From NCBI GenBank assembly GCA_036172245.1, contig JAYWIR010000040.1:496001-560000 (forward strand): a stretch of 64,000 nucleotides of DNA. The letters are read 5' to 3'. The notes beneath the pieces were generated by a model. That model was given only the letters and a program-made list of their open reading frames with translations. It had not been told where the DNA came from and made no database searches. The position numbers and the translations under genes were made by a program. This DNA comes from Raillietiella orientalis (lineage: Eukaryota). Of the stretch, positions 1-64,000 are shown piece after piece; within the stretch, counting starts at the first letter, position 1, and each line of letters begins with the position of its first letter.

Positions 1-1900
1 GGAAGGCGGGGAGCGTTTCCGCGTAGAGCAGCCCTCGAGTGACGACGGTCCTTTCGCTTGTCCAGCTCGTGCCCGTCGAAAACTCCGCACCGGTTCGGGC
101 CGTGAGCGCCTGAGTTCTGCAGAGGAAGGTGGCCCTCTTGCGCCACTCCGGGACCGCCGTGCCAAGCAGGCTGACGGGGTGCCCAGCCAGTGCCCAACGG
201 GGCGCATCGAGGAGGGCGTGCTTTCCGGGGACGACATGAGGAGGGGAGTGGGGGCGGAAGAGCCCGAAGGCGGGTGCCAGACATGAGGAGGTCGGGCAAG
301 CCGGAAAAGGCGACACATGTCCTTGGCCGCGCGGCTTTTCTTCGGGGCTTTTCTCTTCGTGCCCCTGTGCATCCGTTCCTTCGCCCCATGCTCCCTTCCT
401 GTGACCCCAGCAGCATCCGCCACAAAACTGGGAGCAGAGAGCTCGCCTGCTGCGTCCGCCAGTTCCTTTGGAATGGGTCTCCACCACGCGTTTCCTGGGC
501 TACACCCAGTAGCTGGCGAGTGGAGTAGGTCCGGAACGTGCCTGGCTGCAATCGCACGGCACGCCTCGGACTCAGTTAAGTTCAACGGGAGTCTCCACGG
601 GAAAGGGGGAGGAGGAGGAGGTCGTCCCTGTTTCCCCTTAGTTGACCTCCTGGTTTTCCGCCCTTCCTGCTCGGCATACCCGTGAGTCCGCTGCGCTCTC
701 CCGGAGAGCAGTAGGCGGGACGAACGCTTGCGCAGGCGACTAGCTGCGTCCTCCACTCAGAGCCGCGCCCTCAAGGCAGGACCGGTTCGGAGGTGCGGTG
801 GGAGACGGAGGGACACAAGGATTTTCAGAAGCAGAGTGATAGCAGAGTAGGATTGGTGGCCGAGGGTCAAAAGGGCTCGTTCGGTACCTCCGCCGCCAAG
901 GGCGCCGGTGCGGGGGAAGAGACAGTCTAGGGGATCCGGAAGGTTCCCAGTTGCGTGGGAGAGATGGTGGGAACGTCGGCAGACGGGGGAGAAGGAGGGT
1001 GCTCTCGTGACCCGGAAGGCTAAGGTGGTGGGAATGTCTCTGACGCAAGGGTGCGGCGATCACACCGTTTCCCAGGAAACCTCCCTCCTCCCCCCTCGTC
1101 CTCCCATTTCCTTGTTCTCGCCGAACCCCACTATCTTGGGGGGCCTGGAGGCCGCACCCACCAGAGCCTGTCGTGGTCGGCTACGCCTGAGTGTTCCTCG
1201 CGCCTTCGCCTCTTGCCGGAGGGAAGGAAAGGGGAGGCGGTTGGGGGAGAGAGGACGGTTGGAGATGCGGCTGGCACGTGCGCGCGAGGCACAGAGGGAA
1301 TTCGCCCTCGGGACGTCCAAGGTGCCCGGAGGTGGGTGGCTGCCACTTGCTCCTGCCTTGACTTCGCTCGCCTCTCCGGCTCTGTCCCTACGTGCCGCCC
1401 TTGGGCACTGGCGCGCAGCGTCGAGCCGTTTTGCTAGCGGGTAACAACGAGGAGGGCGGGGCAGTTGGTGCTCAGGGGGGAGACGGAAGGCGTTTTTTTT
1501 TTTTTCGAGGGGCCTCGTCCGATTCTCTTGACGGACTGTCGTTAGCGGGCACGCGTGTTTCCCTCCTCCCCCCCCCCAGCTAAGGTAGGCTGCCACGGGC
1601 TCTGACCTCAGCCGTCGCCTCGGAGCTCGGGAAGAAAGGGCTGAAGCTACCAACGGTCCCCATCACTTCCTCTCCCCCTCCGGTCCCTCTCCGAGGGTTT
1701 GGATCTGGCGCTACGCTTTCCCCCTCCCATGCTGCCAGGTTGCGCGCATCCGCTGCCCGGGAAACGAAACTGGCGGCGACCACCTACTCGCTCTGACCTT
1801 CGCCTCCTCCTTCCTCACTCCTTCCTCCCCGGACGTTCCCCCGAAAGGGGAGAGGACAGCTGCCCGGAGCGTCCTGTTTCTCCCCTCACCCTTGTTCCAG

Positions 1901-2606
1901 GTGAGCGTCGGCGACTCCGTCAACACCGAGGACGAGGCCAACTCGGAGGCCGACACTAGCAGCGTGTCGAGCGCTACGAAAGGCAGCAGCGTACGCATCG
2001 GCTCTCTGCGCAGCCGCTACGCCCTCCACCCGGAGGACCTGGACAAGTACCTCTACCTGTCCGACGAGGCCACCGTGGTGGATGTGGGCAAGATCGGCTT
2101 CACCCTCCGCTACTCGGTCGCCAAGCAAGAGCTGGAGGTGTTGGTCATCGGGTGCACGAACCTGCCGGCCAAGTTCCAGAAGGGTTCAGCGGACCCCTTC
2201 GTGAAGGTGCTTCTGCTGCCGGATAAACACCCCAAATTCTGCACCAAGATCAAGAAAAACTCCCTTAACCCCGTATTTGACGAGACCTTCCGCTTTCACG
2301 TGAAGCAGAGCGCCATCGAGGAGAAGGTGCTCAAGTTCGTAGTCAGTGACTACGATCGGTTCTCGAGGCGCGTGGCCATCGGCTATGCCTGGTGCCCGCT
2401 GACGGAGGCCGGATTCCACATCGGCCTGCCGTCGGACATGAGCACTTCCGAGATCTGGAAGGACCTGACCGACAGAAAAGGCAGCTGCTGCTACTCGTCA
2501 CACCGGGGGGAGATCTGCATCTCCCTGTGCTACATGCAAGACATGGGTCAGCTCACGCTGACCGTCGTCAAGGCGAACGACCTGGGAGACGCCGACCAGG
2601 ATATCG
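1901..2606 (+). CDS. Syt15: Synaptotagmin-like (Syt15-type) gene, internal exon: linker, complete C2A domain and start of C2B. The N-terminal/TM exon(s) were not identified in the window.
   Basis: Acceptor cccttgttccag|GTG at 1900/1901, donor ATCG|gtaggt at 2606/2607 (phase 1). Translation has C2 hallmarks (GKIGFTLRY, NLPAK..GSADPFVKVLLLPD, TKIKKNSLNPVFDETFRF, SDYDRFSR, GEICISLCY). Subfamily assigned from memory of the C-terminal motif, so the symbol is less certain than the domain call. Confidence 0.9.
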
Positions 2607-5600
2607 GTAGGTGCATAGGGTTTGTGGACCCCTTCCTCGAGTGAGAGGGATTTCCCCATCTCCCTGCGCCCTGCCCGAATCGCTGCCGTTAGCAGCAGCG
2701 CCGGCCGCTGACCCCATCGAGAGGAGACCCTTCTTCTTCGATAACCTCTCCGCCCATGTGTCGTCAAGAGTAAGACGCGGAGAAGAGGGCGATTCTTCCA
2801 CCAGCTCGGAGGTGGGGCTTGCCGGGTTTCCATAGCAGCCAACTGGATCCGGAGGTGCCGGGCTCCTCGAAGGGGAAGCGAAGAATAAACCTCCGGACGG
2901 TCGGGTGCTTCGCCTCACCCCTTCCGCGTTCCTCGGACCGGCTTTCCTGAAGCCTGAGGATCACTCTCTCCGGGAGTCACAGAGCACAAAGCCACTCAGG
3001 TCCGCGGGGATAGAAGGGCTTCGGGGATTCTCGGGATCATTGGCGAGGCCGGCTGGGAAGGGTAGGCAACAGAGGTCGGCTTGGGGGAAACTCAGAAGCT
3101 GAGCCGCCTCTTACCCCGATCACGGGGACTCTGCCGCATCCCTCCGGTGCGCTCCGAACCTACGCCACTCGCCAGCTACCGGGAGGACCGCAACTCCGGT
3201 AGCCGGCGGAGAGGTGCTCGCGGCGGCGGCTTTGGGGACGTTTCGTGGGACGATTGCCCCCTTTGTTTTGCCCATGTGGCCTCCGCCTCGATCTCCCGGT
3301 GTGCTCCGGACCCACGCCCGACCTGCGCCACTCTCCGGTTGCCGAAGGGGAGCAAACGCGCGGAAAAGCGGCCAATCTCCTCTCGTTCGGGCGGACGCCA
3401 GTGACCTCGCCCGCGCCCGATGCTCTCTTGATAGAGAGAGCAAAAGAACCTCCGAAGATGCGGGGTACGCAAGAAGGGGGAAGGCGCGGAGGAAAACACC
3501 TCCCAGGAGATGGGAAAAGGATCCGCGGAGGCGGGAGGGCTGCTTGCTTGCTCGACCTTGGGCCTGGCAGGTGTGCGCGCCAACGGGTGAACTGAAGGCA
3601 GGAGAGGCGCACCTGCTGTGGAGCGCACACCCGACCGCCGCGGTCCGCGCCGTCGGTCTCGCGCCCCGATGCGGGAGAGGCGGTCCGCAGCTCGATGGGC
3701 TCCCTCGCGCCAGCATCCTCCGTTTGACGACGGTTGTCCAGCAGCAGAGGAGAGCGCGTGGGGATGGCTGCAGCTGGGAGGTGCTCCGGATGGAGGGGCT
3801 CCAGCGAGCTGAGCCTCTCGGACTGTACTCTGGCGCTGGCATCGGTCCGTTGCTCCGGCGGCTGGCAACGAGGAGGGTTGGGCAGTCGGTTGCCCAGAGG
3901 GGATACGAGATGACGGTTTTTCTTTTGCAAGGGGTCTTACCCGATTTCCTTCGGTTTCTAAGGAGCCACCTTGAGGTTCTCGTAATACTACAGGCGAGAC
4001 TTCGTTCCTCTGGATGATCCCGGAAGAATTGAAGGAGGGGCCCGCTTCCTGAAGAAAGAGATTTTCTTCACGGGGTGGAGGTGGGGTGAATGTTACTCCA
4101 GGATCCCAGCGCAAAAAAGGAACGGCTTGCCACACTTCGGCTAAAGTGGCCCAAAAAAGAAAAAAGGAAATGACTATCGAGGGTGGATTCTCGGGAGCGG
4201 TTTCAAGTACGGACACGTCCCTCTCTCTCCCTCCAGGGAAACCTTCAGGAGCAGGAGGAACGGCCGGGTTTTCATAGGTGTTTTTTCCTGGAATCCAACT
4301 TTTTAAGTAGAAACGCATCCCAATGGTCCAGACGGTCGGAGTAGAGAGTGATACAGGCGACTCAGGAGCCAAACCGAGGAGCAAAGGACGAGGACTTGAA
4401 ACGGCGCGGCATCCTGAACTGCCGGGAGCGACGGCGCTGCGATCTCCGATCTGGCAAGGTCACAAGTGAGAGAGCACTCTCTGAGGCAGGTCGGGATGTC
4501 TCTGGGATGCGTATCGGGAGGAGGCGATGCATCCGCTTTCTCGGAGCGCGGGAAGCTCGGGTAGCGCAGCGGTGCGGAGACGGGAGGGCTTCGCCACCTG
4601 CTCCACACACCATGCTACGGAAGGTCTCCACGGTGACTGCGAGGTTTCGGATCGGCGCTCCGCTCTGGACTCGGGGATGCAAACCGCGGTCCGGGGACCC
4701 CCTTGCCGTTCTCCAGGTATCGCGGAGGTGCATCGAGGTTCTTCGGCAGCATTTTCCGCTGCAGCGAGGAGCGACCGATTGAGTCCAGAATCCTCGAAAC
4801 GTTGAAGCGTGCGTTTCGCGCGCGTGAGAGGGCCGCCAGAGAGCTGCACGGATGCTGCCGACTAAAATTGACACGGCTCGTGAGAGCGTCGTTCCATTCT
4901 TGGTTGCCCGTCGCTTGGCAACGCGTGCGAATTCATCGTCCCGCCCCAATCACGCCCGAATCATCGGGAGGGCGATTATTCAGGATTACGAGCGTCCAAG
5001 AGTTTCTTGCTCCGGATGTTCATACCACTTCTTTTCGCTGGAGCTCTTTTGCCCACTGCATCTTTCCTGAAAGCCCCTGTGAAATGTTCCCCTCTCGATT
5101 CCGAAGTCCTGCCAACCTGGTGTCGCCGCGTCTTCTGCGCCGGCAAACGAAGAAGAGGAATGGTTGAACGGAAAGTTTTGTCGCAGTCGTTCGTGTGGAC
5201 CAGCATTTCGCTAAGCGGTGAAGTGTCTTGGTCACCTGGGTTACTCTTCCGGCAGGAACGCCTACGGTAGCGTGGTGCTTCGTGAGACTGCGATCCGTGT
5301 CACATGAAAGATGAACGCAATTTCCACCTTGGCTTCATCGCTGGCATATCGCATATCTGCACCGAGCCCCTCACCTCCTGCACATACAGCTGCTCACTGA
5401 ACTCTGGTGTAGGTGGTGGCTATCGAGAGCAAATGTCAGCACGTGGCCAGCATATGCCACCACATATTCCCTCCGTGTTCCACAGTTGCAGCCCCCCAAC
5501 TGTGGGAATAAGAAAAAAAAAAAACTCTCATCTCTTCTGGCTTCTGCAATTCCGTGTTTCAATTGCGCCAGCTGCTGCATGCGAGCATCAAGATGCCCTG

Positions 5601-7127
5601 CGTGGCCGTTTCTGATGCTTAACGTTTGATCAGAATCCGCTGGGGCCAATGATGGAAGGTTCGATGGTGCGGATTACAGCACTCGAATTCGTCCTCCGCC
5701 GAACCAACGTAGTACAGGAGGCACACACGCGAACAGGACCGGGGAAGCGACACTGTCCGCTTCCGTTTCCGAAGCTGGAGACCTTCCTCCTGTTGCTGAT
5801 GGTTACCGAGTCGAGAGGGAGTCTTTCCTATTTTGAACCCGATCCGCGGAACGATCGCACTACCGAAGGGAAGCGACCGCATCGTCAAGTCTCACGTCAT
5901 GCATCTTGGGGGTTTCATCTTGGATTCCATCTCGGGTCATTCTTTGTTAGCGCCTCATGGTTGCCATCCTTCATGTGCTCTGACTCGCCACAGAGGCACT
6001 ACTCTGTTGTTTCTGATGTGATCTCGGAGTCTTGGATCGCTCATGGGCGCCTCCAGAAAGGCACCGAAGCTTAGAATCTCCAAGTCGCAACTTCCCTCCT
6101 GCCTTAAAGATGTCTCAGGTGCCTGCGATTTTCTAAAGTGAGTCTGCAGCTCACAAGATACCTGCAGCGGGCTGACATCTGAAACCTCTCATGGACCTCT
6201 GATGAATGTTTCAGCAGGACAGGGGAGATGTCCCGTTAAGCCGGCAAGGGATCTCTTCCGGAGCAGCGCGGCATGAGACTTTTCTTACGGTGGCGGCAGG
6301 TTTGCCACAGGAGAAGGAAGACGTTCTCCGATCCACGGCAAAGCTTTTGTGTGCCCCAACCGACTCTATCCAGCTTCCGGAAAAAATGGACCTAGTGAGG
6401 TCACTGATTCCATGGAAAACATCACCGGGTGCTCGCTTCGCCGAATCAAAGGTGCGGCCTTCCGCGCAGACTCGGTACCACTCTGGCTGCCACTCTGAAT
6501 TCCCAGGATATCGAGAAAAGGCAAACTCCCGCCGGCCGCGACGCACCCAATACCAGGAGTGTAACGCAGAATGCAGATTCTCTCTGCATCTCTGCAAGCC
6601 AGTCGATTCGATCCTAAGAGTGCTGTTCTCTGCCAAGTTGGCAGTTCACTTTCCCTGCACACCTTGTGGTCGTCTTGGTTACGCGCGGGTTCCACACCGG
6701 TGAACGAAGGGATGTGATTCCATCTCTCCGTTTGTAATCATTACTCCACTTGCTGTTTTGAGTGCAAAGTGGAAGCTGAGTACTGCTCTTTACCTGCGCC
6801 CTTTACATCTTGCAGTACACTCCGAAAATTCCCCCAAGTGTTGCACTGGCGCGCTCGAAGTCAAACCAGTGACTGACTCGGTTTTCGGACCCCTGGGAGT
6901 CTGGTGGCTATTCCTGAGTAGCCGTCGATATCACGTCCTTCGCGGCGCTTGTAGCCGGACGCGTAGTTCGAATGGGGTCGTCTGCCGCTCCCCATTCGGA
7001 TGAAGCCCGTGCACCCTTGTTGTCGTGAGGCTGTTTCGAAAGAACCTATGTGTCTTCCTCCAAGCGTTCTCGAAACTCTCGGGATCAGTGTCCGCGTGGT
7101 GTTCGATCCTTCTGCTCTTGGCCCTCA

Positions 7128-8030
7128 TTGGCGGCCGGTGGAGCTGCAGCCTCCGCGAGTGATCCCAAGCATCGCGGGTTCGAATCCCACCCAAGGAAGA
7201 ATCGACGCCGAGAATGGGGACTGCGTTCTTGGATTCGGGTCCTCCTTGCGAGACGACGTTGGTTGGTCTTTAGGCTTTGGGTGAGGCACTGGCGGAAGCT
7301 GGAAGCCCCTCGATGCCCCCGTTGGCTGACCGGGATTGGAAGTCGACCCTTCGGAGTCCTTCTAGGAATCCAGGAGCACCAGTTCCCCTCCGTTTGTGAA
7401 AATGGAGTCATTCCCTTCCTCGAGGAGGGACCTTCCGTAGCGCACCATCGCGTACCATGGAGCTGGTTGATACCCCTCTCTGGGGGTTGCCTCTCCAGAG
7501 TGCAAGAAGAGTGCTGCTGCCTTCGGAGAGCGACCCTTCAGGAAAATTCGAAAGTGTCCCTCCGGGGTTCTCTTCACAGGAGGAGAAAAGAAAGCTCTTT
7601 TGAGGGTTCTCTCCGGAGAAGAAACGAGGAGTGATCTGACAAACCGGAGAGAATAAGGAAGAGGCTCCCTTCGGAGATAACCAGGGCGAGATTTTTTCCC
7701 ACGGAGCTCCCTACCAGACGTAAGAGGAGCGGACTCCTTCTTCCGGAGCTCTCCCTGTATTCACACTGGGTTGCCCTCTATTTTGAAGGGTCATACGCAC
7801 TCCCACGTGGCGTCGAAAAGGCTCCCGGGGTGCTTAAGGAGCTTAGTAAGCCCTACCTACGGGGGCGAACGGTTCTTCAGCACTTGGTGAGGCTCCCTGG
7901 ATTCACAGGGTTGTCCATACGGGTCGTTCCTCCAAATTGTAGTCACACGTACCCCCCATGGCGTGGAACAGTGTTAAAGAGCTTCGTGAGCTCCCAGGCG
8001 AACGGTTCTTCAGTACTTGGGGAACCCCCA
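7128..8030 (+). mobile_element. tRNA-headed SINE-like repeat, copy 1 (inside a synaptotagmin intron); 3' part tandemly duplicated
   Basis: Pol III B-box GGTTCGAATCCC at 7177-7188 after a TGGCGGCCG A-box-like start. Body (GAAAATGGAGTCATTCCCTTCCTCGAGGAGGGACCTTCCG, GGAGCTGGTTGATACCCC) is shared with 30.5-31 kb, and in part with 52.3-53.0 kb and 55.6-56.3 kb. The 3' motif GGCGAACGGTTCTTCAG(C/T)ACTTGG occurs twice (~7864, ~7997). Ends approximate. Confidence 0.7.
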
Positions 8031-9425
8031 AAAAAGGAAAAAGCTGGAAGGAAAACAGCGAAAACAGAAGAACCCCCAAATATTGGCGTCATCCTGGGCC
8101 AGTAGTAGCAATCTTCCCTGGAGATCGCTGCTGGCCTTTCTTAATAATAGTAAAAAAAATCCTTCTGCTCGTGCGACTCTCTCTGGGTCTCAGATGAGGG
8201 CTTTCCTTGACGCACACAAGGCATTTGCAAGGGGGTGGGGTGGGGCGCGGAAGGGCTCCATGCTTTCCCTTACTCAGAGAGCATACCGTGGAGACCGTTT
8301 TTAGCGTACCGGGAACCCCGAAAGAATCGGCATCCTTCCATCCCAGATCAGTTACCTCCAGGATTGACCCCGCCTTGAAGAAACCGTCCGAAAAATAAGG
8401 AAAAGGGGTGTGGGTTGGGGTGTGTGTGGGAACGATCGGCTTCCCCGTTGAGTCGGGGCTCTCAGAGTAGGGTGGGGAGCACCCCACCTCTCCTGGGAGA
8501 CAAAGGAAGCTTGCGATTCACTGCCACTATGGCCTCAAAGAGTTTGATTGCGCGCCTCGCTGTGGAATTTTTTTTACCCCCCTCTGTTGTTGAAGAAAGG
8601 ATCCAAGCGTGTGATTCCTGCCTCGTTGGTACGAAATTTCCCCCTTTTTTTTTTTTTGCCAATTCCAGGAAGGCGACTCCTTTAGCGCGTTATCACCGCG
8701 TTTATCGCCACCACTTTTATCGAGTTGAGTCAGTCGGTGCGTTCTCTCCAATTTCGCCACGTCAGCACCCGGAGAACACATCCTCGACGGATGCTTGCCT
8801 CTGTGTGGGATTCCAGGCCGGGCTACGCACGCTAGCAAATGCCATGATCTGCGGTTGAACCGTGCCTAAACAACGTTCCTGTAATTTTTTTTTTCTTTCC
8901 TCGCAGCTGCGACTGTTGTTCTTCTTATCTTGTAATAGAAATAAATTCTTCGTGATTCAGAGACAAATGGCGGGAGGCGCCAGCCGTACACTTGGAGTGG
9001 CTGGAGATTCAAAGCCTGAATGCCTTTTTCGCAGTTCCCTTCCGGGATTGTTTTTCCCTGAGGCGGCGAAACGCGCGGAAGTCCCGATGGTTTCCGAGAC
9101 GCGGGCGGTGCCTTCCCGACGGAGTCGCCCACTCCAAGGGCAACGCGAGAGTTCCTTTCGGAGGACCCAGGTGTCCCCCGAAGTGCAAGTGCGGGATATC
9201 CGCCTCGCGGGCTGAGGAGCTGAAGAATCATGCCTCCTGCCTGACGATCGTGGCTGCTGGGTCTGCACACCACGGTACGGATTCGAGAGGGAATCGCTCC
9301 GTGGCGCGTTTACGACTGGCTGCAGAAGCGATCTTCCGAGGACCGGCAAGCGCTTCCAGCATCCTTGCCGACGTCCTCTCGGAGAACTGTTTCCGCCAAG
9401 TTTTCACATTTTTTATCCGTTTCAG

Positions 9426-9605
9426 GAAGCGTGTACTGCAAAGTCACCCTGTACGAGGGGAAGAAAGTCATCAAGAGCAAAAAGACAGTGGTCCAGAGGA
9501 AGAAGAAAGATCCCGTTTTCGACGAGGATTTTACCATTCAGGTGCCTCGCTCCTATCTCATCAACATACACTGCTCGATCAACGTGTACACTAAATCGAG
9601 GATAG
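9426..9605 (+). CDS. Syt15: Synaptotagmin-like gene, C2B exon (GSVYCKVTLYEGKKVIKSKKTVVQRKKKDPVFDEDFTIQVPRSYLINIHCSINVYTKSRI)
   Basis: Acceptor ttttatccgtttcag|GA, donor ATAG|gtaaac. Phase 1-1, 180 nt, joins the previous exon in frame. Contains the C2B polybasic strand and the PVFDEDF motif. Confidence 0.9.
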   Translation, partial: EACTAKSPCTRGRKSSRAKRQWSRGRRKIPFSTRILPFRCLAPISSTYTARSTCTLNRG

Positions 9606-12600
9606 GTAAACGATCTTCTCGTGTCTTCTGCCTCTCTCTATGCTGTTGCGAAACCTTCGAGCGATCTTTCGGGAAAGACCCGATGCGTTTGAATGAGAGA
9701 GAGAAAGAAAAAGGAAACGGTCGCTGGACGTAAACCCTTCTCCACAGCTACCCCATCGCGAAGGCTGAGTGTTGCTCTCATCAAGATGAATCGCTAGAGA
9801 CGAGAGCATCGCATCAGGACGTTCCGTGAGGTTTCGATGTCGGCGCTCTTTGATTCGAGCGGATCTTTCAGTGACAGCGAGGACCAGTGAAGGGAAGAGG
9901 ACGGGTGAGACGGCGTGGTGAAGTTTCGCCATTGAGGTGATGTGCCCGAGTCTCGCAGCAGCCTGGAGTAGAGACGGTCCCATACACCACTGGTTCTTAC
10001 CGTGCTGCTCCTTGACGCGAGAAGTGGGAACCTTTAGTAGCGTGCGCGGACACGTCCGTGAACCATCCGCTGACCGCCGAGGGTCGAGAAACGCGCGCTT
10101 CCGTCATTCTCAGCAGCGGGGACCTTTCCAAGATTCGCTCCCTGACTGCTGTGTTTCGAGAGGTTCGTTCCCGACTTGCCTTCCTTAGTTCGCTACGGCC
10201 CGGCCAACTTTCTGCTGACTGAGGATCTCCTGCTGCAGTGCAGCCTGCAGCCAAGCTCTTTTGAACGAACTGCATGCAAGAAGGCGCATGCGTGAAGCCA
10301 ACTGAAAGATTTCAGCCTGCATGCGTTCAACGCATGAAAATGTACGGAGGCGTCCTTCTGTCATGCACGAAAGAGCTGAGGAAGTCCATAGACCACCGCG
10401 GAGATAGGTCTGCGAGTCACTGCGTTGCGGCCAGTTCCCATCTCGGCAGGGGTGCGATCCCAAGAACGCTCCGTGGACTGCGACGAAGAGATCAAAGCAG
10501 TCTCGGGGCTCGGTTGAATCAGTCGCCAACGGGGGGTTCCCTTATGCGGAGCCTAAAGACGCGGCGCATCTTCATGCTTTCAGCGCTTGCGCGCGCCTAC
10601 TTTGGAAAGTGAGAATCGAAAACCGGAACAGGGAAAAAGGTCAGCGTAAACGGAGGCAGGAACGCATGAAAGTACTTCTGGTATTGTAGTGGGTGGTGAG
10701 GTGAAGGTGCAGGATGAAGGAGCAAGGAATGATAAATGAGTGCATTCACCTGTCGAAAGTCTGAGGAAATATTAAGCAGCATATTAAGCGTTGCGTTGCC
10801 TAGGGTAGCATCCACACTTGGATCGACTTTCTTGCACAACGTGCTTGTAGTTCTCTAGTGTTCGTTGCAGGAGCGGCTGAGAATGTGTCAGAGCAAATTC
10901 TGCGCCTCCTCCAGACACGACAGGATAAACGGAGGGGCAATAAAACAAAATAAAAATTCCCATGAGGTCGCAGCAGCTGTCATTCCTGTTCAGTCAGCCT
11001 CTGGAAATACTTATCTTTGGATGTGTGATGAATTTGGATGGCACGGACTTTTCCCAAGGGAACTCGAAGGGTCTCCAGCATTTGCAATCGAGGGATGTTT
11101 GGGAGTAGCCTAGTGATTAGCCGGACCGACTGTGGACTACAGGCTGCAATCGGGAGACTCTAAAAAAAGAAAAAAAAAAATCACTTCAGCATTTCTAGCA
11201 TCTTCACGCTTTCGCGCCGTTTTCTTCTTGAGGGAGTCGAGGCGTCTGAAAAAGGAGAAAGGAAATCCAACGAGTGACCACCGCTTGAGCGATGGAGGAT
11301 CCACATCTGGCACTTGAAAGGCACAGTCACGTGAGACGGGTAAGGAGCGCTCCTCACGGAATTTTCGCAAAGGGGACAAACTCGGCAGGAAGAGCTCGAT
11401 AAATCCGAGGCTACATCCAAGTGTTTTCAGTAGTGGAGAGGGACGCTGAGACGTCACGAGGGAATATCTTGGATAGACTGCGGATCCTGAACGATAGGCT
11501 GGAAATCAAGGGGAAGCAACCCGGTTTTCGAACCCCCGCTCACTCAGGCGGAAGTTCTTGCAACGAATCAGAGAACAATGAAGACTGTTGAGGATCTGGA
11601 TGAACAAAAAGTGGCAAGGAGGATCAAGAAGCGAAAGAGCCTGCTTAAAAAGATCTGGGACTGCACTAGGAATGCTATCTTTGACCTTCCCACTCCCTCC
11701 CTTCCCCTCTTATTCCACTTGGCTGCTTCAAAAGAAGGGCTGGACTTGCAGCCAACATTCAAGAGTGGCTTTTGCCGGACACGTTCACCCTCCACGGGTT
11801 CGAACTCTGGAAGGTGGATTATCAATGGACCTGAAAATTAGCGGACAAGAGCGGGACGTTCGAGGAAACCGTAACGAAGCGGGATTTGTCCTCTGACTGA
11901 CCTTCCGGAACGAGCAAGGATGGCGCATGCCAGGCTGATCGTGAGGAGCTTTCCGATAAATAACAGAGGCTTCCGCGCTCTCATAGGCCTGCAGACGACC
12001 TTGGAAGTTTGATTTCTTACACTCCTGCCGTTGAAAAGAGGGAGAGAAAACTTGTAGGTGGAGGACAAGTTCTCGTCCACATGCAGGAGTAACCCAGAGG
12101 TGGCGCCTCACGCCCTCTTTGCCTCCAGACAACGGGGTTCCAGACTATAGCAACTCTGTAGAAGACTGCTCCAAAGATGTGCTCAATCCGTTCCAAAATC
12201 TCGGACTTTTCCCTCAGCGTGCTGCACGGGGAAGTGCAGATTAACGGACTGTTTTGGGGGACCGCGAAAGGCCTTGAGCTCCAAACTGCGGAAGGGCAGG
12301 AGGGCCGAATGCATCGTGTGAGGAAGCCTGGATTTCCTTTTTCTTCCTAGAAGGATACACTGGGCTCACGAGCGAAATGGGAGGGCTATGGGAGCGTTTT
12401 CAAACCGGTGCGACGAAGTGTGCTAGGAATGAGGGAGGGATTTTTAAGGAGGTCATCTCCGAGATCTCGGAAGTGCCCTCATCGATGCCTGATCACCCTG
12501 TTCCAATTACCTGCATGCCTCCAGTCAAGTGAGCGCATGACTGTGAATGGGAAGTCCCGTACCTTTCATGGACAGAATGAGACTTATTGGAATTTTTTTT

Positions 12601-15563
12601 TCCTTACTGATGCTCTCAAACTGCAGATGCCCGAGGGGATTTAAGATATGCGGTTCGTACAATGGTCAGATGAATTTTTTTAACTCTGAGCATCTGGATC
12701 AGAATGTCTCCTGAGGAAGAACATCACCGTGGCTCAAATAACCTGCTCCAGACGAAGACTGAGTCATGTCGCTTGAGTTCATGCCGATGCTGGAAGACTT
12801 TGCATTTGGGTGGAAGAACTCAAATTTCCTCGATGGCTTCACACCCCTGGGATTTCTCGAAAGTGTGAACTTCACGGAATCTGCGAAGATGGCTGAGACC
12901 CTCACCGGAAAGACAAAAAGTCCAATTCCCGAGTAGCTTCGTGAAGTCTTCCCCGTTCTTTCACGTGCGTCCCTCTGCCTGTTTGCCCGGCTGGAGTTCC
13001 TCACGAGAAGGGGGGCTGAGGTAGCCGGATGGATTGAAGCTGTACGTTACCATTGCGTCCTTCGACCGTGGATGATCGTAGGCGCTGCCTTGACAGAAGT
13101 CCCCACCCATTCGCTGCCGTTGGAGACCTTGCCTCCTCATGTTCTCGAAGCTCTCTCTTTCTTATAAGAGCCGCCGGATGGGTCGAGTACCGTCGCCCTT
13201 TCAGGGACCAGCGAAGCTGAGGCGCCTTCGTTATTCGCAATCGAAGGCTACCCATCTTTTTGAGCAGTCAGTTTTTCTTCTTCCTCACGTGCCATCCTCT
13301 CGCATCCATCATCACTCTTTGCCTCCGTCGAGAAACACTGGATTGACGATTGAGATCGTCCGTACAAAGCTCGTGATCCGGAAGGAGTTCCTTTTCTCAG
13401 GATCAGGAAAAAGCGAAGGTCACAGGTCGACAGAAGGGATCAAAAGGACAGTCGGAGAAGAGTCCCAGGTAAGAGAGAAGGGAAGAGGAGCGAGGGGAAA
13501 CCTCCCAAGAGAACCGAAGAGAGAAATTCCAGCTCTCTACCTGCGATGCAAAGATGCGAAAAATATAAGGTTGTTAGCCTCTGGAAACGATCTGTGAGCC
13601 ATCCGGACGCTCAGCTGACGGAGTTCTGTTCTCGGTCCACTCGGGCGCACCGGTCCCTTCCCGCATCATCACGTGGGCTTCCGGACGACGAGCAGAGGTG
13701 CCGCTCGTCTTTTCGGAGAACGGAGAGTCCCATTCCCCTCCCGCCGAGGATTTGGGGGGGTGATGTGCAAGTGCCTGGCGCATTCCAAAGAAACCGGAGA
13801 AAAAACTCACGAAAGCGACAGTCAGAGTTCTGCATCCCTGTGCTGAATGTGGTGCTGTGAAAGAAGGAAGAGCCCTCGACTCGTGGCGGCCTCATAGGGC
13901 GTGCGAGATTGAGGAAGACATCACGTTCTCAGCTTCGGAGCCCTCAGGTTTCCTGGACATGTGACGTGATGCTTGTCTGCTTCCAAAAGCCTGCAGCAGT
14001 GCTGACCGTTTCCCTTCCCCGATTCCCTCCTCAACCTGACACCAGCATCTCGGAAAAGAATGCTTGACAGTCCACCGCTCGTCCCAGGCAAAGTCGATTC
14101 TTCCGATTTCCCCAAAGCGACAACGGTCATCCTGGTCCTGTCGCTGCTTTCCTGGACGTTTAGGGACCCTCATCTCGGTTCCCATTTTTCCAATACCGGA
14201 GTGTCCTGCCGTCCCCTTCCCTTTTGTGCCTTGCCGCATTTACGAAAAGCGTCTCTTTCGCTGCTGCTCTTGCAGAAGGTGTTGGGTGCTCACCATGCGG
14301 GAAAACGTGTGCAGATCGAGACCAGTGTAGACACGCGGCCATAGATGTCAGCACGCAGGCGTTACATCTCACGTCGCTGGGCGGCTGGATCGTTGCGCCA
14401 CCATCCTGTGATTTCAGTAGCTGAATGTGCTTTTGCTCGCACTTGATGGCAGCGTATCGAGGGATTCTGGGACTGCTGGGGATGGCAAAGAGGAGAGAAA
14501 GGGAGAAAGTCTGCCCCGGAAAGACAGCAGCAAGGAATTGATCTACAGGCGCGTCCTCTCGCGGGAGGCACCGCGTTCGCACGCGTTTCCTAAGCATCCG
14601 CAGACTCGCTTTCCGTCTTCGAGTCCTGCCGCACCCTGGGTTACTGAAGAACTGCAAAACAGGGAGGGAGAGGGGGGGCTAATGAGGAGGTAAAACTGTT
14701 TGCCCCGTTCCCGTGCGACCTCCGGAAAGAGGAAAGGGCGCATGCGCGCACAAAGATGCTCTTGCTCGTTAGCGGGAAGAGCGGCTGGGAAAAACTGCCA
14801 CGCGCCCAGGAGGCGGTGGTCGACCTCCTCCGCCCGCGCACACGCGAACGTCAGCGACTGCTCCAAGAGGATGCTATAGAAAAAGGAGGAACCCTCCTTG
14901 ATCCTGCGCTGCGGGGCTACAGCTCGCCTGCAGCGATCGGTACGCTTTTGCTGGCACGCTGAGGCAGGCGGGCGCGCCCGCTCTTCGGTGTGGTCTCAGG
15001 GGCAAATCTGCAGGGATCAGCTCCGCTCAGTCCCCTTTCCGGCGAGCGGGAAGTAGGTTCGGTGCGGAAAGGTGGCATGTGCATCGGGTGCTCCTGTCGT
15101 GGGGGAAGGTCGTCACCCCTACGGACGCCGCATCTGGGAAACGGTTGCATCTCTCTCGGTGGGTCGGTTCCCTCATTCGGCTCTCCCTCTTTCCCTCCCC
15201 GGCACGCTGCCTCTGGACCGCCATCTTGGAGCGAGCTCGACCCGCCCAGCAGCGAAGGTCGGGCAGTCGTGTCAGAGGAGGGGGAAGCGATCGTAGCGAT
15301 GCGGGTGGCGCGCTCGCCCCCAGGCGACGGCCTTCGCGGCTCCTCACGCACGACCGAGAGGTAGGGGGGCACCTCGCTGCCTTGGGTCGATCACGGACGC
15401 CATCCGTGCCTCCATCCGTCCCTGCCCAACCCTCAGTTGTGGGCGGGCCGCCGGCGGCGCCGCCACTCCCGCCGGGGTGGACTGCAGCTACGCGCGTGCG
15501 CGCGGCAGCACCTGCAACGCCCAGATTCGCCTCCTGTGTTTCTTTGAAGGCTTTTCTTTTCAG

Positions 15564-15694
15564 GGGTGAGAAAGCTGCTGGGGAGAGTGGACGTGGGTCC
15601 GTCCTCTTACGTGATGGGCTCCGGCCTGGACCACTGGAACGACATGATGAACTCTAGTGGCACGACTGTCGTGAGGTGGCACAAGCTGATGTGA
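15564..15694 (+). CDS. Syt15: Synaptotagmin-like gene, terminal coding exon (GVRKLLGRVDVGPSSYVMGSGLDHWNDMMNSSGTTVVRWHKLM*)
   Basis: Acceptor cttttcttttcag|GG, phase 1, matching the previous donor. Ends in the synaptotagmin HW..M....WHxL signature, with TGA at 15692-15694. Absent from the ORF track because it has no start codon. Confidence 0.9.
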
Positions 15695-18600
15695 AGAGGA
15701 TGCGGTGGGGGAAGCTGGGCGTCCTCCCTCCTTCCTCCTCTCTCCCCGACGCATCCCAACTCCCTCCGCTGCTGTTGCTGCTTCTGGAGAGGGGGGAAAA
15801 AGACGAAGAGAAGAACCCGTTGCCGAGGAGACCGGAAAAGAAGGACGGGCGGCAGCGGTCGTTCTGTGATGTCCCTTCGGACAAAACAGAAAGGAGGATA
15901 GGGGGGAAGCGACAGAAGGGGGAGGTGAGGTGAGGATAAGGGGTGCGGGATGATGCGAGACAGTCCTGCCGACGACTTCGCATTCTTCGCACGCTCCACG
16001 GAGGAGAAGCAGCAAATAGCCCGTGGTGTCCGCCATCGCCTCATCGCACGGCGGCTTCGCCCACGTCGCCGTCTGGCAGCCCTCCCTCCTGCCCTCCCTC
16101 CCTCCTCTCCCACCTCACTCTACATTGTGACGATGACGAAGCCGCCGCCGACGCGCCTAAGGGGAAGCAGAGATGAGCCCTCCCCCCCAGGTCGCGCCTC
16201 TCGCTCCACTTTTCGCTCTTGGAGAGTCTCGTCTCCATTTTCTCTGTGACCGAATGTCGGAGCCGATCTGGGAGGAATGGCGGCGAAACTCTTTGCCCGA
16301 GGGAGAGGGAGGATGGAGACTCATGGAAAATAAAAAAAAAAGGGAGGGGAAAGAGAGAGATAAAAAAAAAAAACTCCCAAGAAGAGAAGAAGCAGAGGTG
16401 AGGTTTCTCCCTCCCATGGGAAATGGATGAGGGATAGGGATAAGCGGAGGTAGAGAGTGGGATGGCGTGGGAGGAGCTTTCTCCCGGCTGCGCAAAGCGG
16501 AACCTCAAAGTCTGAGGGAGAGGTGGCTCACATGAGGGTCCTGCAGGGGAGCGCAGAAGCGGCCACCTCTCTCGGGATGATCTCGACGTCGGGGGCAGCC
16601 AGAGGGCGACCTGCCCTTCTCTGACTTCCAGGCAACACGAGGTCGGAGGTCCCGGCCACTTCCTCCTCCCCCTTTCCTCCCCCTTCCGAGAAGGAAGGTG
16701 GTCGGAGAAGCTGCGGAGACGTCGAAGGAGGCCGTGGACGGGGATCACCCTCTTGCAATCCCCTCCCTCTCTCCCGAGGGAGGCTGCAGGCGCTCTTTCC
16801 GCTCTAGAGGAAACGACCCTCCCGGAGGGCCTTCAAACCCCAACTGCTCCTGATTTTCCCTTCCTTTCCTCGGAAGATCCCCTAGGAGACATTCCTTGGG
16901 AAGAAGGGCGCAAGAGGGCTGGGAGAGGACTCGATGATGAAGTGAACTGGGTTGTTGCTAGCCTCAGATGCTCCCATTTCCCGTCCGGAGTCCTTCGGCA
17001 TGGCATCCTCTGCTGATCCGATGGGATTCCCCTGATCGTTGTGGCGCCCTTTCCTCCCTAAGCCCTCTCCGGACTTTCCCCTCTCCCGTAAGGAAGAATG
17101 GGTGCACGAGGAGGAAGATCCCGGCTTCCCTCCGTGCGCCTCGCAGGGTTTCCTTCAGCCCCTCGCGCGTTGGCCCGAGGTCCTTCCCCCCCTCCCCTTC
17201 TTTCGCCTGCAGGAAGCGCCTTCCCACTCACCTAACATCTGAGGGAGGAACCACCCGCGGAGTTCATAAACGCCAGATCCCACAGCAACCATGGACGATC
17301 CCTAAAGGAACGTTCGCGGTCCCTCGGGAGAGTTCTCACCCCATGGCTCCCAGGAGGACGCGCCCGAGCCCTCAAACCTACGGAGAAAGGCCTTGAGAGG
17401 TCCGCACCTAAACGCCACGAAACCGACTGCCGGGAGGCGGCCGCCCCACGAGGGTCCACGAGCATCCCTGGCTTCCCGAAAGGCTCCAGTAGATGTCAGA
17501 AAGCTGCTTCCGGGACGGCAAGGAGGCTCTTCGGATCGCGACCCGACGAATCTGTGAAACCTCCGAGGAGCACCTGATGCGCATCCCGCAAGAAACGCGC
17601 TGCCACGGGCGAAGTTGAACTCTTTCTCTGGGAGCACGGAGAACCGGTTCTGGAGCGACGAAGGAACCAGCGGCGCCGGAGTCGCTGCCTCCGAACAAGG
17701 AGTGGAGACGAAGGGCGTTTCCCTTTTTATCAAGGAGGAAAGCGTGCCGAGCCTCTGCCCAGGAGCTTCCTAGCGGAAGGCTCGAGCGCGCTTGCGCGAG
17801 GAGGCGGGGAGGAGACCGTCTCTGCCACCACGAGTGGTCCGTCCTGCATCCTGAAGGCGCCAGCCTTCCTCAGGGCGTTCCTCCAAGGGCGGACCTCGCT
17901 TATAGATGCCTCGCTGCTGGTCATCTCTCTCCTGCACGACAGGATGCCGGGAAGGGCGACCTGGCAGCTCAGCGGTGCGCCTTTCGGTGGACGCGCTCAA
18001 GAGGTGCACCGCAACTCCCTCGAACTTCTCCCTCAGGGGAGGCGGTCGCGTCCCCCCTCTGAGAGATCCACCGCTCCGAAGAAACCGCCGCCCTTCCTCA
18101 CCGATGCCAGCCTGAGGGTGACTCCTCCTCTTTTTTTCGAACCCACAGACGCCAAATCACGGTAGGCGGTCGTCGACCCCATCCAGTCAGGCGCTTCTTC
18201 CCCTCTTTCCGAAGGCGATCTTTTCCATCTCTCCCTTCCTGCGTCTCCATCACGTGCCTCGCTCGAGAAAGTGACAGTGCTGGTCCCTTTTCTTGCAGTC
18301 TTGCAGGCGGTGCCGCGTGCCCTGAAAAAACAAAACAAAACCGGACGACGTGGTTCCTCCAACCGTCCCGCCACTCAGGGGGTGGTCCAGAGGCTGCTGC
18401 CGCTGAGGCTGACAGCCGGGTGTGAGTGGGAGTGAACGCTGGCTAACCCGCGCCCCCACCAAAACATCGCCACGGAAGGGACCTCTGAAAGTCAGATTTC
18501 TCGGAGCAGGAGGCAAGGCGCGTCCTTGCCGAGGAGTCTCACGGTCGCCTCCGCCGCGTCGGTGGCGGGGAAGGCGTGAGCGTTCCGCGGGCGGGCGAAC

Positions 18601-20856
18601 ATTCGACACGGTCGAGCCGCGCGCGACCCCGCGGGGGCGCAGGTGCGTCGCTTACACTCTGTGGAGGCACGCGAAGGAGGGGCGCATCAGTCGATAGGAG
18701 GAGACGGAACCTTTTTGCCCGCATTTTGGACGGGCGCCAGCGGACTGACGGCGCTCCCGGGTCTGACTTGGGAAGTCGCGTCGTGGCTCCAGAGCGAGCC
18801 GGAGAGGTCGCATCTTCCGGATACTTCCGCGCGCTCCAAGCACCCGTGCATCCGAGTAGGGAGGCTCGTCGGCCAGTGGGGTGGAGAGTCCAGAGGTGGG
18901 GTCAGAGGAGCAGCGAGGACCAGGAGGGCAGCCACCGGAACCCACGCAAGAAGAGGATCCATCAGGACGCGTCGGTTTCACCGATGGCGATTTGCGGTAG
19001 CCAAGCTCCCTGACGCAAATTTCGATTCCTCGTTTCCGTTCACCATGGGGACGGAAGTGAGAAATCTCTTTGGGCCCCAGGGCAGGACGCCTTGGGCCTC
19101 AATGGGGACGACCTTCCCCTGGCGAACTGTCCAGGGCCCTCAACCGAGAGGGGCTTCTCCCTTCTACTTTGGCGCGTGCTCCAGAGCAGCGGTGGCAACG
19201 CCTCGCAGCAGGACGCGCGAAAGCTGCTCAACGCGGTCTCAACCCGAGAGAATTGGAAACTGATGCTGCGAGGTGCGCGACGGGATGGGAGTTCTCTCTT
19301 CGGACCCTCGCATGCTTCCTCTTCTGCTGCGGAGACGGCGAGCTGGTCATTTCTGGCGTGGATCCACGAGACGCTTCCGTTCCCATGGTGAACGGAAGAG
19401 AGGAATCGAAATACTCGCTCGGGGCACTTGGCTGGCGCGGGTCGCCATCGGTGGAACTGACGCTTCCGGATGGATCTTCACCTGAGAGAAACTGCCGACG
19501 AATCCTTTAGAGAAAAGAGGTCGGTGTTCATCTGTCCTTGCTGACGAGGCGGGCAGGGAGGAATGGATGCGAATTATCCGAGGAGATCAACGTACGATGT
19601 GAGTGGACCGTCCCACATCAGGGGTGGTGGTAAGTGGCAGCTGGGTGCGCTGTCAGCTATCGAAAGAAGGTCCCACCTGTTGGCCGCCCTTTCGGCATAC
19701 ACACGGGGAAGAAACTTGAGCCTCTTCCTTGAGCACGGTTCGGCACAGGACAGCATGGACCTCGTCGCTCGTTGCAAAGCTCCTGGCTCGACGTGTAGGA
19801 CCTTGTCCCACATCTCTGGCATCGTGCTTGAGGGCTCATTTTGCGTTCAGTGGAGGACAACTGCTCTTGGGGTGCACATTTGTCCTTCTCGGCGTGACTC
19901 GATGTTCCGCCAGTGCGAGCGTCGTCCTCCGGGGACGAAGCCGATTGCCTGTGCGGAAGACGTGGAGGAATCGCAGGTCACGTCCTGAACGAGACGAGCT
20001 GACCATCCGAATGAACAAGCCGTGGAAATTGGGTGGTGTTGGTGGCTGCCGACCGGACTGATCCGGGATTAGTTCCGGAGCTGGGAAAGAGAGGAGAAAG
20101 AGAGCAAACGCTGCGCTCTCCACTTCGCCCTCAAGGCAGCGCCCTCTATTGCAAGGACGATCCTCGTGAGGTCTCTGGGTTCCCAGGAATGACGAGGCGC
20201 TTTGAGGGAAGAGAAAATTCTCAAGAAGCAGACGGAGTGTTGTCTCAGGAGGAGATGGTGCGCTTCGCCAAGATCGAGTATCGCCGGAATGCGGGTCACC
20301 TTCCGCGACAGGAGAGACTCGGAAACCACAGTCTTGCCACGGGGAAGAGTCGGAAGAGAAGAGGCAGGATTTTCGGAGTCAAAGATGCTGGTGAAGCAGC
20401 CGGCATAGCCAGTGCCTTGCAGAGAGTTCAAATACGCCTTCCGTGGCAGAGTACCAGCTGCGTGTCTATTAGCTGGTTGGATCATTGGTTGCTCTATGGC
20501 AGTGTCTCATGGTGGAAAAGAGCAAACAGAGAGTGTCCCGCGGGTAGGAGAGACGGAACTTTCCACTGAGATGGAGCAGAAGTTCGTCAGGTGCCTCACC
20601 GTGGTGACTATCTTTACTGGAGAGCATTCCTTCGGGACACCTGGGACCGAGCACCACATGGCTAGAAAGACGCTGGAATCGTTTACGAGCGTTGGCTTCG
20701 AGATGGTGTTGGGCTCGGCAGAGCTCAGCATCCAAACGGCAAGCTTTCCTGGGAGTGGAGGAAACGGAGAGCTGATTCTGGAATCTTCTGTCGATTTCGA
20801 AGAACAGGGCGCGACCAGGGAACCCACTGTTCCGCACCTGCGACGGAATGCGGAGA

Positions 20857-21451
20857 TCATTCGCACGCAGCCTCCTGCCCTTTGCCTCCTGCCCAGTTCC
20901 CATTTTTTTTTTTTTTGCAGGCGCCCAACGTCGGTGCAGTCAATTCCATCATCCTCACTAATGAAACAGGAAAACAAACATTGAGAAAAACAAAAGGGAT
21001 AAGAGACAGAAAGATAAGACCGTTGGAATTCCTTGCTTCATGGTCTGTCTTTTTGAGTATGGAAGAGCATGGATGACCACTCTTTGGACTACAGTGTGAT
21101 CCACGTGGATCAGGGTGTCTTTTATTGGATCTGCGGATGTCGCGAGTGCGGATAATCTGCAAGTCACTAATAGTGTCTTCCAAGCCAACTGCATTGCGAA
21201 AACTTTCCCCTGGTCTTGCTGGTTGCTTAGAAGGAACTTTTCTTTTGGACTGGGGCATGTAGAGACGGCTCATTCCCTCAATCTGGTAATCTGGGATGCA
21301 GAGCTGTTTGATGAGCAAATCCTTCTGGAAATCGCTCAGCAGCTCTTGAGACAACTGAAGAGTACTAGAACTCGTGCGCTCGAGGTAACCTTGCAGGAGT
21401 TTCTTATTAAACCACTCTTCTTCAAGATCCTCTCCGCGTGCTTGAATGGTG
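20857..21451 (-). CDS. Possible exon of an unidentified minus-strand gene (TIQARGEDLEEEWFNKKLLQGYLERTSSSTLQLSQELLSDFQKDLLIKQLCIPDYQIEG...)
   Basis: About 595 nt open frame behind a pyrimidine-rich aag acceptor; protein-like composition; no recognisable domain. Confidence 0.3.
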
Positions 21452-24146
21452 CTTGAAGAGGGAGAGATTGCGGCAGGAGAAAACGAGTCGTGGGAAGTTG
21501 ATCCAGTTTCTCACTGAAACTCCACTGCTGAGTTCCTCCATCCGAAAATCATTTCTGACATGGAACTCGGTCTTTCGTTGGTGATTTTACCTTTTCAGAC
21601 ATAGATGGCAGCTCCCGATTTGCTTCTCATTCGATCCTGAGGTCTTCTATTGTGGAAAGCGTGTTCTAATATAGAGCATCTTTTTCTGTAGAAACGCGCA
21701 TTTCGAGGCAGCTCGAAGACTTCAAACACGAAACCGAATTTGTTTGAAAGTCACTAAATCTCAAGCGGTGCAGTGGTATCCCCTTGAACGGCGCGGACGA
21801 TGTCTCGTCGCCTAAGTGGCTTTGCACGGGTTCTTCGGTGGAACCCATCTTCGAGGTTTCACCGTGTGCTCAAAGACCAAATCTTGGAGCGACTCATTTC
21901 AGGGCGACTCAAGAGCGAACGTGATGTCGCTACCAAAGAGATGCGCCTACCACTGTAGGCACTTGAAGATTCTTGCAGCTGAAGATACCTTTCCAACAAG
22001 CACGAACTGCGTTCAGAAAGATCATCGAAAAATTAAGAAACAAGGAAATATACTCCATTTAATTAGGAAAATTTTGTGCCAATACTTGTGGAATTCACAG
22101 ACTCTCACTTTAATCTAAATCTGTTGAAATCTTTTAGAATTTTAAATCTATGGTTCTCAACAGAAGAGGAATTATTGAAACAACGGGATGATACAAAGCA
22201 GCTGCTCTAAGAGGAGGCCTCCCGACTTACGTTATTCGGTGGTTGGTTGAACTTAGGCAAGATATCCCCTCTTGTTGGCGATGGACCAGCTGTTTTCTTC
22301 CTCTTGGATCTGGGGTGCCGCTCAGCCTTTGTTGCAATGCCTCATTTCGGAGAGGCGCCCTTGCTTTTTCAGGTGTATCTACTGCAGTGTTCCTTCTCTG
22401 TGCATCCGAATCTTTGTGGAATTTGCAAGCAAAATGCAGTTCATTCCCTCACTTCCACCCATCCCCTCACTCTCTCCTTTCAAACGGTCTTGTGGTCCGA
22501 GTCGAGCTACAAGCTCCATCCCCTTCATCCAGGGTCCACTTCAGTCTGCAAGCCAGATTTCCCAGAGTGGAGGCTTTTGACGACTGGGCATGATCTAAAA
22601 AAACACCTCACAGCAGCTGCTTGGGTTCTTCAAGGACCAGTTGGTCCCTTAGTGAAAGCAAGCGCGTAGAGAGATTTCCCTTGATGGGTCCTCAGTCCTA
22701 CAGGCGTAGCCAGCTAAAGCGGTTTAATGAAGAGTCTGACTCCAGCTATCGTGAGGGGACTGCTGAGGTCTCATAGGCGAACCAACAGCACCAAATTGTT
22801 CGACGCCCCATTTTCGCGTGCCGACGAGGGCGTGAGTTTCCAGCAATTTTTGCGTAGAGGCGAAGAACTGTCCGAAGGTTGTCACTTTGCATCGAGCAGC
22901 CAATGCTTCTCTGATGGAACTCTTAAAATGTAGTTACAATCTCGTGTGCTTCATGGAGATTCAGTTTGGAGCGAAGGCCAGCTGGTTTCAAGGTCAAGAG
23001 ATTCAAAACATCTGGAAATTCGTGCTTTCATCTAATGCCTCTTGGTGGAATTAATGCAATCGAAAGTGGACAAGCCGTCCTCCCTTCGAGCTAAATGGGA
23101 AAGACCTGAGAAGTAAGGCTATGCTTCTATGCATACGCATAGAAGGCACACTCTCGAAGGCACATTTCCTGAGCGATGGGCTGAGCGATTTCATCTTGGA
23201 AGAGGGGAGTGAAACTACTCGCCGGAGAAGGAGAGAGACGATCCTCTCCGCGTTGTTTGCTCCTGTGTGCCTGCATCCAGGGTGTCCCTGAATAAAAACT
23301 CGGTGTTCGTTCAAGTTCCCCCAGAGATCCCCGCCATGAAAATTTGTTAGTTTTAATTCCTTGAAATACAACGGGGAAAAGCACTCCAGTGTTCTCTGTT
23401 CGACCCGGATGGCAAGCGCTTAGTAGGTGATAAAAGGTGACAAGTCTTGACTCGTAGTCAACCTGCTGTCACGCCATCATCGGCACCCCGTGAAGGCCAC
23501 TGTTTCGTGTCATCATGCCGTTCTCGCATCGTGACAGACATTGTCAACAGCGCACACCTTGTTAGAATTGACTGCCTCGGTGAGGGGCTGCCAGTACGCC
23601 CAACGCAAGGCACCAGATGGAGATGGTGGTTCTTTGTGGGTCAGGAAGCACAGGAGAGCTGTAGAACCTGAGGTAGCTGAACAGAGAAGGAGCGCAGGAT
23701 TGGAAGACTCTTTGCGTCCAGCTTGATTTGCGGGGCAGTTGCAGAGAGAGACTTGGCTACAGCTGCTGCGAATTCTCAGAATAAACGTTGGCATAAAAGT
23801 CAAACACTCGAAATGTTGTTGACAAGCATGTACTTCCGTGACTGCTTCGAGGTGCTTAGCCAATGGAAGCTGAAAGCAGCACTTGCGTTGGAAAAAGGTG
23901 CGCTGTATCAACAGATGAGTTTGTTAAACTCTGAAAGAAGTGGAAGCAAAAGAAAACATGGCCTAAAACCAAAGCTCTCATGCCACCTTTTCGGTAGACA
24001 ATCCGGTGAAGAATTCGGCGACGGGCAAGGAGTTGAGTGGTACCTGAACACCGTGTGTTGGCGCTTAGCTACTGCCGAAGCAGGCCATTTGCACGATGGG
24101 GGGCGCGGATGAGGAGACAATAGAACTTAATGGAAAAAAAGAAAGG

Positions 24147-24185
24147 TTGGTGCTTCCGGTTGCCACACGCAACCGGAAGCACCAA
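24147..24185. repeat. Perfect 17-bp inverted repeat with 5-nt loop
   Basis: TTGGTGCTTCCGGTTGC-cacac-GCAACCGGAAGCACCAA. Confidence 0.9.
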
Positions 24186-27100
24186 GAGCAAACTCTTCAG
24201 AGTGTCGATTCAACACGCATTTTCACCAAGGGTGGACTTGGTGCTTTTTTTTTTTTTTGCTGAGCTTTCAACTTCGTGTCGCCACTGCGACTAGGCAGCC
24301 GAATCACGACATCGTGGAACGAAGGCGCGGCTCTTCCAGATTGTGAGCAGCTGTTCCAAGGGAACACGTAATACAGGAGCGACATCTCTTTGCATATTGC
24401 ACTATTCGGGTGCATTTGAGGATCGAACCCAATTCAGGCACGGCAAACGCAGGTGAACCGTGTCAGCCGGCGGTAACAAGATGCGAAAAAGAAAAAGAAA
24501 AACTGAAAACCAGAATGGAGCTTCCTGTTTCCAAAGAGGTTGTGAAGATGCCCATCTCTAAGCTAAAGAACTCATCAGACTCCTCATCTTTGGATCAAAA
24601 AAGAGCACTTTCATTTTGAACGTTTCTGTGTTTAGAAGCAACTGATTGTTTGCATATTGATTTCACCCTCGGACTCTTGTTCTCCCGTGAGAAATGTCTG
24701 TTTCGAAAGGTGCAAGTCCGTTTCCTGCATTCCAGGATCAACCAGCCTTGCAAGGAGCTCCGTCTATAAGGCGTACTGAGTTGAAACACGCACACTGTGA
24801 AAGGATCATTGTGCCAGCGTCACTATGTCTTTCGATGTCCTTTCAACAGCACCAAAAAGTTGGAAGAGCTCCAAAACGAGTGCTCCCAACAGAAATCACA
24901 TTAATCCTTTTTGTTATGCCCAGTACTTCTGAGGTTTCTAGGGACAGCAAAGAAAGTCATCAAGGCGCAAAGTTGGAGTACTTATGAAACAGTTCAGTAA
25001 AACTGGAGATCATGCTATTCGCTTATTTTCCAGAGGTCACTATGGACCGGGAAAAAAGATGTTTATCAGTCCAGGCTTTGCACATCCTTGACTGGGGCAC
25101 TTGCTTTCTGAAGAGGTGAGTCTCCAAGCTACAAGACTGCATATCTTTTAGAGTTCACAGTGCTTCGCCACTTGAAGTCATTTGACAGTGTACCCAGACG
25201 AAACTCCACTAACTAATCTTTCGAGCAGGTCACTCCTGTTTCTGCTCTTATCAAGTGAGAACGCATGCCTCGGACTCCGCAGGCGTCTTGATAGCCAAAT
25301 GATCTACCAGTTACTCGACTCACGTCACACCCGCGGGATCGTGGTCAGATCTGTGTGCGACAAGCACTCAGAAAGGATATTCGATCAATTCTCCTTGGAT
25401 GCGTGAGCCCCCTGGATCTCTAGCGGCAAACATCCCAACGGCTCCTTGGAACCATTCCCGATTCGACTACAGTGTCACTGGCTTCTGGAGTTCACCATTC
25501 TCAAAGCTTCCTGGCTTTTCATACCAGTGAAGGTAACCACGAATAGGATGGTCATCTATGAAGATGCCAATCAACGCATGCCGACACAATCCTTATGGGA
25601 TATTTCGAGACTGGGGCGTTTCTTGAAATGTACACATAAGTACACTTAGGAAGTTTGAATTTACAAGATGCCATCGGGTTTTAGAGAAAAGCAGCTCCGT
25701 GGCTCCTTTGAAAAGACATTCCTGATCACATTGATTGTTTCGTTTCGATTTACCTTGGTTTCTTCGGCCGCACTCGGATTTCCCGGAAGCCAATCTTGAG
25801 CAGTTGTGCTCATGGACCAGGGTCTCACGTCTCGAAGCAACTTCGTCGGACACTGAATGAGTTCGAGTCGTCCTTACCGCAAAGTGTGAGTCCACTCACA
25901 ATACTCCATCTAACAGCTCAGGGGATGCACATGGCATCAGTACTGTTTTGCCCACCCTCCATTGGTGCTTCATAGAAGGGTGGCATGCCCTGCCTCTCTA
26001 GCTGGCAAACCGCTCAGCTGGTCCGCTTGTTACGTGCCTGCTCCAGCCGATGGCTTTCGGTAGCTGCGACTCAAAGGGCCTCCGCGTTGAGCAGGTTCGG
26101 CACTGCACTACCTGCTTCTAGCTCGGATGAGGAGAAACGAGAGAGGAGGCAAGGGGTCATTGTCCAGGAGTGGTCAAGCGCGCTGGGGTTTTTTCGTTTC
26201 CCGTCCGCTTCGGCGACGTTCCTGCATTTCCATGCACTCAGCTTCTCAACAGCATTTCCTTCCGGAGTCCGCTCACGCTGAGTTTCCGATCGCTTGGGTT
26301 ACCCACGAAGAGCAACGAACACTCTTCACGAGGCAGTTTGCCAGCAACATCTAGCGCCAGTGCCCCACATTATCACTGCTTTCCTTGCATTCCATCATCT
26401 GCTTGCCGACGTTCGAAGTGCACTTGCAGTTTGGGATAAGAGGGTGGCGAGCACTCTTTGCTCACGTTTGTCGTAACTCCAACGAAGAACGGAGGGGGGA
26501 GGAAGAATGAGCCTGAAACACCCGGGGCAAAGTCGGGAACGTGCGGAAACATGAAAAACAGTCGAAGAAGGTCCGGAATTTTTTTTTTTTTTAGCGAGAA
26601 GAATTTCATGAGCGGGACCACCCTGAGTAGCTCTTTCGTGCCTCAACATCACCCTGGATTTCCTTCCGGGATCTTCTGAAGTTCGTTGTCAGAAGGAATG
26701 GCGCTTCGAAGCCTCTGTGCGCGGAATTGCACTTTCATCACTGCGAGGCACGACCATCAGGTAGAAGAAGCGGAGCAGGAAAGCGGTGGCGGTGGCTTCT
26801 TCGCCAGCCAACACCGAAAGCTGACTCTAGGCTCCTGTCGGACCTAGTTCTCCAGAAGCGGTGTCGAGTCGTCGGACTCTCGCGAGGACTCGGTACCGGT
26901 GCCGCAAGAAGTCTGACAAAGGAAACGGCAGAATCAATCGAATCGTTTCTTTGTCTGTAGAGGAATAGGGTATGATGGATGGTAGCACGCTCAGAGCATC
27001 TCTCGCACATATGGAATACACCTAAAGCAGAAGATGAGCGCCAATGTTCCGCGCAACTCTAACATACATTGGGTACAGTGTCCGAGCTGCTGGAAGGTGC

Positions 27101-30100
27101 CCTTTACATCGACCACCATGAACACCAGGAAATGTTTCCAGCTTAGAAATGATGTCAGGAGTTATGGACAGTGGAAAGACAGGCTCTCAGCCTATTGAAA
27201 ACAGACTGGACCCTCGACGAAGATCAGAAGATCGAAGACCTTTGATGCACATACGAGAAGGAAACTCGCCGCTGGGATGCGGGCTCTGCAACGCTGGAAG
27301 GTATGGCACTCTCTCGTAGAGGAAGAGCAGTGGAAAGCGCACGTCCTGCGTTGTTTGGCGCCGCACTTCAAGACACCCCCACACAGAGTGGGTCACATGC
27401 CGTCTCTGATTGCCGCTTTGTGCATCGGACTCGACCAAATGTAACTGCATTTTGGTCACATGGAAGACATGACGACCACATGTCTAGCCTGAGGGCACTC
27501 CCTGCAAAACGTGCACGACCACTACACGATCATCAGCGGTGCAATCACCGAATCCCACGATGAGCCCGTGGGCAAGCTCAGAAGAGTGGCGGTGGATGGA
27601 GCACCGGGAAGTACTAGCATCCGCGCAGCACATAAAACTGGGGCTCGATGCAGCGTAATCCTGCCTCATCTGATGCTGCAAGGCAAGAACAGGATGGCCC
27701 AAATGAAAGGGCTCTTGAAGATGCCGAAGAGGTCGCAGGCAGTAATCCTGGATGCAGGCAGCCAGAGCGACCGCGGAAGAAGGTGTAGGTGGAACGCGTG
27801 GATAACGCTGGAATTTCCCCACCTCTTCCACCTGCTCCGACAGTCTGCTTGTGTCTCGCACCAGCACTTCCTTTTGTGAACCGCCCGACCGGGTGAGTGA
27901 CCAGGCGACGGAGAGTCACCGGGGTCGACGCAGAAGTAGCAAGTCTTCGCACCCCTGATGTTCTCATCCTTCGTCTCTGTGTTTTCAAACAGAAAGCGGC
28001 CCTCCTCACCACTCCACCTAGGACAGCCAGCCTTGAGGCACCTCCGAAGAGTGGCAGAGAAATCCTCATCTCGATGAAAAAATGCGTGGAAGATGGCGCT
28101 GTCGTCGCACCGATAGGTTTTGCCCCTTAGGTTCCCAGCGCTTTAGGGAGTTCAACCTGTGGTTCCCAAAAGTCGTTTCCATGACGCAACAAGATTCTTA
28201 CGGCAGCAGGGACGTTTCAAGGCTCATATTTTTTTTTTTTGGTACAAGGCAAGGTCAACTGCGCATCATCTCTGAACATTTCACGCAGAGATCCTTTCGT
28301 TTCATTTTTTTTTTTTTTTTTTTTTCGGACCCTGAAAAGCTCTGCTGAAATGCAAATTAAAGCGACAAGATCAAAAAAAAAAAGAGAGAGAGAGGGAAAG
28401 AGAGAGAGAGAGAGAGGTGCTCATCTCTCTCTCTCTCTTTCTGAATCGAGTTCCTATTCCGCACCATTGTAACCTCCGCGAGCCTGTTGACATGTCCTAT
28501 GTATTGCGTCACTCTTTGAGAGGTGACTTTTTGCCATTCTGCGAATGTGGAATCTCAGGCACCAAAAGGAGGGAAAATTCTAACGGCATCTCCAGTTTTA
28601 TTCTTGCCTCTGTGTCAAGAACATTGCGAGATGCGAGCCGCAACAGTGATCGCGGTCCTGATTGTAAGTACAGTTTCGTTCCTTTGCGCAAGAGCGGATG
28701 CGAGGTGAGCCGAGCTCATAGCGGACCCCCAGCGTGCTTGGCCAAGCGATGGTTCCGGGGCGGTCGATAAGGACGAAGAATCGTCCACTCCAGCATCCCG
28801 CACCGCCGTATTGTTATTTTCTTTCTTTCCTCCTGGAGATATCCACACAGTATCCGGGAAGGGCTCCCCGCCCTCCCCAGCGTATCCGTGCTCGGAATGA
28901 AATGCGCAGCCTGTCCTCCGCTTCGTCGTGATCCGCGCGGAGGTACCGCTTCTTCGCTTTCAGTGAGAGAGGATGCCGCATGAGAGAATCGGTCCGCCCT
29001 CCGTCTCTCCCGCAAGCAGAGGCTCCGCCCGCCGCTTCTGGAAATGATCGGTGGCGACTGCTGCAACCTGGAGCGCGCCGCTTCCCGGATGGCTTCCCGA
29101 CGGGGTCCCAAAGCGCTGCAACAGCAGCGATCGTGAAGAGTGGCAAGACGATCACCACCCCACCCTCACCCCTCTTCCCCCGGGAACGGAAGCCTCCGTG
29201 GAACCGGAGGAGGGACACTCGCAGCGGATTGCAAAACATCCGAAAACCTCCGTGCCGGTGTTCCCCCCTTGCTAGTGACGTCCGTGTGCCTCTCCGACAT
29301 GGCTGCCGACCATTAGACACGCATCCCGCCGGTGCTAAGGTGTTCTGGAGGCATCTTGCGGTTATGAGGAGAGGAGGTACGCTCCAGGAGGTCTGTCGCT
29401 TTCGGGGATGGGAAGAAGAGAAGACTCGTGATGCGATCGCAACAGCCTCATCAACGTAGAGAACCCATCCCGGGAGAATGAGCGAGCGTCGAAGATCTTC
29501 CAGGGTGCCCGGGCAAGGGACCAATAGCAATGCGCAAGAGTGCCACAAGTGGCCGATCATCAGTTCGCTCCACAGACGTTAATCGCAGTTGCCAGAGGTT
29601 CACAGGGACACATCCGACGTCCCTACGGCGGCGTCCCGAGCTCTGCACGGGCTGTTTGCTCATCTCCGACCGGAAAAAAAAAAAGAAAGAAAAAGAGATT
29701 GTTCTGAAGTCCACAGCAAGTTCACTCTGCTGTTGAGAGAAAGTTGGCCCCTGCCTCCGGGCTGGTTCGGTCCAACAGCAAGCTTCCTGCATCCGACGAC
29801 AAGCAGGAACGACGCGAAGAGCATCAGGACGCCATGCTGGTCCGGCCGCTTTCCAGAACGCAGAACGCGTCTTCTGCTCTATGATTCTCCCGCACGAGAG
29901 TCTTGCAAGACCCAAAGGACTTCAGAGGACTACCATAGAAGTTTTCTTTTTTTTTTTCTCGGATGTTTCTCCTCTGCTCGCATCCTTATTTCCAGAGGCT
30001 GAATTTCCTTTGAACGATGCAGAACCAAAGTATAGATCCTTCAAATGATTCATTGATGATCCATGATGTGATCTGACAGATGTACGAAGTAACTCAGGAT

Positions 30101-30519
30101 GCAGTTTGATATCCTCCTTTATGCTCTTAATGGACATGGAGGAGGATGAAGAGCATCGGCAAACGACTGATCAAGTAAAGCTGTCGCATCCGATGGTCCA
30201 TTATCCGTCCCTGCTTCCCGCGTGTGTACTTTTCAAGCAGCCAGTGCTGAATCCGATATGCTTTTCCAACTGTTGCGTTAGCGACGCGGCAGTTGGAATT
30301 CCGGGATGCTGGCGCGCTGCAGCATTCGTGTTCCACAGAGAATCGAAGAGCGCGCGAACGGTACGTCGGCCTTCCGCTTTCTTGCGACCCCATTAAGAAG
30401 TGGGAGTGTCCATGGAAATGAGGACTGGCCCACTACCCGAGTTCCGACTGGGTGGGAGCGATTTGCCGCGGTATCCAACGCTTCCCCTCTAAGGATCCTC
30501 CTCCGACAGTCCAGACTCT

Positions 30520-30976
30520 CAAGATGACGCCGGTTGGCCTCGGTTGGCTTCGGGTTTGGTACTGGTGGAACCGGATGCCCCCGTTGACTGGCCAGGATTG
30601 AAAGTGGATCCTCCGTCTTCTCTCTAGGAATCCAGGAGCACAAGTTCCCTTCGGAGTTCCCCTCCGTTTGTGAAAATGGAGTCATTCCCTTCCTCGAGGA
30701 GGGACCTTCCGTGGCGCACCATCGCATACCATGGAGCTGGTTGATACCCCCCTCTGGGGGTTGTCTCTCCAGAGTGCAAGAAGAGCGCTGCTGCCTTCGG
30801 AAGCATCCCTTCGGGGTTCTCTTCAGAGGAGCACCAACAAAAGCCAGAAAAGCCAACAGAAATTCCAGGAGCGGATACATTTCAAAGTCCTTTTGGAGAA
30901 GAAGTTAAGATCGATCCTCTTTGGAGCATCCCTCCGGAGGGAATCGGGACGAGGTTCCCTTCAGAGGCAACCAGGA
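30520..30976 (+). mobile_element. SINE-like repeat, copy 2 (5' head missing or decayed)
   Basis: About 260 bp (30574-30830) aligns closely with 7313-7580; looser similarity extends on both sides. No intact B-box. Ends approximate. Confidence 0.7.
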
Positions 30977-32952
30977 AGATCTCCACCATCCAGATATCCC
31001 GGGCAGCTTGAACCCAAACCGACATGAGAGCTCGCTCAGCGGGGAGCAAATCTTCTCTGGACCTCTTAGAACGTTCGCAAAGCACCAGTTTGATTCAGCG
31101 ATCTCATCTGCGCTGAAGAACTTCCCGCTTGGGAGTCGCCTCTGCGCTCTCGCGATGCCCTGTGCCATCCAGTTTCCTCTCGTCCCCCCACCTTCCAAGC
31201 CAAAACCTATATTCAAAAGCGATTTTTAGTGTGTGCGTGTCTTCCCCACGCTGTTTCGGCGATCCCACCTGGTCCTCATGGAAACTGCTTCGTCATCCTC
31301 GATTCCGCTCCTGATTGGCGTTCCTGCGCTTCCCCCTCGTGTTCTTATCTCGGCGTGGAGACGTGCAACCAGCGAGGAGAAAAGAGGGAAGCACTTGCGG
31401 TCCACCCCAACCCGGATGCTTCTCTTCGCCACGCGCCCTACGCGCATCCAGCACGCCGGGTGCGAGATCGTTGAACCGCGATGCCCTTTGACAGTTCCGC
31501 CGGAAAATCTGGCTCCCCAGAGAGAAGAGAACCCTTTCGGCGCGGGGGCAGCGAATCTTCCAGCAAACCAGATCCCAGCTCCCGCTTCTCTCCGTCGGCC
31601 TGCTCCAGGATGTAGGACGAGTGTTTGCGGGAGTTGTGCTAGGGAAGCTTCCGTGGCAACCTGCCCCCTTTCTCAGAGAAAGGAGCAATTGGTCCTGGAT
31701 AGCTCTTCCTTCCATTATCAGTGATGGAAGGAAGAGATGTGACATCCAGTGATGACATCCAGTCGCGCGCCAAGTCGCTGCATTTCGCTCTGAGAGTTTG
31801 GTCTTTTCGGCGGCACCGTCCGATGCCGCTGGTACCTTCGATGCCTGGAACAAAGTTTAGGTGCCGAAGCCCTAGGAGTCCTATAAGCGCCCACTACCGG
31901 AATGTCTGCGTAGGGGCGCAGATGGGCCGCTCCACGGGAACGGGTCACTGCACGGTGAGCCATACCAGAGAGCCATTGCGCTGGTAGCTGAGAGGATCCT
32001 GGTGTTTGCAGGCTCTCTCCAAAGATGAAGCCCAGGTGCAAGTTCAAGGCGGAGCTGCGGGTCAGGGACGACCGCGTTGATACGCAGTACGAAGAGCTAC
32101 TTGCATCCGCAAGAGAATCGTTTGGAAAGTAAGCACGGGCACAGAGAGTTGTCGGCCTTCTTCAGCAGGATAGCATCCTGAGTTTTACGTGCAGGGAAGC
32201 AGAGGGGAGTCCTCCTCCGGGAAACGGGAAACTTTTTTCCTCTGAGTGGCATCTGGAATCTCCTTTCAAGTGTTGCCATCGGCAAAATGGCGTCAAGTCT
32301 CTCTCCTTGCTTTCTGCCTGCCCGGTTCCTCAACGTGAGACACGGACGAAGGCAATGGAAATCCAGGATTTTTTCTTCCTAGCTCTGTCCTGCTTCTTTC
32401 CCCTTGGGAGGTTGCTCCCATTGTTTTTCGTCACGATGCTCCCTTCCTTATCATGACTCCGTGCGGTCTTCGAGCAAAGAGAGTTGGGGAATCCGTGGAC
32501 TTCCTCGTATCCCTGGCTTTGCCAGTGGGCGCCCTGAAGCGACAACCTCTTCCCTCTGGCACGAAGAGGATCGTTTTGGGTGTCGGAACCTTCGAGGTTC
32601 CATTGCCCAAAACCAGGCCTTTCCGCAGTGGGAACAACGGGAGTTTGACGTTTGCGACGCAATTGCCTGGTGGCTTGTTCAGGTCGTGAATGACTTTCGA
32701 TTCCCGAGACTTGAAGGGATGGTTGTTTTTTCGAATAGAACGTACCTTGTGGCATATCTGTGCATCTGGGGAGGGACGGAGGCTGAATCTCAATGCAACA
32801 AAAGTCGTTATCTACGCTCTGCTACTTTATGTTTGTTTTCCACGAGAGAAACCCCTCAGAGGACAGGAGAGTGAAGGAACTCTCGAGAGAAAATGCTGAG
32901 GGGCTTTTTTTTTGTTCACTGCGCCTGAAAATGATGTTTTTTCCATTTGCAG

Positions 32953-32999
32953 ATTGGAGTCTTTCTTCTGGTCACCAACGGACAAGAAGAGAACGTGCG
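32953..32999 (+). CDS. Candidate signal-peptide exon (IGVFLLVTNGQEENVR), possibly the 5' part of paralogue 1
   Basis: Strong acceptor tttttccatttgcag|ATT and donor CG|gtatga. Hydrophobic stretch ending in TNG. Linkage to downstream exons not established. Confidence 0.35.
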
Positions 33000-35036
33000 G
33001 TATGATCTTATTTATGTTCATCTTCCTTTTCATGATACCCAGATCTGAAGCAAAAAGTAGCGACTCCTTTTCATCAGTGTTTCTTTGTGAGGAGACAGTC
33101 CGCTTTGAGCTTTCCCCACCAGATTTATCTGTGCACCGTGGATTTTGCAGACTAGATTTCGCATCCGTGTTTCCACCGTTGAGCTCCACCGTGCGTGTTC
33201 GGTCCCGAAGCACACAGATTCATTCGCGTTTACCTTTTTACACTTGACATGCCAGGGACGTGTCACGTGAGGGGCAATTTTCTACCGTCTTCGCTGCCCA
33301 GCTCCATCTTCGTTAGATCCTTACCTCGAGGCTTTGATTCTATGGGTGCTTTCTTTATCTCAGCCGGTGAAGAGGACCTTTGCCTTCACCTCTTCATGAT
33401 CGATGCGGAGACAGGGTAAAATACAAAATCATTTGCTAGGCAGATTTGTTAATTCTGGTAAACAGGAGTCATGCAACTGACAGCTGGAGGCACTTGATAA
33501 ACCAAATGCAGAACGTCTCCGAAAAGGGAATCCACCCACCATCTGCACTCCCCGCGAAAGCGCCACTCTTATTCATCGAAAAGAGTGACTTCTTCTCCTG
33601 GTTCTTTTTTGACCTTCGGAAGTCTGAATGAGTTTGATGCTGGACTTTCACTATGCCTTCATGGGAGGAGGAGAAGCAAAAAGAAGTGAATTACTGGACT
33701 GACTCGGCAGCTGCGCATGCTTTCTTTCGTGAATTCCTGCTTCTTGCAACCTGTCAGGCAGTCTTCAATGTCCAGGTCCCAGGTCCAAGAGCTTCGTAGA
33801 CTCTTCAGATTCAAGGCGTTAGGGAAGAAAGTGCAAGGAGAGAATCGGATGAAAATTACGATCTTCGATCTGCATCGAGAGATGGCTGGAGAAAGTGTCT
33901 CAATGCCTCAAGGATGAGAATTTTCGAGACAGAGCTAGGGCATCCAAAGAATCTCCAGCTACGTCTCTGCAGCTGGTGCATTTCGCAAGAGCAGCACTGC
34001 TTTTTCGGAAAGATTTGTTGTTTCCTCGTGTCTGTGATGGCACGCAAGAGCTCCGTGCTCACTTCGGGCCCTGCCTCCTTGGTGGGTAAATTCGGCGTTG
34101 TTCTTCCCTCCTCTTCTTGCCCGGACCCTCTTCTCTCTCCTCGTTTTTTTCTATGAAAATTAGACAAACCCTGGGAAAGCAAATCACGTAAAGGAGGATG
34201 ACGACTGGATGAAGGCATCATTCGAAGAAAGGCTAACCTTCCAGTCCTATCGAGACAACCGATGGACTGACCAAAATCCCACCACCGGGATCCCAAAGAG
34301 CTCTTCCGCTTTCGTGCTTGCATCTCCTGTACATCTTGGAGACGCACTTCCCCTTCCACTGAGAAGGGAACCTACTCTTCCTCTACGATATCTTCCGTAT
34401 CCCCATTCATCTGTTTTCTAATTCTTCTAGCCTACTTCGACGGTTCCTTGAAAGCACCTCTGAATGATTGTCCCACTCCCTTACGGTCATCTCAACGTGC
34501 CCTTGACTATCATTTGTCACTCTTCCGGATGCTGCTGGAATCACGTGTGGCAGTCAGCTTTAAGCTATTCTCTTCCTTTCTTAGGATTTGCTTCATCACT
34601 TGAATTTCATTACCCTTCGAGCTTGTTCCTGAATGCATGATGCACTTTCCCTCGCTCTTATTCTCAAGTGCAGCATTACGTCCAATCAAAATTCGAGCAC
34701 GCGGATATCAAGCGAAAGCAATCCCGGAAAGTGATCTCGAACCGGGAAGCAACATCACGACTTATCGTGCGGTATCATCCTTACTTCCTTTCTACGAATC
34801 ACTTCCTTGATGCCTTTGCTTCCCTACCTCTGTACCCTCCCGAATTCTCCAACGGCCCATCAAGGGAGTTGTTCCCGGTTCGTTCCGAATTGGGGGAGCC
34901 GATTTCGCGCTCAGATACCCGATTTAATTCGACTACAAGACCAAAGTCAAACTGGACGAATGTGCTTGCATGCTGCGTGGAGGCCATCGTGTGCTCCTGG
35001 GGCGACTGGAGAGCCTCCGATGGGAACCCAAATTAG

Positions 35037-35092
35037 GAGGCGTTTCCAGTGCTGCCCACACAGGAAGGGCAAATTCCAGGAAATCTGCTACC
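35037..35092 (+). CDS. Unknown paralogue 1, candidate short exon (EAFPVLPTQEGQIPGNLLP) just before block A
   Basis: Donor CC|gtaagg (phase 2) fits the next exon; acceptor aattag is weak. Confidence 0.35.
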
Positions 35093-35098
35093 GTAAGG

Positions 35099-35322
35099 TG
35101 CGCGGTAACCGGAAGAGAGAGGAAATGTCCTTACGTCTTGTCTCTCTTGGTGCGGAAGCTTGCTGCTGGATGCTTTATCCCTCGCAGGGCTATGCCTTCC
35201 TGGTGGAAACCTGTTTCTTGGGGACCAAAGAGCGTCGCTTGCTTCGGATGCGGCTGAGGCAATTGAGTTCCTACACGACATGGGCAAAATGTGTTTTCCC
35301 TGATCTCGTCATCCACAAAAGT
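35099..35322 (+). repeat. Block A, copy 1 (224 bp)
   Basis: Ungapped match to 44017-44240; two mismatches seen. Confidence 0.95.
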
Positions 35323-35364
35323 CCAAAACTGATGACTCCTCTTTCTGAGACTAAATTCGATCAG

Positions 35365-35585
35365 AGTTCAAGAAAGCACCTCAACGAAGCCAATCCTTGA
35401 TGGTTCCGTTGAGCTCGGCGAAGTGGAGCTTCCAAGAGACGGGCCGGGAATTCCTGAAGTGTTACCTCCTTCACTTGAAAGAGGAATATATTATGATAGA
35501 ATTCAGCGCCGACACACGGCGATCACACCCAACATTACCATCCATTTAGAGGAGACAAATACGATCGTATCAGTGTCGCAATATG
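35365..35585 (+). CDS. Unknown paralogue 1, candidate exon (VQESTSTKPILDGSVELGEVELPRDGPGIPEVLPPSLERGIYYDRIQRRHTAITPNITIHLEETNTIVSVSQY)
   Basis: Single open frame. RDGPGIPEV and Y...RRHTAIT resemble RDGPPIEV and Y...RRYTGIT of paralogue 2. Acceptor gatcag|A; the donor would be non-canonical G|gcaagt. Confidence 0.5.
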
Positions 35586-35995
35586 GCAAGTGCTCCAGAT
35601 TCGAATTTTGAAATTAATGAGCAAAGAAATAATTTGGTAAGCAGTCCCTTTCTGAATCCTGTGAGAGATTACGCAACACACCCTCCTTTCCGCTGAATTT
35701 TTGCAAATGCTGAAATATTTCGCAAAGACAGAGAAACAAAAATACTATTATAACCCCTAAAGCATTCAAACAAACACGTCATACGTCATACCCTCCTACG
35801 AATGTGACAGTTCACGCTTTTGTGCAACATCATAGTAACAAACTGAGACTACCAGGGAAACAAAACTATATGTGTATAAAGGGGTCAACCACAAACTCCA
35901 TTCAGTTCTGGCAATCCTGGGTCTTCCGAAAGTGAAACCGAAAGCTCACTTACAATGCACGCAGAAAATAATTGTTTTTTTGTTTTCCATCGAAG

Positions 35996-36115
35996 GTTTG
36001 AAGGTGCTGACTTCTTCAATAGTTTTGGAGGACCTACCTATGTAGACCCATGGAGACGAAACACTAGAATAACCTCCAATTCACCCAACCCAGTGTCCAA
36101 TCGCAGACGCATACG
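35996..36115 (+). CDS. Unknown paralogue 1, 'PWRR' exon (FEGADFFNSFGGPTYVDPWRRNTRITSNSPNPVSNRRRIR)
   Basis: T-rich acceptor ttttccatcgaag|G, donor CG|gtaatg. 120 nt, phase 2-2. Homologous to 44388-44516 in the only frame open in both copies, with synonymous changes (TCC/TCA, CGC/CGT). Confidence 0.7.
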
Positions 36116-37507
36116 GTAATGGCCTGCAGCGCCGATCAGAGTTGCAGCTTCCAAGAAGGGAGGGAAGGCCAAATGTTTCCATCAGATGCGCAGTTCTTGG
36201 GTTTCCACAGCTAACATGGGATCCCTGGCGGTGGAAGTCGCCTTCTGCTTACGCTGAGCGACCTTTCCCCCAAACACGCGCGACTTCGACTGCTTTCTGC
36301 TCGGTGCGTGATTCACGCGAGTTTCCCTTCTGGCGGAGGGCACGTTTCCAAGCACACCATTCTTCCTGAAGGATCGCGGGCACAGGCAGTGCGAGTCATG
36401 TTCGAGTGATTTGTCCTCTTTCCTGGTCGAGGTCCCTGAAGAATGGTGATGGCGACTAGGAATGTCACGGAGGCTGCCCCTCCTTGAAGCGATCGGACGG
36501 TCGCAAGCCGTCTTTGAGGCGAGCGCAGAATTGGAAGGTCGGCACGCGTAGGCAGACGGTCTGCTGAAAACACCACGGCCGAGTGGTAGAAAGCGAGCGC
36601 GTTGGTTTTCCGGCAACCGACGAGAAGGACCTCTGTTAAGCCTCGCGATTCGGTGTCCAACTCGTAGAAGTCAGGAAGTGCTGGGAAGGGTCTCCGTGTC
36701 GGATGTCAATGCCTCACTGCCTCCAGGCCAAAGCTGTAGTCTGCCTTTCTCTTGAACGGTTCTTCTTCTTGTGGCAGGCGGCCGATGGGATTCGCGCGAG
36801 GCGAGGAGCACCACCTTGGTGAGGTGCGCACGCGGTTGACGGTGGCACGGGCGGATGAAAGACCGAGGAAGGTGTGGTCACGGTTCGGACTTGTGCGGAG
36901 CGACTTTGATCGTTTTCCCATCTGCCTTTCCCGTTGGGCAGAAGGACTTTGGGAGGGATGCAACGGAGGTAGTCAAGGGCAGCGCCAACGAGTGCAGCAT
37001 CGGGCGCACGCTAGCAAATGCGGCGTATCAAGCGGTGCGCAAGTTTTGGAAGCACGTTCAGAATGTGCAGCCAGGCCTCTAGGATTGCGGCTTCCAGGGA
37101 GTGGCAGGAACAGTATGGCAGTTGCGTAGGTAAGCCAGGCAAGCATCGCCAGCGGCTCTGGCTGGAAATGCGCGTGTCTTTTGGAACGCTTGGATGTGCG
37201 TGGGCGCGTAAGCCAAGCTGCGCATTGTCCTTGGAAGGAAGGCGGCGAGGTTGGGCTTGGCTCGGTTCTTGGAAGTGGTTTTCGGGTTCGGCGGTTGCCT
37301 CTGCAGTCGTCGGTCAGAATCTGTGGATGGAACGTGGGAGTTGACGAGACGCAACTGCGCGTGGTGAATTCTTCGGCGTCCGGGGTCATTCTCAGTGGCG
37401 TCTTGCGGTTCTTTTGTTGCGAAGTTCAGCCGGGACTCCGTGAAGTGGTATTTGAGTGGAGATTTCTAGCTCCGTTGCTAGGAGAAGAGTGCGGTTCGTA
37501 TGAGATA
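36105..37507 (+). repeat. Block B, copy 1 (1403 bp, non-coding, hairpin-rich)
   Basis: Constant offset of 8401 to 44506-45908; only two mismatches seen (37246, 37315). Confidence 0.95.
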
Positions 37508-37741
37508 GCCAAGACGACGTTGAGCGTATTGAAAATGTTGGCGTGATTGCGTCATATCTTCATTTAGTCCTCACTGTTTTCTTGGGCAACCTTGGTAAGC
37601 ATATCGTCGCAGAATTTACGCGTGATAACTTCTACGTCATGATTTTTAATCTCGTTTATGAGTTTCGTGAACTCAGTTGTATGTTGGAGATGCTGTCTGG
37701 GAATCTCCTGCTGTGTTTTACATGTTTCATTCTGATTGCAG

Positions 37742-37853
37742 GCCACCTGTGAGACAGTTCCAAATTCATGAGAACACGAATGACCCCCTGAGCTCAGTTG
37801 ATGGGACTATTGCATCCAATATTGACTATAATCTCTACGCAAATTCCTTTTAA
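37742..37853 (+). CDS. Unknown paralogue 1, terminal exon (PPVRQFQIHENTNDPLSSVDGTIASNIDYNLYANSF*)
   Basis: Acceptor tttcattctgattgcag|G, phase 2. 22 of 36 aa identical to 46123-46237, and 14 of those 22 codons differ synonymously. AT-rich 3' region with ATTAAA (37877) and AATAAA (37970). Confidence 0.8.
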
Positions 37854-38189
37854 TAGATGTGTATGAATTTTTAGCATTAAACTAGTTCTCAAACTGCTGT
37901 CTATTTAATTCTAACGACTACAATTTTATTTGATTTTTCACAGCAAGGCTATTTTTAGCATTGATTTCAAATAAAACGAGTCCTTTTCTTCTTGTAACTA
38001 TGTTTCCACTTGACAACTGTGCTATCTGCTCTACAACTGTTCTAACCATAAAAGCGTTGTCTTCAATGGAATGCCATTTTCTGATGCAGAATGTGGGCTG
38101 CTGTCTCTGTCTTGCTAACCGCCTGCTTTCTCATTGGTTCTGGATCCCGAATAACGACCTTCCACAAGGCAGTGCAGGCTTGTTACTGA

Positions 38190-38910
38190 GCCTTGCACAG
38201 AATTCCTAATGCACCCTGGAATAGATGTGGACACCTACGTTCGGAGGCTGGAATGGTGAAAGTTTGTGAGAGTTCCACCAGCTTTGCGTAACTGCAGCTT
38301 CCAACCGCCCCCACGTGGGGGTGGTGGTCTTGTCTCCAAGCTTCTGCATTGCTGCTTTGCAGCTGATGGCAGAAGCACCTCCACACTCGTGTGGCTGTCT
38401 GGCCCGAAACAGTCCAAGACGGACGTTCACGTCTTGCACTGTTTCGAGATTTCGTGGAGGCGCGCTTTCACGTGCTCCATTCGCGGATGCGGGTTGTAAG
38501 ATGCACGTGTTTGAGTTCGAGGTCGAGGGTTCTTTGGGACGCAATCGGGCACCAGCCGATCACTGCAGGGGAGCACTTTTGTTTTCGAAGAAGATTGGCA
38601 TTCGAGAAGGATGCTGTCGTTCTGTGGACTGTGGTGGAGCCTGCGGGCTGTGTGCCGTTCGTTGCTCGTCTGTTTCCGATGAGCGAAGTTGATGGCGAGC
38701 CGCGCGCCGACGTCGAAGGCTTTCTCAAGCAGGTGGTGCTCGCTGGCTGCCAAGTTTTTCGCAAAACTGCATGTGTTTTTTTGTGAATGTGAGGAAAGGA
38801 TGCGGTAGGGGACAGTTCTTTCTGGGATGGAGTCTTCAGTGAGGATGCATGCAAAGGGGAAGTTTCTGTGGGCGGAAATCATCCGTAAAGAGTAACCATG
38901 GGGATCTTCA
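38190..38910 (+). repeat. Block C, copy 1 (721 bp, hairpin-rich)
   Basis: Constant offset of 8220 to 46410-47130; four mismatches seen. Confidence 0.95.
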
Positions 38911-41900
38911 CGCCAGCTGTATAACAACGGAAGTGGATTATAGCTCAGATCCAGTGTATTTATTACTTTCATTTCTATGAGGAAGCTCGAAGATGCATTA
39001 GCGTTGGCTTCTGGAGAATGCGGTGCCACGAATCTTCGTGTGCCACATCTTCTGTCTTTTGATCAGGCTGGATTTTATTGATTTTGGCAATTCGATTTGA
39101 TCTTCTCAGAGACCGGAATAATTTTGCTGATGGCTAGGGAGCTGTAAAAGAATTAATCAAAAATGGGGAGCAGAGAAAAATGTGTCGAAGAAGAGCTGAG
39201 TTGCTTCAAAAATCGTTGGCTTTCCAGCATTCCTCTTCCTCTGCTTCTTCCATTTTCGCTCTCATTTTCTGCGTGGCATCTTCGTAAAAGAATCCACTCA
39301 GGCCTATCCTGGTATCGTTCTTGCATTCCCTTGGAAGTTCGTTTTCAGGACGTTTGCGATCTCCGACAGTGCCATGGACGAGCAGAAAGGTCTGGACATC
39401 TCCAAGATGAGTGCGTGCAGACTCAGAGCAAAGCACCACGAAGCTGTGAAGCAATGAAAGAGGAGCGAGTCTGACGGAAGACTCTGAAACCCCGCTTTGG
39501 AGCAAGAGGTGGAGCACGCAGCTAGGAAGTTCACCCGAAGAAATCCTCGCACATGGAAACGAGGGAAAGCTTCGTTCTTCCGGTTGCCCTGGTCCGGCGC
39601 ATGGGAGTCCTTTCCTCTGATGATTCCCGGAACAGGATCTTTGGAGATACGCTAAAGGGAGTTCCCCAGAACCTGGTGCTGCAGAGATTCTTCCTCGTGG
39701 CATCTGTGAAGCTTCATTGCCAACTCTTGAATTCAGGAAAGACCCGAGATTCTTGAAATGCCGCCGCTTCATCTGGATATGAAGAAAAATTGCAGAAAGA
39801 GGAACAGAAAAAAAAAAAACTCCAAGGGAAGGAAGTCTCGAAGAGGTGAATTCGAAACTGCTTGGTAGTCAGAAGAGGTAAAAAGATCCACCACATATAC
39901 GCGAAAGCTGACATCGAAGTGGTGGTGCTCTCATGAAATGCGGCTGGAGCGAAATGCTTGATGCACTGGCAACCAGGTGACGGAGCTACCCTAAGTCCTG
40001 AGAAGCTGATGAGAAACATTCACGCTCTGTCATTTGGCCAGATGAACATTCCTGCGGTGGGAAACGCACACGAGAGTGTCCGTGTCATGAACACTGCAGG
40101 TTCACATCACCTCCAGATCAAAAGCTTCGCGTGTTCGGCCACCACGTGGTGTTCAACAGCACCGCTCGCATCCGGACTGGTGATGGATTCCACGGAGCTT
40201 TCAGATGTTTCCCAGAAGCTGATTTGAGAGCTCTTGGGGGAGTCCCACAGAAGACAAGAGCTTCTTCAGAGCCAAGTGTAGCTTGGCATGAATCAGTATG
40301 ACTGATTACTTGACTGATCTGAAAGATTATCATTATTAGATGATATGAATAAGTATGACGGACAGTGAAAAGAATCACACACACACAAAAAAACAAAAAT
40401 CAAGGCATGGAATCCTAATTATAGGGCAATTCTCCGAAGAGCACCAGTAAAAAGGCAAGTTTTCACGGAAGCTCTGGTTGTGAACGAGCACATTCTGGTC
40501 TTTGGAGCACTGACCTGACTGCAAGGGTGTGTGAAGGTCTGGTGACCCAGAGGAATGCTGCTCTGACTACGAGAAGATTCTGTGAAACCTCAGACATCTG
40601 CTTTTCAAAAGATCGGGCTTTGGAACATGATAGTGGGATCCTTTGGAGCAGAACTATCTGGGTCACACGTCTCACCGATCTTACGTGCGCATGACCGTCT
40701 TGGGAAATCCTGAAATTCCAGAGTCTAGAAACTTTAGCACAGAACAAGTCCTTCTGATTTCTCTTTGCCAAGTTCCAGATATTCTTGCAAGACAGCAAAA
40801 AGGGTGAAAACACCGAAGCAAGGGAAGAGAATAAACTTCTTCCTTTAGAAGTCCATGGTCAGGCTGTTGGTCCACTCTCGGCCCTCTTCTCAAGGTGCCT
40901 CCTGTCCACTCCAGGAAGAATGAATGCCTTGGTTGCCCACAAATTCTCAACTGATACGTTAGTCATACCTCGATGATAGTCTCGTAGTCAAGTATTGGAG
41001 GAGGATTAATACCTTTCTTTACTTCAATGTTCCTGAAGTCCCTGGTTCGCGGTTGAAAGGCCTTCCGGTTGCCCTACTTTAGTGACCGAACTTCTGGAGC
41101 GACAATCACCTGAACGGGCTGACTTGTTCATCTTACCTGTTTATAAACGCACATTCAAATCTGCTAAGGAAGAGCGGTTTGAATTCTACGGGAACGCGGC
41201 AAAGAAACTAATGGACGACGTCTCTCTAATGGAAACTTGAAAGTCCTGGCTCCGATTTGAACAAGTCAAAACCAAGAAATCATTGTATCTGGAGTGCTTC
41301 CAGAAAGACTTTTGACAAATCTGAAACTCTGAACTCAAACTTTAGACATCTTCCATCATGAGCAGCAAAGAGTGACTTTTATGTTACAGAATGCTTCATA
41401 GAATGCCCCCTTCCATCGCTTGCCCATAGCCCACATCAGCTGTGAGGTGCTTCTCGCAGGAACCACCATCGCTGTGAATGAAGTTGCCTGCATGGAAACC
41501 CTCTGACAAGCTAGAGGAATCTCTGCAACTTAGCAAGGGTGCCTACAATTCCATGGAAATCAACGAATACATCTCGGCAAGATGAAATGCAGTTTCTTAA
41601 GACTCCGTTTAAGATATCTTCTATCTGGCTCCAAAAGGACCTTAGACCTCTCCCCAAAACATGAATTACCTCTCACTCAGCCAACTCCTTATACTTCCTC
41701 ACGTCTTCCATACGAAAAGGAGCAATCAGCTAAGAAGCAGCTGACAGTCACCGAGAAGACGCTACTACCGAGCGACGCTAAGATGCCGATATGACCATAG
41801 TGGAAGCGTTAAAACCCAAATTTCCAAAAGAAGAAAAAAAGGCTCTCATAGCCACTGGTGAATACGAGGGCATCCAAATATGTGATTCGCACCGGCAAGA

Positions 41901-43960
41901 ATTTTCTGTCTCCAGACAGCATGGAAACAGGCTGCTCCAAGCCGAATCGGCAAGACCACCATTCGTTTCCGAAGATTCGTTTTCAACATCCACCACATCT
42001 CGTCTAAACCAAGCTAGAAGTTGCCGGTCACTCGCAGACATTTCTTGTACACTCAAAGCCTCTATGCGTGCTAGGTGTTTCTCGAAAAGGAAGAAGAATA
42101 CGATTGTCTTCTTCCAAGTACACGGCACAAGGAAGTGCAATGAGGAATCGCAAGCTTCCGCAAAGACGAGAAGCAATTCCAAAGGGAATCTTTGCTGTCC
42201 CACTCTCTTAGTGTTCCCGCAGCTTCCGCTCCCTGTTCTCCCATAGTCCCGGTGAACGCATCGACAATGGGAATAACAGGAGCATTCAGGGAGCCAAGCT
42301 CCGTGGCGTGAAACAGAGATCAGGATTTCTTCTTCTCGCGCACCATGGGAAAAATCTCTTTCCGGGAAACGGAGTCCCATGCGACCTTCAGGAAAGCAAG
42401 GGAGAAAAATTCTGTCTCCGCAACGGAAAGAACATTTCATTACGGACGCTGAGAGAACTTCAGGAAAACCATGACCTTCAAAGTCCGCTCACTTTTTTTG
42501 CGAAGTCCGTCGATGTTCCCTCCGCCCCGTTAATGAATGAAGCGAGAGAGAAGAGCATTTCCCACGACCCAGGGATATAAAGAGTCCTCAGTTCGAAGAT
42601 TTGGGAGCGAAAACATTTGCGTCTCAAGCAGATCCCCCACTCGGACTCTCATGAAGAGGAGAGATGACGCCTTTCCATGTCTTCCGCGAGAAATTGTCTG
42701 GCGCGGTCGCAAGGGCTTTGGCGCGGGCTCGAAAGCAGCTCTCACGTTGACGGCGCTCACCAAACCAAGAGCCCACCAAACAATCACACTCATCTTGGGA
42801 AGGTAAAAGAAGCAAAAATTAAAGAAGCCGCCGACTGCATGGAGGATTAGCTTCGGGATTCTCCAAGAGAAGGAACGGCCAGGCGACCTACTTAAGCACA
42901 GAGGGCAGTTTGCTTCGGCGGCTATCACAAAGAGCATTCCTAAACGAATTGAATCGCTTCCTCCGTCCGCGTCAAAAGAAGAAACGGAAGCATCTCACTA
43001 CCAGCTTGTGGATCGGCGAAGAGGCTTTTGCCAATCGGAATTCGGGAATCTCTTCACTGCATGCGGAACCTTTGGCGCGCTGCTCGGATTGCGACCGTGG
43101 AGCGAAACGGCATTGCATGTTGTTCTGGAATATCTGGAGCATCGTGAGAGTGAAAGGCCACTGCAGTCCAGAATCACAGAAAGGCGAGATTAGCCGGAAG
43201 GTAGTTTTTCGGGTGGATTCGGAACGAATCTGCAGCAAAAGCATCCTGGAGCAACGAAGGTATTCCTTAAGGATAGGCGGGCATTCGCGATAGCTGGGCC
43301 AAAATAAAGAAACTCGCGAATCAAAACAGCATCCAATGTGGTCGGAAGAGATGGACCACATGGTCGCAGAAACAAGGATTAGAATCCGGACAGCGCCGAT
43401 CATTCGCAGCCAGGGAGAGGAAGATCGTTTGGTTGGAGCATCCCGCCCACGCTCGTGTTGTGGAACCTCTGGTTGCAGCTTACTGACTCAATACTCTTGT
43501 TGTTCATTCGATCCGTGGTTCAAGTTTCCCGGGAATTTGGGGCCACAGCAAAAAGTGGATCAGAATGCCGCGCGGACGACACTGAGAGGGGCAAAACGAG
43601 GATGAAAAGTTGCGAGACGACGGACGTTGCCACACACGTGCCTTGGTGGAGAAAGAGTGCTGCTATTTGTGGCTTGAGAGCATAGCTTTCTACTTTCTTT
43701 CCTCCTTCGTATGGAAATTGACAGGGAAGTATGGAAATTCTTAGGACGTTCCGGACCAAAGTAGCGCTGTGACCACAAAAAAAGCGGAAACCGACGAAGA
43801 GAAAAGGAAATTTGATCCAGAACGTCCACAGGTTCTCTGCAGTGCCACAGAGTTTTTTATTTTTTTTAAAAAAAGTAAAGAAAGATTGTGGCCTAAAAGA
43901 TAATCAAATCAGTGAGAAGCTCCTTCACGCTGATTTCAATCGAGTGGACAATTGGATCAG

Positions 43961-44010
43961 AGTTTACGTCCCAACAGCGATCCCGATAGAAATGCTTTAG
44001 AAATTGACAC
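43961..44010 (+). CDS. Unknown paralogue 2, candidate short exon (SLRPNSDPDRNALEIDT) just before block A
   Basis: Donor AC|gtgggt lies at exactly the same distance from block A as the copy-1 donor and is in phase 2, matching the exon at 44388. Acceptor weak. Confidence 0.35.
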
Positions 44011-44016
44011 GTGGGT

Positions 44017-44240
44017 TGCGCGGTAACCGGAAGAGAGAGGAGATGTCCTTACGTCTTGTCTCTCTTGGTGCGGAAGCTTGCTGCTGGATGCTTTATCCCT
44101 CGCAGGGCTATGCCTTCCTGGTGGAAACCTGTTTCTTGGGGACCAAAGAGCGTCGCTTGCTTCGGATGCGGCTGAGGCAATTGAGTTCCTACACGACATG
44201 GGCAAAATGTGCTTTCCCTGATCTCGTCATCCACAAAAGT
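44017..44240 (+). repeat. Block A, copy 2
   Basis: Direct repeat of 35099-35322. Confidence 0.95.
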
Positions 44241-44387
44241 ACAGCACGGATAATGTGTTTCTAGTGAATTAAGGATTCTGCTTTGACTTTTAAGCTATGA
44301 TGCTTTCGCGAAACAGGAACTGCTGTTCCCTAAAACTAACCTTCTGAAATTCTGACACCAAAAAATGATTGTTTTATTTCTTTGCAG

Positions 44388-44516
44388 GAGAGATGGCCCC
44401 CCCATAGAAGTACGAGATAGATTCGAGGCTTACAATACTTATGCTGGACCATGGAGACGTTACACAGGGATTACCCAGACTCCACAGAGACCGCCATCAA
44501 ATCGTAGACGCATACG
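44388..44516 (+). CDS. Unknown paralogue 2, 'PWRR' exon (RDGPPIEVRDRFEAYNTYAGPWRRYTGITQTPQRPPSNRRRIR)
   Basis: Strong acceptor ttttatttctttgcag|G, donor CG|gtaatg. 129 nt, phase 2-2. The other two frames contain TAG. Confidence 0.75.
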
Positions 44517-45908
44517 GTAATGGCCTGCAGCGCCGATCAGAGTTGCAGCTTCCAAGAAGGGAGGGAAGGCCAAATGTTTCCATCAGATGCGCAGTTCTTG
44601 GGTTTCCACAGCTAACATGGGATCCCTGGCGGTGGAAGTCGCCTTCTGCTTACGCTGAGCGACCTTTCCCCCAAACACGCGCGACTTCGACTGCTTTCTG
44701 CTCGGTGCGTGATTCACGCGAGTTTCCCTTCTGGCGGAGGGCACGTTTCCAAGCACACCATTCTTCCTGAAGGATCGCGGGCACAGGCAGTGCGAGTCAT
44801 GTTCGAGTGATTTGTCCTCTTTCCTGGTCGAGGTCCCTGAAGAATGGTGATGGCGACTAGGAATGTCACGGAGGCTGCCCCTCCTTGAAGCGATCGGACG
44901 GTCGCAAGCCGTCTTTGAGGCGAGCGCAGAATTGGAAGGTCGGCACGCGTAGGCAGACGGTCTGCTGAAAACACCACGGCCGAGTGGTAGAAAGCGAGCG
45001 CGTTGGTTTTCCGGCAACCGACGAGAAGGACCTCTGTTAAGCCTCGCGATTCGGTGTCCAACTCGTAGAAGTCAGGAAGTGCTGGGAAGGGTCTCCGTGT
45101 CGGATGTCAATGCCTCACTGCCTCCAGGCCAAAGCTGTAGTCTGCCTTTCTCTTGAACGGTTCTTCTTCTTGTGGCAGGCGGCCGATGGGATTCGCGCGA
45201 GGCGAGGAGCACCACCTTGGTGAGGTGCGCACGCGGTTGACGGTGGCACGGGCGGATGAAAGACCGAGGAAGGTGTGGTCACGGTTCGGACTTGTGCGGA
45301 GCGACTTTGATCGTTTTCCCATCTGCCTTTCCCGTTGGGCAGAAGGACTTTGGGAGGGATGCAACGGAGGTAGTCAAGGGCAGCGCCAACGAGTGCAGCA
45401 TCGGGCGCACGCTAGCAAATGCGGCGTATCAAGCGGTGCGCAAGTTTTGGAAGCACGTTCAGAATGTGCAGCCAGGCCTCTAGGATTGCGGCTTCCAGGG
45501 AGTGGCAGGAACAGTATGGCAGTTGCGTAGGTAAGCCAGGCAAGCATCGCCAGCGGCTCTGGCTGGAAATGCGCGTGTCTTTTGGAACGCTTGGATGTGC
45601 GTGGGCGCGTAAGCCAAGCTGCGCATTGTCCTTGGAAGGAAGGCGGTGAGGTTGGGCTTGGCTCGGTTCTTGGAAGTGGTTTTCGGGTTCGGCGGTTGCC
45701 TCTGCAGTCGTCGGTAAGAATCTGTGGATGGAACGTGGGAGTTGACGAGACGCAACTGCGCGTGGTGAATTCTTCGGCGTCCGGGGTCATTCTCAGTGGC
45801 GTCTTGCGGTTCTTTTGTTGCGAAGTTCAGCCGGGACTCCGTGAAGTGGTATTTGAGTGGAGATTTCTAGCTCCGTTGCTAGGAGAAGAGTGCGGTTCGT
45901 ATGAGATA
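44506..45908 (+). repeat. Block B, copy 2
   Basis: Direct repeat of 36105-37507. Confidence 0.95.
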
Positions 45909-46122
45909 TCCATGAACTGGGGATGAAGTTGATCAAATGCTATTCTTGGTTGGACCACGTGAGGCTCTTCTTCTTTCGTGGTTTTTTTTTTTTTCATTCT
46001 GCGAAGAACTTTTTCTCTTAGGAATGATTCCGGTTTGCCTTTGATTTTGTTCTCCAGTGTAAAATTTATGTTTTCACCTTTGAGACTTTGAAAAGCTGTG
46101 CTCATCTCATGGCATTTTTTAG

Positions 46123-46237
46123 GCCACCAACGAGGCAGTTCAATGTTGGTGAAAATAAAAGAGATCCTCTGGGTAATGTGCAGCAAACGGTAGCTTCCGG
46201 TATTGACTACAACCTTTACGCCGGAAACTTCAAATAA
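46123..46237 (+). CDS. Unknown paralogue 2, terminal exon (PPTRQFNVGENKRDPLGNVQQTVASGIDYNLYAGNFK*)
   Basis: Acceptor cattttttag|G, phase 2. Codon-level conservation with 37742-37853. ATTAAA at 46264. Confidence 0.8.
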
Positions 46238-46409
46238 GAAGACCTCTGAACATGGAGTTTTTGATTAAACTGTTTTTGAATTAATATGTGTTTTGTTTTT
46301 GCACGAAGCACCACTTCCACCGGTTCAGTACCCATTCCTGTTTTTTCTTCTTTTTCTCCTGTAAGAAGTCATTGGATTAAACCTGTATTTTTAGTAAGCT
46401 TGTAACCGT

Positions 46410-47130
46410 GCCTTGCACAGAATTCCCAATGCACCCTGGAATAGATGTGGACACCTACGTTCGGAGGCTGGAATGGTGAAAGTTTGTGAGAGTTCCACCA
46501 GCTTTGCGTAACTGCAGCTTCCAACCGCCCCCACGTGGGGGTGGTGGTCTTGTCTCCAAGCTTCTGCATTGCTGCTTTGCAGCTGATGGCAGAAGCACCT
46601 CCACACTCGTGTGGCTGTCTGGCCCGAAACAGTCCAAGACGGACGTTCACGTCTTGCACTGTTTCGAGATTTCGTGGAGGCGCGCTTTCACGTGCTCCAT
46701 TCGCGGATGCGGGTTGTAAGATGCACGTGTTTGAGTTCGAGGTCGAGGGTTCTTTGGGACGCAATCGGGCACCAGCCGATCACTGCAGGGGAGCACTTTT
46801 GTTTTCGAAGAAGATTGGCATTCGAGAAGGATGCTGTCGTTCTGTGGACTGTGGTGGAGCCTGCGGGCTGTGTGCCGTTCGTTGCTCGTCTGTTTCCGAT
46901 GAGCGAAGTTGATGGCGAGCCGCGCGCCACCGTCGAAGGCTTTCTCAAGCAGGTGGTGCTCGCTGGCTGCCAAGTTTTTCGCAAAACTGCATGTGTTTTT
47001 TTGTGAATGTGAGGAAAGGATGCGGTAGGGGACAGTTCTTTCTGGGATGGAGTCTTCAGTGAGGATGCATGCAAAGGGGAAGTTTCTGTGGGCGGAAATC
47101 ATCCGTAAAGAGTAACCATGGGGACCTTCA
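46410..47130 (+). repeat. Block C, copy 2
   Basis: Direct repeat of 38190-38910. Confidence 0.95.
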
Positions 47131-47485
47131 AGTCATAAGGATTCATGCAGACAGAATTTGATCGTAAATGGTATGTCGTCTCAGCTGCATTTCTTGCTTT
47201 TGAAAAATGGGCGTGTATGCTTTCTTCGGCGGTTCTTACAGTTAGTCGAACTATCTCTTGAATGATTGTGGAGAAGCTGATGCGAACGTTTGTGGGCATC
47301 TTTTTATGCTTTGAAAAATTCCTTTAGTTTGAAGTGCAATGGAGATTTTCTTTTATCCATGAAGTTTGCTGGAAGGTGAACTGATTATTCCACTTGATAT
47401 CGGCTTGTTTGCGCTCTTTCGCCTGATTGAAGAACCTCTAGGGGATGCGGAACTCCAGTCTACTGGAAGGGTGTCTTTATTACAT

Positions 47486-47570
47486 TTCTTTAGATACGGT
47501 TCGATGGACATCCATCAGGGTGCCGAATAAAAAAAAAACAAAGAACGTCTCGCTGGTTAGCAGGTCAGGA
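47486..47570 (+). repeat. Short dispersed repeat (~85 bp), second copy at 50999-51087
   Basis: TTCTTTAGATA.GGTT....GGACAT.CATCAGGGTGCCGAATA(n)CAAAGAACGTCTCGCTGGTT.GCAGGTCAGGAA in both places. Confidence 0.8.
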
Positions 47571-50357
47571 AGTTTGCAGAAGAGGTTGAAGGAAATATCC
47601 TGGATGGAGTTCGTTCTTGAATGCATCTGTGAATACCATTCCCTCTGGGACTACTTGGATTGTAAAGCTAAATCAATGCAGTTTTTCGTTGCTGCGTGCT
47701 ACAGGGATCTGCTTCTGATGCTGGAATTTCGGACGGAGAATCCATTCACATCTTGCTTATCTTGAAAAAGAGGGTTTTGAAATTAAGCGTTCGACAGATT
47801 TGGGTATCCTAAATTATCGAATGACATCCCAGGCAGCTTCCAGCATTAGAACGCGGTTGCAGATTTTTCCCGATAGTCAAGGGAAAATGGAATTCCCGAA
47901 AATCCCTTCCGATTTCCAGAGTGCTTGGCTCGTTTCGTGCCTTTTCGCTGATTTCCTGGAAAAGATCCGTCCTGATTTTAATGGCAAGACCGTGGTCTGC
48001 TTCATCCTTCTTTTGCAGCAGACCACGTCTACACGCATGCAGAGGCATCCAATTAGAACGAAGATAGTGTCAGCAACTTCTCTGGTGGGCTCCGAAGAAA
48101 AGTGCTCACCTCAGACTCCTTCTCTCTAGTCAAGACGCACGTGCATGAGCACGCCAACATCTGAGACAAGCTCGAACTCGTGATCAGAGCGTGTATTCTG
48201 GCTGCCAATCAAAAAAGTGCATCTGTTCTGTACGAGCGAGCCTTTTTTTTTTTGAATTTCCTGTTATTCTTCTAAACCGAATTCCTGTTCTCTCGATCTC
48301 CCAACCTCAGAACTTATTGCAACCCTGGATGCGGTTGCTGCTGTGCCACTGAGTATCCATCCATACAGCCATACTGCATTCATGCTTCAAGTTTTTGTCT
48401 TGGGTATGAAGCGCCCAGTATACAGAGTGGGTCATACATTCCATCAGCTTGTAGGAGAAATATCCCATTTCACCTCTCTCAAGTAATTTTTTCTTTTTTC
48501 TTCTCGTGGGTCCATGATGCACTTTTCTGTTTCGATCCCCATCGTTTTGAATTTCGTTTCGCTTGGTCCTCTTCGGTGTTTTCTGTTACACATCCCTACC
48601 CGCCGCCTTCGATTCAAGTTCTTCCTTTTCCTCGCGGATTCTTCGTCGCATTCGATTCCTGGACCTTGCTTCCGGCTATTCTACATCAATCTGCTCTTTC
48701 CTCTTTAGTTTGCATCACTTGTTAGAATGATTCCTCAGAAGGTGCAAACTGCTCTTGCAGTGGCCTGCTTTTGAGCTGGTGCACTCAACAGTCAGAGAAA
48801 CTTTGTCGGTGACACATCGGGCAAGAGAAAAAAAAAGGAACACCGACATGATTTTGTTTTTTCTTCTTCTCCTCCCTCCAGATGTAGAATTTCGTTAAGA
48901 GGTAACACCTCTTCATGGTTCTGCTCAGTTCTTAGGTGAGGCTAATGAACTTGCCACTAGGATCCCTTTTATTTGAACCACGCCAATATAGGGAATATCG
49001 AGGCGTCAGTCTCCGAGGAATCCCGGGTTGCGTAGGAATAAGACCGCATACAAAAAAAAAAAGAAAGACGACCAATGGGTTGCCATGGTGACGCAAACGG
49101 AACTGAGTGAGATTTTCCGAATCTGTTCCAAAGTGCTCTTCATACGGTGGAGGTCCAAATAAAAGCTGATCTGACAAAAGTAACCATTTCTCCGTGTAGC
49201 CGATGCTATCTTCGCTCCATGAGGCCCACCCACGATACCAGACTAGAAAGAGCGTTTGCAGTCAGTCTCGCGGCGCGTCACATCTCTTCACCTGTTAGAA
49301 GGAGACATTGTCTGTGTGTGGGTTTAAGGGTTCAGAAACATTCTCTACGAATTCTAGTGAACAAAGCAGGAGATCCCAAGAGGTCATTTTCTGTTTACTG
49401 AAACTCAAAAAACTGTAGTTCGTTTTTCCGAGGCCAGAACCTTTCGGGAGTTGATCTTCCGCCTTATAAAGATGATTGTGACGAGGGCCAGTTTAGTTTC
49501 CAGCGAAGGGCTCTGACCTTCTTTGAATGGCTCTCGTATGAATAGACATGGAGAACGGTTCGAAAAACCTCGAACACTGGAGAGCCATCGGCAAAACGAA
49601 GGTCGCGTTCAATTTCTGACAAGGTTCCTGAGAACGTCTATGAACCGTCATGGTGTGAGGGCACTCTCCTAGAAAGATGAGTTGCTGAAGAAACGCTTTG
49701 CTTACCATGAAAATGCTTAGGTTTGATTCTCGCTGAAAGAGCTCCTCGTATGTTTACCGTGACGTCATGCATTTTTTTTTGCGGAGAAGAGGTCTTGCTT
49801 TCGAGAACTGCTCTGGTTTCCACCAAGCTCCATGGCGACCTCACGGTGCGTAGCTCACCATTTTAAGAAGGAAAAAGAACCCTCAATGCGTTAGAAGTGT
49901 AGCAAACTTTAAATAAAGGCGCTTTGTTCCATGGAAACAGCGATTTTTAGGACTGTCAACGACACGAAGAATAAGACCTTGTACGTCAGGCTGCTCCGAG
50001 AATTCTCTTGGCAATGTTTTCATTCGTTTAAAGGAATCCCAGACCCAGTCAGCTTAAGTTTCTGAGTTGAACAGATTCTAGGAAAACGGACATAAGTGCT
50101 CATAATGGATCTGGGTAAGCAGATTGGGAGATTTTGCTGAGCTTGAGAGTCTGGCACGGACGCCCTGTCTGCTTTCATACATTTTTAGACTGAAGAAGAA
50201 GGAAGGAAAAATCGTGCAGGAGTTTCATCTCCATTCCCCCAGGCACCGTCGAATTACCAACTGACTGCAATCGAAATTGCTGTAACGGTTAAACTGTTTC
50301 TCCGTGTCTCTAAAAAGAATGGTATGAAATCAGTTCTTTTTCCTTGATTACTCATGA

Positions 50358-50363
50358 TTTATT
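50358..50363 (-). terminator. Polyadenylation signal AATAAA of the Gly/Tyr/Gln-rich gene
   Basis: TTTATT on the + strand, ~70 nt after the stop codon. Confidence 0.55.
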
Positions 50364-50433
50364 TTTTCAAATTTTGGGGATCTTCAGAAATTGTAGATCA
50401 GCACTTCTCTAGAGCTCATCCTTGTTTCAGTTT

Positions 50434-50662
50434 CTATGTGTATCCGCTGCCGTATGTGTATCCGTTGTTGTGTGTGTATCCATTGCTGTGTGTGTATCCA
50501 TTGCTGTGTGTGTATCCGTTGTTGTATGGAGCCGACATCCCTGGGTAATAAAACTGCTGATTGGTATGTTCTGGAGGATAATAGGAATTTCGTTGGTAAG
50601 AATAACCAGTTCCAGGATAATAGTAACTTTGAGTATATTGCGTATTCTGGCCAGAGGTCAGC
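50434..50662 (-). CDS. Gly/Tyr/Gln-rich protein, terminal exon (LTSGQNTQYTQSYYYPGTGYSYQRNSYYPPEHTNQQFYYPGMSAPYNNGYTHSNGYTHSNGYTHNNGYTYGSGYT*)
   Basis: Acceptor ttttgttttcttttcag|G CTG in phase 2, matching exon 3. TAG at 50436-50434. Same Tyr-rich YYP composition as exon 3. AATAAA ~70 nt downstream. Confidence 0.85.
50437..50526. repeat. 18-bp tandem repeat x5, coding [SN]NGYT[HY] on the minus strand
   Basis: TGTGTATCC(A/G)TTG(C/T)TGTG-type units directly visible. Confidence 0.9.
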
Positions 50663-52350
50663 CTGAAAAGAAAACAAAATGCAAGAATCAGCCAGCTCTC
50701 GGATTGTCAGCAAAAGAGATCAGTGCCGCAATTTGTCGGAGGTCTTCGCGCATGCGCGACCACACGGTCACTCGCGATCCCATGCCAAAGTCACGCTCGC
50801 TTAGAAGGCGGTCCAGAGCTGACTCTTGAGCGTTGGGCGCTCATCGAGGAACCCGTAACGAACGTGAAACCATTCTCCCATCCGAAAACTACAGGAACAT
50901 CAGGTGTTCTTTAAGCTTACTGAGATGAAGTCAGTCCAGTTTCCAGAGCATTCTTGCCGAGGAGAATCTTGAAAAAATTGCATCTGGATTGGCGCGCTTT
51001 CTTTAGATATGGTTGTAGGGACATTCATCAGGGTGCCGAATAAAAAAAAAAAACCAAAGAACGTCTCGCTGGTTGGCAGGTCAGGAAAAGACACGGAGCA
51101 AATTCTTCTCAGAAGCACTGCTGTAGTACGAAAGCCGACTATCGAGAGAAGGCAGCAACTGCTTTGCGGAAACTTCAAGGGCAGTTATGAGCAGCGTCAC
51201 CATTGCTAATGGAAATCGAAACAAGGAAGCAGTGCTTCTTATTCAGATCTTTGTCTGTGTTTGTTTTCCATCATTTTGATGGATACGAGGAGAAACTCTT
51301 GTGGAAGATTAAAGGTGGTCGCTCGAAACAACTAGCTGTTGGAAGCAATTTTTTTTTGTTCATGAGGAATTGCTGAAGCACTAGAAAGCATTGGAACGAT
51401 AATTTGGAAGGCCAAAGCAGCTGTGGAGCTGCGAGTACAAGTTGTTGCGAGTACAAGCGAGTACAGTTGAAGTCTGGTTGAAGGCTTCTTCTGATAAAAT
51501 CCGTCTTCAGGTTTCAGATGCATTCAGACTTTTGAAACTCAGTTTCTTAAACCCTGAATCGGAATCCGAGTTTGTAACCATGGCAACGCCATGTCTTCAA
51601 CACTCTACCCTATGAACGCCCGTTTTTCCTACACGGATGAAGCGCCAAAGTCTCCCGATAGAACCGGTTAGGATGGTTTTCTTGCTTCAGCTAGTCCACT
51701 TCACTGTCTCAGTTCTGATGCTAGAGCAACTGATTTCCAGTGTGATGGCCAGTTGTCAACCAGATGGCACGGCGGTCATAGTCCTCGGACCTCGGCCACT
51801 CAAAATCCAAAAATTAACGAAGATGCCAGCCTTTAGAGGCGATTTTGTTCTAGTGTTTAAATGGGGACTGGAAATTCCCCAACTTCCTGCTTATTGTCAG
51901 TGCTGCCTCCCTTGAGGAATCAATCAATCATCTTTCTCCCTACTCATATCATGAGCACCTCCATGTCACGTGCTGTTACTTTCCTGGCAATTTCGAATAC
52001 AGTGCATCTTCTACTGACCAAGAACATCCTTTAAAGACGATTCTTTTGATCGAAACGATCGTCACCAGATCGTCACCAGCTGGTGAAGGGGCAGCGCCAA
52101 CAGAAAGGATGGAAATCACAGAATCGAATGCACGTGAGAAGGAACACGAAAGGCGAGCCATGAAAATCGGTGTGCCTCCAAACGCGACAAGAAGGGCAAG
52201 AACCAGAGAAAGATTCGGAGAACCACCTGCTGTTGCCACGCTCGGACACCTGCCGTGTTTTCCTTCATCTGTGTTCGTTGAATCCCCCATGTTTACCTAA
52301 AGGCAAAAAGAAAACGCAACACGGATGCCTCAAGAATTCAAACGGTCCTC

Positions 52351-53065
52351 GTTGGCTACCGCGTGTGGCTGCGGTCTCCGCGTCACGTGATATCGAAGCG
52401 TTGCGAGTTCGATTCCCGCCCGGGGAAGGATCGACACCGAGAAATGAGCGCGTCGTAGGTTTCGAGACCCCCTCAGGATGACGCTGATTGGCCTGTAGAC
52501 TTCGAGGTGTGGCACTGGTGCTAGACGATGCAGTGTCGACTGGCCGGCATTGGAAGTCGACCCCCTGGGGTCTTCCAATGCCGGCCAGTCGGTAGGTTAG
52601 GTCCAGTTGGTAGTTTGGTCAATAGGTCTATGGTTGGGTTCCCTTCGGGGTCCCCCTCAGGAAGAGGCCCTCCATCGCGCACCGTGGAGCTGGTTGATAC
52701 CCCCCTTTGGGGGATTGCATATTCAGGGTGTTGCAGAAGCTCTCTGCTTACTTCGGAAGCGCCCTTCAGAGAAATTGGGAAACGCCCCTTCGGGACTCTT
52801 CTCAGAGGAGGAAACAAGGAAGCTCGTTGGTTCCCTCCGAAGAGGAAATTCCAGGAGCGGGTTTCCTTCGTGGTTCCCTACCGAGCGTAAGAGGCACGGA
52901 CTTTCCCTCGGAACCTTCCTGGATTCATAGGAAGGTCCCTTCGGAGTCATCCCCTAACTTGAAGAGTGACACGTACCCTCTGATGACATGGATAGAGCTT
53001 TGTGAGTTCCACCCCGAGGGAGACGAGAGGTTCTTCAGTACTTTGCGAACCAAAAAAAAAAAAAA
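52351..53065 (+). mobile_element. tRNA-headed SINE-like repeat, copy 3
   Basis: B-box GAGTTCGATTCCC at 52405-52417. Near-identical reverse complement at 55.6-56.3 kb. Ends in an A-run at 53053-53065. Confidence 0.75.
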
Positions 53066-53634
53066 CCCAAGAGATTCGAACTCGAAAACGAAGGAGAACA
53101 AGAAGAAACGAACAACCGTAGATCCCTTCTTCGGTTGTTCTCCTGGCTGGAATTTCTTGGATGTCTTTTGACTTTCGTAACATGGAGATAGGCGCGCTCC
53201 TGTCAGCGGTTCCATGCATAGTTCCGAAGACCAAACTTCGATTACAGAGGTCTCTGACCGGATGTCGAATATTCGATTCCCTGAAGGCTACCGGCTGAAG
53301 GCGGCATTTCTGAAGCCAGATGCCGTTCAAGCACCAGTCGAGAGTTCTTCTAGGTGGTTCTTGCCACATCGTGAAACGCGCGTTCCTCCAAATGTGTTGC
53401 TGCACTCTCGAGCGCTGGAGCACCGCGCTTGCAGTGAGGCCTGCATTCCAACACATGAACTCTTGCTTGAGCGACAGACCTCCTTCTGTAACAGGAAAAC
53501 CACTCCAGACGTGAGACAGGCTGAGACCTCAAGAAATTCGAGACCAATCTTTTTCCCGATTCCATCTTCCGAGCTTTCCCCTCAAATCCCTCGCCATTTT
53601 TCCCCTGTAGCTCTTCATTGAAAACGGAGCTTAC

Positions 53635-53874
53635 CCGTCGTACGTGTAGTCTAGCTGGTACTGCTGCCCTCCTCCTGAGGAGTATGGGGAACTCTGGTAG
53701 CCACTCTGGTAGCCACCTTGGTAGCCACCCTGGTAACCACCCTGGTAGCCACCCTGGTAGCCACCCTGGTAGCCACCCTGGTAGCCATGGTAGGAGGGGG
53801 GATTCCGGTATCCAGTGACACTATATGCTTGCGTGGGATAATAGTACCCTCCGCCGGTCCTGGATCCGCTCTTG
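53635..53874 (-). CDS. Gly/Tyr/Gln-rich protein, exon 3 (KSGSRTGGGYYYPTQAY...(GYQG)n...QLDYTYDG)
   Basis: Acceptor ctttttcag|C AAG, donor GAC GG|gtaagc. 240 nt, phase 2-2. Eight GYQ[G/S] units. Confidence 0.85.
53694..53787. repeat. 12-bp tandem repeat (CTGGTAGCCACC)x~8, coding GYQG on the minus strand
   Basis: Directly visible; no spacers. Confidence 0.9.
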
Positions 53875-53926
53875 CTGAAAAAGCTGAGCCAACGCAGATC
53901 GCAAGTAACCCATAGGGCCTTCTTAC

Positions 53927-53970
53927 CATCGCGCTTTCTGCACATCGTGGAAGAGTAGGAGGACAGCACA
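53927..53970 (-). CDS. Gly/Tyr/Gln-rich protein, exon 2 (CAVLLLFHDVQKARC)
   Basis: Strong polypyrimidine acceptor ttttttttctccccag|TGT, donor GATG|gtaaga. Phase 0 to 2, followed by a 52-nt intron. Confidence 0.7.
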
Positions 53971-55561
53971 CTGGGGAGAAAAAAAAGCACAAAAGAACAA
54001 GTGAAAACAGTGATGAATTGCAGGATCCGGACCGGGAAGTGCTCCAGAGCCCCCAGCGTAGGATGAGAACAAAATTGCAATGAGCATCCCGAGTCACTCA
54101 TTAGAGTCTTTGGGGTTGCTATAGAAAAGAAATTTCGGTCACAGCCTCGAGGATCAAACGAAGCATTCATCATCATCCACTAAGTTTCGCATGCACTGGT
54201 TATGACCAAGACATCTGGCGCTCCTAGTGTCGGTTGCCGAAGCAGCACATTATGTTACCACGCGAGTCACATTACATGGCATTAAGAAGGCACTCATCTC
54301 CACGTGGATTGGTGTCTTCTCAACGAAACTGCTTCACACAGCCAGCTTGGGGCCCCGAAGTGTTGTGCCACGTGAGCTCAGATTTCGAAGTGGCCGTCGC
54401 CCACCCTCCAGGATTGCGCAGGCGAGTGGCGCGCCGGGAGGGCCGCTTCCCAGTTTTCCGACGCGGGACCGGAGCGGCGAAAGAGCGCCCGCGGTCGCCG
54501 CGCCGACCCGGCTGCGAAGACCACACGCGTTTGCGCGCGGACACGCCAGAACGCAGCGCGGGGAAGCTCCGTTATTCCTGGAAGGACCCTGCAAGCGCTA
54601 CTCCCAGTTCCGGCTGCTCCAACGCGCCCAAGAGCCGCGCAAGTGCCGAAAAATGGTTGCCGTCAGCCAACCAGCCCTTCCTTTCCTTTTTCTTCTTCAC
54701 TTTTCCTAAAAGCGAAGGCGGTTATCCATCCATTTGAAAGGAAATTCTTGCAGCTTCATTTTCTACTAGACATCTATAGAATGCTCTCGGTGGTGAGCGC
54801 AGCGTTGTGCTTGCGCGACTGCGTTATCCGGCCTTCTGCGCTTTCCGCTCGCATCATTTACGGCTCGGATCACCCTTCAGAGATCCTCGCTGTCCACTCA
54901 GCAGTTTCGGGCTCTCGTGGAGCCCAGGGCAGCCAAGAAACCAGACTGGTTTTGAGCGGAACGTGCGCATCGCCTCCCGAGGCAGGACACCAGCCAGAAC
55001 CGACTGCCCGATTTTCCCGACAGGAAGTTCTTCGGCCTACGTTCCTATGCGATTCGCGGTGGATGAATCGAACCAAATTCCTCCGCCCTGTTCCCGGATG
55101 CCAAAGAACCCCTGCTCTCGCGTTCTAGCGGGTTCCGAACGTGAATTCCATACTCATCTCAGGAAGTCTCCACGGCAGCTCCATCACTGATTTCCACTAC
55201 GCTCTTCTGTTTCCACTTTTCCCTAATATTTTCATTTCTTTCTTTTTTTTTTTTTAAAAAAGGACAGAAGGTGGTCACTGTCTGAGCGAGGTGAGGTCGC
55301 GAATGCTTTTGCGACTGCTTTTGCGCCTTCCAAGACGCCGTTCTTGGACGGTCATCTTAGCAGCCGAGGCAGGTGAGTCGCCGTCTGCACCTCTCGGCCG
55401 GTGATTGGAGCGACAGAAGGGAACGGCTTGGGTGGTGGTGCGCCTGACGGCGCCGTTCGCGAATTTGCTCGTGGCTTCCGAGATGCCAGTGGACGAATGC
55501 ACCTGCGTCAGGACTCCGAAGGTGTAGATCTCACGCGACTCTTCCTCGTATTCCTGCTCGT

Positions 55562-56272
55562 TAAGTATTCGAGAATCGTTCGCCTCCTTAAGGAAGAAGG
55601 GGGGGAAAGTCACAAAGCTTTTTCAACACTATCCACGCCACCAGAGGGTGCATGTCACTCTTCAATTAAGGGGGGACCCCGAAGAGACCTTCTTATGAAT
55701 CCGGGAAGGTTCCGGGCGAAGGAGTCCGTGCCTCTTACGCTCGGTAGGGAACCACGAAGGGAACCCGCTCCTGGAATTTCCTCTTCGGAGGGAACCAACG
55801 AGCTTCCTTGCTTCCTCCTCTGAGAAGAGTCCCGAAGGGGCGTTTCCCAATTTCTCTGAAGAGCGCTTCCGAAGTAAGCAGAGAGCTTCTGCAACACCCT
55901 GAATATGCAATCCCCCAAAGAGGGGTATCAACCAGCTCCACGGTGCGCGATGGAGGGCCTCTTCCTGAGGGGGACCCCGAAGGGAACCTACCCATAGACC
56001 TATTGACCAAACTACCAACTGGACCTAACCTACCGACTGGCCGGCATTGGAAGACCCCAGGGGGTCGACTTCCAATGCCGGCCAGTCGACACTGCATCGT
56101 CTAGCACCAGTGCCACACCTCGAAGTCTACAGGCCAATCAGCGTCATCCTGAGGGGGTCTCGAAACCCACGACGCGCTCATTTCTCGGTGTCGATCCTTC
56201 CCCTGGCGGGAATCGAACTCGCAACGCTTTGGTATCACGTAACGCGGAGACCGCAGCCATACGGCCGCCAAC
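55562..56272 (-). mobile_element. tRNA-headed SINE-like repeat, copy 4 (inverted relative to copy 3)
   Basis: Reverse complement reads GTTGGCGGCCGTATGGCTGCGGTCTCCGCG...GAGTTCGATTCCCGCC. The ORF track gives nearly identical translations on opposite strands (52528+ vs 55735..56097-). Confidence 0.75.
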
Positions 56273-58600
56273 GTGAGCGTGTGGCTACAGTGTTCTATGG
56301 TGCAAAAGATGACTGTTTCCTCAAGAGAGGTGGAGGTGACAGCAGCCAGGAAGGAAGAGACTGCCGAATTCTTATTTGAACACGGAAACAGAGAAATTCT
56401 CTCTCTGAAGGGTTCGTAAGGAGGGCATGGTCTGTTCCACCTGCAAAAGCAATTAAGCCAGGAGATGCGGTCCATCCCTTCTCAATCTGGTAAAAGTCGG
56501 CTGTCGAAAAGCGGTTTCATGATTCCCGAGAGAACCTGAGGAAATCCCTCTCGGAGAATTTTCCCTTTTGGTTCGCACAGGATCCGGGACCTCTCAGTTT
56601 CTTTCTTTCCCTGCTTTCCGAAAATCGTCTGCCGTTCGCAGAAGACGCGCTTTTCCCTCTTCCCGAGGAGGTCACAATGGGTAAGCTTCTTCGTCGATGA
56701 GGCGAACCCTCCTGCTGATGCTCCCTTCAGTTCCGCTTCTCCTAAGCAGCGAGCCTGTCCCCAGCGAGCCAACTCTTTGGGAAATCAGCCGAATGGCAAA
56801 TGGAATTTCCCACACGCTTGGGTAAAGAGGCAGAGCCACATGAGAAGGCTCAAGGAGTCAAGAGGAGCTCTCGTGCAGCGGATGCGAACAGCTGAAAGAT
56901 CGCTGCCAGAAGGCATGAAAACTCATTGGCGGAAGTTGCGAATTTCGTCTCTTCCAACTTGGGAAGGGAGGGGCGAAACTGGGAAAGTCATTAATTGGTC
57001 CAGTGTGTGTACCTTGGATCCAGGATCGCTGGATCCACTGGGGCTCAAATCTTCAGAACTGACTCCCTCGAGCTAGTCCCCCACGACTGGCACTGGCACG
57101 GCCCCTATCCCGAATCGACTTCGTTCCGTAGTTGTCAGCAGTTCTGATGTTCAGCACAGTCACACGACGAAGGCAAAACCTCCCCAAGAAAAGTTGCGTC
57201 ACAAACATCTCCGGTGGTCCCCAAGAGTCAAATAGGCGCGCACCGGTTTCAGTAGGTTCCAGGTGAATGCAGGTTTGCGCTGGCTTTTTCTGCCGCTGGC
57301 CCGACATACATGGAAGCGCACAAAGTGTGTATAACACATCGACGGTGTTCCGATCGGATTGTCTGAAAATCGTGTCTGCTACGGGTTTCCCCTCGACGCG
57401 CAAGGTCTCCGAGTTTTCTCTTTCACAAGATCTCCCGGCTGTCATGGATGCGTGCAACATGAGTCCAGGTGTCCGCCACCGAATGCCAGAAGGTGAAACG
57501 TTCAGGAATCGCTTCCCTGAGAGTACTTTTGATCTGCTCATCCCGAAACTGCGTTTTGCTGTCCCGAAAAAGCGCTACCATTTTCGTTCCCAATCAGTCG
57601 AAACCGAGGAAGTTTTAAAAGGAATGGTAGAGCGTGGCGATAGGTACGGCTCAGCATGTAGGGAGGTAACTGGGTGATTTCTGGGGACGCCATGCTTCTC
57701 GGGAAGAAAGGCTCGTGAAGAAACCCTCATCGTTCCAGGGAAATTGAAGTCGAAGGAGGAATACGTCACATGATCGACTGAAGGTCATTCTGTTCGCATC
57801 GTCTCTGTCTCGCGAGTGTCAGTAACGAATTTCTGTAACATGAAGTGAAGTTTCCATTCCTCGAACCCCACCGGAGTCATCGGAGGATGAGAAGAGTTCA
57901 ATCACTCGACACCTCACTTCTGAATGCAGGTCGTACATTCAGAAGAACTGGAACCCAATCGGGCAAAGCTGCGGTATTACACTTCCGGTTCCCTTTGTCT
58001 GGTAAAGGGGAAACAGAAGATTAGGGATGAGCGGATTCGTCCCGAAGATGACGTCGATTTTTGTCTGGAAGCCAACGCTGTCACTCTTTGCACCCTTTTG
58101 TTCAGTCTGCCTTCTTTCCAACAGGAGTCGCACTTTCTTAAAAAGACGTGATATTTTATTTCACTAAGCCTAAGGAAACTTCACTCAGACGAAAGGAAAA
58201 GAGAAGCCATTCATGATCATCGCAGGCAGGGAGTCACTGCCGAGAATTTCGGGGACGCTGCGGGCGATGTCTTTCCCTAGCAGATGGTCGCTGCGGTGGC
58301 GGGTGCTGGAAAGGCTCTGCCGTCGCGCAAGCATGCGGACCCATGAAAGCAAACCAAAGGGAAGTAGTCAGGAAGGATGCGGGAAAAGGTCCACCCCCAC
58401 TCTGAGCTCGAGATCGATTTTCCTATTTTTGCGAACCTAGGTGTCCGCATTTGCTCATTAGCGATGATGGGGATTCGGTAAGGAAATTCCCGCGAACGGT
58501 TTCTTTATGTCCGGAGTTTGCTCGAGGGAAAGCACCTTCGATTTCCACCACTCTTTTCGCAACCCAAGCTGCTTCAAAAGAGCCGATTCAAAAAGCAAAA

Positions 58601-58621
58601 CACACACACACACACACACAC
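58601..58621. repeat. (CA)10 microsatellite
   Basis: Directly visible. Confidence 0.9.
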
Positions 58622-59025
58622 TCGTGCCGCCTCAACTTATCTGCATCTGCGCTCCTTTCATCCTCGTTATTTCCAAGGGTTCCACATCGCAAACGGACTC
58701 GAGATCGGAGACGGAAGAACGAGTTTCCTCCGAGTTTGGAGTTTCCTTCTCTTGCTGTTAGGTGCGGAAAGACAGGAGGCGCACCGGGGCGCCGGTCCCA
58801 TCTGCTCGTCCGTGGACCACCAGGGGGGGCGGGAGGGCGAGGGGAGGGGAAGCACAGCGACCTCCCATCCGAGTAGCGGACGCGCAGCCGAAATAGCAGT
58901 CGAGAAGAGCGGAAGCCGCAGACAGATCGACGGGCGCACCAGCGTTCCCCGATATGCTGCGCGCCTCCGCCTCCGAATTCGGGATAAACCCGGGAGCACC
59001 TCGATCGACAATCTTTGGCACTCAC

Positions 59026-59046
59026 CAGAAAGAAGCTCCCGATCAT
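59026..59046 (-). CDS. Secreted Gly/Tyr/Gln-rich repeat protein, coding exon 1 (MIGSFFL)
   Basis: gaccATG ATC GGG AGC TTC TTT CTG|gtgagt, a consensus donor in phase 0. TATA box ~90 nt upstream. Fuses with exon 2 into a signal-peptide-like N-terminus. Confidence 0.7.
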
Positions 59047-59129
59047 GGTCTCCCCGTTCGAGAGGTGCTGTGAGACGCCAGGCTATGGAAGCGACACTGT
59101 ATCTTTCGACCTGGGATCCTCAGCCGTGC

Positions 59130-59137
59130 TTTTTATA
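59130..59137 (-). promoter_or_regulatory. TATA box of the Gly/Tyr/Gln-rich protein gene
   Basis: cTATAAAAAg on the minus strand, 84-91 nt upstream of the ATG, with an ACAGT initiator-like motif at 59100-59096. Confidence 0.6.
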
Positions 59138-62100
59138 GGAAGAAGCCTATTTTATTTCCATCCTTTCCTTGCCAGGGTTTCGAGACTTTCACAACCATGC
59201 TGGTTCGGAACCAGGCACTAAATGGGGTCGTCTCACAGCACATTAAAGACCAAAAATCGAAATGAAATGGCAGTAGGAGGGACTTTCTCGTTGGTGAATT
59301 CCCGAAAAGCCAGACAACAACTAATCAATTACAGAATTCCTCTTCCACAAGATTCAACATCTGTGCCAAATAAAAAAAAAAGAATTAGAACAAGGAAGAG
59401 AGAGAGGGAGAGGAAGGGAGGGAGAGGGGGGGGGGGAGAGAGAGAAAGTAAGGATGTCCCGTGTTTTGCAAATCCAAACAACAAAGGTTCTGGAGGCGAA
59501 GAGCCAAAAGGGAACAACAAAAAAAAAAAAAAAAACAAAAAACAAAAACGAATTCCCTTGGAATGCGAAATTTGATAAACCGCTTCAAATGGCTGATTTG
59601 AAAGTCCAGCGCGAAGGATGATGGCGACGGACATTATTTCCCTATGGATAATGCTCTTCGTAAATTTATCGGACGTCAGGTGGGATTTTTGTTTTCGGAG
59701 AAGAACCTGAATTACGACGGACGTATTTTGAGCGCGGACGGACTCGCCGGACGGCGCAAACAACGTTTTGCAACGGAGGAGCATTCCTTGAATAAACACA
59801 GGCTCGAAATTTTTCGACAGGGATGATTTCCACTGCACACATCTCCATCCTCCCAATTATCGTGATGAGGTTTCAACAGAGACGCATGCTTCTTTCTTTC
59901 TTTCTTTCTTTCTTCCACCCTCCCCCCCGCCCTTTCCAGAAGAATGAGATCTGGAAGTTTCCCGAGAATAATTGCCCAGTTCGAAAGGCTTATTACAGGC
60001 TGGTCCACGGAGAGGTTTCCGAGAGCCCACAGCGCTCCATGCACTTTTCCTGACGCATTTGGAAGAAGTGCTCAACGCGACAGCACTCGCTTTCTTTCGG
60101 AGCAGTACCGAAGTGAGAGAACTCGCGGATTCCCATCGAATTCTTTCGCAAGAATTCTTATCCTCACCATCTTATTTCACCCGCCAGCGGGCCAATGATC
60201 CTCTGAGCCGCCGTGGCGCATCGGAATGGCAGGCGGAACCACGTGAGCGCGGTGACCCGCCGTGCAGCGGATGGTCATGCTGATTCCTCGAGCGCTTCGA
60301 AGGAATTTATCGATGGAGCTCTTGCAAGCGACATCGGAAAACTTTTGCGAAAACTCAGTCCCGGCAGAAGCAAAGCGGATATGATGGGAACGGAAGGAGT
60401 AAGAAAGGTAATTTGAGAGATGATCGATTCATTTATTGTTCCTCCTTTCCTGGAATGTGATTCCCATGGAAACCAGCATTCTCCCCATATGTGATGGGAG
60501 TCGACGTTGGTGGCGGGAACTTATCGGACATATTTAGCGAAGTGAGTGAAGGCTCACAGGGAAATCTTTGCTTGTGGAATGGATTGCTGCTCGCTGCGTC
60601 CGTTGCAGTTAGCATTCCGAGAATCGAGCGGTGCAAACAGCAGGCGGTTTGATTTCTTTTCGACTCTACCGTTGCTTTCGCCTGCTGGCAAAGAGTTCTT
60701 AGAGATCCATTTTGCAATTCTGAACGGAGATGCTGCTGGTTCTCCAGGAATGAATCAGGATCCAATGCTGACGACCCGAGTTGCGTTAATCAGCTGGGAG
60801 GCCGTCGTAAACCGCAAGCTTGCATCCGGAGAGATGCTGACATAGCACTGCAAAACCAAACCAATCGGAAGCTCCTCTTGATATGTGCTTTCCGAGTGTC
60901 TCCAAGTTCGGTCAGAAAGAGGAGACGTCATGATTTCCATATGTTCAATTTCTTGCTCAAAATGTCTTCAAGATGCTTCATTTCCAGAACCTCCGATGCT
61001 CGGTCCAAGCATTTCACAAAGGACGATGGTCATGCTTGAGTTCGGCATCATTGGTAAGGCACTGAGTGCTATGAGAAGCAACAGCGATTAGCTCCCTGCG
61101 TGCAGTCGCTCCCAATCTTAACAGAAGAAACATAAGAAAAGGAGGCGTGGCTCAATGACAGGTGAACGAGTCTCTGTATCATTCGAACTCTCAACTGCCA
61201 AGATGGCTCAGTCCACTACCGTTTTCTGCCTTTCATTGGGGTTTGCCCAACACGAGACCTAGGAAAGCGGGCAGCTCTGTCATTGGATTCCTGATTCGAC
61301 CTCATCACGTAGACATAGATGTCCCACTCCATGAGGGAGAAGGCAAAGTGGAAGCTCCAAAAGCTCCCTCCAAAGGATCCGATTCCATTGAAAACAGTCA
61401 AGCATCTCCGAAGACAGAAGAAGAAACCGCCATCTTGTTCATTAGACTGTCTTCAGGCAAAACCATGAGATGACTTCCGTGGCATTTGCAAATGAGGAAG
61501 CCGTCGATGTGTAGGGGCTTCTCGTGCAGACCTTCCTACACGCAAACGGTCTTAAAGTGACCTCATACGTCCCGGCGAAAATCGTGATGCCACTTTCTTT
61601 ACCTCGTGGTGCGCTTCTCCTTCCCAGAAATGTGGAAACTTGCATGAACCTGCAGGAGCATCATTATTGACAAAGAGGAAAGCCGTCCATCACTTTTCTC
61701 GAAGACAAACAAAGTTCCAGTCATCGGAAAAGTGCAAACACAAATAACAGCAGTGTTCATATGTTGAAAAATAACAAAAAAAAAAAAAAAATGACGAGAA
61801 AGAACACGAAAAAAAAAAAAAAAAAAGACAGCGGCGTTCGTTGGAACCTTTGCTATTGTCATAGGTTACGTAGAGCCTTAACTTGAAGCATTTCATCCGG
61901 GGGTTTCTTCCTTTCAATGGCTAAGCAAAACACGCCGAAGCGCATTCTACCGACGCTTCTTGGTGCTGTGTGAGCAGCTTTTCCCATGATGCACAATAAT
62001 CAGCCCATCCTCCTTATTCCAAGATCATCAAATTTCTATTCCCGAACCTTTCTGTCGCTCGGAGCTATTTTGCTTCGCCCGAGTGGCCAAGGCCCCTACT

Positions 62101-64000
62101 GGGGTCTGGTTTGGAAGAGTCCGCGTAGAACAACCATCCCCCATCAGAACGAGATGAAACTCCAACGTCTCCTACTTCAGCGATACCCTTAATTCTGGAA
62201 ATGGCGCCCCTGATTCACACGCGGAAACTTGAGAAAAGACTCGTTAGAAAGCGGGGCGTACTTTCTGCTCCGCTGCAGCCAGCATGGAAAATATTGCAAA
62301 CTATGGAACCACCTCTTGCCACTGTCCCACTTGATTAATGCATAGCCGTTTTGGCATTAACCACGCTGCGAGATTCAGTTCTTTCTACTCCTTCCTTGAA
62401 TTCTGCTGTCGGGAACAACAGCCTTTGCTTTCTATCCTCTCCCGACACGTCTGGAAGAGCTAGCCCGACTTCAGGTCTGGGATTCTCTCAGACCCTGGTC
62501 AGCGGTGCGGATCGAATCAAAGAAAACGAATCTGAAACCCTAAGCTCCGGTGTCACGATCGAGTAGCTTTGGTTCATCAAGGAGAACCTTTCCTGCAGCT
62601 GGAATCTGCGTTCTGCTGCGCTCACCCGCTTGGCGGTTCTCGAAACAACGAGTCGTGTGACCGGAAGGCATCCCACTGCTGACCTGGGAAGGAGGAGGAT
62701 TCGGGCTCGTAAGGGTGCAGGCGAGCAGAGTAGACCGCCTGCAGGGATGACGCGGTTCTCCGGTGGACTGGAGCAGCACTTGACAGCATTCTTCCTCTTT
62801 CACATTATTTTCTGACGACTGAAGGCAGACGTCCTTAGATGTCCTTGGCTATGGGAACCTTTCCTCGTCGACACGCTTTGTCCTTCTATTCGACATTCTG
62901 CTATTTAAAATAAATACATCCGTTTTCTCATGCAACGTCCACCATGCACCAACTCTGCTCATGCTCTTTTTCACCAAACCCCTGGACCATCCGTTTTATC
63001 TCTGACTAATGGTGAATTTAAATTCGAAAGAAAACCTAAAGGTCAAAATGACTTCAAGGCCCGTTCTCAGAGATACCTGTGAATCATGACCCCTGGCTTG
63101 AACCCCGCATTCTGAATAGCACATCTTTGACGCTTGCTGACGTCTACGTGTGTGAGTTCCACTGCTCCGAATGCTATCACGTTTCTTTTAGGCACTGTTA
63201 TCTCTTCGGATCTGCCATCTCAGCCGATGTACGCTTCCGCTCGACTCGTCATGGAAGTCTGGAACGGTAAGGTGGAACGGTATAAATTGCAAAGAAGGTA
63301 AACCTGCTTCGTCGTGTGTTGGAGTCGTCTCTTCCGAAGCTTTCTTGAAGACCAGCCTCCGAGATCCTCGCGTTCTTGAGAAGGACGCCCCTCTCTTCGC
63401 GGCCCCCGGTGACACCCCCGGGAAGATGGAAGCTGATCCCCCTGACTCCTGTGATGACGGAAGTTTCTTTTTTTTTTTTTGCAGCAGCGGGAGAATTCGA
63501 AAAAATCGAAATCTGTAAGGAAAAAGCCCGTTTCCAAGTTACGATGCGACAGGCAGATCCTGCATTCCTGCATAGGAAACACAAAGGGCTTCTCATCGTA
63601 GCCCGGGGCCAAACAAACACTCGTTTCAAAAGCATGTTTTCTGTTTCTCTTCCAGTTGCATTCCCAGGCATTTTGCAGGATGGGAAAGGGGGGGGGGGGA
63701 CTGTCTCGGCGGATTTGCGAAGCTGCGAATAACCTGGGGTCTTCAAAGGCGGCTCCAGGTGCATCTCAGACATCTCCGCGGAGAACGGATTCTTCTCCCT
63801 CCGCCTCAATAAAAATTCCAGCTACAGGTAAGCGCGACTTTGGCGAGAGATGCTGGAGCGCTGCACAAGAGCCTGCGTAATAGAGCAGCGGCGGTGGCGG
63901 CAAACCGGTGGTTCAGTCCCTTACTGGCTCACTATTCCCGCGGATGGCAGGATCCTGGACCGCCTTCGAGACGGTCAGGAGCACTCGTGTCAGAGGTTTC

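Follow-up and report, generated by a model that had tools for sequence, protein, structure and literature searches.

Anciently diverged exons embedded in near-identical non-coding blocks: a mosaic of two direct units in Raillietiella orientalis

We asked how two copies of one short coding module can be saturated with silent changes and still lie in non-coding DNA that is almost identical between them. The question is raised by a 64,000-nucleotide stretch of Raillietiella orientalis DNA (contig JAYWIR010000040.1, positions 496,001 to 560,000), hereafter called the window, which was compared with itself by blastn. Three blocks, A, B and C, were each found twice, in direct orientation, ungapped and collinear, with their copies 8.2-8.9 kb apart (the offset from unit 1 to unit 2 was 8918 bp for A, 8401 bp for B and 8220 bp for C). 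These offsets and the common order and orientation agree with the initial annotation, which had described two units ~8.3 kb apart. The blocks are:

35099-35322, unstranded: block A of unit 1, 224 bp, 2 mismatches (99.1% identity) to 44017-44240, GC 0.52
44017-44240, unstranded: block A of unit 2, from the window self-blastn
36096-37511, unstranded: block B of unit 1, 1416 bp, 5 mismatches (99.65% identity) to 44497-45912, GC 0.58, GC skew +0.17
44497-45912, unstranded: block B of unit 2, from the window self-blastn
38178-38910, unstranded: block C of unit 1, 733 bp, 7 mismatches (99.0% identity) to 46398-47130
46398-47130, unstranded: block C of unit 2, from the window self-blastn

Over A, B and C together there were 14 differences, scattered and without gaps. 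Trimming the edges left cores of 1403 bp with 2 mismatches for block B (36105-37507) and of 721 bp with 4 mismatches for block C (38190-38910), 3 of the 7 mismatches of C lying within its first 12 nt; with the 224 bp and 2 differences of A, the trimmed blocks matched exactly the lengths and counts that had been claimed (224 bp and ~2, 1403 bp and ~2, 721 bp and ~4). Core divergence was 0.14-0.89%, and the density of mismatches did not differ significantly among the blocks (exact multinomial p = 0.073). Identity dropped from ~100% to background over a handful of bases at each of the six block edges, save for the point at which B enters the conserved end of exon 2, and homology between the units ended exactly at A and at C. 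The duplicated module from A to C measures 3.1-3.8 kb, contains two coding exons and occurs as two units in the 64-kb window; the earlier terms 'tandem paralogues' and 'gene-array system' exceed this evidence. The other repeat families of the window were 75-95% identical, not 99%.

The exons that lie between the blocks have a very different history. They are:

35996-36115, plus strand: exon 2 of unit 1, 120 nt, acceptor inferred, donor CG/GTAATG (exon/intron), last 11-20 nt within block B
44388-44516, plus strand: exon 2 of unit 2, 129 nt, which is 9 nt (3 codons) longer than in unit 1
37742-37853, plus strand: terminal exon 3 of unit 1, ending in TAA
46123-46237, plus strand: terminal exon 3 of unit 2, ending in TAA

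In tblastn, exon 2 of unit 1 was 51% identical to that of unit 2 over 39 aa (E 5e-8; an earlier ORF-based search, which gave 41% over 56 residues, had taken in translation of the intron), and exon 3 was identical at 23 of 37 residues (62%, E 1.5e-13), in line with the proposed long divergence at ~60% protein identity. The global alignment of exon 3 stood well above shuffles (z = 14.7), while the DNA of the exon-bearing segments was ~59% identical between the units. The count of 14 synonymously different codons among the 22 conserved in the terminal exon was reproduced, the codon spanning the splice junction being excluded. Over 53 codons of both exons, the Nei-Gojobori method gave a saturated pS of 0.72, with dN 0.41 and dS at least 2.4 (exon 3 alone: pS 0.79, dN 0.38), and identity at codon positions 1, 2 and 3 was 68, 72 and 38%. 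This excess of dS over dN and the low third-position identity are in keeping with the suggestion of purifying selection. Moreover, dN/dS was ~0.17 or less, so there was no sign of diversifying selection. The comparison of dS with non-coding divergence, which had been suggested as a check, thus sets saturated exons (pS 0.72) against block cores that differ by 0.14-0.89%.

Both units keep open frames, the splice phases and a stop at the equivalent place. The ~77-residue tail that the two exons would encode is rich in Arg, Pro and Asn and has the conserved motifs PWRR, SNRRRIRPP and IDYNLYA. As judged from the sequence, the best explanation of the module is that it represents the last two coding exons of an orphan gene, the gene model being a prediction. 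A profile of exon 3 gave three matches among 1.84 billion representative proteins and none was accepted, as all three were repeat proteins matched through repeated short motifs and were judged false; in metagenomes, 292 stretches fitted a pattern for exon 3 and none encoded a relative. Upstream of the shared module no convincing exon homology was found between the units. The proposed 'exon' ending at 35092 and 44010 had no protein similarity between them, and a weak match of 25762-25815 to 43964-44014 (E 0.026) was rejected, since it has no donor at the corresponding place.

The remaining segments of the units, and the spacer between them, are:

35323-35995, plus strand: variable non-coding DNA before exon 2, unit 1, 673 nt, GC 0.42
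44241-44387, plus strand: variable non-coding DNA before exon 2, unit 2, 147 nt, GC 0.36
37512-37741, plus strand: variable 3' end of the intron, unit 1, 230 nt, GC 0.41
45913-46122, plus strand: variable 3' end of the intron, unit 2, 210 nt, GC 0.37
37854-38177, plus strand: variable 3' UTR/flank, unit 1, with ATTAAA at 37876 and AATAAA at 37970
46238-46397, plus strand: variable 3' UTR/flank, unit 2, with ATTAAA at 46264 and 46376
38911-44016, unstranded: unique spacer between the units, 5.1 kb

The non-coding DNA adjoining the exons cannot be aligned between the units. Global alignment against shuffles gave z = 2.2 for the segment before exon 2, -0.4 for the 3' end of the intron and 0.7 for the 3' UTR/flank, which puts numbers on the earlier remark that the other intervening DNA is unalignable. 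The spacer had no similarity, at the level of DNA or of translation, to the DNA upstream of unit 1. While the variable non-coding segments have a GC content of 0.34-0.42, that of A, B and C is 0.52-0.58, so the blocks are 10-24 points richer, and the three blocks also have a common strand composition (G>C and T>A on the plus strand) that differs from their surroundings.

Are the constant blocks introns, as had been proposed? A GT stands 6 nt ahead of block A in both units (35093 and 44011), as reported, and we regard A as a candidate intron only. Block B is mostly intron: its perfect part begins 11 nt upstream of the donor CG/GTAATG, it overlaps the upstream exon 2 by 11-20 nt, and it fills 1396 nt of an intron totalling 1626/1606 nt (86-87%), all of which agrees with the earlier description, whereas the part of the intron that follows it (208-230 nt up to the acceptor) is unrelated between the units. 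Block C begins past the last poly(A) signal, by 208 nt in unit 1 and by 22 nt in unit 2, and is therefore 3' flank, not intron. The description as near-identical introns holds in the main for B and fails for C. The start of the constant blocks coincides with a donor site or lies within 6-20 nt of one, but their end is 147-673 nt short of the next acceptor.

No features of a mobile element or of a gene were found in A, B or C. Blocks A and C lacked 3-base periodicity, and in B the periodicity ratio was 1.1, compared to 25.9 in a real exon. None of the ORFs of the blocks had a match when the 235 ORFs of at least 105 aa were scanned against Pfam, and protein searches in the 'near' length range gave no homologue at E <= 0.01 for the 162-aa ORF of block B or the 211-aa minus-strand ORF of block C. 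Neither Rfam nor a tRNA scan returned any match in the window. RNA folding was close to shuffles for blocks A and B (mean z near 0), a cluster of local hairpins in block C (38340-38480) being the sole exception among the blocks; with no Rfam match and this folding, a structured or annotated non-coding RNA was rejected. A 28-mer from block B had 0 matches in metagenomes. We found no terminal inverted repeats of at least 60 nt for the blocks, no target-site or other flanking duplications at their edges, no common edge or recombination-signal motif at the six edges beyond chance 7-mers, and no further copies or diverged relatives of A, B or C within the 64 kb. The window gives no support to an ordinary interspersed transposable element either: transposon domains, hallmark ends, periodicity and another copy in the window are all missing. 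A minus-strand gene with C, B and A as exons was likewise discarded, judged by eye, as the splice signals at the edges do not fit (e.g. there is no CT after B) and periodicity is absent. Ultraconserved elements were set aside as well, as we know of no constraint that reaches 1.4 kb at 99.65% identity between copies with saturated silent sites.

What could make the non-coding DNA so much younger than the exons it surrounds? Of the two alternatives offered by the initial annotation, conversion confined to non-coding DNA is the best reading, while copying of Introner or homing elements fails the structural tests. We infer interlocus gene conversion of the non-coding backbone, with the exon-bearing segments left as islands of divergence, an account that we judge about equally likely to be right or wrong. 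The module would have been duplicated in direct orientation, and long ago, because the synonymous sites are saturated, and the exons would have been retained under purifying selection in both copies. Non-allelic conversion between the copies may keep, or may very recently have made, the backbone near-identical; by backbone we mean block A, a portion of the DNA upstream, block B, which makes up 86-87% of the intron, and block C in the 3' flank. At ~59% DNA identity the exon segments may be too dissimilar for heteroduplex formation, and conversion across the exons would probably be selected against, so that the exons would persist as islands; these would then have widened into the adjoining intron and UTR. 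As homogenised tracts end where homology ends, this would account for the sharp edges.

In favour of conversion, the window holds two direct nearby copies with three near-identical tracts beside far more diverged homologous segments. About 224 bp is roughly the minimal length for efficient homologous recombination, and all three tracts measure at least 224 bp. The higher GC of the blocks and the CpG content of block B (observed/expected 1.03 compared to ~0.8 elsewhere) are as expected from GC-biased conversion; however, the enrichment is not specific, since sequence of foreign origin would look alike. On the other side, the contrast between saturated exons and a backbone differing by ~0.3% is far beyond documented cases. 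Prolonged conversion of three tracts bounded by non-homology, one of just 224 bp, is also demanding, and a simple island model does not predict block edges that are near donors yet far from acceptors.

On this best reading, the locus is an extreme case of the pattern known from the primate red/green (L/M) opsin genes. Opsin exons are a few percent apart and still undergo occasional conversion, whereas this locus has saturated exons (pS 0.72), unalignable flanks and a duplication of only a two-exon 3' module. The genes for snake-venom PLA2 and conotoxins also have introns far more similar than the exons of their paralogues; their introns are conserved and their exons accelerated, with dN at or above dS in young duplicates, while at this locus dS has reached saturation, dN/dS stays well below 1 and the exon-adjoining parts of the intron are unrelated as well. 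Old exon lineages beside homogenised introns are described in the wider literature on HLA introns, but Pfam found no MHC or other known domain in the units, and their dN/dS is ~0.17 or less. According to the sections of PMC3924837 drawn on here, interlocus conversion homogenises the introns of the opsins and leaves a peak of divergence at exon 5, so that they, too, are tandem direct paralogues kb apart with introns more similar than exons and an island of divergence at selected coding sequence. The same sections cite islands of divergence under conversion in RHD/RHCE, the protocadherin clusters, and Drosophila and yeast duplicates, and PMC3728101 names them for GOT1 of Tigriopus. In these accounts the mosaic of homogenised and divergent segments in duplicates is likewise read as selection against conversion, but it is mostly coding and of moderate divergence, whereas here the homogenised part is non-coding save for the 11-20 nt of exon 2. 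For MHC genes, the cited portion of PMC3434948 reports old lineages at the peptide-binding exons with the neighbouring introns or exons homogenised; there, as here, segments of one gene differ in age, recombination homogenising some and selection preserving others.

Among the alternatives to conversion, the units could belong to a larger young family with many copies, be it a repeat or mobile backbone or a gene family dispersed in the genome. In it, A, B and C would have been amplified recently and the exon cassettes swapped in by recombination with distant members elsewhere, in effect a recent duplication whose cassettes were later replaced from a third donor. A single recent origin is compatible with the very low and statistically equal divergence of the blocks, and their common composition (GC 0.52-0.58, G>C and T>A on the plus strand), which sets them apart from the surroundings, fits as well, as do the sharp edges and the abrupt end of homology at A and C. 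But the 64 kb contains no third copy or diverged relative of the blocks, transposon protein domains, terminal repeats and target-site duplications are absent, and the identity of the other repeat families in the window is 75-95%. Furthermore, both cassettes could be swapped with frame, phase and splice sites intact only if the donors had the same backbone, so this account, too, requires conversion. We consider this origin unlikely, though worth keeping in view.

A second alternative is that the units are ancient balanced haplotypes of one locus, whose backbone was kept uniform by ordinary allelic recombination while selection held the exon variants apart; a recent small duplication, or a falsely duplicated haplotype in the assembly, would then have put both variants on one contig. 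Allelic recombination readily gives narrow old peaks at selected sites in a young background, only a short module is duplicated, and the backbone divergence of 0.14-0.89% falls in the range expected for diversity within a species. Against this, 5.1 kb of unique DNA separates the copies and the flanks outside A-C are unrelated, unlike a tandem-collapsed haplotig; synonymous saturation between alleles would be exceptional, and dN/dS of ~0.17 or less gives no sign of diversifying selection. This seems to us rather improbable.

There is a small chance that A, B and C are themselves kept as recombination substrates, a constant backbone in which crossovers or conversions would re-assort old exon-2 and exon-3 cassettes between the units. 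If so, the locus could make combinatorial C-terminal tails, in the germline or even somatically, possibly with more units outside the window, and the block edges at the donor sites would be functional, since every cassette would carry along the end of the intron upstream of it, acceptor included.

That the identity of the blocks is an artefact of assembly or polishing, with moderately similar repeats made identical by a consensus from multi-mapped reads, is very unlikely: 14 scattered differences remain in blocks that run without gaps for up to 1416 bp, and the blocks abut wholly unalignable DNA at edges tied to splice sites, while polishing does not create homology out of unrelated sequence.

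We give even less credit to A, B and C being Introners, or reverse-spliced or homing introns, copied between homologous splice sites. In both copies a GT does stand 6 nt ahead of block A, and a donor does fall within B. But B accounts for 1396 nt of an intron of 1626/1606 nt, not for all of it, its 3' continuation is unrelated and it reaches into the exon; C comes only after the poly(A) signals; and the blocks have no terminal inverted repeats, target-site duplications or common edge motif. In addition, the position and phase of the intron are common to anciently diverged paralogues, so the intron is older than the identity of the block. Near-identical intronic sequence in different gene copies is a feature of introner-like elements (PMC3609843); in the part of PMC9860276 cited here, Introners number 5 to >2000 copies, occur in unrelated genes and constitute the intron, with target-site duplications or terminal inverted repeats in part of the families, and family median lengths are 30-654 nt, which B exceeds at 1.4 kb. 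Here, by contrast, two copies lie in 64 kb at homologous positions, the block is less than the intron, and such duplications and repeats are missing. Finally, a single template-switching event of the MMBIR/FoSTeS type, which copied three non-coding pieces between old, fully diverged paralogues, is scarcely credible: the equal divergence of the blocks within error, the sharp edges and a few matching bases just outside the right of A, the right of B and the left of C would suit it, but six switches would have had to fall at equivalent positions and leave exons, phases and splice sites all intact, and the replaced sequence is lost, so the junction signature is beyond verification.

If the assembly is right, the coding exons are saturated at silent sites while the 2.4 kb of non-coding DNA around them differs by ~0.3%, which to our knowledge places the locus among the most extreme cases of 'inverted' conservation. 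It would then illustrate how long concerted evolution can go on in short tracts with non-homologous DNA on either side, and how sharply exons can be fenced off by selection or by the loss of homology. The 1.4-kb direct repeat in the intron is a ready substrate for unequal crossing-over, and a crossover there would give a hybrid with exon 2 from one unit and exon 3 from the other, a natural form of exon shuffling by way of an intron. For annotation, the locus is a warning that dating duplicates by the similarity of introns or flanks would be wrong here by orders of magnitude.

Of the short ORFs elsewhere in the window, 286 on the plus strand (45-104 aa) and 266 on the minus strand, the Pfam scan also covered 150, all on the plus strand and located at 9-35 kb. 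The only matches to reach the curated cut-off were C2 domains at 1589-2641 and 9245-9730. The window also contains a synaptotagmin-like exon, whose best relatives were animal proteins with only 39-41% identity.

Within the interval originally described, a blastn comparison of the window with itself gave three matches, all direct and without gaps; these are the constant blocks A, B and C, each present twice. They lie in two A-to-C modules (units 1 and 2), in the order A, exon 2, B, exon 3, C:

35099-35322 and 44017-44240, direct: block A, 224 bp, 2 mismatches, ungapped (blastn)
36096-37511 and 44497-45912, direct: block B, 1416 bp, 5 mismatches, ungapped (blastn)
38178-38910 and 46398-47130, direct: block C, 733 bp, 7 mismatches, ungapped (blastn)
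35996-36115 (unit 1) and 44388-44516 (unit 2), + strand: exon 2, 51% identity over 39 residues, E 5e-8 (translated comparison)
37742-37853 (unit 1) and 46123-46237 (unit 2), + strand: exon 3, 23 of 37 residues identical, E 1.5e-13
37876 (ATTAAA) and 37970 (AATAAA): poly(A) signals of unit 1, upstream of C
46264 and 46376 (both ATTAAA): poly(A) signals of unit 2, upstream of C

With ragged edges trimmed, the cores measured 224 bp with 2 differences (A), 1403 bp with 2 (B) and 721 bp with 4 (C), so that the near-identical blocks of the initial annotation are real and its figures exact. The copies are offset by 8918 bp (A), 8401 bp (B) and 8220 bp (C), and the DNA between the blocks therefore differs in length between the units. 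The block edges are sharp, and we found no target-site duplications, no motif common to the six edges and no long inverted repeats. Nor did word-7 blastn detect an extra copy or diverged relative of A, B or C elsewhere in the 64 kb, or 11-mer dot analysis any further collinear similarity around the units. Divergence was not significantly heterogeneous across the three cores (p = 0.073), which is compatible with a steady state as well as with a single, recent bout of exchange. At each of the five differing sites of block B (36098-37508), unit 1 carries a strong base (G or C) and unit 2 a weak one (A or T); of the seven weak/strong differences in A and C together, unit 2 carries the strong base at six. 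The sites are too few for interpretation.

The exons between the blocks behave very differently. The donor CG|GTAATG and the intron phase are common to both copies, the acceptors are good in both, a TAA stop lies at the matching place to within one codon, and the exon 2 copies differ in length by 9 nt, i.e. three codons. (An earlier ORF-based alignment of exon 2, at 41% over 56 residues, took in intron translation.) Over 53 codons, comprising exon 3 and the ungapped part of exon 2 outside block B, the Nei-Gojobori method gave a pS of 0.72, a saturated value that puts dS at 2.4 or more, and a dN of 0.41, and dN/dS is at most about 0.17; the copies agree at 68%, 72% and 38% of first, second and third codon positions, respectively. 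These values indicate that the exons are real coding sequence, anciently diverged and under purifying selection. The proposed combination of old exons with near-identical blocks thus holds, and the contrast in age between backbone and exons exceeds two orders of magnitude. A further 'exon' placed ahead of A in the same annotation was not supported: its two copies are not alike as protein, and nothing else speaks for it. A profile search detected no protein family for the exon peptides; its three matches were repeat proteins, matched via short repeated motifs, and were rejected. Metagenome scans for relatives of B and exon 3 were empty.

Block B takes in the last 11-20 nt of exon 2 and then 1396 nt of the intron, which is 1626 nt long in unit 1 and 1606 nt in unit 2; the final 208-230 nt of that intron, as far as the acceptor, show no relationship between the units. 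As block C begins beyond the poly(A) signals, it is probably 3' flank. A GT lies 6 nt upstream of block A in both copies. Since the exon 2 peptides contain no in-frame ATG, there must be exons further upstream; comparing the DNA before unit 1 with the unique 5.1 kb spacer separating the units revealed no homologous ones. The demonstrable duplicate is the A-to-C module with two terminal exons, which spans 3.8 kb (unit 1) or 3.1 kb (unit 2). The units may be separate genes or alternative 3' ends of a single one. Of the suggested gene-array system, this repeated module is what we see, and no further block copies in the window extend it. Apart from the exons, the variable segments beside them could not be aligned between the units: compared with shuffles, alignment gave z = 2.2 before exon 2, -0.4 over the final part of the intron and 0.7 in the 3' flank. 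For exon 3, z was 14.7.

By this genome's standard A, B and C are non-coding, with a 3-base periodicity ratio of 1.1-1.7 compared to 25.9 in the exon of a synaptotagmin-like gene in the same window. Block ORFs had no Pfam match (among 235 ORFs of at least 105 aa), and a 211-aa ORF across C and a 162-aa ORF in B had no homologues among entries of 'near' length in a 5.8-billion-protein collection. Rfam and tRNA scans were empty over the whole window, and the folding energies of A and B did not differ from those of dinucleotide shuffles. Block C carries a cluster of three short hairpins (38340-38480, likewise 46560-46700), two with stems of ~16 bp, with a folding z of -4.2 (171 nt) or -6.0/-5.5 (160-nt window, two strands) and no Rfam match. 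GC content is 0.52-0.58 in the blocks, 0.34-0.42 in the variable non-coding segments and 0.44-0.49 in neighbouring DNA; GC skew is about +0.17 in both B and C, and CpG observed/expected is 1.03 in B versus ~0.8 in surrounding DNA. This composition fits long-acting GC-biased gene conversion, although sequence of different origin would look alike.

We favour, with moderate confidence, an old local duplicate whose non-coding backbone has been homogenised by non-allelic gene conversion. Conversion would homogenise A, B and C between the units, while the exon-bearing segments, being ~59% identical as DNA, would be excluded from heteroduplex formation, and conversion across the exons would probably be selected against. 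Tracts would end where homology ends, hence the sharp edges. In primates, red/green opsin introns are described as homogenised by frequent conversion with a divergence peak persisting at exon 5, and comparable islands are cited in the same review for RHD/RHCE, protocadherins, Drosophila and yeast (PMC3924837). The kind of pattern is already established; its degree here is unusual. Opsin exons differ by a few percent, whereas the exons here are saturated at silent sites, and the homogenised tracts are three separate pieces, one of just 224 bp.

Could the backbone instead be young and multi-copy, its cassettes replaced by those of a third donor at another genomic site? This would account for the equally low divergence of the blocks and explain why homology stops abruptly at A and C, but it still requires conversion and no further copies were seen in the window; we consider it unlikely. 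If a recent small duplication, or else an error of assembly, had put two ancient balanced haplotypes on the same chromosome, their uniform backbone would be due to allelic recombination. The unique spacer and unrelated flanks are unlike a haplotype duplication, however, and the low dN/dS shows no diversifying selection, which makes this quite improbable. The boldest reading, in which old exon cassettes are re-assorted through recombination with the constant blocks as substrates, seems to us very unlikely. A polishing artefact deserves little credence, as it cannot make homology beside unalignable DNA and 14 differences remain between the block copies. While the intron-biased conversion proposed initially survives in our favoured explanation, the Introner or homing origin offered beside it is extremely improbable: B makes up only part of an intron, C lies outside any intron, transposon ends are absent, and B, at 1.4 kb, exceeds the median lengths reported for Introner families (30-654 nt, with 5 to >2000 copies; PMC9860276). 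A single multi-switch replicative event, needing six well-placed switches, hardly merits more belief, and that extreme purifying selection should have preserved 2.4 kb of non-coding DNA is not credible.

Several other features were observed in the window:

1589-2641 and 9245-9730, + strand: synaptotagmin-like gene (1.6-9.7 kb)
14000-20000: 6 kb of GC 0.61 with open frames in six phases
52362-52995 and 55629-56263: inverted repeat pair of ~636 bp, 95.4% identical, enclosing ~2.6 kb
7312-7624, 30574-30812, 52672-52848 and 55777-55953: dispersed repeat family, 75-87% identity, translations alike too
47485-47571 and 50998-51087: repeat pair of 90 bp, 90% identical
50437-50525: 18-bp tandem array, 4.9 copies
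53691-53787: 36/48-bp tandem duplication

The synaptotagmin-like gene is the only recognisable one. Its large exon, of GC3 0.81, is open over 351 codons and encodes a C2 domain (Pfam E 1.3e-25), a second C2 piece lies 7 kb downstream of the first, and its closest relatives are animal synaptotagmins 7/9/10, at just 39-41% identity. The GC-rich 6 kb matched nothing in Pfam and lacked obvious coding periodicity; an unrecognised gene may have its CpG-rich 5' region here. The inverted repeat pair may be a mobile element; the ORFs it encloses had no Pfam match. The dispersed family provides a yardstick, in that ordinary repeats of the window are far more diverged than A, B and C.
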